In this document: piece after piece, positions 1-64,000 of the stretch | Layout: each line of letters begins with the position of its first letter | How positions within the stretch are numbered: position 1 is the first letter of the stretch | DNA from: an uncultured Gammaproteobacteria bacterium | GTDB lineage: Bacteria; Pseudomonadota; Gammaproteobacteria; GCA-002705445; GCA-002716945 | Reading direction: 5' to 3' | NCBI GenBank assembly: GCA_902559355.1 | Contig: CACEHM010000004.1 | Span: forward strand, 18,679 to 82,678 | Length of the DNA stretch: 64,000 nt | Made by a program: the position numbers and the translations under genes | Notes under the pieces: generated by a model | Told to the model about the DNA's origin: nothing | Databases searched by the model: none | What the model saw: the letters and a program-made list of their open reading frames with translations, nothing else

Positions 1-16
1 AGAATATGGATGGTGT

Positions 17-232
17 GTGAGAAAATTAAGTAAATCTGATCAAACAAAAGCAAACGTATTTTTCGATAAAATAAAAGCACTACCTATATTAAAAAAATTA
101 GAAATAGAGCACACTAAAGAAGTAAAAATATTAAATCTTATTTCACTATTGAGAATAGCTCCATATGTTAGAGACAAAATTACAGAAAATTGGCTAGTCC
201 ACCAGCTAAATAAAATTACAAGAGATTTATAA
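17..232 (+). CDS. hypothetical protein, possibly the 3' end of a gene cut by the window edge
   Basis: GTG-initiated 71-aa ORF. The frame stays open back to nt 2. No recognisable motif. Its TAA shares one nt with the next ATG (TAATG). Confidence 0.25.
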   Translation: MRKLSKSDQTKANVFFDKIKALPILKKLEIEHTKEVKILNLISLLRIAPYVRDKITENWLVHQLNKITRDL

Positions 233-1299
233 TGACAACACTCATTCTACCAGTAGCAGGCAAATCAAGCAGATTCAAAGGTCTAAGACCTAAGTGGCTT
301 TTAACAATGCCTGACGGGAAATTACTTATCGAAAAATCTATTAGGGATATTAATTTGGATGAAATGAATAAAATCGTGATTATTTGCTTACAAGAACATC
401 TTGATAAATACATTAACAAGAGTGATCTTATCAAGTTATTTTCAGATCTAAAGTTATCGGTTGAAATTGTTGTACTAAAAAAACAAACTTCATCAGTTGC
501 TGAGACAGTTGCAAAGGGTATAGTGAAAGCAGATATAAGTGGACCAATCTTTATAAAAGACTGTGACAATACCTTTGCTTTAAAATTTAAAGGTAATAAT
601 AGTGTTGCAGTTATAGATCTGAATACTATTGACTTTATTGATGCTAAAAATAAAAGTTATGTTGAAGTGGATAAACTTCATCACATCAAAAACATCGTGG
701 AAAAAAATGTAATTAGTAATTTATTTTGCTGTGGCGGTTATGGATTTAAAGACTCTTCTGAATTCATTAAATATTTCAAGAGGATATTTAAAGCAAATAC
801 TGAGGGAGAAATTTACATTTCACATGTGATTTATAGCATGCTGATTGATGGTGAAGTGTTTAAAGCAGAAAAAGCGGATAGTTATGAAGATTTTGGCACA
901 TCGAAAGAGTATTTTTCATATATGAATACATTCTTGACTGTGTTCTGTGATATTGATGGGGTTCTTCTTGAGAATGGAAGTAAATTTGGTAAGAAAAAAT
1001 GGAAAACAGAAGCTTTAGAAAATAACATAAAATTACTTGCCGAATATCAAAGAAAGTCAAAATTATACTTGATTATCACAACATCACGTCCGGAGTCCGA
1101 GAAATCATATATTACGAAGATACTAGCTAAATTTGATTTAATTCCTGACCAGTACGTAATGGGACTACCTCATACAAAAAGATATTTAATAAATGATTTT
1201 ACTCAATCTAATCCTTATCCAAGTGCAATCAGTATTAATATCAGTAGGGATTCTGATAATCTTGAAAAACTACTCAAACCTATTCTTAAAGATTTTTAG
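232..1299 (+). CDS. sugar-phosphate nucleotidyltransferase / HAD-family phosphatase fusion protein
   Basis: N-terminal nucleotidyltransferase-type motif LILPVAGKSSRF. C-terminal third carries HAD motif I FCDIDGVLLENG and a downstream IITTSRP motif. Confidence 0.55.
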   Translation: MTTLILPVAGKSSRFKGLRPKWLLTMPDGKLLIEKSIRDINLDEMNKIVIICLQEHLDKYINKSDLIKLFSDLKLSVEIVVLKKQTSSVAETVAKGIVKADISGPIFIKDCDNTFALKFKGNNSVAVIDLNTIDFIDAKNKSYVEVDKLHHIKNIVEKNVISNLFCCGGYGFKDSSEFIKYFKRIFKANTEGEIYISHVIYSMLIDGEVFKAEKADSYEDFGTSKEYFSYMNTFLTVFCDIDGVLLENGSKFGKKKWKTEALENNIKLLAEYQRKSKLYLIITTSRPESEKSYITKILAKFDLIPDQYVMGLPHTKRYLINDFTQSNPYPSAISINISRDSDNLEKLLKPILKDF

Positions 1300-1310
1300 G
1301 ACCCATAATT

Positions 1311-3074
1311 ATGCCAACAATAGGAAAATTCATTAGAAATCTCAGACAAATATGGATTTATATTTCTGAGAAGAGAAAACGGCAATTATTTCTTTTAATT
1401 GCACTCTCTTTAGTTTCTGCCTTTGCAGAAATTATCACAATTGGTTTAGTTGTTCCTTTTTTGGCTATTCTAACTAATCCTCAGGTATTAATGGAGTTCG
1501 TGCATATTAATAATTTCATGAAATATTTGAATTATGATGCTACAAATCTATCTGTTGTTGACGTGTCTATCTTCTTTGCAGTTGCAGCTCTTTTGTCTGG
1601 AATAATAAGAGTCCTTATGATCTATATGACTGTAAGATTCTCATTCGCAACAGGTTCTGACCTAGCTTTAAAAATGTATTCAAAAGTCTTAAATCAAGAA
1701 TTCAAAACACACATAAACAGAAATAGTAGTCAAATAGTTGATATTGTTTTCCAAAAGATAAATCTGGTTATACAGAACGTTATCGTCACTTCTATAACAT
1801 TAATAAGTTCAATTATTATAATATCGATGATATTTTTATTTTTATTATTTATAAAACCCATCGTAACAATAGGAACATTATTAGTTCTCGGTTTATCATA
1901 TGCAATATTAATTAAGTTTACGAGAAATCGTGTCTATTCCAATAGTACATTAATTGCAAAAAATTCGAATCTTGTTATTAAGAATATACAAGAAGGTGTT
2001 GCAGGAATTAGAGAAATATTATTAACTGGAACACAGAAACTATTTATCCAAAAATTTCATAATGTACAATCTCCACTGAGACTCTCGCAGGCAGATAATT
2101 CTTTTATCTCATTCAGCCCGAGATATATCATGGAGACTGTTGGAATTCTATTACTGGTAGCACTTGCATATTTTTTGCACAGTCAAGGAGGTCTTGGGTC
2201 ATCTATAACGCTGCTAGGTGTTTTAGCTCTTACTTCACAGCGTTTATTACCATTGGTGAACCAATCATACTTCTCTTACACCAGTATAAGAGGAGAGCAA
2301 GTTTCATTGGAGGACGTTATCGACTTATTATCACAACCTCAAATTATTTTTGAAAAGGTCAATGATAGTTTCAAATTTGAAAAGAATATAATTTTAGAAA
2401 ATATTAATTTTTGTTATGATTCAAAAAAAAATGTTCTAAGCAACATAAATCTTGAAATTACTAAGGGGACTAAAGTCGGTATAATTGGGACCAGTGCGAG
2501 TGGCAAAAGTACCTTAGCTGATATTATTGCATGCTTATTAATGCCTGATTCTGGATCTATCAAAATTGATAATAAATTATTAGATAAAGGCAGTTATAAT
2601 CAATGGCAAAATAAAGTAAGTTATGTATCACAATCAATTTTTCTCAATGATAATACAATTGCTGAAAATATTGCATTTGGTGAGATAAAATCAGATATAA
2701 ATATAGAAAGAGTAAAGATGTGTGCTCAAAAAAGTCAACTAGCGACGACAATAGATAAGCTACCAGATAAATACAATACAGTCATCGGTGAGAAAGGGAC
2801 AAAACTCTCTGGCGGACAAAAGCAGCGATTAGCTATTGCTAGAGCACTTTATAGAGAATCTTCTTTTCTTATTTTGGATGAAGCTACTAGTGCTCTGGAC
2901 CATGAAACTGAAAAGCTTGTAATGGACTCAATAATGGGACTAGAAAAAGATATAACAATGTTAATTATAGCACATCGCACTACAACACTTGCAGGTTGTG
3001 ATACTATAGCAGAGTTAAAAAATGGAGAGATTACCTTCATAGGAGATTATAATAATCTTATGAAACAAAATTAA
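1311..3074 (+). CDS. ABC exporter, fused permease/ATPase (MsbA/PglK-like half-transporter)
   Basis: About 300 aa of hydrophobic TM domain, then Walker A GTSASGKST, signature LSGGQKQR, Walker B FLILDEATSALD and H-loop IAHR. Confidence 0.9.
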   Translation: MPTIGKFIRNLRQIWIYISEKRKRQLFLLIALSLVSAFAEIITIGLVVPFLAILTNPQVLMEFVHINNFMKYLNYDATNLSVVDVSIFFAVAALLSGIIRVLMIYMTVRFSFATGSDLALKMYSKVLNQEFKTHINRNSSQIVDIVFQKINLVIQNVIVTSITLISSIIIISMIFLFLLFIKPIVTIGTLLVLGLSYAILIKFTRNRVYSNSTLIAKNSNLVIKNIQEGVAGIREILLTGTQKLFIQKFHNVQSPLRLSQADNSFISFSPRYIMETVGILLLVALAYFLHSQGGLGSSITLLGVLALTSQRLLPLVNQSYFSYTSIRGEQVSLEDVIDLLSQPQIIFEKVNDSFKFEKNIILENINFCYDSKKNVLSNINLEITKGTKVGIIGTSASGKSTLADIIACLLMPDSGSIKIDNKLLDKGSYNQWQNKVSYVSQSIFLNDNTIAENIAFGEIKSDINIERVKMCAQKSQLATTIDKLPDKYNTVIGEKGTKLSGGQKQRLAIARALYRESSFLILDEATSALDHETEKLVMDSIMGLEKDITMLIIAHRTTTLAGCDTIAELKNGEITFIGDYNNLMKQN

Positions 3075-3084
3075 TGGGGTACTT

Positions 3085-3675
3085 ATGTCAGTCACAAAAG
3101 AGCAATTAATAAATTTTGAAAAAAAAGTAAAAAAAGTTTACGAAGAGGGAAAAATCCTTGCCCCGGTCCACTTATCTGGTAACAATGAGGATATATTGAT
3201 AGAGATCTTCAAAAAAATAGATAGGGAAGACTGGGTTTTCTCAAGTTGGAGAAATCATTATCATGCCTTGCTTCATGGAATAGATGAACATGAACTCTTC
3301 AATAAGATACTTGACGGTAGAAGTATGTCAATCAACTCAAAAGATCGAAATTTTTATTCATCTTCAATCGTAGGCGGTATTATACCTATAGCATTGGGTG
3401 CAGCGTTAGCACTAAAAAGAAATAAAGCAAAAAAAACCGTATGGTGCTTCATTGGTGACATGACATTTGAAACTGGTATATTCCATGAGTGTTATAAATA
3501 TTCACGTAATTTTGATCTTCCATTAAAATTTGTAGTTGAGGACAATGACCTGAGTACTAATACTCCAACTGAATTTGCTTGGAATAAAAAAAGTACTATT
3601 CCGAAAGATATAATCTATTATAAATATGAAAGACTTTATCCTCACCATGGAACAGGCTCTTGGGTATTATTTTAA
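3085..3675 (+). CDS. ThDP-dependent dehydrogenase E1 alpha-like subunit, short form (PP domain only)
   Basis: E1-alpha-like VHLSGNNED...WRNHYHALLHG. ThDP motif GDMTFETG...(about 25 aa)...VEDNDLS. Only 196 aa against about 320-370 for classical E1 alpha. Confidence 0.6.
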   Translation: MSVTKEQLINFEKKVKKVYEEGKILAPVHLSGNNEDILIEIFKKIDREDWVFSSWRNHYHALLHGIDEHELFNKILDGRSMSINSKDRNFYSSSIVGGIIPIALGAALALKRNKAKKTVWCFIGDMTFETGIFHECYKYSRNFDLPLKFVVEDNDLSTNTPTEFAWNKKSTIPKDIIYYKYERLYPHHGTGSWVLF

Positions 3676-4212
3676 ATGAAATATAAAGACGAATTAATTA
3701 GATCTATGAATTACCTTGCAAGTAATCAAAAAACTATATTTATTGGACAATCAGTCTCCTACTCAGGTAACGCAATTTTTAATACATTATCAGATATACC
3801 TAGTTCTAAAAAAATAGAAACTCCTGTTTTTGAGGATGTTCAAATGGGCATGTCACTCGGTATGGCATTAAATGGTTTCATACCAATTACTTGTTACCCA
3901 AGATATGATTTTTTAATATGTGCTTTAAATCAAATGATTAATCATGTCGATAAAATTCAATTTATGTCAGAAGGCAAGATGCAACCTCGAGTAATAATAA
4001 GAACATCAATAGGCCCAAAGAAGCCTTTAGACGGAGGTCCTCAACATACAGGAAATTATACTGAGGCTATTGAGAAAATGGTAACAGAAATTAAAGTTAT
4101 CAGTCTCAATGAACCTGAAGAGATCTTCCCAGCGTACCAAGAAGCTTTAGATAGTAAAGAGCCCAGGTGTACACTAATCATAGAAAATGGCGCACATTAT
4201 AATGATAAGTAA
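3676..4212 (+). CDS. E1 beta-like subunit, short form (Pyr domain only)
   Basis: E1-beta/transketolase Pyr-domain pattern IETPVFEDVQMGMSLGMALNGFIPI...NQMINHVDK...GGPQHTGN. 178 aa, so the C-terminal domain of classical E1 beta is absent. The ATG directly follows the alpha-like stop. Confidence 0.6.
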   Translation: MKYKDELIRSMNYLASNQKTIFIGQSVSYSGNAIFNTLSDIPSSKKIETPVFEDVQMGMSLGMALNGFIPITCYPRYDFLICALNQMINHVDKIQFMSEGKMQPRVIIRTSIGPKKPLDGGPQHTGNYTEAIEKMVTEIKVISLNEPEEIFPAYQEALDSKEPRCTLIIENGAHYNDK

Positions 4213-4226
4213 ATTAGGAATGAAAT

Positions 4227-5930
4227 TTGAAAAAAATTAGAGTAGTTGATTATATTATGGATTTCCTTTGTTCAAAGGGCTCGGATTCCATATTTGTCCT
4301 TACTGGAAATGGTTCGATGTATATAAATGATGCAATTGCTAAAACTAAAAGATTGAAATACTATACCGTACGCCATGAAACTGCAGCACCAATGATGGCA
4401 GAGAGCTACTCAAGGCTGACAGGTAAGTTAGGAGTTGTGTGTGTAACAGCTGGCCCAGGCGCAACTAATACAGTTTCAGGACTTGCAGAAGCTTGGGTTG
4501 ATTCTGGTGCAGTTATGGTATTATCTGGGCAGTCTCCAAGAAAACAAATTCCAAAGAATAATATTAGAACTTTTGGAACTGCTGGATTTAATGTATTGCC
4601 AGTTGTCAAGCCTATGACAAAGTATGCCGTATGTATAAATAATCCTAAGTCTATTAGATATCATCTTGAAAAGTCCTACCACATAGCAACTACTGGTAGA
4701 CCTGGGCCTGTATGGATTGATATACCAATGGATGTTCAGTATGCACTTATAGATCCAAAAAAACTAAAGAGCTTTTCTCTACCTTCCACAAAAAATATAC
4801 AAATACTCACACAAAAAATAAATACAATAATAGATATATTAATGGATTCCAAAAGGCCATTAATTATAGCCGGTCATGGTGTAAGGCAATCAAAATCAAT
4901 AGATATTTTGAAGAAACTTATAAATAAATTACAAATTCCAACAGGTTTCTCAAGGCTAGGTAATGACATCTTACCTTTTTCAAATAAGTTGAACATGGGG
5001 CAGTTAGGAAGAAGGGGTCAAAAGTACTCTAATAAGCTTTTAAAATCTGCAGATGTTGTGTTGGTTTTAGGCTGTAGATTAGCTACGCCATTAGGTGGCG
5101 AAAACTTAAATCATTTTGATAAGAAGGCTAAAATTATTATGATAGATATTGATAAGAATGAAATAGAATTCCTTAAAAAACACCTATATATGTACATCAA
5201 TGGAGATGTTAATATTTGTTTGAAAAATCTTTCTAAGTCAAAAAAACTTAAAAAACAACCAGAGTGGGATTCCTGGTTAAGTGAATGTTCATCCCTCAAA
5301 AATTCTAATCCTATGATTGAAAAAGATTTATTCAAAAATGATAAACAAATTGATCTTTATAATTTCATGTCAGAATTAGATAAATGTTCTAATCAAAATG
5401 ATATTTTTACGACAGATGCTGGCTCTAATTATTATGTTGGAGGACAAGTTTATTGTTTTGAAAATAATCAAAGAGAAATAACATCTGGAGCATATGCTGC
5501 AATGGGTTTATCAATTCCTTTAGCAATTGGTGCAGCTGTAGCCATGCCTGATAAAAGAATATTAGCTGTTACAGGAGACGGATCACTAGAACTGAATATA
5601 CAAGAACTAAAGACCATTAGTTATTACAACTTTAATATAAAACTATTTGTAATTAACAATGGTGGCTATGCCTCTATGAGAAACTGGCAAGATAAATTCT
5701 TTGATGGTAGAAGGATTGGTTCTGATAATGATACTGGCGCAGAAATGCTTGACCTCAGTGCAGTTGCCAAAGCATTTGATTTGAGGTACGAGTGTATTTC
5801 TGATGTAAAAAGCATGAATAAGGATATAAAGCGTATTTCTAAAAAACCAGGCCCAATTTTCATCGAAGTTGTATGTAGTTCAGAGCAAGAAATAGTTCAG
5901 GCCTATACTCTTACTGAATGGTCAAATTGA
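4227..5930 (+). CDS. ThDP-binding acetolactate-synthase-like enzyme (IlvB/YerE-like carboligase or decarboxylase)
   Basis: N-terminal Pyr domain VCVTAGPGATNTVSGLAEAW, a central domain, and C-terminal ThDP motif GDGSLELNIQELKT...VINNGGYASM. TTG start. Confidence 0.8.
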   Translation: MKKIRVVDYIMDFLCSKGSDSIFVLTGNGSMYINDAIAKTKRLKYYTVRHETAAPMMAESYSRLTGKLGVVCVTAGPGATNTVSGLAEAWVDSGAVMVLSGQSPRKQIPKNNIRTFGTAGFNVLPVVKPMTKYAVCINNPKSIRYHLEKSYHIATTGRPGPVWIDIPMDVQYALIDPKKLKSFSLPSTKNIQILTQKINTIIDILMDSKRPLIIAGHGVRQSKSIDILKKLINKLQIPTGFSRLGNDILPFSNKLNMGQLGRRGQKYSNKLLKSADVVLVLGCRLATPLGGENLNHFDKKAKIIMIDIDKNEIEFLKKHLYMYINGDVNICLKNLSKSKKLKKQPEWDSWLSECSSLKNSNPMIEKDLFKNDKQIDLYNFMSELDKCSNQNDIFTTDAGSNYYVGGQVYCFENNQREITSGAYAAMGLSIPLAIGAAVAMPDKRILAVTGDGSLELNIQELKTISYYNFNIKLFVINNGGYASMRNWQDKFFDGRRIGSDNDTGAEMLDLSAVAKAFDLRYECISDVKSMNKDIKRISKKPGPIFIEVVCSSEQEIVQAYTLTEWSN

Positions 5931-6742
5931 TGGATATTAAAAATCTAAAAGAAATATCCAATAAATTAAAATTCGAAATTATTAAGACAGCTTTTGACAA
6001 ACAAAAAGGAAGCTTAGGAGGAACACTGTCATGCCTCGATATACTTATAGCTTTATATTTCAAACCTATTCTAAATGTATCTTCTGACGAAGCTAATGAT
6101 ATAAACAGAGATCGATTTATACTTAGTAAAGGACATGCCTGTGTGGCATTGTATCTTATTCTAAAAAAATTAAATTACATTGATGATGAAACACTTCTGT
6201 CCTATGGTGATAATGGCGGTCTTGGAGCGCAATTAGATTATTACATACCAGGTGTCGATTGGAATACTGGCTCTCTTGGTCATGCACTTGGTGTTATTGC
6301 AGGTATGGCTTTATCTGCTCGTATGAATAGTCAGGATTATCATTCATATACTATTCTGGGTGACGCAGAAATGTCTGAGGGTTCCATATGGGAGGCATTA
6401 ACATTTATTGGTGATAACAAATTAAGTAATCTTACTTGTATCATAGATAGAAACAGATTGTCTGTCACAGAGGAACTAGAAGATGTTGGCCTTTTCCGAG
6501 ACTTTAATAGGATAATGTCTTCACTGGGCTGGGAACCTATTGAAATAGATGGCCATAACTATGATGAGATAATAACTTCTCTTCAAAAATCTCGTATTAG
6601 TAAAAAGCCAACAATAATTTTAGCCAATACTATTAAAGGCAAAGGTATATCGTTTATGGAAAATAACATTAAATGGCATGGTGCAATTCCATCAAAAGAA
6701 GAGGTAGAGATTGCAAGAGTGGAGCTAAATCAAGGTGAGTAA
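5930..6742 (+). CDS. transketolase, N-terminal (PP-domain) subunit
   Basis: LSKGHACVALY, GSLGHALGVIAGMA, GDAEMSEGSIWEAL...IIDRNRLS. ATG at 5930 shares one nt with the upstream TGA (TGATG). Alternative in-frame ATG at 5918. Confidence 0.8.
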   Translation: MDIKNLKEISNKLKFEIIKTAFDKQKGSLGGTLSCLDILIALYFKPILNVSSDEANDINRDRFILSKGHACVALYLILKKLNYIDDETLLSYGDNGGLGAQLDYYIPGVDWNTGSLGHALGVIAGMALSARMNSQDYHSYTILGDAEMSEGSIWEALTFIGDNKLSNLTCIIDRNRLSVTEELEDVGLFRDFNRIMSSLGWEPIEIDGHNYDEIITSLQKSRISKKPTIILANTIKGKGISFMENNIKWHGAIPSKEEVEIARVELNQGE

Positions 6743-7667
6743 CAATATAGATATAAGAGATGCATTCTTTGATGAGATTTATGAATGTGCAGTAAATGAT
6801 AAAGATATTGTTATTATTACAAATGACATGGACATATTTAGCTTAAAAAAATTTAAAAAAAATTTTCCTGAAAGATTTATAAATGTAGGTGTTGCTGAAC
6901 AAAATATGGTGAATTTAGCTGCAGGACTAGCATCATGTGGGAAAAAAGTTTTAGTATATGGAATACTCCCATTTTTAATTTATCGCTGCTTTGAGCAGCT
7001 TAAGTTTAATATCTGTAGTATGAATTTACCTGTTATCTTTGTAGGGGTAGGTACTGGATTAGGCTTCTCATTTGATGGTCCAACACATCATGGTATTCAT
7101 GATATTGGCTCACTTACTACCTTGCCAGAACTTGATATATATAACTTTGGTGATGTTGGCTCAGCAGCTCAAATTGGAAAAACGATTTTTGATAACAAAA
7201 ATCCATCTTTTATAAGACTTGATAAAGGAGATTTCCCTGCACTTGATAATTTTGAAAACATAAATAGAGGTTCATTTAATATTATTAAGCCAATAAAAGA
7301 AATTAATATTCTACTTACTGGATATATGACTAAACAATGCTATGAAATTTATAATTATTTTTCTAATATGGGTATAGAGCTTGGTATAGTTGATGTGTAT
7401 GGACTAAAGCCAATATCTGAAGATTTAAGAAAAAGTGTTATATATCCAAGTAAAAAATTAATTGTTATTGAAGAAAATTCTATTACCTGCGGTTTAGGCT
7501 CTATTCTCTCTAATATTTTAGCAATAAAGGGTCTGAATATTCCCCTTAAAATATTAGGATTAAGCAACAAACAAATATTTGATTATGGCGATAGAGATTG
7601 GCTTATAGCTAAAGAGAAATTAGCTATGAGTGATATTATAGAAAGAATACAAGAATTTATAATATAA
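6735..7667 (+). CDS. transketolase, C-terminal (Pyr + C domain) subunit
   Basis: FINVGVAEQNMVNLAAGLA, FDGPTHHGIHDIG. GTG start overlaps the N-subunit end by 8 nt. Confidence 0.8.
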   Translation: MSNNIDIRDAFFDEIYECAVNDKDIVIITNDMDIFSLKKFKKNFPERFINVGVAEQNMVNLAAGLASCGKKVLVYGILPFLIYRCFEQLKFNICSMNLPVIFVGVGTGLGFSFDGPTHHGIHDIGSLTTLPELDIYNFGDVGSAAQIGKTIFDNKNPSFIRLDKGDFPALDNFENINRGSFNIIKPIKEINILLTGYMTKQCYEIYNYFSNMGIELGIVDVYGLKPISEDLRKSVIYPSKKLIVIEENSITCGLGSILSNILAIKGLNIPLKILGLSNKQIFDYGDRDWLIAKEKLAMSDIIERIQEFII

Positions 7668-7676
7668 TCTGAGCAT

Positions 7677-8453
7677 ATGGATCTAAAATTAAAAGGCAAG
7701 AAGGCGTTTATATCCGGTGGAACACATGGAATAGGCCTTTCTATTGCAAAAAATCTTGGCCATGAAGGATGCGAAATTATTTTTTGCTCTAGAACTATAA
7801 AGAGACTTAATTTTACATTAGATTTGCTGAAAAATATGAATATTAGTGCCTATGGATATCAGTGTGACGCTCTTATTCGTGAGGATGTTGATAAGTGTAT
7901 TAATATTGTTAAAGATGAAATAGGAGGGATAGATATTCTTGTGAATAATGTAGGAGGCGGCGGCAGCTGGGGAAGTGAGGATATTACAAATACTGATGAG
8001 ATAATATGGCACCAAGTATATGAAAAAAATGTTACAGCAGCAATAAAGTTTACAAACGGATTTTTGCCTAGTATGGTCGAAAATAATTGGGGTAGAGTAA
8101 TCACTATAACATCTACTCTTGGAATAGAAGCTGGAGGCAGGCCTTGGTTTAATATTGCTAAAACTGCACAAACAGCTTTAATGAAAAATCTTTCAAAAAA
8201 TAAAATGTTTGTTAAAAAAGGCATAACATTTAATTGTATTGCTCCTGGACCAATAGACATTCCTGATACAGGATGGGCAATTAAAAAAAAGGAACCAAAA
8301 TTTGATGAATTTATAGATACGTTGATTCCGATGGGCAAATTAGGTAAACCTGAAGATGTCGCAAATATAGTTTCATTTATAGCATCTCCATTAGCTAAAT
8401 TTATTAATGGTTCCTCGATAACAGTTGACGGTGGAACAAGTACAGCATTTTAA
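7677..8453 (+). CDS. short-chain dehydrogenase/reductase family protein with atypical active-site motif
   Basis: Rossmann motif ISGGTHGIGLSIA and NNVG. Where YxxxK is expected the sequence reads PWFNIAK, with no Tyr. Confidence 0.7.
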   Translation: MDLKLKGKKAFISGGTHGIGLSIAKNLGHEGCEIIFCSRTIKRLNFTLDLLKNMNISAYGYQCDALIREDVDKCINIVKDEIGGIDILVNNVGGGGSWGSEDITNTDEIIWHQVYEKNVTAAIKFTNGFLPSMVENNWGRVITITSTLGIEAGGRPWFNIAKTAQTALMKNLSKNKMFVKKGITFNCIAPGPIDIPDTGWAIKKKEPKFDEFIDTLIPMGKLGKPEDVANIVSFIASPLAKFINGSSITVDGGTSTAF

Positions 8454-9613
8454 TGAAGACCTCAAAAAGATCCTCTAATATTAATCCGCAGCCTATGTTT
8501 GAGATTTTACAAGCAGCCAAACAGCAAGAGAATCTTGGTAAGGAAATAATTCATTTAGAAATAGGAGACTCAAGCCCTTTAAATAATAATCAGATATTTA
8601 ATCTGCTTAAAAAAAATCTTAATAATTCAGAATCGCTAGAATATAGTCCATCGGAAGGAGAAAGAAAATTACGGGAAGCTTTTCTCTATCACTATAAAAT
8701 ATTATGTAATTATGAATTTACACTAGACAATGTCGTTGTTACACCTGCAAATGCAGCAATATCACAGGTTATAAACAGTATAACTGATATTGGAGACTCA
8801 TTACTCTTGCCTGATCCAGGCTTTCCAACGTTTAATTTATCGACCAAATATCATGAGGTACGTACAGTTCTTTATAATCTAGATCAAGACAATGGATATC
8901 AGCTTAATATTCAAAATATAAAGAACAAAATTAAATCTGATTCATCTATCAAAGCTATTGTGATTAACAATCCATCTAATCCTTTGGGTATTTACCATAA
9001 TCTTGAGGATATTGATGAAGTCACTGAATTCTGTGAAAAAAGAAAAGTATTTGTTATTTTGGATGATACTTATCGTTGTCTTATCTATAACCCAACATAC
9101 AAAAGGAATATACATAGAGACAATATAATATATATTTATTCTATGTCTAAAGATACAGCATCCCCAGCTATGAGAATCGGATGCGTAGTCGGGGATTCAA
9201 AAGTTATCAAATGTATATCAAGACATAATTCTTTATTTTATTCATGTTTACCTAAATTCATACAGCTTGCAGCTGCAGAATATTTAATGGAAGACCATAG
9301 ACCGTATAGAATTAAAATGCGAAATGAAATGATACGTAGAATTAATACAATAGATGAAATTTTAAAAAAAACACATGCAATCTCATATATAAAGCCAAAT
9401 GCTGGAATATATTATTGGATAAATGTATCAAATACAGGTATGACTGGCAAAGAGCTATCACTCAGACTATTAACGGAGTCGGGCGTATGCGTATGTCCTG
9501 GGGAAGGATTTGGACCTTCCGGTATAAACTATATAAGAATTTGCATCAGCGGTGATGATGAATTATTAATGAAAGGAATAGATAAAATATTTAAGTACAT
9601 AGAAAACGCGTAA
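8453..9613 (+). CDS. class I/II (AspC-fold) PLP-dependent aminotransferase
   Basis: NNPSNPLG, LDDTY, and Schiff-base region SMSKDTASPAMRIG. Confidence 0.8.
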   Translation: MKTSKRSSNINPQPMFEILQAAKQQENLGKEIIHLEIGDSSPLNNNQIFNLLKKNLNNSESLEYSPSEGERKLREAFLYHYKILCNYEFTLDNVVVTPANAAISQVINSITDIGDSLLLPDPGFPTFNLSTKYHEVRTVLYNLDQDNGYQLNIQNIKNKIKSDSSIKAIVINNPSNPLGIYHNLEDIDEVTEFCEKRKVFVILDDTYRCLIYNPTYKRNIHRDNIIYIYSMSKDTASPAMRIGCVVGDSKVIKCISRHNSLFYSCLPKFIQLAAAEYLMEDHRPYRIKMRNEMIRRINTIDEILKKTHAISYIKPNAGIYYWINVSNTGMTGKELSLRLLTESGVCVCPGEGFGPSGINYIRICISGDDELLMKGIDKIFKYIENA

Positions 9614-9649
9614 ATATGATAACTTTTAGAAAAATCATTGGAATCATTA

Positions 9650-10414
9650 ATGATTGAAATAGCACTAATAACTCCTGTATATAATCCAACAGAGAAACAG
9701 CTAAATAATTTAGTCAAAACATATACCTCTCTTAAAGATGTTATTAGCTGTTTTTACCTTGCTATAAACGTAAAATCAAAAAATATTGAACTACTGAAAG
9801 AAAAAATAAAAGACTTTAATTGTTTAATTAAAATTGCTGACGATAATGGTCCAGATGATGCTCTAAGAAATATGGCTGAAGATGTTAGAGAAGAATTTAC
9901 TTGGATGGTAACATGCGGAGAACTAATAGAAATGAAAGATAAAGATTTTCTGAAAAAAGTTGATAAAAATTGCATAGTTTTTGGTAATACAACATTCATA
10001 AATCAAAATGGTAATAATTCCACTATGAATCCTAAAAAATTTAACAGATTTTATAAATATAAAATACCTATTCTTAATTTAAGTTCTTGTATTATGAGTA
10101 AGGATAATTTTTTTAAGTCTACGCCTACAAAAAAATTTAAAGTTGCAACTGACTATGAGCAAATATTACGACTTTATAACCTAAATTTAAATTTATGTTT
10201 TACTGATTCATACAAACTTACATTCTTTAATGATGGAAACTCTGTACAAAACAAAGTTAGAGGTATTGCTGAAATGTATTGTATAAGCAGAATATTTTAT
10301 CCTGAAAACAATCTATCTAGAATAATATTTTATACAGCATTCCTAATGAAACATCGAATAAATCCTTTTAAATTCTTAAATGAACTAACTAAAATAGATG
10401 AATATATAAATTAA
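9650..10414 (+). CDS. putative glycosyltransferase (family-2-like)
   Basis: N-terminal IALITPVYNP and DDNGPDDALRN resemble the GT2 start and the PDxGxxDAxN region. Weak similarity. Alternative TTG start at 9638. Confidence 0.35.
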   Translation: MIEIALITPVYNPTEKQLNNLVKTYTSLKDVISCFYLAINVKSKNIELLKEKIKDFNCLIKIADDNGPDDALRNMAEDVREEFTWMVTCGELIEMKDKDFLKKVDKNCIVFGNTTFINQNGNNSTMNPKKFNRFYKYKIPILNLSSCIMSKDNFFKSTPTKKFKVATDYEQILRLYNLNLNLCFTDSYKLTFFNDGNSVQNKVRGIAEMYCISRIFYPENNLSRIIFYTAFLMKHRINPFKFLNELTKIDEYIN

Positions 10415-10512
10415 TACGTTAATATACAAACGATAGAGATTTATTAACCCATTAAATAATTTATATTTCTATTTAAAAGACTGAAATATTGAATCAACAG
10501 AGTGGAGACTTT

Positions 10513-11502
10513 ATGATTAATAATGAAATATTAGATGAATTTTCTCATAAGAAGGTTCTAATTACTGGCGGAACAGGCCTCATTGGAAGAGAAATAGCAA
10601 AGCTACTTGTAGATGCTGGCTCAGAAGTGACAGTAGTTTCTTTAGACAATATCAAAATCAGTGATCAGGTCAAACACATTCATGGAGATCTTACGGATTT
10701 TAATTTTTGTAAAGATATAATTAATGGAATAGATTACGTATTTCATGTGGCTGGAATTAAAGGCTCTATTGATGTCACTATAAATAATCCAGCAAGTTTT
10801 TTTGTACCTCTCTTAATGTTTAATACAAATGTCCTAGAAGCATCCAGATTGAATAATGTTAAAAAACTTGTTTATACCAGTTCAATTGGCGCTTACAGCG
10901 CTGCAGAGATATTTAAAGAAGGCGAGAATGAAGATAAAGAGCCGATGGATATGTTCCCAGGATGGGCTAAAAGAATGGCGGAACTACAGATCAAGGCTTA
11001 TGCTAAACAATATGGAATTAATACCTATTCTATTGTCCGCCCCTGCAATGTATATGGTCCAGGTGATAATTTTGATCCAAAAAATGCCATGGTGATACCG
11101 ACGTTAATGCAAAGAATACTCAATAAAGAAAATCCTGTAACTGTATGGGGAGATGGTTCAGCTATTAGAGACTTCGCTTATTCATCTGATGTAGCAAAAG
11201 GGACAATATTGGCCTTATATTATGGAACAGATGGTAAATATGTGAACCTAGGAAGTGGGGATGGCTATTCCATTAAAGAATTAGTTGAAACACTAGCTGA
11301 ATTCCTAGATTTCAATTATGAATTTGATACTTCTAAACCATCTGGATTCCCTCGTAGAATAATGGATATAAACTTAGCAAGAGAAATGATTAAGTATCAG
11401 CCTGAAATAAGTCTTTTGCAGGGTTTAAAAAATACATGGAAGTGGTTCAAAGATAATGCAGATGAATATAAAGATAAACAAAATTATTTTGTCTCTAAAT
11501 AA
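10513..11502 (+). CDS. GDP-L-fucose-synthase-like (GMER/FX family) NDP-sugar epimerase/reductase
   Basis: ITGGTGLIGREI Rossmann motif. GWAKRMAELQ...RPCNVYGPGDNFDPKNAMVIPTL matches the FX/Fcl pattern SYAKRM...PTNxxGPxDNF...HVxPxL. ATG at 10513 is preceded by GGAG. The track's TTG at 10489 is less likely. Confidence 0.7.
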   Translation: MINNEILDEFSHKKVLITGGTGLIGREIAKLLVDAGSEVTVVSLDNIKISDQVKHIHGDLTDFNFCKDIINGIDYVFHVAGIKGSIDVTINNPASFFVPLLMFNTNVLEASRLNNVKKLVYTSSIGAYSAAEIFKEGENEDKEPMDMFPGWAKRMAELQIKAYAKQYGINTYSIVRPCNVYGPGDNFDPKNAMVIPTLMQRILNKENPVTVWGDGSAIRDFAYSSDVAKGTILALYYGTDGKYVNLGSGDGYSIKELVETLAEFLDFNYEFDTSKPSGFPRRIMDINLAREMIKYQPEISLLQGLKNTWKWFKDNADEYKDKQNYFVSK

Positions 11503-12521
11503 TGAAAAATAAAATAGCATTCATTACAGGAATTACAGGCATGGTAGGCTCACATTTGGCCGAATACTTAGTTAATAATACAGACTGGGATATTATTGGG
11601 CTCATAAGATGGAGAAGTCCTTTGGACAACATTAGCTCATTAGTAGAAAAAATAAATAATAATACAAGAATAAAGCTAGTTTATGGTGACATTAGAGATC
11701 CATTGTCTATTGATGAGGTTATTAAGAGCAATAAACCCGACTATTTATTTCATCTGGCTGCTCAAAGTTATCCTTTAACAAGTTTTACTGCACCCTTAGA
11801 TACATTAGAAACAAATATTCAAGGAACTGCTGTTGTACTAGAAGCACTTAAGAAGTATTCAAAAGACTGTATAACACATGTATGTGCATCCTCTGAAGTT
11901 TTTGGCAGAGTTACAAAAGATAAGCTTCCTATTAATGAAGAATGCACATTTCATCCAGCATCACCTTATGCAATATCAAAAGTTGGTACAGATCTTTTAG
12001 GAAGATATTATGCTGAAGCTTATGATATGAAAATTATGACAACGCGAATGTTTACGCATACCGGGCCAAGAAGAGGTGATGTATTTGCTGAATCAACTTT
12101 TGCAAAACAAATTGCTATGATTGAAAAAGGTTTCATAGAACCTGTAGTAAAAGTTGGAAATTTAGATAGTTTGAGAACTATATCTGATGTAAGAGATGCA
12201 GTACGTGCTTATCATATGCTTGTGACAATTAATCCATTGGGAGGGGAATACTATAATATAGGTGGTACATATAGTTGCACTATCGGAGATATATTAACTA
12301 AGCTAATCTCATTAAGTACTAAAAAAGAAACAATTTCAATTGAGACTGATCCGGATAGACTCAGACCAATTGATGCAGATTTACAATTACCTGATACAAC
12401 AAAATTTCAAAAACATACTGGATGGGAACCTAAGATTGATTTTGAAACTACTATGTCAGATCTACTTAGTTTTTGGAGAGATAAAGTTTCAAAAGAAGGT
12501 AATATTTTTCTAAGGAGATAA
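11502..12521 (+). CDS. GDP-mannose/GDP-heptose 4,6-dehydratase family enzyme
   Basis: FITGITGMVGSHLAEYL, HLAAQSYP, SPYAISK (YxxxK), THTGPRRG. All match GMD/DmhA-type signatures. Confidence 0.8.
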   Translation: MKNKIAFITGITGMVGSHLAEYLVNNTDWDIIGLIRWRSPLDNISSLVEKINNNTRIKLVYGDIRDPLSIDEVIKSNKPDYLFHLAAQSYPLTSFTAPLDTLETNIQGTAVVLEALKKYSKDCITHVCASSEVFGRVTKDKLPINEECTFHPASPYAISKVGTDLLGRYYAEAYDMKIMTTRMFTHTGPRRGDVFAESTFAKQIAMIEKGFIEPVVKVGNLDSLRTISDVRDAVRAYHMLVTINPLGGEYYNIGGTYSCTIGDILTKLISLSTKKETISIETDPDRLRPIDADLQLPDTTKFQKHTGWEPKIDFETTMSDLLSFWRDKVSKEGNIFLRR

Positions 12522-12523
12522 TA

Positions 12524-13039
12524 ATGAAAGTACTGAAAACTAATTTAAATGGAGTTATGAAAATTGAATTGGAGTCATTTAGTGATCATAGAGGTAAGTA
12601 TACTGAAACATATAACGATGAGATTTATAAAAAATCAGGTATAAATGTTGATTTTGTTCAAGATGATATTTCTTATTCAAAAAAAAATGTCCTTAGAGGA
12701 TTGCATGGTGATGAGGAGACATATAAATTAGTATCTTGTTTGCACGGTGCATTTCAGTTAATTGTGGTTAATAATGATGATAAGTCTTCTGAATATAAAA
12801 AATGGATTTCATTTGAATTATCAGGTGACGATGATTATCAAATTTTAATTCCTCCAAAATTTGGTAACGGCCACTTTGTTACAAGTGCTGATGCAATATT
12901 TCACTATAAGCAGAACACTTATTATAATCCAAAAGGACAATTCACAATTTTATGGAATGATCCAGAATATCAATTTACTTGGCCACATAATAATCCTATT
13001 CTGTCTAAAAGAGACGAAATAGGTAACTTTGAAAAGTAA
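12524..13039 (+). CDS. RmlC-type cupin NDP-4-keto-6-deoxysugar 3,5-epimerase
   Basis: FVQDDISYSKKNVLRGLHGD and FGNGHFV match the RmlC-family core. 171 aa. Confidence 0.75.
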   Translation: MKVLKTNLNGVMKIELESFSDHRGKYTETYNDEIYKKSGINVDFVQDDISYSKKNVLRGLHGDEETYKLVSCLHGAFQLIVVNNDDKSSEYKKWISFELSGDDDYQILIPPKFGNGHFVTSADAIFHYKQNTYYNPKGQFTILWNDPEYQFTWPHNNPILSKRDEIGNFEK

Positions 13040-13146
13040 TACTTTTTATCAATCACCAAGGTTTCAGAGCAGTCTATACAATAGCTATTAAATTATTCTA
13101 TTAGTAATTTAATGTTTTAAATTTAAATGCATGTATAATCTTTCAT

Positions 13147-14103
13147 ATGGATTTTTTGAAAGATAAAAATGTCCTTGTTACAGGAGGCAGTGGTTTTGTT
13201 GGTACAAATCTTCTAAAAAGATTGCTATCTTCAAAATGTAAACTTTACACGACTACTCACCATACAAAACCACAATTTACTGACGATTCCATTAAATATA
13301 TAAATGCAGATTTAACTAATCCAAAAGATTGTCTGAAGGCTACATCAGGTATCGACTATATATTTATGTGTGCAGCAAATACATCTGGCGCTGCAGTGAT
13401 GGAAAATAACCCGCTTGCACATCTTACACCTAATATCTTGATGAACTTATCTTTATATGAGGCTGCATACAAAAATGAAGTTAGTAAAATACTTTTCATT
13501 AGTTCAAATACAGTATATCCAGTTACAGACTTTCCTGTTAAAGAAGATGATGTGACTAATGAATTCTTTCATAAGTACTTCATTGTGGCTTGGATGAAAA
13601 GATTTACAGAGATAGTCTCTGAAATGTATTCAGAAAAAATTAAGGATAAAATGAATATTGTAGTAGTTAGACCTGCTAACTTATATGGAGAATTCGACGA
13701 TTATGAGTGGGAAACTTCACATGTAATACCTGCGTTAGTTAGAAAAGTTGCAGAAAGGCAAAATCCAATCAATGTATGGGGGGACGGAAAAGATTTAAAA
13801 GAATTTCTATATATTGATGATTTTATTGATGGAATAATTTTAGCAATGGAAAAAATCAACTCTTCAAACCCAATTAATCTCTCTTTAAATAAACCAGTAA
13901 CCGTTAAGGAGATTATAAATCATCTGATAGATATTGAAGGGTATAGTGATGCAGAAGTTGAATATGATATTACAAAACCAACTATGATTCCAAAAAGATT
14001 AATAGATAATTCACAAGCAAAAAAATTACTAAACTTCAATCCTCAAATAGATATTAAAGAAGGTTTATCGAGAACATTAAACTGGTATAAGAGTAGGAAA
14101 TGA
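13147..14103 (+). CDS. GDP-L-fucose-synthase-like NDP-sugar epimerase/reductase (second copy)
   Basis: VTGGSGFVGTNL. AWMKRFTE...RPANLYGEFDDY...SHVIPALVRKV closely parallels Fcl (PTNLYGPHDNF...SHVIPALLRRF). Confidence 0.7.
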   Translation: MDFLKDKNVLVTGGSGFVGTNLLKRLLSSKCKLYTTTHHTKPQFTDDSIKYINADLTNPKDCLKATSGIDYIFMCAANTSGAAVMENNPLAHLTPNILMNLSLYEAAYKNEVSKILFISSNTVYPVTDFPVKEDDVTNEFFHKYFIVAWMKRFTEIVSEMYSEKIKDKMNIVVVRPANLYGEFDDYEWETSHVIPALVRKVAERQNPINVWGDGKDLKEFLYIDDFIDGIILAMEKINSSNPINLSLNKPVTVKEIINHLIDIEGYSDAEVEYDITKPTMIPKRLIDNSQAKKLLNFNPQIDIKEGLSRTLNWYKSRK

Positions 14104-15092
14104 TTATAACTAGGACTCCATTTAGGATTTCTTTTTTCGGCGGAGGGACAGATTATCCAGATTGGTATAATAATAATCCAGGGGCTGTAATAAGTACTAC
14201 AATAAACAAATATTGCTATATTACATGTAGGCCACTACCACCATTTTTTGATTATAAATATAGAATTAGGTATCACAAAAAAGAAGAGACAAAAAATATT
14301 CAAGAGATAAAACATCCATCAGTCAGAGAGTGTCTTAAATATACAAAAACAACACAAGGACTTGAAATAGTTCATCATGCAGATTTACCCGCAAGATCAG
14401 GTTTAGGCTCAAGTTCTACTTTTACGGTAGGCATGCTTCATGCCTTGAATGCTTTGCATGGAAAAATGATATCTAAACGACAATTAGCTTTAGACGCTAT
14501 TGATATTGAGCAGAATATAATTAAGGAAAATGTAGGATCTCAAGACCAGACTAATGCTGCCTTCGGTGGCTTTAATCATATTGAATTCAATAAAACAAAA
14601 AAAATTATTGTCAATCCAATAATTTTATCTAAAATGAAGATAAGTAAAATAAGTTCACATTTAATGCTTTTTTTCACAGGCTTTTCAAGGACTGCATCGG
14701 ATATATCAAAACATCAAATTACTGCAATTAAAAAAAATAAAATAGATATGACTCATAATTATGAATTAGTCGAGGAAGCAAAAAAAATATTAAATAAAAA
14801 TTATTTCATTAAAGACTTTGGAAATTTACTCAATGAACAATGGAGAATAAAAAAAAGTTATACCAACAAAATAACTAACCCAGAAATTAATTCTATTTAT
14901 AAAACTGGCATTAAGTCAGGTGCTTATGGAGGTAAACTTTTAGGAGCAGGAGGAGGTGGATTTATCTTATTTATTATAGATCCCAAATATCAAAATAGAT
15001 TAAAAAATAAACTTAAGAAATTACTTCATGTTCCAATAAGTCTAGAGTCTCTTGGTAGCCAAATCGTATACTACTCTAATGCAGACATATAA
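14100..15092 (+). CDS. hddA: GHMP-family sugar kinase, D-glycero-D-manno-heptose 7-phosphate kinase-like
   Basis: N-terminus RTPFRISFFGGGTDYPDWY, GHMP motif LPARSGLGSSSTF, and GAGGGGF near the C-terminus. Confidence 0.75.
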   Translation: MIITRTPFRISFFGGGTDYPDWYNNNPGAVISTTINKYCYITCRPLPPFFDYKYRIRYHKKEETKNIQEIKHPSVRECLKYTKTTQGLEIVHHADLPARSGLGSSSTFTVGMLHALNALHGKMISKRQLALDAIDIEQNIIKENVGSQDQTNAAFGGFNHIEFNKTKKIIVNPIILSKMKISKISSHLMLFFTGFSRTASDISKHQITAIKKNKIDMTHNYELVEEAKKILNKNYFIKDFGNLLNEQWRIKKSYTNKITNPEINSIYKTGIKSGAYGGKLLGAGGGGFILFIIDPKYQNRLKNKLKKLLHVPISLESLGSQIVYYSNADI

Positions 15093-15774
15093 TTGTTTAA
15101 TATTATGTGGTGGGCAAGGGACGAGAATAAGAGAATATAACTCTAATATTCCTAAGTCTTTGCTAGAGGTAGGAGGAAAAAGATTCATAGATCATTTACT
15201 TTTACAATTCAAGGAATTTAACATAGTTCTATGTACGGGGTATCTAAGCAATCATTTTGAAAATCTTTTTTCTAACTCTCAAACTGTAAATATATCAAAA
15301 GAAAAAAAACCATTAGGAACAGGTGGCGCAATACTAAATGCCATCAAATATATTGATAACTGCGATTCTTTCCTTGTTATTAATGGTGACTCATATTGCG
15401 ATTTCAAGATTAATAATTTTATAAATTCTTATAAAACTGAAAAATGTGATCTTATGATTTTAGCTACTGATAATTATGATAATCACTCTGATTTTGGTAT
15501 GATAGAAATTAGAGATAAAAAAATAATCAAATTTCATGAAAAATCCTCTCATCTAATTAAAGGAAGTCTAAAAAACTGTGGAATCTATATGATAAAAAAA
15601 GAACTTTTGAATATATTTAATCATAATTGTTCTCTAGAAAAAGATATAATACCAACTTTAGTAAAAAATTATCATTGTTCAATCCATAAAATAAGCGAAA
15701 AGGTATACGACATTGGTACACCGAAGAGAATAGCGATAGCTAATGAATATTTTAATAGTCAAAAGAGGACATAG
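15079..15774 (+). CDS. hddC: sugar-1-phosphate nucleotidyltransferase, heptose-1-phosphate guanylyltransferase-like
   Basis: LILCGGQGTRI plus GTGGA. ATG at 15079 overlaps the kinase end by 14 nt. The track's TTG at 15052 is a less likely start. Confidence 0.7.
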   Translation: MQTYNCLILCGGQGTRIREYNSNIPKSLLEVGGKRFIDHLLLQFKEFNIVLCTGYLSNHFENLFSNSQTVNISKEKKPLGTGGAILNAIKYIDNCDSFLVINGDSYCDFKINNFINSYKTEKCDLMILATDNYDNHSDFGMIEIRDKKIIKFHEKSSHLIKGSLKNCGIYMIKKELLNIFNHNCSLEKDIIPTLVKNYHCSIHKISEKVYDIGTPKRIAIANEYFNSQKRT

Positions 15775-15783
15775 TATTCACTG

Positions 15784-16626
15784 ATGAATAATCAATTCGA
15801 AAAAATAATAAAATATATAAAAGAGACTGGCCACAATCCTTACTCAGACAAGGCAATAAATCAGTCTGATCTTTTCTATATTAATACCCTAAAGAGTCAT
15901 TATGAAATTTTGTTTGATGAAATTAAACAAATACAATATGTAAGTGATATTAATGCATTATTAGAATTAGGTTCGTATATGTCTGTTGGATGTCATATAG
16001 CAAGAGATTTAAAAGTTAATAATGTAACAAGCTCTGATATGTATCAACTAGATACTAATTCTAACTATAAAAAATGGCTCCTAAATAAAAAAATTAATTA
16101 TCAACATTATGATTTAACATTACATCCTGAGACTTCTCATCAAGAGAAGTATGACTGTATAATATTTCAGGAAACACTTGAGCATATTCCTTCTAATCCA
16201 GCTAGGACCCTTTTAAATGTAAACCAAATGTTAAAAAATAATGGATATTTGATATTTTCTGTCCCTAACTTTTATAGCTTAAGAAGCATAATAAATCTAT
16301 TTAAGTTTACGCATCCGTATGTGAAGAAAGAAGAATTTTTAGATATTGATTCTGTTACAGAAAAATCTGGAGTGCATTGGATTGAATTTGATACGAAACT
16401 CATAACAGCAATACTAGGATTTTGTAATTTTGAAATTGTAGATTATAAAAAAAATAATATAAATTACGGAAGTAGTAAAAAATATAAAATTAAAAATCTA
16501 ATCAATAAAATACTGCCTCCTGTTTTTGATCAACACAGATTCATTCTAAAAAAAGCTAAACCATATTCTGAATATTTAAAGACTAGGAAAAAAGTACATG
16601 CTGAACATGAAGCAATGAACCTCTAA
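15784..16626 (+). CDS. class I SAM-dependent methyltransferase
   Basis: LLELGSYMSVG (motif I-like), YDCIIFQETLEHIP, NGYLIFSVPN. Confidence 0.55.
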   Translation: MNNQFEKIIKYIKETGHNPYSDKAINQSDLFYINTLKSHYEILFDEIKQIQYVSDINALLELGSYMSVGCHIARDLKVNNVTSSDMYQLDTNSNYKKWLLNKKINYQHYDLTLHPETSHQEKYDCIIFQETLEHIPSNPARTLLNVNQMLKNNGYLIFSVPNFYSLRSIINLFKFTHPYVKKEEFLDIDSVTEKSGVHWIEFDTKLITAILGFCNFEIVDYKKNNINYGSSKKYKIKNLINKILPPVFDQHRFILKKAKPYSEYLKTRKKVHAEHEAMNL

Positions 16627-16629
16627 GAG

Positions 16630-17634
16630 ATGCCATCAGTTGTAATTATTAAATTGGGTGCTGTTGGAGATGTATTAAGAACATCCTATTTGATAAATGC
16701 ATTTAATAAAGATTTCGATTATACAGTAACTTGGATAACCTCTGAGGCTTCTAAGGATATCCTTACGAACAATCCCCATATTAATAAAATATTAATTTTT
16801 AATAAAGATATATTACCATCTAACACTGATATTTTAATATGCCTTGAAGATAAAAAAGAATTTGTTGTGGCAGCCTCTAAGATATCAGCTAACAAAGTCA
16901 TTGGTTCTTATATAAATGCAAACGATAATTTAGAATATACTGATGATGTATCCGAATGGTTTGATATGGGCATTATCTCAAAGTATGGTTTGGAGAGAGC
17001 AAATACTTTGAAGAAGGAAAACAATAAATCATTCAACGAAATTTTTACTAACTCGCTATCTATCAAAATTGATGACATTCAACCTAAAGTATACTTTAAA
17101 GAAAAGACAGAGTTATCAAAGCCTAATAGTAAAAGCCTTAAGATTGGTCTTAATTTATTTGCTGGTAATAGGTGGCCATCTAAGGAACTCAAACAATCAG
17201 ACTCACAAAAACTAATTGATGCTATGAGTAGTTATCTTGTTGCTAATAATATTAATTATACGATGACTCTTTCTTGTGATGACTCTTCCTCAGAAAAAGC
17301 AAATTATATTATTGGAGATAGAGATATCAAAGTAATAAATACTAATAATAATATTTCAGAATATTCAAATCACGTTCGTAAGTGCGATTTTTTTATTACT
17401 ACAGATTCTTTAGGAATGCATTTAGCAATTGCAAATAATATTAGACACATCGCTTTTTTCAATCCGACATCAGCAGTTGAAATTGATAATTTCAATAGTG
17501 GTGTAAAAGTTATCTCTCAGTCATCTGGTTATTGTTCATATGAGCCATATGCTAAGTATGATAAAACGTTATGGAAAAATGTCTTCAATCAATGGATAAC
17601 CGAAGTCGAACAGTTTATATTATCAAATAAATGA
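16630..17634 (+). CDS. glycosyltransferase family 9 (heptosyltransferase-like)
   Basis: N-terminal VVIIKLGAVGDVLRT matches the GT9 IKxSAxGDVxHT signature. C-terminal TTDSLGMHLA resembles GT9 xxDSGxMHLA. Confidence 0.6.
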   Translation: MPSVVIIKLGAVGDVLRTSYLINAFNKDFDYTVTWITSEASKDILTNNPHINKILIFNKDILPSNTDILICLEDKKEFVVAASKISANKVIGSYINANDNLEYTDDVSEWFDMGIISKYGLERANTLKKENNKSFNEIFTNSLSIKIDDIQPKVYFKEKTELSKPNSKSLKIGLNLFAGNRWPSKELKQSDSQKLIDAMSSYLVANNINYTMTLSCDDSSSEKANYIIGDRDIKVINTNNNISEYSNHVRKCDFFITTDSLGMHLAIANNIRHIAFFNPTSAVEIDNFNSGVKVISQSSGYCSYEPYAKYDKTLWKNVFNQWITEVEQFILSNK

Positions 17635-18512
17635 AATCACATTTAATTATTCAGGGCCCATTTTTCAGTGATAATAAAATTCATACAAAGAAATCTATTA
17701 TTTCAGCTATCGAATCGGGTATTTTCTCGAAAGTAACATTGTCAACTTATGATCACCCTGAGCTGAATGATTTAAGAAAATCATATGACATAGAAGTTAT
17801 AATCAATGAAGATCCAGGTAGTCAAGGCAGAGAGGTTTATAGAAAAAAATATCAAAATATTAATCGTCAGATAAAAACCATAACAAGTGGAGTAATAGTT
17901 GATGAGTTTGATTATTCAATGAAAATTCGGAGTGATTGCTATATTTATCAGGCAAATAAGCTTGAAAGAGTAATAAATGATTTTATGACTTCTAATAAAA
18001 AGTTTCTTCTAACTGACAGTTCATCTGTAAGATTTGATATTGATCATCCTAGGACCTTGTATCATCTTTCAGACTGGTTCATAGGATTTAAGCAAGAAAA
18101 ATCCAAACTTGTAAAAAGTATTCCGTTTATAGATGAAAAATACAATGAATCTTGGCTAAATGAACAAAGTCATGAAATTAAGAGTTTATATAAGAGAAAG
18201 AAATTAAGTAATAGGTATGGAGCAGAAGTCTGGATTACTCTGAATTTATTGTCTAAAGTTAAATTTCCTATTAAACATTCATTAGATTATTCGATTGGTG
18301 CTGAGAAACAATTTACTAGTGACCTTAAAAAAGTTATGTGTGCACCAATGTACTCGATGGGTATGAGATGTATGAAGATGAGGTCAGTACATATACCTCA
18401 CTTGGACAGATATGAGAACTACTTAGGAAGGTTAGAGAAAATTATTTATAAAGTAATTGGTTTTTTTTATAAGATCTATGCAGAGGCTCGTCAGAAATTC
18501 ATAAATAATTGA
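17631..18512 (+). CDS. hypothetical glycan-cluster protein (possibly WavE-like)
   Basis: Starts HLIIQGPF. Internal KIRSDCY and YHLSDWFIGF recall what I remember of the WavE LPS-synthesis family. This rests on recollection only. Confidence 0.3.
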   Translation: MKSHLIIQGPFFSDNKIHTKKSIISAIESGIFSKVTLSTYDHPELNDLRKSYDIEVIINEDPGSQGREVYRKKYQNINRQIKTITSGVIVDEFDYSMKIRSDCYIYQANKLERVINDFMTSNKKFLLTDSSSVRFDIDHPRTLYHLSDWFIGFKQEKSKLVKSIPFIDEKYNESWLNEQSHEIKSLYKRKKLSNRYGAEVWITLNLLSKVKFPIKHSLDYSIGAEKQFTSDLKKVMCAPMYSMGMRCMKMRSVHIPHLDRYENYLGRLEKIIYKVIGFFYKIYAEARQKFINN

Positions 18513-18602
18513 TATGATTATTAATATCATTTTAAGATTTTATCATTGCTGTAATATTTTAACTATTGCTATCATCAGATAAAGTTTATAATGTAACTCT
18601 AT

Positions 18603-19619
18603 ATGAAGATATTAATTACAGGTATTTGTGGCTTCGTTGGCTCTTCTCTAGCTCAAATATTATGTAAAGATGATCAGCTTGATATACATGGGGTTGACGA
18701 CCTCTCATTTGGATACAAACAAAGAATTGAAGGTTTAGAAAACAAAATTATTTTTTATGAAAAAGATGTAGATAGCTTTTGTTTATCAGATGAAACAAAC
18801 TTTGACATTATAATAAATGCTGCTGCGGTAGCGCCACTTCCCGATAATCAAGTAAATCACAATCGTTCTCTGGCCATAAATGTAGGAACTTTAGGTTCAT
18901 TAATAGATTTTATGATAAAAACAGGTTGCAAAAAAATGATTCATTTTAGTTCTTCAGCAGTATATGAAGGACTCCCATCGAAAATATACTCTGGCCATGC
19001 AGTTGGAGATAAATTAGAACCACATTTGATGTATCCAATAAGTAAATACCTTTCGGAGGTATATCTTGAAGCACAAGCAAAAGTATATGGTTTTGATATA
19101 ACAGCTCTAAGGCTATTCAATCTTTATGGTCCGAGACAGGATTATTTTAGAAAACAACCACCATTGTTGGGATATTTAATAAAAAATATCTTACAAAAAA
19201 AACCTGTTACTTTATTCGCGTCACCTGAAGCAAAGCGAGACTATATCTATATTCTAGATTTGATTAATTTTATAAAAATAATACTAAATCAATCATATAT
19301 TGAAAAAAGATATAAGGCTGTAAATATAGGTAGTGGCAGCGCATACTCAGTTTATGATTTGGTTGAAAAGCTTGAAGAAATTTCCGGTCAAAAATTAATT
19401 TATAACAAAGGCAATAAGAAGAAGTTTTGGGATAAGTACCCATCAATGTTTGAGAACAAAATCCCTCTACCAGAGGATATTGTTCAAACTGAAGTTGATA
19501 AAGTATCATTTTGTAATCTTGATGAAACTATAAAGCAATTCAATTGGTCACCAGAAACTAAGATAGAAAGTGGACTTAAAATGTGTTTTGATTATGCTAA
19601 GAAAATAATTAATACCTAG
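18603..19619 (+). CDS. NAD-dependent NDP-sugar epimerase/dehydratase
   Basis: ILITGICGFVGSSL and YPISK (YxxxK). Confidence 0.75.
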   Translation: MKILITGICGFVGSSLAQILCKDDQLDIHGVDDLSFGYKQRIEGLENKIIFYEKDVDSFCLSDETNFDIIINAAAVAPLPDNQVNHNRSLAINVGTLGSLIDFMIKTGCKKMIHFSSSAVYEGLPSKIYSGHAVGDKLEPHLMYPISKYLSEVYLEAQAKVYGFDITALRLFNLYGPRQDYFRKQPPLLGYLIKNILQKKPVTLFASPEAKRDYIYILDLINFIKIILNQSYIEKRYKAVNIGSGSAYSVYDLVEKLEEISGQKLIYNKGNKKKFWDKYPSMFENKIPLPEDIVQTEVDKVSFCNLDETIKQFNWSPETKIESGLKMCFDYAKKIINT

Positions 19620-19625
19620 AAATAA

Positions 19626-20738
19626 ATGAATAAACTCACATTACTATTCTCTGGTAAAAGAGGTGGTGGAATAACTGACCTTACAAATATAATAAATGGA
19701 TTTATTGATAATGAAAATACTCAAATAAAATTAAGCATTATCACTCTTAGGAGGTTCGACCATCTTGAAAAATTATGTAGTGAAAACAATATCAAATATT
19801 CGTTCATAACGAATGAGTGTAATAATTTCTTTAAAGAATTTTATGTGAATATAATTTATATTTTAACGGTAATTAAAAATATTTTCTTTGCTGAAAAGCT
19901 GATGTTCACTATGACACATCCTAATCTTTTGCTCTTACCAATATATAGATTTATATCTTTTTTCACAAAATGTCATTTGTATTATATTAGGCATAATCCT
20001 ACGGGATTTAGGCATGTGGAAAATAGTTTAAAAAATAAACTTATAGTTTTATCTGACTGTGTTGCTAGTATCTTTTCTCATAGACTTCTTTTTTTTTCAA
20101 AAAATGTTTTGAAAACTTTTGAGCAATCAGTCTATAAAAATAAATTATATTATATTGGGTTTGGAGTTAATTCTTTTAATGAATTACCTGAAAAATCTTA
20201 TAGTACCAGCATACAAACATTTATTTTTTTTGGAAGATGCTTACCATATAAGGGTTTAGATGTTCTTATAGAAGCATTGAGTCTTATAGATGATCGCCGT
20301 TTAAATTTTATAATTGCCTCTAATTCAATACAAAAGGACTACATTGATGAACTTTCTATTCTGAAAAGTTATCATAATATCGATATTTTCAATGAATGGT
20401 TAGACGACCATAAACTTGATATCTTATTTAAAAAATCGACTTGCGCGATACTTCCATATAAAGAAATCTCTCAAAGCGGCCCCATTCTCACATCTGTAGG
20501 ATATAAAATTCCTGTAATTGCATCAGATCTTTCAGGAGTAAGGGAATATCTAACTGATTATGTGGATTCTTTACTATTTATTTCAGAGGATCCGGCGAAT
20601 CTGAGAGAAAAAATCTTATTGTTTAATGACTCTGCTAATATACAAAACAAGCTTAGAAAAGGTATTCTAGATACAGCGAAAAAATTCTCTTGGAAAAATG
20701 TTAGTATTAATATCGAAAATATAATTACTGATGACTAA
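19626..20738 (+). CDS. glycosyltransferase family 4 (GT-B, group 1)
   Basis: C-terminal EISQSGPILTSVGYKIPVIASDLSGVREYL fits the E-x7-E-type GT4 region. Confidence 0.6.
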   Translation: MNKLTLLFSGKRGGGITDLTNIINGFIDNENTQIKLSIITLRRFDHLEKLCSENNIKYSFITNECNNFFKEFYVNIIYILTVIKNIFFAEKLMFTMTHPNLLLLPIYRFISFFTKCHLYYIRHNPTGFRHVENSLKNKLIVLSDCVASIFSHRLLFFSKNVLKTFEQSVYKNKLYYIGFGVNSFNELPEKSYSTSIQTFIFFGRCLPYKGLDVLIEALSLIDDRRLNFIIASNSIQKDYIDELSILKSYHNIDIFNEWLDDHKLDILFKKSTCAILPYKEISQSGPILTSVGYKIPVIASDLSGVREYLTDYVDSLLFISEDPANLREKILLFNDSANIQNKLRKGILDTAKKFSWKNVSINIENIITDD

Positions 20739-21276
20739 ATATATAAAAGAATTAATTTATTATTCATGCCATAGATTATTATGGCTACTATTTTTAATTC
20801 CTAGCATTCATTTGAAAAAAGTTATTTTATTGATGTGTGGCTCAAAAATAGGTAAAAACGTATCTATCCATATTGGTGTTAAAATTATAGCACCCTGGAA
20901 TTTGGAAATAGGGGATAATTGTACTATTAATTCATCATGCATGATTGATGCCAGAGGAGGAATATCTATATCAAATAACGTAATGATTGGCTATCAAAGC
21001 TCTGTACATTCAATAGGACACAATTATAGAGAGGATAATTTTCCAGTTTTTAAATCAGCTGTTAAAGTAGACTCTGATGTCGTTATATTTTCTCACTGCT
21101 TCATAGGTCCAGGAGTTCATCTAAAACATGGTTGTACACTTTTACCTACAACAACTGTATTTAAGGGTGTGTACGACGAGAGATCTACTTTAATCGGGAA
21201 CCCATGCAAAGTTATCAATAAAAATGGAAATGTAGTCCGTGGGAAACAGTTTCATAATAGTCCTTTTGGATTCTAA
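20731..21276 (+). CDS. hexapeptide-repeat (LbH) O-acetyltransferase, WcaF-like
   Basis: Repeated [LIV]-G-x4 turns: IGKNVSIHIGVKI, IGDNCTINSSCMI, ISNNVMIGYQSSV. Hydrophobic N-terminus. Confidence 0.65.
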   Translation: MTKYIKELIYYSCHRLLWLLFLIPSIHLKKVILLMCGSKIGKNVSIHIGVKIIAPWNLEIGDNCTINSSCMIDARGGISISNNVMIGYQSSVHSIGHNYREDNFPVFKSAVKVDSDVVIFSHCFIGPGVHLKHGCTLLPTTTVFKGVYDERSTLIGNPCKVINKNGNVVRGKQFHNSPFGF

Positions 21277-22331
21277 TGCTACCTTATTTTTCAATCCTTA
21301 GTTTTTCTGCCCTAACAGCTTTTCTAATTTACGATTCAAAGTATCGTAAGTATGATGAAGTCTTTATTTTTCTACTCTTTATTCTAGTTTCTCTATTTCT
21401 AGGTTTTCGGAGTATAGAGATAGGGCCGGATTGGTTTAGTTACAAAGAGCTATTTCAAAACCAAATCAATTTTCCATTTATTCATAGTATAACGATCGGA
21501 GACCCAGCTTACTTTGGTTTGACATGGATAGTAAGAAGGTTCACTGATGACATATTATATGTGAATATTCCAATGGCTTTCATAACTATGTATTTTTATT
21601 ATATGTTTTGTAAGTTTCAAAAGTACTCAGCATTTAGCTTTTTCATTGGATTACCATTTCTAATTCTTTTTATAATAAACTTTCCCCGTCAAGCCGCTGC
21701 AATGACAATAATTGCATACTCTATGAAATATATACTTGTTGGAAGTAAAAAAGAATATCTCTTATTTATACTTTTAGCAACCCTCTTTCATAAAACAGCA
21801 ATTGTATTTCTTGTATTATTAGTTGATGATTTAGAAAAGTTTAAACTTAGAAATATTTTACTTCTCAGTATAGTGATAATATCTTTTTTCTTACTATTTG
21901 TTAGCAAATATCTCTCAGGTTATGTCTTAAACTTTTCAACTTACATGCAATCAAGTGCTGCACATTTAAAAGGAATGATTTACTTACTGCCAGCAGCTAC
22001 CTACCTAATATTCTATAAGCAGATTAAATATGAAATGTCATTAGAGGAGACTTTCATTATTAAAAGATTAGCTATGATTATAATTTTTTCCTATTTTTTA
22101 ATTTTTCTTCATCCATTCTTGTATAATGCAATGGATAGACTATTTATATATTTTTTGCCTATTGAAGTTTTAATATTTGGAAATTATTTAATAAGAGCGA
22201 TAAAGGGAAATCAAATACTTATGTATATAAGCATGATAATTGTATATAAATTTGTATTATTCTTTGTCTGGTTATTTTTAGGGAACAAATCAACTTTTTT
22301 TTTACCATTTAAATTTTATACTTTACCCTGA
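21276..22331 (+). CDS. EpsG/Wzy-like polysaccharide polymerase (polytopic membrane protein)
   Basis: About 10 hydrophobic segments. The loop GPDWFSYKELF resembles the EpsG-family G-x-D-x2-x-Y motif. Confidence 0.55.
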   Translation: MLPYFSILSFSALTAFLIYDSKYRKYDEVFIFLLFILVSLFLGFRSIEIGPDWFSYKELFQNQINFPFIHSITIGDPAYFGLTWIVRRFTDDILYVNIPMAFITMYFYYMFCKFQKYSAFSFFIGLPFLILFIINFPRQAAAMTIIAYSMKYILVGSKKEYLLFILLATLFHKTAIVFLVLLVDDLEKFKLRNILLLSIVIISFFLLFVSKYLSGYVLNFSTYMQSSAAHLKGMIYLLPAATYLIFYKQIKYEMSLEETFIIKRLAMIIIFSYFLIFLHPFLYNAMDRLFIYFLPIEVLIFGNYLIRAIKGNQILMYISMIIVYKFVLFFVWLFLGNKSTFFLPFKFYTLP

Positions 22332-22333
22332 TT

Positions 22334-23503
22334 TTGAGAAAGAATATAAAAAGACCATGTACTTTAGTGCGAGTATTGACTGACAGCAATTCTTTCAAGT
22401 GGCATATATTCAATAATATGAAATATCTAGATGAAAAATATAAAATATATATTATTGGTAACGACGTAGAGATATTTAAAAAAAAATGTCCAAATGTTAG
22501 TTTTATCAATATGAAAATAAAACGAAAACCAAGTTTGTTTATGGATTTCTTAGCATTAGTAAAACTTATTTATCTCTTTATAAAGATAAAGCCAGATATT
22601 GTTCATTCAATTATGCCAAAGTCTGGTCTTCTTGCAGCTATTGCAGGTTTCATGACCAGAGTCCCAATAAGAATTCATACATTTACTGGACAAGTATGGG
22701 CAACACAAACTGGATTAAAGAAACTCTTTTACCTCAAATTAGACGGCTTAGTAAATAGTTTAAATACAATATGCTTAGCAGATAGCTATTCTCAATCAAT
22801 TTTTCTCAAGCAACATAAAATCGCATATAAAGGTGATAATTTGCCCGTATTGAATAAAGGATCTGTTTGTGGAGTAGACTTCGATGAAGTAAACAAAACT
22901 CTTTCTAGAGAAAATATCAATAACATACAGTCGTTGAAAAGTAAGTACAATATTAATAAAGATGATTTTGTTTATACATACATTGCCAGAAAAACAAAAG
23001 ATAAGGGAGCTATAGATATTTTGAAAGCATTTGAAAAAGTTTGTAATGATAATCAAGATAAAAATTTGAAACTTTTTTTTATTGGGCCCGATGAAGAGGA
23101 AATAAATATATCTAACTTTCTTAAAATGAATATTGATAAAGTTATAAATATTGGCAGTGTTGATAATCATCTACAATTTATATTCCTAACCAACGTTTTA
23201 TGTTTACCTAGTTACAGGGAGGGATTTGGTTCTATAATTATAGATGCAGCTGCTATGAAAGTTCCTTCATTGGGTTATGATATTCCAGGATTACAGGATT
23301 CTATTAGTAACAACATAACAGGCATCTTATCAAAAAAAGGTGATATAAAGTCTTTTTCTGAGAATATGTATCGTTTGTTTGCAGATGATGAACTTAGGGA
23401 AAAAATGGGGCTCAATGCACATAGTAACGCTATTCAAAACTATAGTGCTAAAGTCATGTCAGAGTATTATTGTAAGTTTTACGAAGACTTGACAAGCTCA
23501 TAA
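22334..23503 (+). CDS. glycosyltransferase family 4
   Basis: LPSYREGFGSIIIDAAAMKVPSLGYDIPGLQDSI (GT4 E-x7-E region). TTG start 2 nt after the upstream stop. Confidence 0.7.
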   Translation: MRKNIKRPCTLVRVLTDSNSFKWHIFNNMKYLDEKYKIYIIGNDVEIFKKKCPNVSFINMKIKRKPSLFMDFLALVKLIYLFIKIKPDIVHSIMPKSGLLAAIAGFMTRVPIRIHTFTGQVWATQTGLKKLFYLKLDGLVNSLNTICLADSYSQSIFLKQHKIAYKGDNLPVLNKGSVCGVDFDEVNKTLSRENINNIQSLKSKYNINKDDFVYTYIARKTKDKGAIDILKAFEKVCNDNQDKNLKLFFIGPDEEEINISNFLKMNIDKVINIGSVDNHLQFIFLTNVLCLPSYREGFGSIIIDAAAMKVPSLGYDIPGLQDSISNNITGILSKKGDIKSFSENMYRLFADDELREKMGLNAHSNAIQNYSAKVMSEYYCKFYEDLTSS

Positions 23504-24423
23504 ATATATTTATGTAGTGGTTTTTTTGGTTTATAACCTAATTCTCTTGTCGCTTTAGTTGAGTCAATAATTGACCTACAAGTTAGTGCTCTAATTACTG
23601 AATCAGTTAAAGGAAAGCCTAATACTTTTGGTAACATTTTTGTCATGAGTTTTGCAAATTTTTGGTTGATTACAAGGTTAATCTTTTTTATTTTTAACAA
23701 ATCAGTTACTTCATTAATAGTAAGAGATATCTTTGAATCATTCGAGATATTATAGATCCCTGAATATGCATGTTTAGATGATATGATTGAGACAATCAAA
23801 TCTGTCAAGTCATCCACATGTAAATATGATAAAATGTTATTCTTCGAGCCTATATAAAAAAATAATCTTCGTTTAATAAGTTTTATAAGACGCCTTAATG
23901 AGTCATTTGACATATCTTTACCAAAAATTGCAGTACTCCTGAGAATGTAGACTTGAATAAATTTACTTCTAGATGCTTCTAGTAAAATATCATCAGCATT
24001 CCACTTTGTTTTTTCGTAATAATTATCAGTATGAATTTCAGCATCTTCGCCAATATATTCATAACTTTTTTTATTATGATAATTTCTTTTATATATGCCT
24101 GCGCTTCCTAATTGAATCCACTTAATATTTTCCTTTCTATAATTAATTATATCTAGTAATTTTTTTACTCCATGAACATTTGTCTCTTCCATTTTATTCT
24201 GATCAATAATTTCTCCGGCACAATTTATTATAAAATCAACATCTTCAACGAATGATTCAAGAACCGTATAATCTGATGATAACGTTCCCTTTATTATAGT
24301 TACATTTTTATAATTGTTAGCGTTGGATGATGACAGTACTTTTACATGATGGCCGTCTTTTATAAGCTTTTGCAGTAAATTCTTCCCAACAAATCCATTC
24401 GACCCCGTTAAAGATATTTTCAT
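23479..24423 (-). CDS. NAD-dependent NDP-sugar epimerase/dehydratase
   Basis: ISLTGSNGFVGKNL and YEKTK (YxxxK). The only reverse-strand gene in the island. Its 3' end overlaps the convergent GT4 gene by 25 nt. Confidence 0.7.
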   Translation of the reverse strand: MKISLTGSNGFVGKNLLQKLIKDGHHVKVLSSSNANNYKNVTIIKGTLSSDYTVLESFVEDVDFIINCAGEIIDQNKMEETNVHGVKKLLDIINYRKENIKWIQLGSAGIYKRNYHNKKSYEYIGEDAEIHTDNYYEKTKWNADDILLEASRSKFIQVYILRSTAIFGKDMSNDSLRRLIKLIKRRLFFYIGSKNNILSYLHVDDLTDLIVSIISSKHAYSGIYNISNDSKISLTINEVTDLLKIKKINLVINQKFAKLMTKMLPKVLGFPLTDSVIRALTCRSIIDSTKATRELGYKPKKPLHKYIYELVKSS

Positions 24424-24472
24424 AATGATATTAAATCATAATTAGTATTCTATTTCATTTCAAAACATTATT

Positions 24473-25759
24473 ATGTGTATAATTGGAGAAATGCTAATAC
24501 ACACGAACACATATCTTAAACTAATAGACTTTCTCGCTCCATTAATTGCAATGCTATCATTACTGCCACTCCTTGGTGAAATTAATGGAGATTTATATTT
24601 ATTAGCATTACTCGCAGGTGTGAGCCTTGTATTGCATTCCTCATTCTCTGAATATTATTATAATTATTATCTTACATATATGGATTCAAAATTGAGGATT
24701 GCAATAACCTCATGGCTATTTTCTATACTAGTGACTTTCATATATATTTACTTTGTAAATCCTAATATGCCAAGCACTTTTCTGTGTCTTGTATGGGCCT
24801 TAATCACACCTTCGATTATCTTGCTACTAAAGTTCTTCTTAAAAAGAATAATTCTTAGAAGTAATGAATATATTCATAAAATTATTATTATCGGCGATGA
24901 ATACAAGTTGACTAGTATAGAATATGACAGGCTTGTCACGAAAGGTTATCAAATTATTTTTGTCAAAGATGTATCAGAATTTTCAAAAATATACTCATCA
25001 CTAGAAAACATTGATAGGGTCGTGATTAATACAGCAAGCTTTGATATATATAGTCTTGAAAATAATATGAGATATAGTAAGAAAATAATATCTATGTCCT
25101 CTTTTCTAGAATTATATCAACGCAAACTATCTATCAATAAAAAAGACATAGAAAGTATATTAAATATCAATCCTTTTCCAAAAAAAGTCTATTTTTTTAA
25201 ACGTATCTGTGACTATATTCTTCCCATCATATTTTCTCTCCCAATTATTATAATTTTACTTTTTTCATTTGTAATTCAAAAGCTACAAGCACCAGGTAAA
25301 TTTTTTTTCCTTCAAAATAGAGTAGGACAGGACAAAGTACAATTTAGTGTTTTCAAAATAAGAACAATGTATGAAAAAACAGCATATGATCCATATACTC
25401 GAGAAAATGATGAGAGAATATACCCATTTGGAAATAAATTACGAATATATAGATTTGATGAAATTCCACAAATTATAAATGTAATCAAAGGGGACATGCA
25501 TATGATTGGCCCTAGAGCAGAATGGGATATTTTAGCAAATGATTATGAAAAAAATATCGAATGCTATGATATTAGGTCTATAGTAAAACCTGGCATCACT
25601 GGATGGGCACAAGTAATGTTTAGATATGGATCAAATTTAGAGGATTCAAAACAAAAACTAATGTATGATTTATACTATATTAAAAATTGGTCAGTGTGGC
25701 TTGAATTTGAAATTGCAATTCGCACATTTATGGTAATTTTCAATAAAGGTGGATTATAA
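24473..25759 (+). CDS. polyprenyl-phosphate glycosylphosphotransferase (WbaP/bacterial sugar transferase family), initiating enzyme
   Basis: N-terminal TM block, then the C-terminal catalytic domain FKIRTM, DEIPQIINVIKGDMHMIGPR, KPGITGWAQV. Confidence 0.85.
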   Translation: MCIIGEMLIHTNTYLKLIDFLAPLIAMLSLLPLLGEINGDLYLLALLAGVSLVLHSSFSEYYYNYYLTYMDSKLRIAITSWLFSILVTFIYIYFVNPNMPSTFLCLVWALITPSIILLLKFFLKRIILRSNEYIHKIIIIGDEYKLTSIEYDRLVTKGYQIIFVKDVSEFSKIYSSLENIDRVVINTASFDIYSLENNMRYSKKIISMSSFLELYQRKLSINKKDIESILNINPFPKKVYFFKRICDYILPIIFSLPIIIILLFSFVIQKLQAPGKFFFLQNRVGQDKVQFSVFKIRTMYEKTAYDPYTRENDERIYPFGNKLRIYRFDEIPQIINVIKGDMHMIGPRAEWDILANDYEKNIECYDIRSIVKPGITGWAQVMFRYGSNLEDSKQKLMYDLYYIKNWSVWLEFEIAIRTFMVIFNKGGL

Positions 25760-25772
25760 TAATAGGTGATAC

Positions 25773-26618
25773 ATGAGTAATGCAGAATCTGTAATATTTA
25801 ATAGCGATTCTCTTGAATTCAGAGGCTCTCTATCTAGGACCAGCTGGATTCAGTCTCTATGTGATACTGGCAAAAAAGTATTCAAGTATAATCATAGCGA
25901 TTATAATTTTGATAAAGAAATTATTGACTTACTTAAAGACCGAGGTTTTATTCATTCCTCTGTTCGTTTAGATAAAATTCATGAGGAGCTTTCAACTGAT
26001 GATATGACCGTGGACGTTAATCAAATAAATAATATTGTTAAGACTTGTTATGAGACAAATGAGCGTATCGGCAACTTATATCATGAGTTTATTAGAAAAT
26101 GTGTTAAGCCGATAATGGATGATCAGATTTATTTTCAAAAAACGCCAACGTTTAGATTTAGTTTTCCTAAGTCTATAGGTATGACAAAAAGAGACTATCA
26201 TAATGACATCATGCTTGGTCATCCTCCAGAAGAGCTTAATATATGGGCGCCATTTACTAATTCATCACAGAGTAAATCTTTTGTTATTCTTCCATTAGAT
26301 AAAAGTCTCTATTTGTTAAAAAAATTTGATTATAATTTACAGTCCCTCCACCAAGCAATTTGGAAGGATAACAAGATTAAACAATTCTGCGATGACAATA
26401 CAGACATTGTCTCTTTGGATAAAGATGAGTTTCTGATATTTGATTCTAGATGTCTACATGCTGCTATTTTAAATGAATCAGAATATACAAGAGTAAGTAT
26501 GGATATACGCATAATTAGAGTTAATGAATACAATAATCTTCCTTTTACATACATTGGTACAGGAAGAAGAAAGGCTAAGTTTACACCAGATGATTACTAC
26601 CATCAAAATGAAATATAA
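25773..26618 (+). CDS. putative Fe(II)/2-oxoglutarate-dependent oxygenase-like protein
   Basis: DYHND supplies an HxD dyad. A distal His lies in FDSRCLHAA, followed by RVSMDIR (possible 2OG-binding Arg). Spacing is PhyH-like. By-eye call only. Confidence 0.35.
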   Translation: MSNAESVIFNSDSLEFRGSLSRTSWIQSLCDTGKKVFKYNHSDYNFDKEIIDLLKDRGFIHSSVRLDKIHEELSTDDMTVDVNQINNIVKTCYETNERIGNLYHEFIRKCVKPIMDDQIYFQKTPTFRFSFPKSIGMTKRDYHNDIMLGHPPEELNIWAPFTNSSQSKSFVILPLDKSLYLLKKFDYNLQSLHQAIWKDNKIKQFCDDNTDIVSLDKDEFLIFDSRCLHAAILNESEYTRVSMDIRIIRVNEYNNLPFTYIGTGRRKAKFTPDDYYHQNEI

Positions 26619-26665
26619 ACAATATTGATGTTTCGCATATATAATATTATATTGAGAACCTAAGT

Positions 26666-28339
26666 ATGAAAACCGATATAGAAATAGCACAAGCAGCCAA
26701 ATTAGAGAAAATCAACTCAATTGCTAAAAAACTAGATATCCCTGAGGACTCTTTGGAGCCATTTGGTCATTATAAAGCCAAAATCTCTCTGGATTTTCTA
26801 AATTCACTTGAATCAAAACCAGATGGCAAGCTTATTTTGGTAACTGCAATCAGCCCGACGCCAGCAGGTGAGGGCAAGACTACTACGTCTGTAGGATTAG
26901 GTGATGCACTCAATCATATAGGTAAAAAAGCATTAGTTACTATTAGAGAGCCATCTCTTGGCCCTGTCTTTGGTATGAAAGGTGGAGCTGCAGGAGGGGG
27001 TATGGCACAAGTTATTCCTATGGAAGACATAAACCTTCATTTCACCGGAGATTTTAATGCTATACAGTTAGCAAATAATCTACTTGCTGCAATGTTGGAC
27101 AATCATATCCATCATGGAAACAAGTTGGGCATTGACGTCAGGCGTGTTGCTTGGAAAAGAGTTCTTGATATGAACGACAGAGCACTAAGAAGCACTGTCT
27201 GCTCGCTTGGATCAATTGGCAACGGCTTTCCTAGAGAAGATGGGTTTGATATTGTCGTCGCCTCTGAGATTATGGCAATTTTCTGTCTAGCCACATCTAT
27301 TAAAGATTTAAAAACTAGATTGGGTAAAATAGTCATCGCATATACTAGAGAAAAAAAACCTATATTAGCTAGTGATATTAATGCACATGGTGCCATGACC
27401 GTGTTACTTAAAGATGCAATGAAACCAAACTTAGTTCAAACACTAGAAAATAATCCTGCAATGATTCATGGAGGACCATTTGCCAACATTGCACATGGAT
27501 GTAACTCTGTTATTGCGACAAAAGCATCGTTAAAACTAGCTGATTATGTTGTTACAGAAGCTGGATTTGGAGCAGACCTTGGAGCAGAAAAATTCCTTGA
27601 TATAAAATGTAGAAAAGCAAATATTAAGCCTTCCGTAGTAGTACTAGTAGCTACAATACGTGCTCTAAAATATCATGGTGGCTGTTCTCTAGATAAACTT
27701 AATAATGAGAGTACGGAATATTTATCAAAAGGATTAAGTAATCTTGAAAGACATATTCATAATTTAAAAAATAATTTTGGACTTCCTGTAGTTGTAGGTA
27801 TTAACGGTTTTTCATTCGATACTGAAAAAGAAAAAGAGCTTCTTAAAGCAAAATCAAATGAATTAAATGTTCCAATAGTATCGTCAACACACTGGGCAAA
27901 TGGCGGAAAAGGCGCGGAAGAATTAGCTAAAGCAGTAGTAAATGAAATAGAAAACGCAGAAAATAATTTTGAATATTTATATCCTGATGATATGCCGCTA
28001 TGGGATAAAATGGAAACTATAGCTAAAAAAATCTATGGAGCATCAACAATTTCAGCTCCAGCAAATATAAAGAAACAGATAGATGAATTACAGAAAAACG
28101 GATATGGGAATTTCCCTGTATGCGTTGCTAAAACTCAATATTCCTTCTCAACAGATCCAACGCTTAGAGGTGCACCTTCAAATCATGAGATACCTATTCG
28201 TGAAGTACGCTTATCTGCAGGGGCAGAGTTTATCGTAATGGTGTGTGGAGATATAATGACAATGCCTGGATTACCAAAAGTTCCTGCTGCAGAGAGAATT
28301 GATATTGATGATTCTGGAAATATTATTGGATTATTTTAA
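26666..28339 (+). CDS. fhs: formate--tetrahydrofolate ligase
   Basis: Full-length match to the Fhs pattern: MKTDIEIAQ..., [24 protein letters not shown]. Confidence 0.95.
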
Positions 28340-28376
28340 TATCTTGTCATTAGCATAAGATGTTAAGAGTTTAATC

Positions 28377-29366
28377 ATGACGATAATTGTATTTGGTGGT
28401 TCCGGTTTTATAGGCTCCCGTTTCATAAATCTATGGGCCTCAAGAAAAGATACTAAGATTATTAATGTCGATAAACTTACCTATGCTGCAAATCAAGACT
28501 ATCTTCATAAAGTTAATAACTCTGATAAGTATACTTTCTACCACGAAGATATTACAAATAAAAAACAAATCAATGAGATAGTTGATAAACATCAGCCAAC
28601 TATATTTATAAATTTCGCAGCAGAGAGTCATGTTGATAATTCTATTAAAGCATCAGAGCAATTTATTATAACGAATGTTGTTGGCACACATGTTCTTCTA
28701 GAGATTTATAGACAATATTGTAACAGTAGAGCTGGCACTAAATTCATTCAAATCTCAACTGATGAAGTCTTTGGTGATTTAAAACCTTATGATCAACCAT
28801 TCTGCGAACAGTCCAAATATGATCCTAGGAATCCTTACTCAGCATCAAAGGCATCTAGTGACCATTTAGTTTTATCTTACATTAACACCTATGCTCTACC
28901 TTTATTATTAACGAATTGCACAAACAATTATGGTCCAAACCAGTACGAGGAGAAACTAATTCCAAAGACAATTAAATCAATAATGAAGGGCGATAAGATA
29001 ACGATTTATGGAAAAGGTGATAATATTAGAGATTGGATATATGTAGATGATCATTGCGATGCATTGATTAAAATAATAGAGTCTGAAAATATGCACAATA
29101 GATATAACATAGGCAGTCAAAATGAAGTTGATAATCTTAGCATAGTCAAGATGATTTGTAATAAATTATCGAAACTAGAAATTAGTTTACCTAAGGATCC
29201 GCTTAGTTTAATTTCTTTTGTTGACGACAGGCTTGGACATGATAAAAGGTACTCTATAGATAATACTAGGATAACAGAGGAGTATAAATGGCAACCAACT
29301 ACATCCTTTGATAACGGCATTGACAAAACGATAGAGTACTATGTTAAGAGTTTGTTATATAAATGA
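28377..29366 (+). CDS. rfbB: dTDP-glucose 4,6-dehydratase
   Basis: GGSGFIGS, FAAESHVDNSI, YSASKASSDHLV, NNYGPNQ. Confidence 0.9.
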   Translation: MTIIVFGGSGFIGSRFINLWASRKDTKIINVDKLTYAANQDYLHKVNNSDKYTFYHEDITNKKQINEIVDKHQPTIFINFAAESHVDNSIKASEQFIITNVVGTHVLLEIYRQYCNSRAGTKFIQISTDEVFGDLKPYDQPFCEQSKYDPRNPYSASKASSDHLVLSYINTYALPLLLTNCTNNYGPNQYEEKLIPKTIKSIMKGDKITIYGKGDNIRDWIYVDDHCDALIKIIESENMHNRYNIGSQNEVDNLSIVKMICNKLSKLEISLPKDPLSLISFVDDRLGHDKRYSIDNTRITEEYKWQPTTSFDNGIDKTIEYYVKSLLYK

Positions 29367-29488
29367 AGAAGATGAAAGGATATATTTTTATTTATAAACT
29401 TGTTGATAAATATTAATTGATCGAAAGGGGACAAAATAATTTCAGCTAAATATAAAAAAAGGATTTTATTTAAAGATTCGTAATAGCT

Positions 29489-30178
29489 ATGGATATTTTC
29501 TATGAGGCGTTAAAAAATCTAGTCGAATTTGATATAAAGTTATATGAAATTATTTTATTGTCACTATTTGTTTCTATATCTGCAGCTATTCTTTCATCAA
29601 TTATTGCGATAATAATCACTTCTTTTTTAGTATTAAAAAGATTTGTTGGTAAGAATGCTACTCTTCTAATAATAAACTCTATGATGAGTTTACCGCCGGT
29701 AGTAGTTGGATTAATTTTGTATCTACTTTTTTCAAATACAGGCATTCTAGGTTTTTCAGATATGTTGTATAGCTATCAACTAATGATAATTGCTCAATTT
29801 CTTATCGTTTTACCTATTATTATTTCATTGTCCTTTACAGTACTAAATAACAAATATATGTATTTATATGATTATTTAATGTCACTAAATACCTCTGATT
29901 TCAAAATATTAAAAACAATTTTACACGAAAGTAGAAATGAACTGCTAATAATATTCATGACTGGCTTGGGTAGAGCTCTATCTGAAGTAGGGGCAGTAAT
30001 AATTGTTGGTGGCAATATAGCGCATATGACAAGAGTTATGACAACGAGTATCGTGCTTGAAACATCAAGAGGAGAGTTAGCTACTGCATTAAGCCTTGGA
30101 ATTGCTCTAATATTAATTGCTATTTTAATTAATATGTTTATTTTCATTATTAAAAATATATACAATAAAAAACTATGA
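29489..30178 (+). CDS. tupB: ABC transporter permease, tungstate (TupB)-type
   Basis: Five or six TM segments. EAA-like loop GLGRALSEVGAVIIVGGNI is typical of TupB-type permeases. Confidence 0.6.
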   Translation: MDIFYEALKNLVEFDIKLYEIILLSLFVSISAAILSSIIAIIITSFLVLKRFVGKNATLLIINSMMSLPPVVVGLILYLLFSNTGILGFSDMLYSYQLMIIAQFLIVLPIIISLSFTVLNNKYMYLYDYLMSLNTSDFKILKTILHESRNELLIIFMTGLGRALSEVGAVIIVGGNIAHMTRVMTTSIVLETSRGELATALSLGIALILIAILINMFIFIIKNIYNKKL

Positions 30179-30804
30179 AACTCTTTCACTTAGACAATAT
30201 CTGTTATTTTCAAAATAATTTTAAGATTCTAAAAAACATAAACTTAGATATCAACAAAAGTGGACTTAGTGTAATCACTGGACCGAATGGTTCAGGGAAA
30301 ACAACATTATTAAAACTTATTTTTGGATTGATAGAACCTACATCAGGCAGGTTATATAAATATGATTTATCATATAAGCAATCATCATTCGTATTCCAAA
30401 ATCCTGTTTTTCTTAATCGATCATTCTTTTATAATATAGAACATGCACTTTATTGCTCAGGTAAGAGTAAGCATGAGAGAATAATAATAATAAATAGATT
30501 AATAGACGAATATGAATTACAGCATTTAAAAGATAAAAATATACATAAATTGTCTGGTGGAGAATTACAAATTTTATCTCTCTTAAGATCTGTCGCTTTA
30601 AATCCAAAAGTTCTTTTTTATGATGAACCATCCAATAATTTAGACAGGCGTAACTTAATGAGAGTAAGTTCTATAATTACTTCATTATTATCAAAAGATA
30701 TAACAATTATTATGGTTACACATGATGATAAGTTTATTCAAGATTTAAATTATGACTATACTAATATAATACTTAATCAAGGTAAGAGAATTAATGAAAT
30801 ATAA
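30175..30804 (+). CDS. tupC: ABC transporter ATP-binding protein (TupC-type)
   Basis: Walker A GPNGSGKTT, signature LSGGELQ, Walker B LFYDEPSNNLD. Confidence 0.7.
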   Translation: MKLFHLDNICYFQNNFKILKNINLDINKSGLSVITGPNGSGKTTLLKLIFGLIEPTSGRLYKYDLSYKQSSFVFQNPVFLNRSFFYNIEHALYCSGKSKHERIIIINRLIDEYELQHLKDKNIHKLSGGELQILSLLRSVALNPKVLFYDEPSNNLDRRNLMRVSSIITSLLSKDITIIMVTHDDKFIQDLNYDYTNIILNQGKRINEI

Positions 30805-31579
30805 AATACTATTTCTGCTTTTTTTTATAACAGATTTATTTGCAAGCAGTTTGACTATTCAATCTACTACCTCTACACGAGATTCTGGTTTATACGACTA
30901 TTTGCTTCCGCTATATCCAAATATAGATAAAGTTGAAATCAAAGTTGTAGCAGTAGGTACAGGACAAGCTATATTAAATTCTCAAAAATGCGATGGCGAT
31001 ATATTAATAGTCCACGATAGAGAGAGGGAAGATGAATTTCTAAAATTCTATGGTGAGAGCAGACATAGTCTTATGTATAACGATTACGTTCTTATTGGAC
31101 CAAAAAATGATCCTGCTAATTTGCAAAAAGAACAATCAATAGAGGATGCCTTTAGAAAGTTGTATGAATCAGGTAAATTTAAATTTATCTCAAGGTCAGA
31201 TTCTAGTGGGACACATGCTGCAGAAATGGAAATATGGGATAGAATTAAGTCAAGACCCGAAGATTACAGCGGTTCTTGGTACCTTGAGACAGGACAGAGT
31301 ATGGGGCAGTCTTTAAATATATCAGTAACAACTAGTTCATATATATTTTCCGACAGATCCACTTGGATTAGATTTAAGAATAAGAGAAATCACATAATTA
31401 TTTATGAAGATAAGAATGTTTTAAAAAATTATTACGGCATGATTCTTGTCAGCAAAAAAAAATGTCCTAATCGACACCCATATTCAGAAAATCTATATAA
31501 TTGGCTTAAGTCGAATGACGTAAAAACATTAATTACTAAGTATACAATTGATGGGAACGAAATATTTTATATAGAATAA
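30794..31579 (+). CDS. tupA: periplasmic substrate-binding protein, tungstate (TupA)-type
   Basis: Signal peptide MKYKILFLLFFITDLFA, then the oxyanion-binding motif STTSTRDSGL characteristic of TupA. Confidence 0.6.
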   Translation: MKYKILFLLFFITDLFASSLTIQSTTSTRDSGLYDYLLPLYPNIDKVEIKVVAVGTGQAILNSQKCDGDILIVHDREREDEFLKFYGESRHSLMYNDYVLIGPKNDPANLQKEQSIEDAFRKLYESGKFKFISRSDSSGTHAAEMEIWDRIKSRPEDYSGSWYLETGQSMGQSLNISVTTSSYIFSDRSTWIRFKNKRNHIIIYEDKNVLKNYYGMILVSKKKCPNRHPYSENLYNWLKSNDVKTLITKYTIDGNEIFYIE

Positions 31580-31653
31580 TTACATAATATATATTATACG
31601 AACCTATATATTAATCTAGCATATAATATTCATATAACCTATTCTACTTATAT

Positions 31654-33156
31654 ATGGATATGAATGATCGTATAAAGGATGTAGATCTCCATCTAGTACT
31701 AGGAAACCAGTTATTTCCTATATCAAATGTAAATAAAATCAATCCCACGAAGATATTTATGAGAGAGGATTATGGCTTATGTACATATGAGAAGCATCAT
31801 AAGCATAAGATCACCCTCTTCTTATCATCTATGCGCTCGTACAAAGATTATTTAAATAAACATAATTACAACGTTCATTATGAATATCTAAATGTAGATA
31901 AATCAATTAGTTATATTGATTCATTAAAAGATTATATAAATAAAGAAAAAATTAAAATTATGAGCGTATGGACAATTGAAGATAAATGGTTTGAAAAAAT
32001 AATAAACAAAATTTCAGAAGAATTAAATGATCTAATAATACTCGATAGCCCTATGTTTCTTACAAATAGGGATGAATTTATATCAATGTGCCCTAAAACG
32101 TCAAAACCGACATATAAGATGACAAACTTTTATATCAATCAAAGAAAGAAATTAAATATATTAATGGATAATGGTAAGCCTGTTGGTGGCAAATGGACTT
32201 TTGATAGCGAAAATAGAAAGAAAATAAGCCATAAGGTGCTACCACCTCCAATTAAAAAATTTAGACATACAAAACACACTAAAGATGTAAAAGAAATAGT
32301 GTCTAAATACTTTGAAAATCATTATGGAAATATTGAAGAATTTAACTACCCTACTACACGTAAACAAGCTATTGAGAATTTAGACGATTTTATAGTAAAC
32401 AAATTTAAGTCATTTGGTGATTACGAAGACTCAGTTGATCAAAGATCATATCTTTGGTTTCATTCAAACCTAAGCTCTTCTTTAAATCTAGGGCTAATAA
32501 CACCCACTGATATAATCAATAAAATCAATGATTTAAAAGATATACCTGTAAATTCTTATGAGGGTTTTTTACGTCAAATTATAGGTTGGCGCGAATTCAT
32601 GAGAGGTTTGTATCACTTGGAAAGTAAAAATATTGAGAGAGGAAATTTTTTTAATCACAAAAGAAAACTATGTGATTCCTGGTACACAGGAGAAACCGGT
32701 ATAGATCCCTTGGATTACAGTATAAAAAGCACTATAAAATATGCATATTCGCATCATATTGAAAGGTTGATGATACAAGTTAACCTTATGAATTTATGTG
32801 AAATAGAGCCAAAGAATGCTTATAAATGGTTTATGGAGCTGTATATAGACTCTTCAGATTGGGTTATGACACCAAATGTATATAGTATGGGTCTTTTTGC
32901 TGACGGAGGGATAATGGCCACTAAACCATATATATGCGGTTCGAATTATATATTAAAAATGATGGACTTTAAAAAAGGAGAATGGTGTGATATTTTTGAT
33001 GGCCTTTATTGGAGGTTCATAGACAAGAACCGCAAATTTTTTAAAACTAACCCAAGATTGAACATGATGGTGAGTTTATTTGATAAAATGAAGAAAGAAA
33101 GAAAAGAAATTATTTTAACCAGAGCAAATGAATTTTTAAGAGATAATACGAGATGA
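31654..33156 (+). CDS. cryptochrome/photolyase-family protein of the photolyase-related (FeS-BCP / prokaryotic 6-4 photolyase-like) clade
   Basis: LVLGNQLF start, GGKWTFD, GWREFMRG, KPYICGSNYI and LYWRF all match the photolyase-related family. It differs from the class I CPD enzyme at 49879. Confidence 0.75.
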   Translation: MDMNDRIKDVDLHLVLGNQLFPISNVNKINPTKIFMREDYGLCTYEKHHKHKITLFLSSMRSYKDYLNKHNYNVHYEYLNVDKSISYIDSLKDYINKEKIKIMSVWTIEDKWFEKIINKISEELNDLIILDSPMFLTNRDEFISMCPKTSKPTYKMTNFYINQRKKLNILMDNGKPVGGKWTFDSENRKKISHKVLPPPIKKFRHTKHTKDVKEIVSKYFENHYGNIEEFNYPTTRKQAIENLDDFIVNKFKSFGDYEDSVDQRSYLWFHSNLSSSLNLGLITPTDIINKINDLKDIPVNSYEGFLRQIIGWREFMRGLYHLESKNIERGNFFNHKRKLCDSWYTGETGIDPLDYSIKSTIKYAYSHHIERLMIQVNLMNLCEIEPKNAYKWFMELYIDSSDWVMTPNVYSMGLFADGGIMATKPYICGSNYILKMMDFKKGEWCDIFDGLYWRFIDKNRKFFKTNPRLNMMVSLFDKMKKERKEIILTRANEFLRDNTR

Positions 33157-33506
33157 TCAAGGTTTTGTTTAATGACAGTTGTTCAATATGCTCCAAGGAG
33201 ATAAATCATTATAAATCGATAGATAATGATATAAATTGGATAGATATCAATGATTTAGAAATATCTACTAAATTATCTGGAAAGAGCCATAAGGATCTTC
33301 TTAGACGATTACATGTTGTTAAAGATAATCAGGTCTACTCTGGTGTAGAGGCATTCGTTATTATGTGGAGAAATATTCCTAAGTACAAATGGATTGGTAA
33401 TTTAGTCGCATTGCCAGGAGTCTATCAAATCAGTGTAATATTTTATGAAGTCATAGCGCTACTTCTATTTTATAAAAATAGACATCAGTTAAATGAAAAA
33501 AAGTAG
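33153..33506 (+). CDS. DCC-family thiol-disulfide oxidoreductase (DUF393)
   Basis: N-terminal [15 protein letters not shown] matches the YDGxCxLC signature. About 115 aa with a hydrophobic C-terminal segment. 4-nt overlap with the upstream gene. Confidence 0.6.
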
Positions 33507-33645
33507 CCTTCCGAAAAAAATATGTCCTATCTGTAAATTACCATTCTCGTGGAGGAAAAAGTGGGAGCGAGATTGGCAGAGTGTAATATATTGCTCAGAG
33601 AGATGTCGTAGAGCTGCAAAAAAAGTGCGAGATAATATCAGCTGA
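33493..33645 (+). CDS. small zinc-ribbon protein (DUF2256-like), absent from the ORF track
   Basis: My translation gives [50 protein letters not shown] (50 aa, ATG 33493, TGA 33643-33645). The CxxC...WRKKW...YCSxRC pattern is what I recall for DUF2256. Overlaps the DCC gene by 14 nt. Confidence 0.6.
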
Positions 33646-33666
33646 CGAGAGACTAACGGTTATAGC

Positions 33667-34140
33667 TTATTTTTTTCGATATTCCCATGGTTCTAGTGGA
33701 TTTTTTGTACTCCAAAGGCCATTATTATTTGATTTAGCGTAATCCTCAAGATTTATAAGATATCGGTTGTTTCTGTATCTCTTATATACCCATGCATTAC
33801 CGCTTTTTATAAGTTTTGCATTTACAAATATGGACCCTTTATCATCATGTATGTAAACTTCTCCGATTATTCTGTTATACCTATCTTTTCTATATGTATC
33901 AATCTGTACCTTTTTATCTAGAACTAAATTTGTTAAATAATTTTTACTTCGTACTCCAAATGTCTGCCTTAACTCGGGTGCGTCGATATAACTGAGTCTT
34001 ATTTTTACATGTTTATTCTCAGTTTTGACCCAAATTGTATCTCCGTCAATTACTTTAATGACCTTAGCATCAAATTGACCAGAAAAGGCAGGGCCTGTAA
34101 TAATTAGACTAAAAAGAATTATAAATTTTCTAAGAAACAT
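33667..34140 (-). CDS. secreted thermonuclease (staphylococcal-nuclease fold)
   Basis: Signal peptide MFLRKFIILFSLIITGPAFSG, then VIDGDTIWV...IRLSYIDAPE (SNase core). Confidence 0.8.
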   Translation of the reverse strand: MFLRKFIILFSLIITGPAFSGQFDAKVIKVIDGDTIWVKTENKHVKIRLSYIDAPELRQTFGVRSKNYLTNLVLDKKVQIDTYRKDRYNRIIGEVYIHDDKGSIFVNAKLIKSGNAWVYKRYRNNRYLINLEDYAKSNNNGLWSTKNPLEPWEYRKK

Positions 34141-35273
34141 TTTATTTCTCTTGAGAATGTTTCAATATCAACAAGAAATGAATCATGCCCTTGTAAACAG
34201 TCTAAACTTTTATAAGCAACTTTTGTTGTACCACTGGCTAGATATTCAGCAATTTCTTTTTGTTGGCTTACCGGGAATAAAGTATCAGATTCTACTCCAA
34301 GAACAAGTGCATTACTTAATCCCGTCTGCCCTAGTATTTCATTTGGCGAGGAGCCATAATCAACTAAATCAAACCAATCAATAGATCTAGATAGATATAA
34401 ATAAGAATTTGCATCGAAAACATTTTGGAATTTTATTGCTAAATGTTCTAGGTAAGATTCTATTTCAAATTCAAAACCTGTATTTTCTATGCCAAAAGTA
34501 TTTTGTGTTATTTCTGTTTTAGCAGATTTTTTTCTACCAAAGCGTTGTGCCCACTCATCAGCCGATCGATAAGAAAGCATACCAAGTTTACGCGCAATAC
34601 GTACACCATTAAGAGGTGGATTATCATATGAATAGTAACCATTGTTCCATAATGGATCTTTTCTAATTACTTCCCTTTGTAACGATCGAATTGCTATAGA
34701 ATATGGTAATGACTGTCTTGCAGTTGAAATAGCAATAAAGTTTCTAACAAAATTATTATTTTGTATTATTAATGCAAGGCTGTGCATACCACCCATAGAT
34801 GGGCCTACTAAAGTATGAATAGATTTAATTTCTAGCTTATCAAATAATAATTTTGATGCCTTAGCCATATCATCAATCGTTAATTCAGGGAAAGTTAACC
34901 TATAGGGCTCTCCTGTTATTTCATTTATTGATGCAGGACCTGTAGATCCAAAACAACTTCCTAGGGAATTTATACATACTACATAATATTTGCTTGTATC
35001 AAATGCTTTACCTTTACCAACCATACCTTCCCACCAGCCAGTTTCAGGGTTAGTAACGCTTGAAGCAACATGTGAACTGGCACTTAGACCCGTTAAGATA
35101 ACTATAATATTATCTTTTTCTTTTGATAACTCACCCCATGTTTCATAAGCTAGAACAGGATTTTTTAGATAACCTCCTCTTTTTAGGCGTAACGAATCAG
35201 TTAATGTAATCTTTTGAAACCCCGGGTTAGTTTTTTCAAATAAACTAACGACTTTTTTATCAGATTTTTGCAT
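34119..35273 (-). CDS. metX: homoserine O-acyltransferase (MetX family)
   Basis: Alpha/beta-hydrolase nucleophile elbow GPSMGGMHSL. YETWGEL near the N-terminus and C-terminal GHDSFL. Confidence 0.85.
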   Translation of the reverse strand: MQKSDKKVVSLFEKTNPGFQKITLTDSLRLKRGGYLKNPVLAYETWGELSKEKDNIIVILTGLSASSHVASSVTNPETGWWEGMVGKGKAFDTSKYYVVCINSLGSCFGSTGPASINEITGEPYRLTFPELTIDDMAKASKLLFDKLEIKSIHTLVGPSMGGMHSLALIIQNNNFVRNFIAISTARQSLPYSIAIRSLQREVIRKDPLWNNGYYSYDNPPLNGVRIARKLGMLSYRSADEWAQRFGRKKSAKTEITQNTFGIENTGFEFEIESYLEHLAIKFQNVFDANSYLYLSRSIDWFDLVDYGSSPNEILGQTGLSNALVLGVESDTLFPVSQQKEIAEYLASGTTKVAYKSLDCLQGHDSFLVDIETFSREIKCFLENL

Positions 35274-35291
35274 AACTGGATATTATTATGA

Positions 35292-36191
35292 TTAGCTTGC
35301 TAATTCAATTGATAAGTTATTGAGTAGATATTTAGGATTTATATTCATCAAGATATTCTTTTTAATATTTGGAATTATTTCATAAATGTTTGAAAGCTTT
35401 TTTATGTGACCATTAGATTCTATAGTTTTGAGGTCAGTAGAAATATATTTCTTCAGTATATATATAATATACATATTAATTATCTCTATTATCAATTTAA
35501 TCCCTAATTTATTCCAAATTATAGAGACATCAATAGGATCATATGATTTATCTAGGAGTCCGTTAATCTGATCAACTGTTTCATTAAGTGATGTAGATAT
35601 GTCATAAATATTGTCATTATCTTTTAAAAAAGAATGTCTTGAAAAGAAAAACTCTTCAAAGCTATCAGAGTTATCATCAATATATGAATCAATATTAATA
35701 TGCAAACATCTACTTTTAATTGTTTCATGCACATCCCTAACAGAGTTACAAATAAGAATAAATGAACAATTTGAAGAAACTTCTTCAAGTGTTTTCAGTA
35801 AAGCTGATGATGCTTCTATATTCATCTTTGAAACGTCATTTAAAATAACAATTTTTTTATCTTTATGTGCTGATAACTGCGTGAATGATATGACGTCTCT
35901 GATTTGATTAATTGTTATTTCCGTCCCAATTTTATTCGAGTCTATATTGTTAATTAAACCATAATTATTAAGAACTAAGTCTTTGTTTGAAACGGAATTA
36001 ACTGTTTTGCCAGTTTTATCGATTATCGGTAGAGATACATATTTTACATCTGGATTATTCTCTAATTGATCTTTTTTGATATTCATCTCGCTACAAATTT
36101 TTTTCGTTACTAATAAATATCTATTATTTAGGTCTGTTGATGTAACTAAATAGTTTCTTGGTTTATTACTCAATATTAATTGATCAATCAT
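35292..36191 (-). CDS. holB: DNA polymerase III subunit delta'
   Basis: KIVILNDVSKMNIEASSALLKTLEE and ETIKSRC motifs. Sits after tmk as in other gammaproteobacteria. N-terminal P-loop is degenerate. Confidence 0.7.
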   Translation of the reverse strand: MIDQLILSNKPRNYLVTSTDLNNRYLLVTKKICSEMNIKKDQLENNPDVKYVSLPIIDKTGKTVNSVSNKDLVLNNYGLINNIDSNKIGTEITINQIRDVISFTQLSAHKDKKIVILNDVSKMNIEASSALLKTLEEVSSNCSFILICNSVRDVHETIKSRCLHINIDSYIDDNSDSFEEFFFSRHSFLKDNDNIYDISTSLNETVDQINGLLDKSYDPIDVSIIWNKLGIKLIIEIINMYIIYILKKYISTDLKTIESNGHIKKLSNIYEIIPNIKKNILMNINPKYLLNNLSIELAS

Positions 36192-36808
36192 TTTTTCTTG
36201 AATATCTTATCTAATGATTTAATTAAATTGTCTTTAGTTATATTTTTATCTTCAGAAGTATCAATCTTTGTTATATTTTTCATACCATTAAAAACTAATT
36301 CATATGCGTTTGATAGATCTTCCAGGTAACTAAGTCCTCTACTTTCAAATTTATCTGTCACAGATCGTTTTGAAATTCTTTTAAAGCTTTCTTTAGGAGT
36401 TGTGTATAAATAAATTATATGATCAATCATTTTAGAATATATAGCATCAAATATTTCATGAATAGCTTTAACAGAAGAATTATTTCCAACTATACCTTGA
36501 TAAACTAGCGTTGAATAATGATATCTATCACAAACAACTGTTTTGCCAGCATCCAAGGCAGGTAATATAATTTTCTTATAGTTTTCATACCTTGAGGCAT
36601 AAAAAAGCAATGAATCTGTAAGTTCTTCAGTATTATTATCATCATTCAAAATTATGTCTCGAATTGATTCTCCAAAGTTTGTGCCGCCTGGTTCACGAGT
36701 AAGAATATAATCTATCTTGTTATCAATCAGATAGCGCTCAATTATCTTTATCTGATATGACTTACCTACTCCTTCACTACCCTCTACTACTATAAATTTA
36801 TTACTCAT
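36188..36808 (-). CDS. tmk: thymidylate kinase
   Basis: FIVVEGSEGVGKS, TREPGGT, DRYHYST. Confidence 0.9.
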   Translation of the reverse strand: MSNKFIVVEGSEGVGKSYQIKIIERYLIDNKIDYILTREPGGTNFGESIRDIILNDDNNTEELTDSLLFYASRYENYKKIILPALDAGKTVVCDRYHYSTLVYQGIVGNNSSVKAIHEIFDAIYSKMIDHIIYLYTTPKESFKRISKRSVTDKFESRGLSYLEDLSNAYELVFNGMKNITKIDTSEDKNITKDNLIKSLDKIFKKK

Positions 36809-37610
36809 ATATATATTTATGTAATAAATCTTCTAAAGATTCAATATGATTTAATGATTGTTTATCAATCTGGCTGACAAACTCTATGCCGGAAATTGAA
36901 TTACATATAAAAGAACCGTGATATTTTGCAATATCATTTTTTTTAATACTTCTCTCAAAGACAGATATATTTTTCTTTATAAGAGTTTTAATAATTTGCT
37001 GTTTCAAAATACCATCTACACCATTATTTTTTAAATTTGGGGTATGAAAAATAAATTTATTATTATTAAATTTATAAAAGAATATATTTGAAGATATGCA
37101 TTCAATAATATGATTTTTTCTATCAACCAAAATATAATTATCAAATATCTTTTTAGGTTTGAAAGTTATACCTAATATTTGTTCTAACCTATTCATATGT
37201 TTTATTTTCGAAAGATAGCTATTAACGCTCAAGCAGTATTGTGAATAACCAAGTGAAATAGCTTTTCTATATTTTGGAAGTGCATTCATTTTTTTGATTA
37301 TATAAAGCTGTGGAATGATATCTTTATCGTAACCATATCCATGATCAGACAAACCTCTTGTATATATAATTTTTATTATACATTCTCTGGTTTTACCTAT
37401 AGATTTTTTTATAGAGCTATTTAATAGCTGTTTGCTCGGAGAAGAAATTTTTAATACTTTACAGCCTTTTATCAACCTGTTTATATGATCTGACTGATAA
37501 AGACATTTATTATTTTTTACACGAATTGTTTCAAATATACCATCGCCATAATTAAAACCTCTGTCTTTTACAGACACAGATGTTTTATTAATATGTACTT
37601 GAATTTTCAA
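36801..37610 (-). CDS. pabC: aminodeoxychorismate lyase (class IV PLP fold)
   Basis: RGFNYGDGIFETIRV. Sits after fabF as in the conserved fab-pabC-tmk-holB block. Confidence 0.65.
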   Translation of the reverse strand: MKIQVHINKTSVSVKDRGFNYGDGIFETIRVKNNKCLYQSDHINRLIKGCKVLKISSPSKQLLNSSIKKSIGKTRECIIKIIYTRGLSDHGYGYDKDIIPQLYIIKKMNALPKYRKAISLGYSQYCLSVNSYLSKIKHMNRLEQILGITFKPKKIFDNYILVDRKNHIIECISSNIFFYKFNNNKFIFHTPNLKNNGVDGILKQQIIKTLIKKNISVFERSIKKNDIAKYHGSFICNSISGIEFVSQIDKQSLNHIESLEDLLHKYIYE

Positions 37611-37618
37611 GTTAGGGA

Positions 37619-38863
37619 TTAATCTTTAAATTTCGAAAAAATTAAAGATCCATTTGTTCCGCCAAACCCAAATGAGTTAGACAAAGCATAGTTTATATCG
37701 CAATCTACAGCCGCTTCATGATTAACATTTAAATCACACTCTGCATCCAAATTTGATACGTTGATAGTTTGATGGACTTTACTATTTAATATAGAAAGTA
37801 TGCAAACGATTGCTTCAACACCGCCAGCTGCGCCAAGCAAATGACCTATCATTGATTTTGATGAATTTATTATTAAGTTCTTTGAATGATCATTAAACGT
37901 CTTTTTAACAGCCTTTAACTCGAGAATATCGCCTGCCGGTGTTGATGTTCCATGTGCATTAATATAGTCGATTTTAGCTGAATCTAGCCCCGCATCTTTT
38001 AACGCTAAGGTCATGCAGCGAGATGCTCCTTCACCAGTTTCTGATGGTAAAGTCATATGATATGCATCCGCACTCATGCCATAACCATTAATTTCAGCGT
38101 AGATTGTAGCTCCTCTTTTTTTTGCGTGCTCTAATTCTTCTAGTACTAGAACTCCAGCTCCATCTCCAAGGACAAAACCATCTCTATCTGTATCCCATGG
38201 TCTACTAGCAGTTTCTGGAGAGTCATTTCTAGTTGATAGAGCTCTGGCAGCAGCAAAACCTCCAATACCTAAATCAGATGTCGCCATTTCAGCTCCACCA
38301 CAAATCATTACATCCGCATGTGAATATTGTATTTGTCGAAATCCCTCGCCTATATTGTGCGTACCAGTTGTACATGCGGTTACGATAGATAAATTTGGGC
38401 CTCGAAATCCATACTTAATCGATAAATTACCTGAAATCATATTAATGATCGTTGCGGGAACAAAAAATGGAGATATTCTCCTTGAACCGCTTTTTTGGAA
38501 AGTATCTCTAGTTGATTCAATATTAGGCAGACCGCCTATCCCAGATCCTATCGATACGCCTACTCTATTATAATCTATTTGTGATTCTAATAATTTTGAA
38601 TCATCGACAGCATCTATTCCTGCAGCCATACCATACTGCATAAATAAATCCATTTTTTTAAGTTCTTTTTTGTCAAAGTATTTCTCTGGGTCATAATCTT
38701 TGACTGATGCAGAAAATTTTACTGGAAGTTTTTCAATATCTAGAAAATCAATAGTTTGAGCTCCAGATTTCCCTTCTAATAAAGCCCCCCAAAATTTGTC
38801 CTTAGTAGATCCTAAAGGCGTGAGACATCCGATACCTGTGACTACTACGCGTCTTTTAGTCAT
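37619..38863 (-). CDS. fabF: 3-oxoacyl-ACP synthase II
   Basis: Active-site ACTTG, HGTSTPAGD, NSFGFGGTN. Confidence 0.95.
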   Translation of the reverse strand: MTKRRVVVTGIGCLTPLGSTKDKFWGALLEGKSGAQTIDFLDIEKLPVKFSASVKDYDPEKYFDKKELKKMDLFMQYGMAAGIDAVDDSKLLESQIDYNRVGVSIGSGIGGLPNIESTRDTFQKSGSRRISPFFVPATIINMISGNLSIKYGFRGPNLSIVTACTTGTHNIGEGFRQIQYSHADVMICGGAEMATSDLGIGGFAAARALSTRNDSPETASRPWDTDRDGFVLGDGAGVLVLEELEHAKKRGATIYAEINGYGMSADAYHMTLPSETGEGASRCMTLALKDAGLDSAKIDYINAHGTSTPAGDILELKAVKKTFNDHSKNLIINSSKSMIGHLLGAAGGVEAIVCILSILNSKVHQTINVSNLDAECDLNVNHEAAVDCDINYALSNSFGFGGTNGSLIFSKFKD

Positions 38864-38865
38864 AG

Positions 38866-39099
38866 TTATTGATTTGAATTAACGTAATCTATAGCTTCTT
38901 GTACGGAGGTAATTTTTTCAGCGTCTTCATCAGGAATTTCAGTTTCAAATTCTTCTTCTAAGGCCATTACTAATTCGACAGTGTCAAGAGAATCTGCACC
39001 TAAATCATCTATGAATTTTGATTCATTTTTGACTTCATCTGCTTTTACACCTAATTGAGTAACAATTATATTTTTTACTCTTTCTTCTATACTACTCAT
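38866..39099 (-). CDS. acpP: acyl carrier protein
   Basis: [19 protein letters not shown]. Confidence 0.95.
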
Positions 39100-39153
39100 T
39101 ATTGATTTCTCCTACCCGAAATTGAATTGATTATATTAAAATTATATGTATTT

Positions 39154-39882
39154 TTACATATATAAGCCGCCATTTACATTAATATTTTCACCCGTTATAT
39201 ATGTTGAATCTTCTGATAATAAAAAGGCTACAACTGATGAAACCTCGTCAGGAGATGCTATTCTTCCAAGCGGGATATTTTTTGTTAAAGCTTCAATTTG
39301 TTCTTCTGATAACGCTCTTGTCATGTCAGTGTCAATAAAACCAGGTGAAATGGCATTAACATTTATATTTCTTGATGATACCTCTCTTGCTAAAGACTTT
39401 GTAAAGCCTAAAAGCCCTGATTTAGTAGCAGAATAATTTGATTGTCCTGCATTACCCATCATACCCACTATTGATCCAATGTTAATTATTCGCCCTGCTC
39501 TTGCTTTCATCATGTCTTTAACTACTGATTTTGTGACTCGATATAATGATGTGAGATTTGTCTCTATTACTGTATTCCATTGCTCATCGGACATTCTCAT
39601 TAATAAGTTATCATTTGTAATACCAGCATTATTTACTAATCCATATATTACCCCATAATCATCTTTAAGTTGACTTACAGAGGTATTAATAGACTCTTGA
39701 TTCGTAACATCCATGACAATCCCTTTACCCATGAAATCTTTTAAAGTTTCTGTAATCAAATCGGCACCATCCTTACTTCTAGAGGTCCCAATAACTGTGT
39801 ATCCACATGTTGCTATTTTTTTAAGTATGTTATGCCCTATCCCTCTATTTGCACCTGTAATTAATATTATCTTATCTTTCAT
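39154..39882 (-). CDS. fabG: 3-oxoacyl-ACP reductase
   Basis: ITGANRGIG, NNAGI, NYSATK (YxxxK). Position is between fabD and acpP. Confidence 0.9.
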   Translation of the reverse strand: MKDKIILITGANRGIGHNILKKIATCGYTVIGTSRSKDGADLITETLKDFMGKGIVMDVTNQESINTSVSQLKDDYGVIYGLVNNAGITNDNLLMRMSDEQWNTVIETNLTSLYRVTKSVVKDMMKARAGRIINIGSIVGMMGNAGQSNYSATKSGLLGFTKSLAREVSSRNINVNAISPGFIDTDMTRALSEEQIEALTKNIPLGRIASPDEVSSVVAFLLSEDSTYITGENINVNGGLYM

Positions 39883-39891
39883 AATTTAATA

Positions 39892-40815
39892 TTATAATGC
39901 TTGCGATAACATTTTGATATCTTCAATCGACTTAGTTGGATATACATTGATTGATTTATCAAATCGCTTAACCAAACCAGACAATACGCTACCTGGTCCA
40001 ACTTCAATTATGTTGGATATATTGCTTGCTTTAAACTTCTCAAGAGTTTCAGTCCATCTTACAGGTGAACAAACTTGATTTGAAAGAACTCGATTTAGAT
40101 GTTCACCATCTTGGCTAACAGATAAATCATAATTATGTACGATATCAAAATTATTTTGATTAAAACTTAATTTACTGAGTACATTACTTAATTTGTCAGC
40201 AACGGGCTTTAGCAAACTTGTATGAGCAGCCAATGATACCGGTAATTTTTTTACTATTTTAGCTCCGGCACTTTTCAGTACTGGTGTAATGGCATCAACT
40301 GCTGATGAATGCCCTGCGATTACTGTTTGACCTGGACAATTAAAATTAACTGCTTCAATAATATTATTTTCTTTTGTTTCTTGTTTGCAGACTTTATCAA
40401 CTGAGGCACCTTCAATGCCTATCACAGCTGCCATTGCTCCATCAATGTGTTCCATTGCGTTAGACATAAGTTCTGCACGTTTTTTTACAAGCAACAAACC
40501 CTCTTTATATGTGAGAGCTCCATTTGCAACTAAAGCAGTATATTCACCAAGGCTATGACCAGCGCCCAAAGATACATTTAAAGTTACTTTATGGATTAAA
40601 GTTTTCCAGATAGCATAAGATACAGCTAACACAAGGGGTTGTGTGTATAAGGTATTATTTATCTTATCTTCATCGGCTATTATTGATGCAATATCGTAGC
40701 CTAATATGTCGGAGCCTTCACTAATAATATTTTTAAATACATCTATTTCTTCAAAACTATCTAGCATAGCTTTATTTTGTGAACCTTGTCCTGGGAATAC
40801 AACTGCAATTTTCAT
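39892..40815 (-). CDS. fabD: malonyl-CoA:ACP transacylase
   Basis: [13 protein letters not shown] start and GHSLGEYTAL. The ATG at 40815 shares one nt with the dapB stop (TAATG). The 20-codon N-terminal extension in the track is unlikely. Confidence 0.9.
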   Translation of the reverse strand: MKIAVVFPGQGSQNKAMLDSFEEIDVFKNIISEGSDILGYDIASIIADEDKINNTLYTQPLVLAVSYAIWKTLIHKVTLNVSLGAGHSLGEYTALVANGALTYKEGLLLVKKRAELMSNAMEHIDGAMAAVIGIEGASVDKVCKQETKENNIIEAVNFNCPGQTVIAGHSSAVDAITPVLKSAGAKIVKKLPVSLAAHTSLLKPVADKLSNVLSKLSFNQNNFDIVHNYDLSVSQDGEHLNRVLSNQVCSPVRWTETLEKFKASNISNIIEVGPGSVLSGLVKRFDKSINVYPTKSIEDIKMLSQAL

Positions 40816-41540
40816 TAAACGCTTTCCATGAAGTCTTTGTATGTATATAGTCCTGGTTTTTGATTTGCAATCCATTGAGATGTCTCTAAGGCTCCTTTTG
40901 CAAATATTGATCTATTAAATGCATTATGATAAATGATAATTTCATCATCATCTGATTTAAATGTAGTTTTATGGACTCCAATTTCACCCTCTTCCCTGTA
41001 AGCTTTGATATCTATGCTGCTAGCTTCGGTTCCTCGAGCATTTGCTATAACGTCTGCAATTTTTAGTGCAGTACCCGAGGGTGAATCAATTTTATTTTTA
41101 TGATGTGTCTCTTCAATAGATACTTCATAGTTTGTTAATAACTTAGATAAATCAGAAATTGATTGAAGTGATGCATTTACACCTAAACTCATATTAGGCG
41201 CGAGTAGCAATGGTATTTTTTCGCTAGCAGCAATTAAATATTTTTTTTGTTCGTCACTAAAGCCTGTTGTACCAATCGTAATAGGTTTTGAGATTTCTTC
41301 GCATGTTTTAACTGCTTTGATAGATGGTTCTGGAAGTGAAAAGTCGATGACCACATCAAATAAATCAGAAAATTTAGATAGATTATCAGTTAATGAAATT
41401 TCGTGCTGCAGATTTATTTTATCTTTTTGATCACAGCCTACGGTCACTTCAAATTTTTCTTTGTCTTTTATAGATAAGTTATAAATAGTTTGTCCCATTC
41501 TTCCAAAGAATCCATTTATAGCTATTTTACTTACATTCAT
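40815..41540 (-). CDS. dapB: 4-hydroxy-tetrahydrodipicolinate reductase
   Basis: [10 protein letters not shown] and [16 protein letters not shown]. Confidence 0.85.
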
Positions 41541-42658
41541 TTATCAAAAAATTCCTTAATACCATCTAACCATGACTTTTCATTTGGTCTATGCTTAGAT
41601 TTACTTTTTGAAAAGGATTTATCAAGTTGATTTAATAATTCTTTTTGTTCCTTTGTTAAATTAACTGGAGTCTCAATGTTTACCTTACAGTATAAATCAC
41701 CTTTATACGACGACCTTACTGACTTGACTCCTTTATTTTTGACCCTAAATGCTCGACCACTTTGAGTACCAGCTGGAACGGTTAATTCAACTTTACCTTC
41801 AAGTGTCGGTAATATTATCTTATCCCCCAATGTTGCAGAAGTGAAACTAATTGGCACTTCACACAATAAGTCATCTCCGTCTCTTTGAAAAAATTTATGA
41901 GGCTTAACTTTTACAGAAACATATAAATCACCTGCAATCCCATTATTAGGGCCTGCCTCACCTTCTCCAGATAATCTTATTTGATCCCCAGTATCCACTC
42001 CAGCTGGTATTTTAACGGCAAGTTTCTTAGTTTCTTGCCTAAAGCCTGTTCCTTGACAGTCTGGACAATGTTCTTCTATTACTGTGCCTCTTCCTTTGCA
42101 GACAGGACATGTTTGTTGAACAGAGAAAAATCCTTGGCTTACACGAACTTGACCTTGACCATTACAATGGCTACAAGTTTTCATCGCAGTACCATTTTTA
42201 GCACCAGTGCCATTGCATGATTTACAGTTAATTCTCCGAGGTACACTCATTTTTACCTCTTTGCCTTTAATAGCATCTTCAAGTGACACTTCTATACGAT
42301 ATTCTAAATCAGAACCTCTTCTGGGTTGATTTTGTGATCTTGAACCACCTCCGAATATGTCTCCAAATACATCACCAAAAATGTCATTAAAGGAGCCGCC
42401 TTGAAAACCGCCGTTTTGTCCAAATCTTTGATCTAGTCCATCATGACCGAATTGATCATAAGCTTGTCTTTTATTTTGATCAGATAAAACTTCGTATGCT
42501 TCTGACACTTCTTTAAATTTTTTCTCAGCAGCATCTTTATCACCCTGATTTCTATCAGGATGATATTTCATAGCAAGTTTTTTATATGCTTTTTTTAGTT
42601 CCTGCTCGGAGGCATTTCGAGAGACCCCGAGCAACGAGTAGTAATCGGCCTTAGCCAT
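41537..42658 (-). CDS. dnaJ: chaperone DnaJ
   Basis: J-domain HPDRN, a G/F-rich linker, and four CxxCxGxG repeats. Confidence 0.95.
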
Positions 42659-44610
42659 TATTTAGAATTTTCTTTTGGTTCGTCTTTATTATCTACAACT
42701 TCTTCAAATTCTGCATCCACCGCATCTTTCGATGCTCCAGAAGCGCCACTATTATTATCAGCTTCCGCTTGACCGCCAGCTCCTTGAGCTTGAGCCTGTT
42801 CTTGGTAAGCTTGTTGCGCAATCTTTCCTGCAACCTCAGTTAGCTTCATTGTTAGATCTTTAATTTTTTCACCATCATCAGATTTAACCGCCTCTTTCAA
42901 TGCATCTATTGCTTTATTTGTAGCTTCTACATCAGCCTTATCAGCTTTATCTCCCAAATCCTTTATTGCTTTCTCAGAACCGTTAATCATTGCTTCAGCT
43001 TGATTTTTAGCATCAACCAACTCCTTAACTTTTTTATCCTCTTCAGCATGTTTTTCGGCATCTTGGACCATATTATTAATCTCTTCTTCACTTAAACCAC
43101 TTGAAGCTTTAATAACAATAGATTGCTCTTTATTAGTAGCTTGATCTTTTGCAGAAACATTCAGTATTCCATTTGCATCGATATCAAAAGTTACTTCAAT
43201 TTGAGGTGTACCTCTTGGTGCAGGTGGAATATCTGATAGATCAAACTTTCCAAGTGATTTGTTACCAGATGCAACCTCTCTTTCACCTTGAAGAACATGA
43301 ACTGTAACAGCAGGTTGATTGTCTTCTGCAGTTGAAAATACTTGGGATTTCTTTGTAGGTATGGTCGTATTTTTATCTATCAAAGGCGTCCTTACTCCAC
43401 CCATTGTTTCTATACCTAATGTCAATGGGGTGACATCAAGTAACAACACATCCTTAACTTCTCCGCCCAATACACCAGCTTGTATCGCTGCACCCATGGC
43501 AACAGCCTCATCTGGGTTAACATCTTTTTTAGGTTCTTTATTAAAGAAATCTTTTACAACTTCTTGAACCTTAGGCATACGAGTTTGACCGCCAACAAGT
43601 ATAACCTCGCCGATGTCACTTACAGAAATGCCTGCATCTTTAAGTGCAATTTTGCAAGGCTCTAAAGTTTTTTGTACTAAATCATCAACTAAAGATTCCA
43701 GTTTAGCTCTACTAAGTTTTAGATTCATATGTTTAGGACCAGAAGCGTCTGCGGTTACGTATGGTAGATTAATATCTGTTTGTGAGCTTGAAGAAAGCTC
43801 TATCTTTGCTTTTTCTGCAGCTTCTTTCAATCTCTGAATAGCCAGAGGGTCTTGTTTAAGATCTATACCTTGATCTTTTTTAAATTCATCTACCAAATAA
43901 TCTATAAGTCTAAGATCAAAATCCTCTCCACCTAAGAAAGTGTCTCCACTAGTAGAAAGAACTTCAAATTGTTGTTCTCCGTCAATTTTCGTCATTTCAA
44001 TTATAGAGACATCAAAGGTACCTCCGCCTAAATCATAAACGACGACCTTTTTTTCATTTGTGTTTTTATCCAAGCCATAAGCTAATGCTGCAGCTGTGGG
44101 TTCATTTATAATTCTTTTAACATCAAGGCCAGCAATTTTACCTGCATCTTTAGTCGCTTGTCTTTGTGAGTCATTGAAATATGCAGGAACAGTTATTACT
44201 GCCTCTTTGACTTCAGACCCAAGATAATCTTCAGCTGTTTGCTTCATTTTCATAAGTATTTTTGCTGAAATTTCTGGAGGTGCAATTTTTTTACCGCTTG
44301 CTTCAACCCATGCATCACCGTTTGTATTTTTAACAATAGTGTATGGGACTAGATTAATATCTTTTTGAACTGCGTCTTCATCAAATTTTCTTCCGATGAG
44401 CCTTTTAATGGCGTATAGAGTATTTGACGGATTAGTAACAGCTTGCCTCTTTGCAGATTGTCCGACAAGAGTTTCGTTATCATCTGTAAAAGCAACATAA
44501 GATGGTGTTGTTCTGTCACCTTCGCTATTTTCGATTACTTTAGTTTTATTTCCATCAATAATTGAAACACATGAATTAGTTGTTCCTAAATCTATACCAA
44601 TAATTGCCAC
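42658..44610 (-). CDS. dnaK: chaperone DnaK (Hsp70)
   Basis: [32 protein letters not shown] start. Confidence 0.97.
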
Positions 44611-44673
44611 TTGTTTTCTCCGTATTATTAATTACAAAAGTAATATATGTACTAAAAGGTATTTTTCAAGTAA

Positions 44674-45213
44674 TTAATTTTTTATAACTACTACAAGTGC
44701 TGGCTTGATAACACGATCTACGAGTTTGTATCCTTTTTGAAGAACTTCATCTACGAAATTATTCTCTTTTTTATCATCTTTTATGGTCTTAATAGCCTGA
44801 TGTAAATTAGGATCAAATTTCTCATTAATAGGATTAATTACTTCTAGAGAATTCTTTTCTAACAGTGAGTCAAACATGTTTTTCAAAAGCTTATTTCCTT
44901 CCATAAGCTTGTCAGTTGTGGTCTTTTCCTGTCCTTGAGATATAGCAATATCTAAGGATTCGTAAATAGGTATTAAATCAAGGAAAATCCCCTCAGTGCT
45001 AAAGTTATAAGCATTATTGATTTCTTTTTCAGATCTTTTTTTAATATTTTCAACTTCAGCCTTTGCTCTTAACAATGCGTCGAAGGTTTCGTTGTATTTC
45101 TCTTCGATTGTTTGTTCCTGATCTTGCTCTTCTGTATCAATGTTTTTTGAAATATCATCAAGTTTTGATTCTTCGATATTGTTGTTATCTAAGCTATCAT
45201 CCTTATCAGTCAT
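44674..45213 (-). CDS. grpE: nucleotide exchange factor GrpE
   Basis: LLRAKAEVENIKKR and C-terminal GYKLVDRVIKPALVVV. Confidence 0.85.
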   Translation of the reverse strand: MTDKDDSLDNNNIEESKLDDISKNIDTEEQDQEQTIEEKYNETFDALLRAKAEVENIKKRSEKEINNAYNFSTEGIFLDLIPIYESLDIAISQGQEKTTTDKLMEGNKLLKNMFDSLLEKNSLEVINPINEKFDPNLHQAIKTIKDDKKENNFVDEVLQKGYKLVDRVIKPALVVVIKN

Positions 45214-45222
45214 ATTATCCTC

Positions 45223-46215
45223 TTATTTTTTCGAAAATATTTTAGCAGTAAAATCTACAATCTCAACTATTCTCTGATAATTCATTCTCTTTGGGCCAAT
45301 CACACCGAGTACTCCTACTGTTTTATTGTTTTTTTTATATGGTGCAGAAATTACACTACAATCTGCTAAAAGCTCACTTCCAGACTCATTTCCTATATAA
45401 ATTTGAATATTTTCATTAGATATACAGTTTGTCAAAATCTCTTTAAGAGTCTGTTTTTTCTCGAAAAGTTCAACAAGATTTTTTACTTTGTCAATATCAT
45501 AAAAATCTTGTGAATCTACAAGTTTCCTTTGGCCTGTGATGTAAAAGTCATCTACATCAGGGTATATAAAGTTATTTAAGACTTTCAGTGCTGTATCTAT
45601 CTCTCCTCTTATTGTCTCTAGACTTTTAGTAAGAATTTGAGGAATTTTTCTCAACTCAATACCGGAAAAATTTTCATTTAGATACTTTACGCAAGAATCC
45701 AACTTTTTAGAGTCAATTTTATCAATATCAATGATTTTATTATCTATTTGATTGTTGTCCATAATTACAACTGCTAGAGCTCTGGTTGAAGAAAGCTTGT
45801 GAATATCAAGTTTAAGAAATATCTTCTTATCGTTGTCTAGCGAGCCGATAACAGCAGCAAAATCAGATATTTCAGAAATAAATTCGCTGGTCGAAGAAAT
45901 GATACTATGTTTATTTGCATCAGAGTTAATAAGGTTTTTAATAGCTGCTTGTTCTTCAATAGATAATGGTTTTCTTCTTAAGTTATTATCAATATAGTGT
46001 CTGTATCCTTTGACAGTAGGTATTCTCCCTGATGAGGTATGAGTAGCTTCAATAAGCCCCTTACTTTCTAAATTATTAAGGTCTTTTCTAATAGTAGCTG
46101 CGCTACATTTAAGTTTAGATTTAGCTAATATTTTTTCTGAACTAATAGCCTCTCCTGTAGATATATACTCATCTACAAGGTTTTTTATTAATATTTTCTC
46201 TCTTTCTGTCAACAT
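45223..46215 (-). CDS. hrcA: heat-inducible transcription repressor HrcA
   Basis: N-terminal winged-helix LTEREKILIKNLVDEYISTGEAISS...SAATIRKDLNNLESKGLI. Position is upstream of grpE. Confidence 0.85.
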   Translation of the reverse strand: MLTEREKILIKNLVDEYISTGEAISSEKILAKSKLKCSAATIRKDLNNLESKGLIEATHTSSGRIPTVKGYRHYIDNNLRRKPLSIEEQAAIKNLINSDANKHSIISSTSEFISEISDFAAVIGSLDNDKKIFLKLDIHKLSSTRALAVVIMDNNQIDNKIIDIDKIDSKKLDSCVKYLNENFSGIELRKIPQILTKSLETIRGEIDTALKVLNNFIYPDVDDFYITGQRKLVDSQDFYDIDKVKNLVELFEKKQTLKEILTNCISNENIQIYIGNESGSELLADCSVISAPYKKNNKTVGVLGVIGPKRMNYQRIVEIVDFTAKIFSKK

Positions 46216-46242
46216 GAATAACTATTCACTATAATACCATTA

Positions 46243-47451
46243 ATGATAAAAAGACGAGATACATATAATGTTGATGTTGGCGGTGTAGTTATTGGGTCTT
46301 CAAATCCTATCCGTATTCAATCTATGACTAATACGCCTACAGAAGATGTCTCCGCAACAGTGGATCAGATAAAGTCACTATTCGATGCTGGGTCTGAACT
46401 AGTAAGAGTGACTGTAAATAATGAAAAAAGTGCTAAAAATATAATAAATATCAGAAACTTACTAATTAAATATAATTATAATCTACCTATCATTGGAGAT
46501 TTTCACTATAACGCTCACATACTTCTATCTGATTATCCTGAAGCTGCTAATGTCTTGGATAAATATAGACTGAATCCTGGGAATATTGGAACGTCTAGTA
46601 AGTATGATGATAATTTTGCAAAAATTATAGAAATTGCCATTAAGAATGCCAAACCTATCCGTATAGGCGGTAATTGGGGCAGCTTAAGTAAACAATATCT
46701 TGAGAATACTGTTATTGAAGGTCAAAAAGCAGATGATTATGAACATATCATTAAAAAGGGTTTGATAGATTCTGTTCTTAAATCTGCAAGTTATGCTGAA
46801 AAACTAGGGTTATCGTCTGACAAGATTATTTTGTCATGTAAGGTGTCATCTGTGCCTCAACTTATAGATGTTTACACTGAGATAGCTTCAAAATGTAAAT
46901 ATCCACTTCATTTAGGCTTAACTGAAGCCGGGATGGGTGATGAAGCCGTTGTCTCATCGGTTGCAGCATTATCAATTTTACTCAATCAGGGTATTGGGGA
47001 TACGATCAGAGTTTCTCTTACACCTGACAAAATGGGAATAAGGACTAAAGAAGTTGAAGTTTGTAGGAATATTTTATCTAGTCTTAATCTTAAACAATAT
47101 AAGCCTAAGGTAATTTCTTGCCCAGGTTGTGGTAGAACGTCTAGTAACTATTTTATAGATTTGACGAAAGATATAAATAATCATATAAATAACAGTATGA
47201 TAGAGTGGAAATCTAAATATATTGGTGTTGAGGAGATAAATATTGCAGTTATGGGCTGCATAGTAAACGGGCCAGGGGAATCAAAACATGCAAATATAGG
47301 CATAAGTCTGCCAGGTACGAATGAATCCCCTAGTGCACCTGTTTTTGTGGATGGCGAAAAAGTAACAACACTTAAAGGTGATAGCATCAAGGATGAATTC
47401 ATAGCCTTAATCGAAGAATATATAGCTAAAAATTACAAGAAAGTTAGCTAG
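46243..47451 (+). CDS. ispG: 4-hydroxy-3-methylbut-2-enyl diphosphate synthase
   Basis: IRIQSMTNT, CPGCGRT, GCIVNGPGE. Confidence 0.9.
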   Translation: MIKRRDTYNVDVGGVVIGSSNPIRIQSMTNTPTEDVSATVDQIKSLFDAGSELVRVTVNNEKSAKNIINIRNLLIKYNYNLPIIGDFHYNAHILLSDYPEAANVLDKYRLNPGNIGTSSKYDDNFAKIIEIAIKNAKPIRIGGNWGSLSKQYLENTVIEGQKADDYEHIIKKGLIDSVLKSASYAEKLGLSSDKIILSCKVSSVPQLIDVYTEIASKCKYPLHLGLTEAGMGDEAVVSSVAALSILLNQGIGDTIRVSLTPDKMGIRTKEVEVCRNILSSLNLKQYKPKVISCPGCGRTSSNYFIDLTKDINNHINNSMIEWKSKYIGVEEINIAVMGCIVNGPGESKHANIGISLPGTNESPSAPVFVDGEKVTTLKGDSIKDEFIALIEEYIAKNYKKVS

Positions 47452-48298
47452 GCTTAATTGTTACAACTGTGCGATTTGGATCTGTAATCCATTCACTCCA
47501 AGACCCCACATACAGTTTCGCATTTTTTATACCTGCAATCTCAAGTGCTAAAATATTATGACACGCTGTAATACCAGATCCGCACATTGAGATAATCTCT
47601 TTTTCTTTTAGATCATGCGCGATCTTATTAAAGTTATGTATAAGTTCTTCTTTATCTTTAAATTTAGCTGTTCTATCTAAGTTTGTTCCCAAGGGATGAG
47701 ATATGGCTCCAGGAACGTGTCCAGCAATAGGATCTACAGGATCGCTTATACCCTCGTATCTTTCTTTCGATCTTGCATCAATTAATATTGTATTTAAAAC
47801 ATGCTGTGCATTTTCAACATCTCTCAATGTTGCAATCATTTCATTGTTTATCTTAGGTTCAAAATATGATTTTTCAAATAAAGTAGGAGATGTAACAAGC
47901 TTATTTCCGTTTTTTACCCATGAATTTAAACCTCCATCTAAAACTGCGACATTTTCATGCCCTAGCCATTTTAACATCCACCACATACGCCCAGCAAAGG
48001 CTCCTCCAGCATCATCATAAATAACAGCTTGTTTATTACTATCCATACCCCAATGTGATAATTTGTCACAAAATGTCTCAATCTTGGGTAATGGATGACG
48101 CCCGGTACCTTGCTGTTTTTCACTCGCTAAATCAGTGTCTACATCTACGAAAATAGAGTTTGGAATATGACCCTCGGTATAAGAATCAATTCCGTAACCT
48201 CTATCCTTAATATCACAGCGTGAATCAAAAATAATAAAGTCTTTATTATCTACATTATTTTTTAGGTCTTCTTCAGATATTATTGTTTTATATGACAT
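47444..48298 (-). CDS. sseA: 3-mercaptopyruvate/thiosulfate sulfurtransferase (tandem rhodanese)
   Basis: Two rhodanese domains. Active-site loop CGSGITACH and EGHIPN. Confidence 0.8.
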   Translation of the reverse strand: MSYKTIISEEDLKNNVDNKDFIIFDSRCDIKDRGYGIDSYTEGHIPNSIFVDVDTDLASEKQQGTGRHPLPKIETFCDKLSHWGMDSNKQAVIYDDAGGAFAGRMWWMLKWLGHENVAVLDGGLNSWVKNGNKLVTSPTLFEKSYFEPKINNEMIATLRDVENAQHVLNTILIDARSKERYEGISDPVDPIAGHVPGAISHPLGTNLDRTAKFKDKEELIHNFNKIAHDLKEKEIISMCGSGITACHNILALEIAGIKNAKLYVGSWSEWITDPNRTVVTIKPS

Positions 48299-48694
48299 TT
48301 ATAGAAGCATTCCAAGAATAATAATTCCTATAACGAGAGTGAGCACATTCATCATTACACTGATTAAATGATACCTTTTGAACGCTTGTTCATTATTTGT
48401 GTCTCTTGCTTTGTTTATAATTGGTATAGACATTCTTCCAAGGATAGTTAAAACAGTCATCACTATTATTGAGTATAACAAATGGTTGTGTACAGGGTTA
48501 AATAACAGATAAATTATGGATATCACGCCGAGAACAATGCCAAAAACATAATACTTAGGGAAAAATGCTCTCAAAAAGATCCCTGCGTCTTTCTCACCTA
48601 GCGATTTGAATACTGTAGGCGCAACTACTGCTGAAAAGAAAATTATAGTTCCGCTCCATATCGAAATAATAATTATAATTGGATTAATGCCCAT
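48299..48694 (-). CDS. small integral membrane protein (DUF4149-like)
   Basis: Four hydrophobic segments and VVAPTVFKSL. I prefer the ATG at 48694 because GGAGG lies 5 nt upstream. The track's TTG at 48742 is unlikely. Confidence 0.4.
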   Translation of the reverse strand: MGINPIIIIISIWSGTIIFFSAVVAPTVFKSLGEKDAGIFLRAFFPKYYVFGIVLGVISIIYLLFNPVHNHLLYSIIVMTVLTILGRMSIPIINKARDTNNEQAFKRYHLISVMMNVLTLVIGIIILGMLL

Positions 48695-48767
48695 ATGTGA
48701 CCTCCGATGTCTGTTGTATATATTCTCATAAGTTACAACCAATTAAAATGTAACTTGATAAGGAAAA

Positions 48768-48840
48768 CACGCCTGGAAGGATTCGAACCTCCGACCGATG
48801 GTTTAGAAAACCATTGCTCTATCCCCTGAGCTACAGGCGC
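48768..48840 (-). tRNA. tRNA-Arg (anticodon UCU)
   Basis: Hand-folded 73-nt cloverleaf. Acceptor GCGCCTG/CAGGCGT, anticodon arm ATGGT-TTTCTAA-ACCAT, T arm GGAGG-TTCGAAT-CCTTC. No encoded CCA. Confidence 0.85.
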
Positions 48841-48841
48841 A

Positions 48842-49774
48842 TTATTCTTTATCTATGACTCTAAGTTTATCAGAGATATCCTTAGTAGGTTCTAAGTCAC
48901 CTATTGTACGCATTTTCTCAACTTTGGAAACAAGGTTTTTAGTTCTTGTTTTACCTGAAGCAATAGATTTATTCGCTTGCTCTAGAGATTTTTCAAAATC
49001 CTCAAAAGCATCGCCAACTAATCTTGTTTTATCATAGATTTCAGTAGCAGCTGATATAATAAGGTTTGTAGCTTCTGATTGTCTTTTACTACTCCATATT
49101 CTTGAAATTATCTGCAAAATAGCAATTAAAGTTGTGGGTCCAACGATTGCGATTTTTTCATTGGCTGCTTTTTTGATCATGTCTTCATCACAAGCAAGTA
49201 TGTAGGCTCCTTCGATGGGCATAAACATTACTATCAGATCAAGAGATTCATCATTAAATAGATTCCGGTAATTAGATGATGTTAAAGACTTTAGATGATT
49301 TTTAACAGAATTTTGATGTCTTTTGTAGAAGTTATCCTTATTTATTTGATCATTTGCATTCAGATACTCATTATAATCTGACAAGGAAACTTTAGAATCA
49401 ATAACTACTTTCTTGTTATCAGGCAATTTAACAATTATGTCGGGAATAGATCCCCCTATACCCTTCTGTTCATCATAATTAATGCCCTTTTTAAATCCAG
49501 CGCTCTCAAGTATAACTTTTAGATTAATTTCACCAAATTTACCAGCAACAGAGCCTCCCTTTGTGAGCAAAGTATACATTTCATTCATATTGTCTGAGCT
49601 CTTGCTTGTTGTCTGCTCCAATTGTTTAATTGAGTCTTTCAAATTCTCAAGTGAATTATCATATTTATTTGATAAATTATTATTATCTTTGGTATTTTTA
49701 ATTAGCTTAAACAGCAGATAGAGATTTATAGATATAAGAATGATTAATGCTAAATATTCTAAACTTATCGTCAT
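48842..49774 (-). CDS. rmuC: DNA recombination protein RmuC (short form)
   Basis: N-terminal TM helix and coiled-coil. PDIIVKLPDNKKVVIDSKVSL and MFMPIEGAY. Confidence 0.8.
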   Translation of the reverse strand: MTISLEYLALIILISINLYLLFKLIKNTKDNNNLSNKYDNSLENLKDSIKQLEQTTSKSSDNMNEMYTLLTKGGSVAGKFGEINLKVILESAGFKKGINYDEQKGIGGSIPDIIVKLPDNKKVVIDSKVSLSDYNEYLNANDQINKDNFYKRHQNSVKNHLKSLTSSNYRNLFNDESLDLIVMFMPIEGAYILACDEDMIKKAANEKIAIVGPTTLIAILQIISRIWSSKRQSEATNLIISAATEIYDKTRLVGDAFEDFEKSLEQANKSIASGKTRTKNLVSKVEKMRTIGDLEPTKDISDKLRVIDKE

Positions 49775-49878
49775 ATCTTATTATACACCTAAGAATAAAA
49801 TAGGTGATAATCCTTAATAGCTTTGATAATCTTTATTTTAGTAAATGAATTACGAGTCTTTAATCAGGGAGAATATTT

Positions 49879-51282
49879 ATGGTAAACAGTATTGTTTGGT
49901 TTAGGAATGATCTTAGGATTACCGATAATGCAGTCATAAATTACTCTTTAGAAAATAACCGAAAAGTCCTTCCTGTCTATATTTATGACCCCTCAACTTC
50001 ATTAGGATCTGCAAGCAAGTGGTGGCTTAAAAACAGCCTAATATCACTGAATAAATCGCTAAAAGGTAACCTAATAGTAATTGAAGGAGAACCCAGCAAG
50101 ATACTCCTAGATTTAGTGAATAAGAATAACATCAAAGAGATTCTTTGGAATGAGCGTTATTCAAAAGATGATAGAAGTCAAGATAATGAAATTAAAAATA
50201 TCATTAAAAATCATGAAGTTAATTTTATAACCTTTCACTCATGCTTACTAAAAAATCCACAAAATACACTTAAAAAAGATGCTACTCCTTTTAAAGTTTA
50301 TACCCCATTTTACAAACAACAATATCAGGGAATGACGTATGAATTATATAATTATAATACTGAGGAAATTGACTATATTGATTGTGGGCATAAGGAGCAA
50401 CACTTAAAAATTTTGGATGACTTTATAAAAACAGAGAAATGGCACGAAAAACTCCACGATAAATGGGTTCCTGGGGAAGCTGGTGCTCAGGAAAAATTAA
50501 AAGTGTTTCTATCAAATGGGTTAAATGGATACTCAGAAGGTAGAAACAGACCTGATAAACAGTATACGTCAATGTTATCTCCACATATACGATTTGGTGA
50601 AATATCAATTAGAGAAGTTGCTAAATCTATAGAGAATATAAATACAGAAGATGCTGAGATTTTTTATAAAGAACTTGTTTGGAGAGAATTCTCCTATCAT
50701 TTGCTCTATCACTTCCCTCATTTGGTGGATACAAATCTTCAGAAAAAATTTAATAAGTTTAAATGGCTGGATAATAAAAATCATCTTGAGAGTTGGCAAA
50801 AAGGTATGACCGGTTACCCAATAATTGATGCGGGCATGAGGCAGTTATATCAAACAGGCTATATGCATAACAGGGTCAGAATGATAGTGGGCTCGTTTTT
50901 GGTTAAAAACTTGATGCTGCACTGGAGTCATGGGCAAGAATGGTTTTGGGATACACTTGTAGATGCTGATATTGCAAGCAACAGCGCAAGTTGGCAATGG
51001 ATAGCAGGAACTGGTGCTGATGCAGCTCCATATTTTAGAATATTTAACCCGATTACGCAGAGTAAAAAATTTGATCCTGACGGTGTATATATCAAAAAAT
51101 ATGTTCATGAACTTAAAGATATTCCTAGTAATATCATACATATGCCATCAGATTGTGACGCAGAAACTTTAAAAAACTACGGTCTAATATTAGGTGAAGA
51201 TTATCCTTCTCCAATTGTTGATTTGTCAATAACAAGAGACAGAGCATTAAGTGCATTTAAAGAGCTGTCTACTGAAAAATAA
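49879..51282 (+). CDS. phrB: deoxyribodipyrimidine photolyase, class I CPD type
   Basis: IVWFRNDLRITDN, TGYPIIDAGMRQL, GYMHNRVRMIVGSFL, WQWIAGTGADAAPYFRIFNP. Confidence 0.9.
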   Translation: MVNSIVWFRNDLRITDNAVINYSLENNRKVLPVYIYDPSTSLGSASKWWLKNSLISLNKSLKGNLIVIEGEPSKILLDLVNKNNIKEILWNERYSKDDRSQDNEIKNIIKNHEVNFITFHSCLLKNPQNTLKKDATPFKVYTPFYKQQYQGMTYELYNYNTEEIDYIDCGHKEQHLKILDDFIKTEKWHEKLHDKWVPGEAGAQEKLKVFLSNGLNGYSEGRNRPDKQYTSMLSPHIRFGEISIREVAKSIENINTEDAEIFYKELVWREFSYHLLYHFPHLVDTNLQKKFNKFKWLDNKNHLESWQKGMTGYPIIDAGMRQLYQTGYMHNRVRMIVGSFLVKNLMLHWSHGQEWFWDTLVDADIASNSASWQWIAGTGADAAPYFRIFNPITQSKKFDPDGVYIKKYVHELKDIPSNIIHMPSDCDAETLKNYGLILGEDYPSPIVDLSITRDRALSAFKELSTEK

Positions 51283-51288
51283 AATATC

Positions 51289-51377
51289 TGGAGAAGGAGG
51301 GATTCGAACCCTCGATAGGGATTAAACCCTATAACACCTTAGCAGGGTGCCGCTTTCAGCCACTCAGCCACTTCTCC
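51289..51377 (-). tRNA. tRNA-Ser (anticodon GCU)
   Basis: Hand-folded 89-nt type II tRNA. Acceptor GGAGAAG/CTTCTCC, 3-bp D stem, anticodon loop CTGCTAA, long variable arm TAGGG-TTTAA-TCCCTA, T arm GAGGG-TTCGAAT-CCCTC. Confidence 0.85.
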
Positions 51378-51391
51378 GTGTTATCTGATGA

Positions 51392-51577
51392 TTACTTTGC
51401 AGCAGTTTCAGAAGATTCTTCGTTTATTTTCTCGTAGATTTCTTCTCTATGAACTTTAACGTCTTTTGGTGCATTTATACCTAATCTTATTTGACTGCCT
51501 TTCACCCCTAAAACGACAATCTTGGTGTCATCACCGACCATTAAAGCCTCTCCTACACGCCTAGTTAATATAAGCAT
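51392..51577 (-). CDS. csrA: carbon storage regulator
   Basis: [10 protein letters not shown]...[19 protein letters not shown]. Confidence 0.95.
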
Positions 51578-51606
51578 GGTACCCCCCTCCTTTTTATGCA
51601 GCCAGA

Positions 51607-52818
51607 TTATTTCCTTTCTAGCTTAAATTCATTATGTAACGCCTTTACAGCGTTTTCTAGGTTTTTTTGATCAATAACTACAGAAATTTTGATTTCTGAA
51701 GTGGAAATCATACGAATATTTATCTTTTTCTTGGCAAGACACGTAAACATTTGTCCTGCAATACCTGCATGCGATCTCATTCCTACCCCTATTAAAGATA
51801 CTTTAACTATATTTTTAGTTGCAGATACTTCTTGATAATTCATTTTTTTCTTATTTTTTTCAATAGTTTGTATAGCTTTATTAAAATCTTTTCTACTTAC
51901 AGTGAATGTAAAATCTGCAAGTCCGTCAGACCCTACGTTTTGTACTATCATGTCTACCTCGATATCAGCCTCGCCAATAGGACCCAATATAGAGGCAGCT
52001 ATACCAGGTGAGTCCTTAACACCTCTAATCATGATTTCAGACTCATCTTTTGCGAATGCTATTCCCGATATCAATGCATCTTCCACGTTTTTCTCCTCTT
52101 TTTTTATTAATGTGCCTTCACCATCTTTGTGAGCATGCATGACACGTAATGGTACATTATATTTACTTGCAAACTCAACTGCTCTTAATTGTAACACCTT
52201 AGATCCTAGCCCAGACATTTCAAGCATTTCCTCGTATGTTACATTGTCAATTTTTCTTGCTGTCTCACATACCCTGGGATCAGTTGTATATACGCCATCT
52301 ACATCTGTAAATATTTGGCATTCAGAGGCATTCAAGGCTGCCGCAATAGCTACAGCTGATGTGTCTGACCCACCTCTTCCTAATGTAGTTATTGAGCCGT
52401 TATTCACACCTTGGAAACCAGCAATAACCACAATTTTTTTCATTTTCAGAACTTGTTTTATCTTATTTGCATTTATACCTAATATTCTTGCAGTTGAGTG
52501 CGCATTATTTGTTTTAATACCAGCCTGCCAACCAGTATATGCGACTGAATCTTTGCCTAGGTCTTTGAGAGCCATGGACAATAACGAGATACTTATTTGC
52601 TCACCAGATGAAACAAGTAAATCATAATCTATTAAATTAGGATTTTTTGAACATTTTTTAGCTAGTGAAACTAGATTGTCAGTTGTTTTTCCCATAGCTG
52701 ACAAAACAATTACTAGTCTATTGCTATCAGACTCTTCTGCAATTTTTTTTGCAATGTTCTTTATTTTAGTTGGAGTGGCAACGGACGTCCCACCATATTT
52801 TTTTACAATCAATTTCAT
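51607..52818 (-). CDS. lysC: aspartate kinase
   Basis: [18 protein letters not shown], and tandem C-terminal ACT domains. Confidence 0.9.
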
Positions 52819-55388
52819 TAAACTATTTCTTTTATATATTTTTTAACAGATTCACTTTTACACTTGCTCAAAATGCTTGTTGCAAAAGTATCGCTGCCAC
52901 CGCCTTTACCGGAAAATTTATCATTAATCATCTTTGATAATTTTTTCGCATTATAGCTAGAAATAATATTTTTAGAAACTGAAATATAGCAGTTTAAATT
53001 TTCAGGTGACGGTACAATGAAAAAAGAAATGCATTTATCATTTTTTGATTTAGCCATATCAGATAAAAGTCTGATTTCATTAGTATCAATATCCTTTAAT
53101 GATTCAATAAAAATTATAATTCCATCTTTGGTAGTAAGAGGTTTATATGAGGCTAATAAGTTAGTCAGATAATCTTTAGAATAAATGCTATTTTTTTTCT
53201 TAAGATTCTTATTTTCATCTCTGAGAAAATTAAGTTTATTCAAAACATTATCAGATGTAGCCTGAAGGTCTTTATAGATGTTATTGAGTATGGAGAGATT
53301 ATGATTAAAATAAGAGAGTACAGATGGGCCTGTGACACACTCAACTCTTCTAACACCATTAGCTACACTTGATTGATTAATGATTTTGAATACTCCTATC
53401 TCAGATGTACTTTTAACATGAGTTCCACCACAAAGTTCAACAGAGTCCGTACCGATACTTATAACACGAACATTGTCATCATATTTCTCATCAAAAAATG
53501 CTAATGCACCGGACTCTATAGCTTTATCAAATGGTAATACCTTACTTTGAGTTTCACTAGATAGAGAAATTTCTTTATTTACTGAGACCTCTATATCATT
53601 TAACTCTTTTTCACTTAGAGCTTTATTATGAGTAAAATCAAACCGAAAACCTTTGTCAGTAACAGATGAACCTCTTTGTTGAACATGTATTCCTAATGTT
53701 TTCCTAAGATAATGATGTAATAAATGTGTAGATGAATGATTGGAGGTTACCTTACTCCTATGATTATCATCAAAACTGGTTATAAGTTTATCTTTAATGT
53801 TCGCTTCACCTGAGAGTAAATTACAAACATGAATAATTGTGTCATTGATTTTTTGTACATCTATAACTTCAAATAAACATTTACTAGAAGAAATAGTTCC
53901 TATATCAGATATTTGTCCTCCTCCCTCAGGATAAAATGTAGTGTGTGATAGAATCAATAAGTATTCTTCATTTACATTGGATGCTTTTGTGACTTTTTTA
54001 TTATTAAGATATAGATCTATTAAAATACCTTCATGATTATTTCTGTTATAGCCTAAAAATTCTGTTGTGTGACTTGTCGTTAAATTATTAATTGATTTTT
54101 CAGAGAAAGATTTACTTTTTCTTGCTTTATTTTTTTGCTCTAACATAAGATTATCATAGCCTTTTTTATCAAGTGTTATACTTTTCTCTGAAGCTATCTC
54201 TTCTGTTATTTCATAGGGGAAACCATAGGTATCATATAAAGTGAATATCATTTCAGCATCTAGGGATTTATGTTTTTTTAGATGGCTCTCGATAATATCT
54301 ATTCCTTTGCCTAAAGTCTTAAGATATTTAGTTTCTTCAGATTTAATAGTATCTACAATTTTAATGATATCTTTTTTTAAGCTAGGAAAGTCTTTACTTT
54401 TTTCACATACAACTTCTGCACATTGATATAAGAATGGCTCTTTAATGTTGTGTTTATATATAAAGCGTGAAGATCTTCTCAGAATACGCCTTAAAACATA
54501 TCCTCTTCCCTCTCTGTCGGGGATAACATTATCACTGATAAGATGACAACACGCACGAATATGATCCAGCAGAATCTTTTTTACATACTTTTCTTTAACT
54601 TTAAGATTAAGTTTTGAATCTATAAAATTATTCAAATCTAGAAAAATTGAAGAATCGTAATTATCAGATAAACCCTCAACAATTGATTGAACTCTCTCTA
54701 AGCCCATTCCTGTATCAACACATTTTTGCGGAAGTTCTTCGAGATTACCTGAAGAAGTTTGATTATATTGCGTGAAAACAAGGTTCCATATTTCTATATA
54801 TCTGTCTTTAGGATCTCCCTCAGTAGGAAGAACTCCATCATACTTACTGCCCAAATCATAATATATTTCTGTGCATGGACCGCATGGTCCTGTATCTCCC
54901 ATCTGCCAAAAATTATCCTTGTCTCCTAAAACTAAGACTTTATCAGGATCAACTTTTATATTGTTTAACCATATATCCTTAGATACATCATCTGATTCAT
55001 GAACAGAAACATAAAGTTTTTTACTATCAAGTTTTAAATCATTCGTTAGAAAATCCCATGCATAATGAATAGCTTCCTCTTTAAAATAATCACCGAAACT
55101 GAAATTACCTAACATTTCAAAAAATGAATGATGCCTGGTTGTAAAGCCTATATTATCTAAATCATTATGTTTGCCACCTGCACGCATACACTTTTGACAA
55201 CTAACAATTGTTTTGTGCTTAGGTTTCAAGTTTCCTAGAAATATATCTTTAAACTGTACCATCCCAGAATTGACAAATAATAATGATTTATCGTTATTTG
55301 GTATTAATGAACTAGATGGATACTCTGTATGACCTTTACTTTTAAAGTAATCAATAAATAGTTTTTTAACATTCATCTTTTTGTTCAT
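52818..55388 (-). CDS. alaS: alanine--tRNA ligase
   Basis: FTQYN, editing-domain HSSTHLLH, C-terminal DHHA1-like GKGGG. The start may instead be the ATG at 55376. Confidence 0.95.
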   Translation of the reverse strand: MNKKMNVKKLFIDYFKSKGHTEYPSSSLIPNNDKSLLFVNSGMVQFKDIFLGNLKPKHKTIVSCQKCMRAGGKHNDLDNIGFTTRHHSFFEMLGNFSFGDYFKEEAIHYAWDFLTNDLKLDSKKLYVSVHESDDVSKDIWLNNIKVDPDKVLVLGDKDNFWQMGDTGPCGPCTEIYYDLGSKYDGVLPTEGDPKDRYIEIWNLVFTQYNQTSSGNLEELPQKCVDTGMGLERVQSIVEGLSDNYDSSIFLDLNNFIDSKLNLKVKEKYVKKILLDHIRACCHLISDNVIPDREGRGYVLRRILRRSSRFIYKHNIKEPFLYQCAEVVCEKSKDFPSLKKDIIKIVDTIKSEETKYLKTLGKGIDIIESHLKKHKSLDAEMIFTLYDTYGFPYEITEEIASEKSITLDKKGYDNLMLEQKNKARKSKSFSEKSINNLTTSHTTEFLGYNRNNHEGILIDLYLNNKKVTKASNVNEEYLLILSHTTFYPEGGGQISDIGTISSSKCLFEVIDVQKINDTIIHVCNLLSGEANIKDKLITSFDDNHRSKVTSNHSSTHLLHHYLRKTLGIHVQQRGSSVTDKGFRFDFTHNKALSEKELNDIEVSVNKEISLSSETQSKVLPFDKAIESGALAFFDEKYDDNVRVISIGTDSVELCGGTHVKSTSEIGVFKIINQSSVANGVRRVECVTGPSVLSYFNHNLSILNNIYKDLQATSDNVLNKLNFLRDENKNLKKKNSIYSKDYLTNLLASYKPLTTKDGIIIFIESLKDIDTNEIRLLSDMAKSKNDKCISFFIVPSPENLNCYISVSKNIISSYNAKKLSKMINDKFSGKGGGSDTFATSILSKCKSESVKKYIKEIV

Positions 55389-55827
55389 CTATTGCATATT
55401 TTATCATTTTATGTTCAAACCCACGACTAATTAAAAAAGAATATATTTTATCTTTATCTTCGATAGAGATTGAAGATCCATTGAGTTTTTTTTTAAGAGC
55501 AAGGAAAGCTACTTTGCACCATTCTTGATAAGATATTTCAGAAATTTTTTTATTTATTATACTGTCTGTAATACCTCTTAATACGAGTTCGGATGATATT
55601 AATCGAGGACCTTTATTTTTTTTTAATTTAGATCTTATAAACTCTTCAGTAAAACGAATATCAGATTGGATATCTTTTGAAGAAAATTCATCAATACAAT
55701 CTCTTATATTATCTAAGTCATGTCCTTTTTGAGATAGCTTATTCTTCAGCTCTAACTTTGAGTGCTCTCTAATGCTAAGATATTTTGTAATAAGTTTAGT
55801 TATATCGCTATTCAGATTCTTCGGCAT
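55366..55827 (-). CDS. recX: recombination regulator RecX
   Basis: Size, helical-repeat composition ([16 protein letters not shown]) and position directly after recA. Confidence 0.75.
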
Positions 55828-56845
55828 CTTCCTTGGCAGTGTCTTTTACAACTTCTTTACCTTGAGTTATAGCAATAATTTTACTTTCAATTTCACTTGC
55901 AATATCAACATTATCTTTTAAAAAGATTCGAGAATTTTCTTTGCCTTGTCCAATCCTTTCACTTCCATAGCTATACCATGCTCCAGCTTTGTCAACTATA
56001 TTATGCTTTACACCTAGATCAATAAGCTCTGACTCTTTAGAAACACCCTGTCCATAGTAAATATCAAATTCAGCAATTTTAAATGGTGGTGCGACTTTAT
56101 TTTTTACTACTTTAACTCTTGTTTCATTTCCGATAATTTCATCACCTTGTTTAATAGCGCCTATTCGTCTTATATCCATTCTCACTGATGAATAAAATTT
56201 TAGAGCATTACCGCCTGTAGTAGTTTCGGGACTTCCAAACATTACCCCAATTTTCATTCTTATCTGATTAATAAATATTAAAAGTGTATTTGATTTTTTT
56301 ATATTAGCTGTTAATTTTCTTAAAGCCTGCGACATTAATCTAGCTTGCAACCCCATATGAGAATCACCCATATCTCCATCGATTTCTGCTTTAGGTGTTA
56401 GAGCGGCTACAGAGTCGATAACGAGAGTTGAGATCGCCCCTGACCTGACTAGTGTGTCTGCAATTTCAAGAGCTTGTTCACCTGAATCAGGCTGTGATAA
56501 GAGTAGTTCGTCAATATTAACACCTAAGTTTTCAGCATATTTTGGATCAAGAGCGTGCTCGGCATCTATAAATGCTGCTGTTCCACCTTGTTTTTGCGCT
56601 TGAGCAATCACCTGAAGTGCCATAGTTGTTTTACCAGAGGACTCTGGTCCGTAAATTTCAACTACCCTCCCTTTTGGAAGGCCACCTATGCCCAATGCAG
56701 TATCAAGAGTAAGAGAACCAGTTGATATTGATTCAATATCAGGATAAGCAGAACCTGCACCTAGTTTCATTAAAGCTCCCTTTCCGTGGTCTTTTTCTAT
56801 CTGACTAATTGCAGAATCTAGTGCTTTTTGTGTATTCTCTTCCAT
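55808..56845 (-). CDS. recA: recombinase RecA
   Basis: [27 protein letters not shown]. Confidence 0.97.
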
Positions 56846-56874
56846 TTTTCTCCTCAGGTAATCTTTTGAATAAT

Positions 56875-57369
56875 CTATGATAGCAAGTAATTTTTATGAA
56901 TGAAATCGGATAAACAGTTAAAAGCAAAATATACAGTACTCATGCGATTATTAAGTCTTGATCCTTCAAGAAGAAAGTGTGATGTCAGCTCATTGTCTAA
57001 CGACATAACAGTTATATAGACCTGACAATCTTTAGTAGAAGCATCATCATTTTTCTCCATTATACCTGTAACTGATAAAGCTATGTCGGTATCTATGACT
57101 TTCAATAATCCTTTAGCCATAGCGCTAGAGACTTCTTTTGAGACTGCGCCATGTTCATGTATCAGCTCTGACGATATGTTTAAAATACTTGACTTTACAT
57201 TGTTGGAATATGCAATTACTGAGCCTCTGTAATATTTGGAAGAATTAGATTGATCAGTTATTAGTTTTGAAATGAAACCGCCTGTACATGATTCAGCCGT
57301 AGCAATACTAAGTTCTTGTTGGATACACAATTCATGCAGTTTTTTTAGTTCTTCTTCTAAGGTATTCAT
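56875..57369 (-). CDS. pncC: nicotinamide-nucleotide amidohydrolase (CinA C-terminal domain)
   Basis: [10 protein letters not shown]. About 165 aa. Sits upstream of recA as in E. coli. Confidence 0.8.
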
Positions 57370-57414
57370 ATATAATTGTTATAGTTTATTATAGATGCAA
57401 TTAAGAGAAATATA

Positions 57415-58254
57415 TTGAAGAAGTTTAAGAAAATTTTGATTTATACATCATCATCTTTTCTGGGGAAAAAAGAGACGAAGGGTGTTATTAAATATTTATC
57501 TAAAAAATGCTCTTGTGTAGATGTACACACGCTCGAATTAGAAAATAATGATATTAAAACAATTAAATATGATCTTGTTTTATCCATAGGTGGTGATGGT
57601 GTTTTTATAGCTGCATCTAAATATGCATATAAAAAATCTATACCTGTACTTGGTTTAAATTTTGGTAGATTAGGATTTTTAGCTGACCTTGATAAAAAAC
57701 ATTTTCAATCTAAAATACTAGAAGTACTTGATGGCAATTATACTATCGACAAAAGAACTATGCTTATGGGTACCGTGTCATCTGAAAATACCGTGCATAA
57801 GTCGATAGCACTGAATGATATAGTTGTAAATAACTTTGGAAAATTAAAAATGATTGAGATGGATATTTATGTAAATCAGAATCTCATAAATAAACAAAGG
57901 TCTGATGGTGTTATCGTTGCATCTCCCACTGGATCTACAGCATATGCAATGTCAAATGGCTGTCCTATAGTAAGTCCACAATCTAATGTAATATGTATTG
58001 TACCCATCGCCCCACATTCATACGGACAAAGATCAGTAATAATAAATAATACCGATACGATTACAATAAAAGTTAATAAGAAATCTATTGGAAATTCACA
58101 AGTGACATTTGATGGTGCCAATAACTTAACAATAAAGAACCCGAATGATATTTTTATTAAAAAGGCGAGTAGACAGCTTCAAATAATTCATCCATGTGAT
58201 TATGATTATTTCAATGTATTATCAAAAAAATTACGATATGACATCAAATCTTAG
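57415..58254 (+). CDS. nadK: NAD kinase
   Basis: GGDG and ASPTGSTAY motifs. TTG start. Confidence 0.85.
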   Translation: MKKFKKILIYTSSSFLGKKETKGVIKYLSKKCSCVDVHTLELENNDIKTIKYDLVLSIGGDGVFIAASKYAYKKSIPVLGLNFGRLGFLADLDKKHFQSKILEVLDGNYTIDKRTMLMGTVSSENTVHKSIALNDIVVNNFGKLKMIEMDIYVNQNLINKQRSDGVIVASPTGSTAYAMSNGCPIVSPQSNVICIVPIAPHSYGQRSVIINNTDTITIKVNKKSIGNSQVTFDGANNLTIKNPNDIFIKKASRQLQIIHPCDYDYFNVLSKKLRYDIKS

Positions 58255-58256
58255 TA

Positions 58257-58697
58257 TTATTTAAGATTCTTACAGTCTTTTTTATTGCAATTGCCAAATA
58301 ACGTCATTACATGGGACTCTAGTGAAAAATTATATTTTTTCGATATGTGTTCTTGTAGTTTTTCAAGATCTTCATTTACAAATTCAATTATACTTCCACA
58401 TTTAGTACAGATCAAATGATCATGATGCGACTTCTTTAGTTCATACGCGGAATGATTTTCTTGAAAATTATTCTTTTGAATTAGATCTGCCATCTCAAGT
58501 TGGGTTAATACTCTATATATAGTGGCTAATCCAATAGTCTCGCCATTGTCAGTCAATATGTCTTTTAACTTGTCAGCAGTATAGTGCTCATCAGGAGAGT
58601 TCTGGAATAACTCTAAGATTTTACATCGGGAATGAGTAACCTTTAATCCAGCCTCTTTAAGCTTTTCTATATTTTCATTTTTTTTGATATAACTCAT
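58257..58697 (-). CDS. fur: ferric uptake regulator
   Basis: ATIYRVL and HHDHLICTKCG. Confidence 0.9.
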   Translation of the reverse strand: MSYIKKNENIEKLKEAGLKVTHSRCKILELFQNSPDEHYTADKLKDILTDNGETIGLATIYRVLTQLEMADLIQKNNFQENHSAYELKKSHHDHLICTKCGSIIEFVNEDLEKLQEHISKKYNFSLESHVMTLFGNCNKKDCKNLK

Positions 58698-58945
58698 AGG
58701 TTTTTAGCTCTTTTTACTCTTTTAATTTTTGGGTCTGCAACTATGTCATCATAAAATTCTACCCTATCTTTATCCTGAAGTGTATAAGATAACTGCTGAA
58801 TTTTACCATATACACCAATTTTATAATGCTCAGCATCGAGTTTTAAAATATTATTTACTAGTTCCTGAATTGTAGTCCCTTTTTCAAGAGTCAGGTACTG
58901 AGATTTATGATCTTTATTATTATTTATTATTTCTATATCAATCAT
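58694..58945 (-). CDS. rnfH: RnfH-family ubiquitin-fold protein
   Basis: GVYGK...LQDKDRVEFY...DPKIKRVKRA matches RnfH/UPF0125. Confidence 0.7.
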   Translation of the reverse strand: MIDIEIINNNKDHKSQYLTLEKGTTIQELVNNILKLDAEHYKIGVYGKIQQLSYTLQDKDRVEFYDDIVADPKIKRVKRAKNL

Positions 58946-59375
58946 TATATTTAATTTTGAATGCTTGGTCGATGAAGGATTTAAGAATTGAGTTCATTAT
59001 GCTATGAAAGATTGGCTCGATTGATATTTCAATTAGAGAGCTTTTGAATTTATAATCAATCTCCAAAGTAACGTGTGTATTATTTTTATCTATAGATTTA
59101 AAAGACCACTTCCCATTGAGTTCATCAAAGGGGCCATCTATCAAAGAAAGAGTAATAGATTTATTAACATCAATTAGATTTTTTGTAGAAAAGTTCCATT
59201 TAATAAAACTTTTTGATATGAAGATTTTACCAATATTAGTATTTTCTGATTCTTTAGTTACTTCAGTCTTAGTACACCATGGTAAAAAATTTGGATAATC
59301 TTCAACGCTATTGATAAGGTTAAATATTGTTTGTACATCAACATTAATTTCTTCTTGCTTATATATTTTTTTCAT
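58938..59375 (-). CDS. ratA: SRPBCC-fold RatA/COQ10-like protein
   Basis: VEDYPNFLPWC and LIDGPFDELNGKWSF. Paired with rnfH as in E. coli ratA-ratB. Confidence 0.7.
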   Translation of the reverse strand: MKKIYKQEEINVDVQTIFNLINSVEDYPNFLPWCTKTEVTKESENTNIGKIFISKSFIKWNFSTKNLIDVNKSITLSLIDGPFDELNGKWSFKSIDKNNTHVTLEIDYKFKSSLIEISIEPIFHSIMNSILKSFIDQAFKIKYND

Positions 59376-59379
59376 TTTT

Positions 59380-60810
59380 TTAAAGAATTCCTTGGATAAA
59401 AATAATAATCAATAATATTGGTGAAAATACTTTTATGATCATAAACCATGTATCTATAATGCCCTGATTAGCATGAAGTTCTTTTTTGACTATTGCCCTG
59501 TTCATAACATATCCAACAAATAGAGCCATTAATAATCCGCCTAATGGCAGCATAATTTTTGATGTTAAGTAATCAAGATTATCAAATATTGTCATACCAA
59601 AAATAGTAAATGAAGATAACTCATTAAAAGATAAAACCGTAAAGATGCCCAAAAACCATGTTAAGAATCCTAAAATATTCGTGGCGTATATTCGTGTAAC
59701 AGAGAATTTTTCAACAACAAATGTTATTGCAGGCTCTATTAAAGAAATTGATGAAGTGATAGCGGCAAAAAATAATAATATAAAAAATGCTGTGGATATG
59801 AAATATCCATAATCCATAGCGCCAAAAGCAATAGGTAATGTTTGAAATATTAATCCTGGACCTGCTGCACTTGGATCTAAATTATATGTAAAGACTATTG
59901 GGAATATTATTATACCTGCAAGTATAGCGACTAAAGTATCAGAAAAAGCGACAGCAGAGCTGACTTGAAAAACTGATGTGTCGTCGGGAAGATATGACCC
60001 ATAAACCATCAATGATCCCATCCCAATGCTTAGAGAAAAAAAAGCCATGCTCATAGCGGATAATATTACAGAACTATTAATTTTTTCAAAATCAACAATA
60101 AAGAAATAGTTCATTGCATCTGAGAAACCTTGGAGTGTTGATGAATATACAGCTAATCCTATCAAAATTATAAATAGCCCTGGTATTAAAAATTTGATAG
60201 CTTTTTCAATGCCACTTTTGATACCTCTTGAAACTATATAACACGTAAGTATCATAAATATTGTATGCCATAAAATTAATTTTTCAGGATCTGATATAAA
60301 GGATTCGAACTTTGCAGATGATCCAGCAGCAGTAATAAGTGTAAATGAACCAGACAAAGATTTAAAAATATAGGATATAGTCCAACCAGCTATAACACTA
60401 TAAAATGATAATATAAGTATCCCTGCCAATATACCCATCCATCCAATAAGTTCCCAGTTAGAGAATATGTCTATATCTTCAAATCTTTTTTTAGCTCTGG
60501 TAGTACGATTTAATAAATCATCAGATTGGTTCTTGAAATAAAAACTTGCTTCATTAGAGAGAGTTCTAAGGCTATTAATTGGGTTTTGTTTACCTCTTTT
60601 ACCAATTAATATTTCTGCAGCCATGATTGGCAGTGCAAGGAGTATAACGCTTAAAATATAAATTATAACGAACGCTCCGCCGCCATTTTCAGCTGTCATC
60701 CATGGGAATTTCCAAATATTTCCTAAACCGACAGCAGAACCGGTTGCTGCAAATATAAATAAAATCTTTGATGACCATTGGCCATGTATTGACAGTCTCT
60801 TATTAGATAT
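59380..60810 (-). CDS. sodium-dependent transporter, NSS/SNF family; start codon uncertain
   Basis: ENGGGAF and about 11 more TM segments. The conserved TM1 (WSSKILFIFAATGSAVGLGNIWKFPW) is in frame upstream of the first ATG (60699). The 60810 boundary assumes an ATA start 6 nt after AGGAGA. Confidence 0.8.
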   Translation of the reverse strand: MSNKRLSIHGQWSSKILFIFAATGSAVGLGNIWKFPWMTAENGGGAFVIIYILSVILLALPIMAAEILIGKRGKQNPINSLRTLSNEASFYFKNQSDDLLNRTTRAKKRFEDIDIFSNWELIGWMGILAGILILSFYSVIAGWTISYIFKSLSGSFTLITAAGSSAKFESFISDPEKLILWHTIFMILTCYIVSRGIKSGIEKAIKFLIPGLFIILIGLAVYSSTLQGFSDAMNYFFIVDFEKINSSVILSAMSMAFFSLSIGMGSLMVYGSYLPDDTSVFQVSSAVAFSDTLVAILAGIIIFPIVFTYNLDPSAAGPGLIFQTLPIAFGAMDYGYFISTAFFILLFFAAITSSISLIEPAITFVVEKFSVTRIYATNILGFLTWFLGIFTVLSFNELSSFTIFGMTIFDNLDYLTSKIMLPLGGLLMALFVGYVMNRAIVKKELHANQGIIDTWFMIIKVFSPILLIIIFIQGIL

Positions 60811-60859
60811 GAGATATCTCCTTTATGCTATAATTCATTATACCTTATGTGATGAAATT

Positions 60860-61306
60860 ATGAATGTCTTATGTAATAACAAGAAGGCGGGCTTTAAGTA
60901 CGCTTTTATTAAAAAACTTGAAGCGGGATTAGTGCTCTCAGGATGGGAAGTTAAAAGCCTTAAATCTGGTAATGGACAATTATCTGAGAGTTATATTTCT
61001 ATAAAAAAGGATGAAGTTTATTTATCAAATGCTCACATAAAATCTTTAAATACTAAAAATCAAACAACTCTTCAGGAGCCTACTGCAAACAGGAAACTTT
61101 TATTGAATCGAAAAGAAATAAATATGCTTCAAGGTCAAGTTAGTCAAAAAGGTTTGACGATAGTTCCGCTAAAGATATATTCAAAAAATGGAATCATTAA
61201 AATTGAGATTGCATTATCGAAAGGGAAAAAGTTACATGATAAAAGAGAGGATCAGAAAAATAAGGATTGGCAAAGACAAAAAGACAGACTAAAGAAGTTA
61301 ATATAA
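60860..61306 (+). CDS. smpB: SsrA-binding protein
   Basis: NKKAGFKYAFIKKLEAGLVLSGWEVKSLK matches the SmpB N-terminus, so ATG 60860 is preferred over the track's 60809. Confidence 0.9.
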   Translation: MNVLCNNKKAGFKYAFIKKLEAGLVLSGWEVKSLKSGNGQLSESYISIKKDEVYLSNAHIKSLNTKNQTTLQEPTANRKLLLNRKEINMLQGQVSQKGLTIVPLKIYSKNGIIKIEIALSKGKKLHDKREDQKNKDWQRQKDRLKKLI

Positions 61307-61307
61307 A

Positions 61308-61949
61308 TCATTTAAAATATGATTCATGCAAAATAACATCGTCACTACTTGCCTTGATAACTTTGAAATCCTTAGTTGAAGTGTCAATATCATCGTCTTG
61401 AATACCCTGTTCTACAGATAAGTCATTAAAGTTGTTTTGCCCTATTGTAAGCTTTAGGTAAACATATGCCAGTAGTCTTGCGTCTAATAATGCTCCATGA
61501 ATATTTCTGTCAGAGTTATCAACGGAGTAACGCTCACAAAGGGCATCTAGAGTATTTCTTTTACCTGGACTTATTTTTCTAGCAAGTTTGAGGCTATCAA
61601 TAATCTCGTTATTTATGAAATTATCTTTTCTTTTAAGATAACCAAATTCTTTTTTTAAAAATCCAATATCAAAAGGAGCATTATGAATTATTAATGGTGA
61701 ATCAGCTATGTATTCAAGAAACTCATCATAAATATCATGAAAGATAGGTTTGTCTCTTAGGCTACTTGCGGTCATACCGTGGACTTTTGATGCTTCAATA
61801 TCAATCTCGCGTAATGGATTAATATATTTATGAAAACTATTGTCTGTTACTTTTCTGTTATTTATTTCTATACAACCAATTTCAATAATTTTATGCCCAT
61901 CATCTGGATCGAGACCCGTCGTCTCTGTATCAAGTACGACATATCTCAT
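61308..61949 (-). CDS. dnaQ: DNA polymerase III epsilon subunit (3'-5' exonuclease)
   Basis: Exo I VVLDTETTGL, Exo II HNAPFDIGFL, Exo III HGALLDARLLAYVY. Confidence 0.9.
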   Translation of the reverse strand: MRYVVLDTETTGLDPDDGHKIIEIGCIEINNRKVTDNSFHKYINPLREIDIEASKVHGMTASSLRDKPIFHDIYDEFLEYIADSPLIIHNAPFDIGFLKKEFGYLKRKDNFINNEIIDSLKLARKISPGKRNTLDALCERYSVDNSDRNIHGALLDARLLAYVYLKLTIGQNNFNDLSVEQGIQDDDIDTSTKDFKVIKASSDDVILHESYFK

Positions 61950-62383
61950 TTAGCAATCGCTCCAGTTGCAAGTTTATCCGCCATATTATTATAAATAGAA
62001 TCATTGGAATCGCCACTTTGATGTGCTTTTACCCATGTCCATTTAATGTCTCTTGATACATTATATTCATCAAGCTTTAACCAAAGATCTTTATTTGCAA
62101 CAGGTTTTTTAGTGCTAGTAATCCAATTCTTTTTTTTCCAATTTATAATCCATTCCGTAATGCCCTTTTGTACATAGGTAGAGTCGGTATGCAACATAAT
62201 AGATTCATTTATATCTACCGATTCAATAGCTTTGATTGCTGCAGTTAATTCCATTCTGTTGTTAGTTGTAGCATCTTCACTTCCTGAGAAAGATTTAGTA
62301 TTTTCACCGTCTATTATCACAAAACCCCACCCGCCAGGTCCAGGATTTCCGCTGCAAGCGCCATCTGTGTAGATTTTAATCAT
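61946..62383 (-). CDS. rnhA: ribonuclease HI
   Basis: IYTDGACSGNPGPGGWG, TNNRMEL, TDSTYV. Confidence 0.9.
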   Translation of the reverse strand: MIKIYTDGACSGNPGPGGWGFVIIDGENTKSFSGSEDATTNNRMELTAAIKAIESVDINESIMLHTDSTYVQKGITEWIINWKKKNWITSTKKPVANKDLWLKLDEYNVSRDIKWTWVKAHQSGDSNDSIYNNMADKLATGAIAK

Positions 62384-63114
62384 ACATTATTCTTCGCAAG
62401 ATTAGAGACCTTATAATTTTTATTGAAAACTATTTTATGTGGAGTTAATGGAATTACTCTTTTTCTATAAGTAAACATTGCGAGTCCACCAAACTGATTT
62501 CTAATGATTTTATGGAAGAAGGATATGTGACTAAGAAATGATGTTATATTTTTTCCTAAGTAAGGCATGAGACCAAATGTTTTTTGATAATTAGTTTTGT
62601 ATTCTAGAATCTTAAACCACTCTTTAATTATATAAGGTGATAAGAATCTTATATTCCATGGCGGTTTTGAAGAAAATATTTTTACTAAAGACCATAGACT
62701 ATATTTATTAAAACCTATTACAATAATGGTCGCATCATCTGTTGCTATGCGATCAATCTCACGCATTAAAAGATAAGGATTTTCTGTATATTCTAAGCCA
62801 TGAGACAACACTATGACATCATGAGAATTATCTTCAAAGGGTAAATTCTTTGATAAATTAGCACTTGATATTAAGACATCTTCATCAATACTAAAAAATG
62901 TACCGCTTTTATTTTTCTGGAATAATTTCTTATATTCAGTTGAACCACAAAACAGTGTATGTCGTCCCTGATAAAGATCTTTAATAGATTCTAGTTCATT
63001 TAAAATAATCTTTTTATAGTGTTGCCCTGCAGGATTTTTATACCATTTCTTAAGTTGAGTCTTTGTAGTATTGTTCTCTTGGAGGATCATCTCTATAGTA
63101 TTAAATAATACCAT
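62380..63114 (-). CDS. class I SAM-dependent methyltransferase (YafS-like by position)
   Basis: HDVIVLSHGLEYTENP. Lies between mltD and rnhA as in other gammaproteobacteria. Confidence 0.5.
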   Translation of the reverse strand: MVLFNTIEMILQENNTTKTQLKKWYKNPAGQHYKKIILNELESIKDLYQGRHTLFCGSTEYKKLFQKNKSGTFFSIDEDVLISSANLSKNLPFEDNSHDVIVLSHGLEYTENPYLLMREIDRIATDDATIIVIGFNKYSLWSLVKIFSSKPPWNIRFLSPYIIKEWFKILEYKTNYQKTFGLMPYLGKNITSFLSHISFFHKIIRNQFGGLAMFTYRKRVIPLTPHKIVFNKNYKVSNLAKNNV

Positions 63115-63131
63115 ATGATAAATTGATAAGG

Positions 63132-64000
63132 GTGTATAAAAAATATATTTTTATAGCTGCATTATTAGTTATATCAGGTTGTCAGCAAACATCTATTGGT
63201 CTAGGTCAATACACTATAGATACCCCTTCATTTAGTTCATTTAGCACGTGCGATACTAAAACTCTAAAAAATAAAGAATTTAATAACCTTTGGCATAGAA
63301 TGCGGTCAGGCTTCTGTTTTAATAGTATTAATTCATCAAGAATTTCTCAAGAATTAAAATGGATGAAAAAAAACAAAGAATTCGTATATAGATCAATAGA
63401 AAGATCAAAGCCGTACCTTTTTCATATACTCAGCTATCTAGAACAAAAGAATCTACCGCATGAACTAGCACTATTGCCAATGGTAGAAAGCGGGTTTCAG
63501 CCTTTTGCTTATTCTTCATCAAGGGCAGCAGGTATATGGCAATTTATACCTCCCACAGCAAGAGAATACGGTTTAAAAATGAACTGGCACTATGATGGAA
63601 GAAGAGATGTATTAGAATCAACAAAAGCTGCCACACATTTTCTTAGTGATATGCATCGTCATTTTAAGGGAAACTGGTTATTAGCAATTGCATCCTATAA
63701 CACAGGTGCTGGGAACGTGGGCAAAGCAATAAATAAGGCAAATAATATTTTTTCAAAACCTTCCTATTGGGACCTTGATTTACCGAGAGAGACGGAACTA
63801 TATGTTCCTCGATTATTAGCCCTTGCAAAAATTGTAAATAATCCGTCAAAATATGGTTTCAAATTGACAAATATCAAAAATCAAAATTATACTAAAAAAG
63901 TAAGCTTTCAAGACCCCATAGATTTTCAAACGCTCTCTGTTATTACTGGCGTAAGTGAAAAAGAATTGATGAATCTTAACCCTGGATATAGTACTTGGAT
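63132..64000 (+). CDS. mltD: membrane-bound lytic murein transglycosylase D-like lipoprotein (partial, runs off the right edge)
   Basis: Not in the ORF track because there is no stop. My translation: lipobox signal (M)YKKYIFIAALLVISGC, then SLT domain LLPMVESGFQPFAYSSSRAAGIWQFIPPTAREYGL, ASYNTGAGNV, ETELYVPR, and the start of a LysM-like repeat. Start is GTG 63132 or TTG 63123. Confidence 0.8.
   Translation, partial: MYKKYIFIAALLVISGCQQTSIGLGQYTIDTPSFSSFSTCDTKTLKNKEFNNLWHRMRSGFCFNSINSSRISQELKWMKKNKEFVYRSIERSKPYLFHILSYLEQKNLPHELALLPMVESGFQPFAYSSSRAAGIWQFIPPTAREYGLKMNWHYDGRRDVLESTKAATHFLSDMHRHFKGNWLLAIASYNTGAGNVGKAINKANNIFSKPSYWDLDLPRETELYVPRLLALAKIVNNPSKYGFKLTNIKNQNYTKKVSFQDPIDFQTLSVITGVSEKELMNLNPGYSTW

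Follow-up and report, generated by a model that had tools for sequence, protein, structure and literature searches.

Three adjoining ThDP-dependent enzyme systems in a glycan gene cluster of an uncultured gammaproteobacterium, with a possible role in forming branched deoxysugars

Organization of the locus

The window, a 64,000-nucleotide stretch of contig CACEHM010000004.1 from an uncultured marine Gammaproteobacteria bacterium, contains five adjacent genes for ThDP-dependent enzymes, which, like all window genes described here, lie on the forward strand. The gene for a mini E1 alpha (3085-3675, 196 aa) is abutted without a gap by that for a mini E1 beta (3676-4212, 178 aa), and 14 nucleotides further on begins the gene for a YerE/JanthE-like ThDP carboligase, hereafter the ALS-like protein (4227-5930, 567 aa). 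This gene overlaps by 13 nucleotides that of the PP-domain chain of a split transketolase (TKN, 5918-6742, 274 aa), which in turn overlaps by 8 nucleotides the gene for the chain with the Pyr and C domains (TKC, 6735-7667, 310 aa). The five genes reported in the initial annotation proved to be real: the open reading frames run in the same direction and abut or overlap one another, and all of the quoted ThDP motifs are intact, i.e. GDM (aa 124-126) and EDND (aa 152-155) in mini E1 alpha, GDGS (aa 450-453) and NNGG (aa 477-480) in the ALS-like protein, and GDAE (aa 148-151) and DRN (aa 177-179) in the transketolase PP chain. The three systems are also unrelated in family as stated there, with Pfam assigning them to E1_dh/Transket_pyr, TPP_enzyme_N/M/C, and Transketolase_N/Transket_pyr/Transketolase_C, respectively.

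The neighbors named at that time, a nucleotidyltransferase-HAD-like (NT-HAD) fusion, a classical SDR, and a class I/II aminotransferase, were all present. The fusion (232-1299, 355 aa) had sub-threshold Pfam matches to NTP_transf_3 (1.1e-3, aa 8-100) and HAD_SAK_2/Hydrolase_6 (1e-3 to 1e-2, aa 236-320) and is 89-90% conserved in sister loci; its HAD part, a weakly detected domain, is the sole candidate in the cluster for a GmhB-type phosphatase. A PglK/MsbA-like ABC exporter follows (1311-3074, 587 aa, ABC_tran 1.5e-32), which matched the NCBIfam PglK model at 8.8e-87, under the equivalog cut-off, and is a probable flippase for a lipid-linked glycan. Downstream of the block, the classical SDR (7677-8453, adh_short_C2 6.8e-44) is a candidate ketoreductase for an acyl branch. 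A ketoreductase-type gene, either AKR or SDR, follows the block in every sampled locus, with an AKR in place of the SDR in L091, L092, L094, L095, and L096. For paulomycin, an AKR has been proven to act as the ketoreductase of the branch (PMC4753412).

The aminotransferase (8453-9613, Aminotran_1_2 2.8e-50) is of class I (AspC-type) and a candidate supplier of 2-oxoacid donors. Its PLP lysine (SKD) and alpha-carboxylate arginine (YIRI) align to archaeal AspAT (2z61), and, because this arginine is kept, 2-oxoacid donor synthesis is more likely than sugar amination. At other loci, PanB-like or DmpFG-like (DmpF/DmpG pair) genes replace the aminotransferase. The variable neighbor of the ALS-like and transketolase genes (aminotransferase, PanB-like, or DmpFG-like aldolase), always of a 2-oxoacid-forming type, plausibly supplies donors, and the DmpF/DmpG-like pair beside the block mirrors ErwI/ErwJ of the erwiniose cluster (PMC9306805). 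A small GT-A-fold glycosyltransferase, previously unannotated, is encoded at 9638-10414 (AF2 pLDDT 84). A Pfam search of its product gave no match, and the best Foldseek match of its model was WrtF, a GDP-fucose fucosyltransferase (E 1.6e-10, TM 0.64). Orthologues of 250-257 aa lie directly after the ThDP block in L087 and L090-L096.

The genes that follow are of nucleotide-sugar type: a GDP-fucose-synthase-like extended SDR (10489-11502, NF047922 2.6e-47, under cut-off), a GDP-mannose-4,6-dehydratase-like (GMD-like) dehydratase (11502-12521, GDP_Man_Dehyd 4.7e-71; TIGR01472 1.5e-46, under cut-off) that is a candidate source of an NDP-4-keto-6-deoxy acceptor, an RmlC-like 3,5-epimerase (12524-13039, dTDP_sugar_isom 4e-46), a second GDP-fucose-synthase-like reductase (13147-14103, profile match), an HddA-like GHMP kinase (14100-15092, NF049969 6.2e-50, 170.5 bits against a cut-off of 600), and an HddC-like nucleotidyltransferase (15052-15774, NF049965 1.5e-25, 90.1 bits against a cut-off of 300). 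A GmhA-type SIS_2 gene is located upstream in sister contigs only. GDP-6-deoxyheptose pathways of Campylobacter and Yersinia comprise GmhA, HddA, GmhB, HddC, DmhA/DdahA, an RmlC-like epimerase, and reductases. Identical enzyme families surround the block, with the difference that all window matches are under equivalog cut-offs; the described pathways are not known to contain a ThDP enzyme, unlike the window block.

Features of the three ThDP systems

Profile searches, envisaged when the block was first described, placed every ThDP protein far below the equivalog cut-offs for central-metabolism families, and on sequence evidence none of the three systems is a central-metabolism enzyme.

The mini E1 alpha matched Pfam E1_dh (1.6e-19) at profile positions 6-177 of 300 only and consists of the ThDP/diphosphate-binding (PP) core alone, with GDM-X25-EDND and an invariant C-terminal PHxGxG. 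Its AF2 model (pLDDT 79) aligned to human PDH E1 alpha with a TMq of 0.74-0.76 and a TMt of 0.41, the structural match spanning approximately 41% of E1 alpha. Length is constant at 194-196 aa among the 120 homologues listed of 4098, and H29, G124, D125, N154, H187, and G189 are invariant in those aligned. The mini E1 beta (Transket_pyr 5.2e-09) is the pyrimidine-binding (Pyr) domain alone, the E2-binding C-terminal domain being absent, and retains, in alignment to E1 beta 1ik6, the Glu that activates the cofactor (TPVFED) and the histidine of GGPQH. Its gene is paired with an alpha gene in every locus compared, and natural alpha-beta mini-E1 fusions of about 400 aa were also found. An E1 component of a 2-oxoacid or acetoin dehydrogenase complex was ruled out, the subunits not being full-length (the norm for alpha is about 320-400 aa). 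Equivalog scores were 97.6 bits for TIGR03182 (cut-off 393.85) and 52 bits for PRK09212 (cut-off 321), and a Pfam search of the cluster for E2/E3 genes, including lipoyl or E3 domains, found none. With neither the alpha C-terminal half nor the beta C-terminal domain, the pair has, judged by its domain content, shed all parts docking to a dehydrogenase complex. Full-length E1-like pairs, about 30% identical to the mini form, fill the same slot in the homologous blocks L091, L092, and L094-L096. Carriers of the mini pair include marine Proteobacteria, Pelagibacter, SAR202, Prochlorococcus, CPR bacteria, and DPANN archaea. Among its immediate neighbors (65 loci, 129 ORFs), the dominant families were Epimerase/GDP_Man_Dehyd (29), GHMP kinase (11), SIS_2 (6), and HAD/PNK3P; the two commonest adjoining genes encode a GDP-fucose-synthase-like SDR and a GMD-like dehydratase.

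The ALS-like protein has the Pyr-middle-PP architecture (Pfam TPP_enzyme_N/M/C, 1e-27 to 1e-32), with the catalytic Glu in RHET (aa 49-52). JanthE (8rph, 1e-86) was its best PDB match, ahead of plant AHAS (6.5e-73) and PpYerE (5ahk, 4e-56), and JanthE, a YerE-like carboligase that accepts ketones, appears to be its closest relative. The RFDDR motif of AHAS contains Arg377 (A. thaliana numbering), to which the carboxylate of the acceptor 2-ketoacid binds. This acceptor arginine is absent from the ALS-like protein, in which the RFDDR motif reads RLATP (aa 284-288), as compared to RLAIP in JanthE. The TIGR00118 score was 363.4 bits against an equivalog cut-off of 538.35, and neither a small regulatory subunit, ilvN/ilvC, nor an ilv operon context was found around the gene. 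A biosynthetic acetohydroxyacid synthase (IlvB/G/I) was rejected on this score, the missing Arg377, and the non-ilv neighbors. The gene instead lies in one operon-like run with the GMD-like dehydratase, RmlC-like epimerase, Fcl-like reductases, and SDR, and likewise in L091-L096.

The PP, Pyr, and C-terminal transketolase domains are all present across the two transketolase chains, as are the ThDP motif and catalytic Glu (AEQN, in TKC). TKN matched Transketolase_N (6e-30) and compared best with the split transketolase 6yak (2.6e-53), and TKC matched Transket_pyr (2e-23) and Transketolase_C (1.5e-10), with 6yaj (4e-34), DXS (1.7e-24), and human transketolase (5e-14) among its matches. NF004559 scores were 224.6 bits for TKN and 128.8 bits for TKC against a cut-off of 488. 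The canonical active-site histidines of yeast and human transketolase are H37, H77, H110, and H258 in human numbering. H77 and H258 are retained in the window enzyme, H37 is replaced by Ser, and H110 by Gln; the first Arg of the phosphate-binding pair in TKC is retained (IRDAF) and the second is Lys (RLDKG), as in the 'PKGD' motif of DXS. Gln occupies the H110 position in all ALS-linked transketolases compared (11/11), and His in all SDR-linked ones (6/6), and by this residue the window enzyme is assigned to a 'Gln clade'. The earlier suggestion of a supplier of C5/C7 sugar phosphates or of a CDP-pentitol is disfavored by Ser and Gln at the two His positions and Lys at the phosphate-binding Arg.

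Conservation of the block and a swapped cassette

Eight contexts of ALS homologues (53-83% identity, unrelated sources) were sampled. The ALS-TKN-TKC adjacency was found in 8/8, with the E1 alpha/beta pair directly upstream in 7/8, and in five species-representative genome loci all three ThDP systems likewise lie near one another. The five-gene arrangement exceeds chance. The order E1 alpha/beta, ALS, transketolase, SDR or AKR, small GT-A transferase, and epimerase also occurs in CPR bacteria, Omnitrophota, Pelagibacter, and unassigned metagenome contigs, each time inside a GDP-heptose/6-deoxysugar-like gene set. The glycan-cluster setting claimed for the block thus held on neighborhood comparison, as all homologous blocks found lie among nucleotide-sugar genes and none in ilv, acetoin, or pentose-phosphate contexts.

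The claim that the five genes form one unit was borne out in part. They are adjacent, and the block recurs across taxa, but in this organism the E1 pair is the conserved core and ALS-TK-SDR-aminotransferase form a swappable cassette, for which near-identical sister contigs carry a different SDR-TK cassette. In blastn comparison to the sister contig L087, window positions 1-4211 are 97.0% identical and 9650-16510 are 94.6% identical, and between these matching flanks L087 carries an unrelated 2.6-kb SDR-TKN-TKC segment in place of the strain-variable cassette (4212-9649).

Comparison with known ThDP enzymes

The precedents cited for the block in the initial annotation, YerE and E1-like pairs, are apt. 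According to a 2025 review, the ThDP enzymes known or proposed to C-branch keto-sugars are YerE-like enzymes, the E1-like alphaKADH2 enzymes, and split transketolases (PMC12247030), and precedent across the three classes is available (PMC12247030, PMC4802897, PMC10338323, PMC9306805). A member of every class with this known or proposed role, C-acyl branching of NDP-ketosugars, is encoded in this one locus. A literature search found no account of the combined block, in keeping with its having been put forward as an undescribed pathway.

The YerE/ErwE/JanthE carboligases, which act in yersiniose, erwiniose, and caryophyllose branching in LPS, share with the window protein the ALS-like architecture, the GDG...NN motif, and a surface-glycan locus in which a 4,6-dehydratase and reductases are encoded next to the carboligase. 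Among solved structures JanthE is the closest, and it has the RLAxP motif in common with the window protein. In contrast to these systems, the window scaffold genes are GDP-heptose/GDP-mannose-like, not CDP-3,6-dideoxyhexose-like, and the window enzyme shares its block with the other two ThDP systems. As with ErwI/ErwJ, a neighboring gene can make a 2-oxoacid donor, though the window candidate is an aminotransferase. The alphaKADH2 enzymes (AviB1/B2, Pau11/12 (Plm8/9), EvdU5/S3, and KbDH-alpha/beta) resemble the mini E1 pair in architecture and context: PP-chain and Pyr-chain genes are adjacent without E2/E3, a 4,6-dehydratase-derived ketosugar acceptor is available, and a ketoreductase gene follows. 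At 196 + 178 aa, the window pair is roughly half as large and found in surface-glycan loci, unlike the alphaKADH2 enzymes of actinomycete antibiotic clusters. The split transketolases of miharamycin and amipurimycin have the same PP / Pyr+C division, a sugar-modification cluster, and a non-PPP role, whereas the window clade has the conserved His-to-Gln change and always adjoins a YerE-like gene. These candidates for hydroxyacetyl branching are all from Streptomyces and unproven (PMC12247030).

Proposed pathway and alternative explanations

On balance, and with moderate confidence, we propose that the block is the C-C bond-forming part of a pathway that makes at least one C-acyl-branched deoxysugar from a GDP-heptose or GDP-hexose scaffold. 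The HddA-like kinase, HAD phosphatase domain, and HddC-like transferase would yield a GDP-sugar, which the GMD-like dehydratase (11502-12521) and RmlC-like epimerase would convert into an NDP-4-keto-6-deoxy intermediate. Modeled on AviB1/B2, Pau11/12, and KbDH, the mini E1 alpha/beta heterodimer would decarboxylate pyruvate and add the resulting hydroxyethyl-ThDP carbanion to the ketone of the sugar, leaving a tertiary alcohol with an acetyl branch. The YerE/JanthE-like enzyme could add a longer or functionalized acyl group, with its 2-oxoacid donor from the adjacent class I aminotransferase, and the Gln-clade split transketolase could transfer a further two-carbon unit (hydroxyacetyl or acetyl) to another keto position or to the new ketone created by each acyloin condensation. 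Reduction of the branch and ring ketones would fall to the SDR and both Fcl-like reductases. The small GT-A transferase would then attach the completed sugar, with the PglK-like ABC protein acting as flippase for the lipid-linked glycan. If true, the cassette swap (ALS-TK-SDR-aminotransferase versus SDR-TK) would alter the branch, and hence the surface antigen, between strains.

Several observations count against a branched sugar. Because an NDP-ketosugar presents a single ketone at any one time, three carboligases need either iterative chemistry, which has no precedent, or several target sugars. The mini E1 alpha is without the alpha-subunit histidine of classical E1 enzymes, and its competence is therefore an assumption. 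PpYerE matches the ALS-like protein less well than plant AHAS does, and the GDP-heptose assignment is based on matches far under equivalog cut-offs. An APH-like kinase and NT-HAD upstream, together with an APH::mini-E1 alpha fusion elsewhere, hint at a free, later-phosphorylated intermediate instead of an NDP-sugar substrate.

Such an intermediate is central to an alternative that we regard as unlikely, in which the ThDP enzymes, SDR, and aminotransferase would produce a small non-sugar or free-ketose molecule (acyloin, polyol, or amino-alcohol) as a phospho-substituent of the glycan; the APH-like kinase would phosphorylate it and NT-HAD would activate it with a nucleotide, as in LicA/LicC or CDP-alditol pathways. 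The kinase gene is located in sister contigs (in L090 at 4165-5007, Pfam APH 9.4e-06) just upstream of NT-HAD, ABC, and the E1 pair, and only its 3' end could fit before position 232 of the window; the fusion is a natural family member (P0196). The aminotransferase and SDR are of small-molecule type, and the SDR-TK cassette resembles ketose formation followed by reduction. However, the cross-phylum blocks L091-L096 are without APH and NT-HAD (8-9 kb each side) and carry a 4,6-dehydratase, RmlC-like epimerase, Fcl-like reductases, GT-A, and a GHMP kinase with an NTP-HAD fusion, and APH is outside the 25 commonest families adjoining the mini-E1 pair.

Less probable still is that the transketolase, perhaps with the mini E1, boosts sedoheptulose-7-phosphate (S7P) or pentose phosphate for the neighboring GDP-heptose pathway. 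GmhA-type SIS_2, HddA-like, and HddC-like genes around the block, the frequency of extra precursor-enzyme copies in glycan clusters, and retention of all four canonical His in SDR-linked transketolases are consistent with such a role. It is opposed by the window transketolase itself, with H37 replaced by Ser, H110 by Gln, and the second phosphate-binding Arg by Lys, by its score of 225 bits against 488, and by its 8/8 linkage to a YerE-like enzyme, which has no S7P-supply role; in addition, 1-deoxyketoses from an acetyl-transferring E1 or ALS would presumably not be isomerizable by GmhA. Automated source annotations (acetolactate synthase and pyruvate/acetoin dehydrogenase E1) would fit the chance presence in a glycan island of ordinary genes of central metabolism (ilvB, acetoin or PDH E1, tkt) or of their decaying remnants. 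This explanation is highly improbable and already contradicted: every score is far under its equivalog cut-off, ilvN/ilvC, E2/E3, and PPP context are absent, gene order is conserved across phyla, and length and invariant catalytic residues are kept across the mini-E1 homologues aligned and listed.

Composition of the ThDP block and its glycan island

Protein identities in the block were assigned from Pfam and NCBIfam profiles. The five adjoining or overlapping ThDP-enzyme ORFs that the initial annotation placed at window positions 3085-7667 run in the same direction with spacings of 0, 14, -13, and -8 nt, and every ThDP motif quoted there was found in the proteins. The E1 alpha-like protein (196 aa) matches the E1_dh profile at positions 6-177 of 300 only, and the E1 beta-like protein (178 aa) contains the pyrimidine-binding domain only. 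The ALS-like protein (567 aa) has three domains, and the split transketolase occupies two genes, one for a PP chain of 274 aa and one for a Pyr + C chain of 310 aa. The expected neighbors are likewise present, i.e. a nucleotidyltransferase-HAD-like (NT-HAD) fusion (232-1299, weak matches only), an SDR, and a class I aminotransferase, and a PglK-like ABC exporter flanks the block.

The block lies in one continuous glycan island (232 to ~25.8 kb) encoding epimerases, a 4,6-dehydratase, an RmlC-like epimerase, a GHMP kinase, a nucleotidyltransferase, glycosyltransferases, an EpsG-type polymerase, and a Bac_transf initiating transferase. The nearest NCBIfam families of the downstream genes were GDP-mannose 4,6-dehydratase, RmlC, GDP-fucose synthase (two genes), HddA, and HddC, all with scores below the equivalog cut-offs, suggesting a GDP-heptose/6-deoxysugar-like scaffold. 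Housekeeping genes make up the remainder of the window (FTHFS, DnaK, AlaRS, FabF, IspG). An additional GDP-mannose/dTDP-glucose-dehydratase-like gene (28377-29366) is located beyond the island, from which it is separated by the formate-tetrahydrofolate ligase gene (26666-28339). Two ORFs in or beside the glycan locus, at 25773-26618 (281 aa) in the window and 1402-2310 (302 aa) in the near-identical sister contig L087, had no family match. A search for a TPP riboswitch or other RNA element returned two tRNAs only.

Divergence from central-metabolism enzymes

None of the three ThDP systems is the central-metabolism enzyme whose name it bears. In the E1 pair, alpha is missing its C-terminal half and beta its E2-binding domain, and no E2 or E3 gene was found near the pair. 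E1 alpha retains the diphosphate/Mg motif, and E1 beta has kept both the Glu that activates the cofactor and the histidine of GGxQH. An AlphaFold model of the mini E1 alpha (pLDDT 79) fits human PDH E1 alpha at 1.8 Å, spanning only ~41% of that subunit. Homologue lengths were almost all 194-199 aa among the 120 of 4098 matches listed, relatives at E <= 1e-30 form 113 clusters (50% identity), invariant residues (H29, G124, D125, N154, H187, G189) are shared by the aligned homologues, and natural alpha-beta fusions of ~400 aa occur. Conservation of length and invariant residues, together with these fusions, argues that the short form is genuine and not an artefact. A phosphonate-type small alpha/beta decarboxylase (Ppd or ComDE) was considered and rejected, since the pair is E1-type by both sequence and fold; Ppd and ComDE are members of the ALS-like DC family. 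One relative of mini E1 alpha (P0196) is joined to an APH-type kinase domain, and intein-related domains occur in or beside others (Hint/intein splicing, P0162; LAGLIDADG, P0152).

The ALS-like protein scored 363 bits, below the acetohydroxyacid synthase (AHAS) equivalog threshold of 538 bits. Among solved structures it is closest to JanthE (8rph, 1e-86), which is YerE-like and joins 2-oxoacids to ketones. The RFDDR motif of AHAS, which carries the acceptor-carboxylate Arg377, is replaced by RLATP, resembling the RLAIP of JanthE.

The transketolase is nearest to the split transketolase of Carboxydothermus, with Ser at the position of human His37, Gln at that of His110, and Lys, as in DXS, at the second phosphate-binding Arg position. 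Gln was found at the His110 position in all 11 ALS-adjoining transketolases and His in all six SDR-adjoining transketolases without ALS; the former constitute a separate class (the Gln clade). Both types are present in one Pelagibacteraceae locus (L026, 1736-3467 and 9920-11600), with the His type beside an SDR and the Gln type beside ALS, so the two are not plain alternatives everywhere.

Accessory genes

The gene accompanying ALS and transketolase differs by locus yet is of a 2-oxoacid-forming type every time. A class I aminotransferase was observed in the window, in loci L090 and L091, and in the context of homologue P0279; a PanB-like hydroxymethyltransferase in L055 (4188-5123), L093 (8025-8975), and L096 (15963-16892); and a DmpF/DmpG-like dehydrogenase-aldolase pair in L094 (14382-16346). 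The latter is the same pairing as ErwJ/ErwI of erwiniose biosynthesis, which produce 4-hydroxy-2-oxopentanoate, the donor for ErwE (PMC9306805). The window aminotransferase, a class I enzyme, retains its PLP Lys and its alpha-carboxylate Arg, which disfavors action on a sugar or branch ketone (cf. kibdelomycin).

The 258-aa ORF following the cassette (9638-10414) had no Pfam or NCBIfam match. Its confidently predicted fold (pLDDT 84) is that of a GT-A glycosyltransferase, most similar to WrtF, a fucosyltransferase whose structure was determined with GDP-fucose. A word-indexed search recovered 12 close relatives only; an ORF of 250-257 aa occupies the equivalent position in distant phyla, and the wider distribution of this putative transferase is based upon that synteny.

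Distribution of the block and of the mini E1 pair

Eight contexts of ALS homologues (53-83% identity) were sampled, with sources including Candidatus Curtissbacteria (L092), unassigned contigs of 0.3-1.1 Mb, and a contig (L093) whose ALS protein is attributed by NCBI to an Anaplasmataceae MAG. ALS and the two transketolase genes adjoin in 8/8 contexts, and an E1 alpha/beta pair lies immediately 5' of ALS in 7/8. An AKR or SDR follows within two genes of the transketolase in 6/8 loci, the next ORF is 250-257 aa in 5/8, and an epimerase then occurs in all seven loci with E1. An RmlC-like gene (5/8) and a GHMP kinase (6/8) come afterwards. All three systems also occur near each other, in looser order, in an Omnitrophota locus (L055) and four Pelagibacter loci (L016, L017, L025, L026). 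This recurrence across distant sources marks the three-system block as a selected and laterally mobile unit. A purely modular view, with mini E1 belonging to heptose genes and ALS and transketolase as unrelated add-ons, was revised after the E1-ALS-transketolase arrangement emerged in 7/8 contexts. The E1 pair is full-length (310-323 + 346-353 aa) in L091, L092, and L094-L096 and of the mini form in the window, L090, and L093, with ~30% identity between the two forms across their common core. NTP-transferase-HAD fusions adjoin the GHMP kinase in L092 and L095, and in L093 (18795-19707) an apparent triple fusion of GHMP kinase, nucleotidyltransferase, and methyltransferase (product 804 aa) crosses the locus end.

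A scan of species-representative genomes found mini-E1-alpha relatives encoded in 457 stretches, with carriers including many Pelagibacteraceae, SAR202/Dehalococcoidia, Patescibacteria, Woese- and Pacearchaeota, Planctomycetes, and Synechococcus. A marine Gammaproteobacteria MAG (L008) shares the window's locus layout at 86% identity. The alpha gene adjoins the beta gene in nearly all loci of sufficient length. The main immediate neighbors of the pair (129 ORFs, 65 loci) were Epimerase/GDP_Man_Dehyd (29), radical SAM (15), GHMP kinase (11), GmhA-type SIS_2 (6), and HAD/PNK3P. The radical SAM genes, second commonest, include some with B12-binding or SPASM domains (e.g. L016, 16270-18081) and could possibly C-methylate or epimerise the same sugar.

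Cassette exchange between strains

Contigs with an E1 alpha 100% identical to that of the window differ in the middle segment. By blastn, the window and L087 are 97.0% identical across 1-4211 and 94.6% identical across 9650-16510. In place of window 4212-9649 (ALS, both transketolase genes, SDR, aminotransferase), L087 has an unrelated 2.6-kb SDR-transketolase cassette (9810-12422), with break points that coincide precisely with the stop codon of E1 beta and the GT-A gene start. The swap shows the ALS-transketolase segment to be dispensable in the window's lineage. The exact window ALS protein was found in 2 contigs and its exact E1 alpha in 25. L090 has the window's gene layout at 77% nucleotide identity; both alleles therefore persist. 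Exchange between near-identical strains means that surface-glycan diversity arises through sugar chemistry, beyond glycosyltransferases alone, and probably offers a route to phage or grazer evasion.

Proposed role and alternative explanations

A 2025 review distinguishes three ThDP classes that branch ketosugars: YerE-like enzymes of LPS sugars; E1-like alphaKADH2 heterodimers of actinomycete antibiotics, which use a C2 unit from pyruvate and are known from ~120 gene clusters; and split-gene transketolases, for which branching is proposed only, with 13 known candidates, all from Streptomyces (PMC12247030). E1-like branching has genetic support in paulomycin and avilamycin (PMC4802897, PMC10338323), and the proven branch ketoreductase of paulomycin is an AKR (PMC4753412). 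The window block would unite one member of each class with a putative ketoreductase, donor-supply enzyme, dedicated GT-A transferase, and NDP-4-keto-6-deoxysugar genes, and for this reason ThDP-dependent C-acylation of NDP-ketosugar(s) is the best-supported mechanism. The ThDP enzymes would C-acylate the ketosugar(s), ketoreduction would follow, and the finished sugar would then be passed to the glycan. The data in hand show intact domains, sequences that have diverged from the housekeeping enzymes, conserved linkage, and precedent; all substrates, the step order, and the choice between serial modification of one sugar and modification of different sugars are inferred.

A pathway to a phospho-substituent was also considered. 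Genes for an APH-like kinase and the NT-HAD fusion are located upstream of the block, and one APH-mini-E1 alpha fusion exists; neither partner occurs in the sequence shown to either side of the conserved block in other phyla. This explanation is unlikely. A role of the transketolase in supplying sedoheptulose-7-P as a heptose precursor is disfavored by its active-site substitutions and by the fact that it is obligately linked to a YerE-like enzyme. Chance placement of central-metabolism genes is contradicted by scores, gene context, and conservation alike.

Within the C-acylation mechanism, a more specific and quite unlikely reading is that the three enzymes act serially on one GDP-heptose-derived ketosugar, with exchangeable cassettes and the smallest heterodimeric ThDP carboligase known, i.e. 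the half-size E1. If so, the ketone from each acyloin condensation would be the target of the next enzyme, and stepwise C2/Cn additions would yield a multiply branched, higher-carbon sugar, a carbohydrate analogue of an assembly line. Cassette exchange would then reprogram the side chain among strains of abundant marine bacteria.

Novelty and implications

The chemistry is of a known kind; what is new is a single conserved block combining the three classes, its location in the surface-glycan loci of uncultured lineages that are abundant, the half-size E1, and the Gln-clade transketolase. A keyword literature search for the combined block gave nothing specific, and the block may already be listed by Krug et al. 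2024, reportedly an in-silico survey of branching ThDP enzymes. AviB1/B2 are said to have been described by Treede in 2005.

Known cases of ThDP-dependent C-branching of ketosugars involve YerE-type enzymes for a small number of LPS sugars and, for actinomycete antibiotics, E1-like enzymes and, by proposal, transketolases; this locus unites the three classes. The lineages that carry it are abundant in the environment and for the most part uncultured (a marine gammaproteobacterial MAG, Pelagibacter, CPR, Omnitrophota), and undescribed, heavily branched sugars are predicted on their surfaces. For biocatalysis of tertiary alcohols, the ~370-aa minimal E1 heterodimer, the His-to-Gln transketolase clade, and a JanthE-like enzyme that comes with its own gene for donor supply represent new candidate variants. 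Experimental entry points are provided by Pelagibacter HIMB1412, whose genome record contains all three systems, and by Prochlorococcus MIT 9314 and MIT 9107, whose complete genomes contain the mini E1 only.
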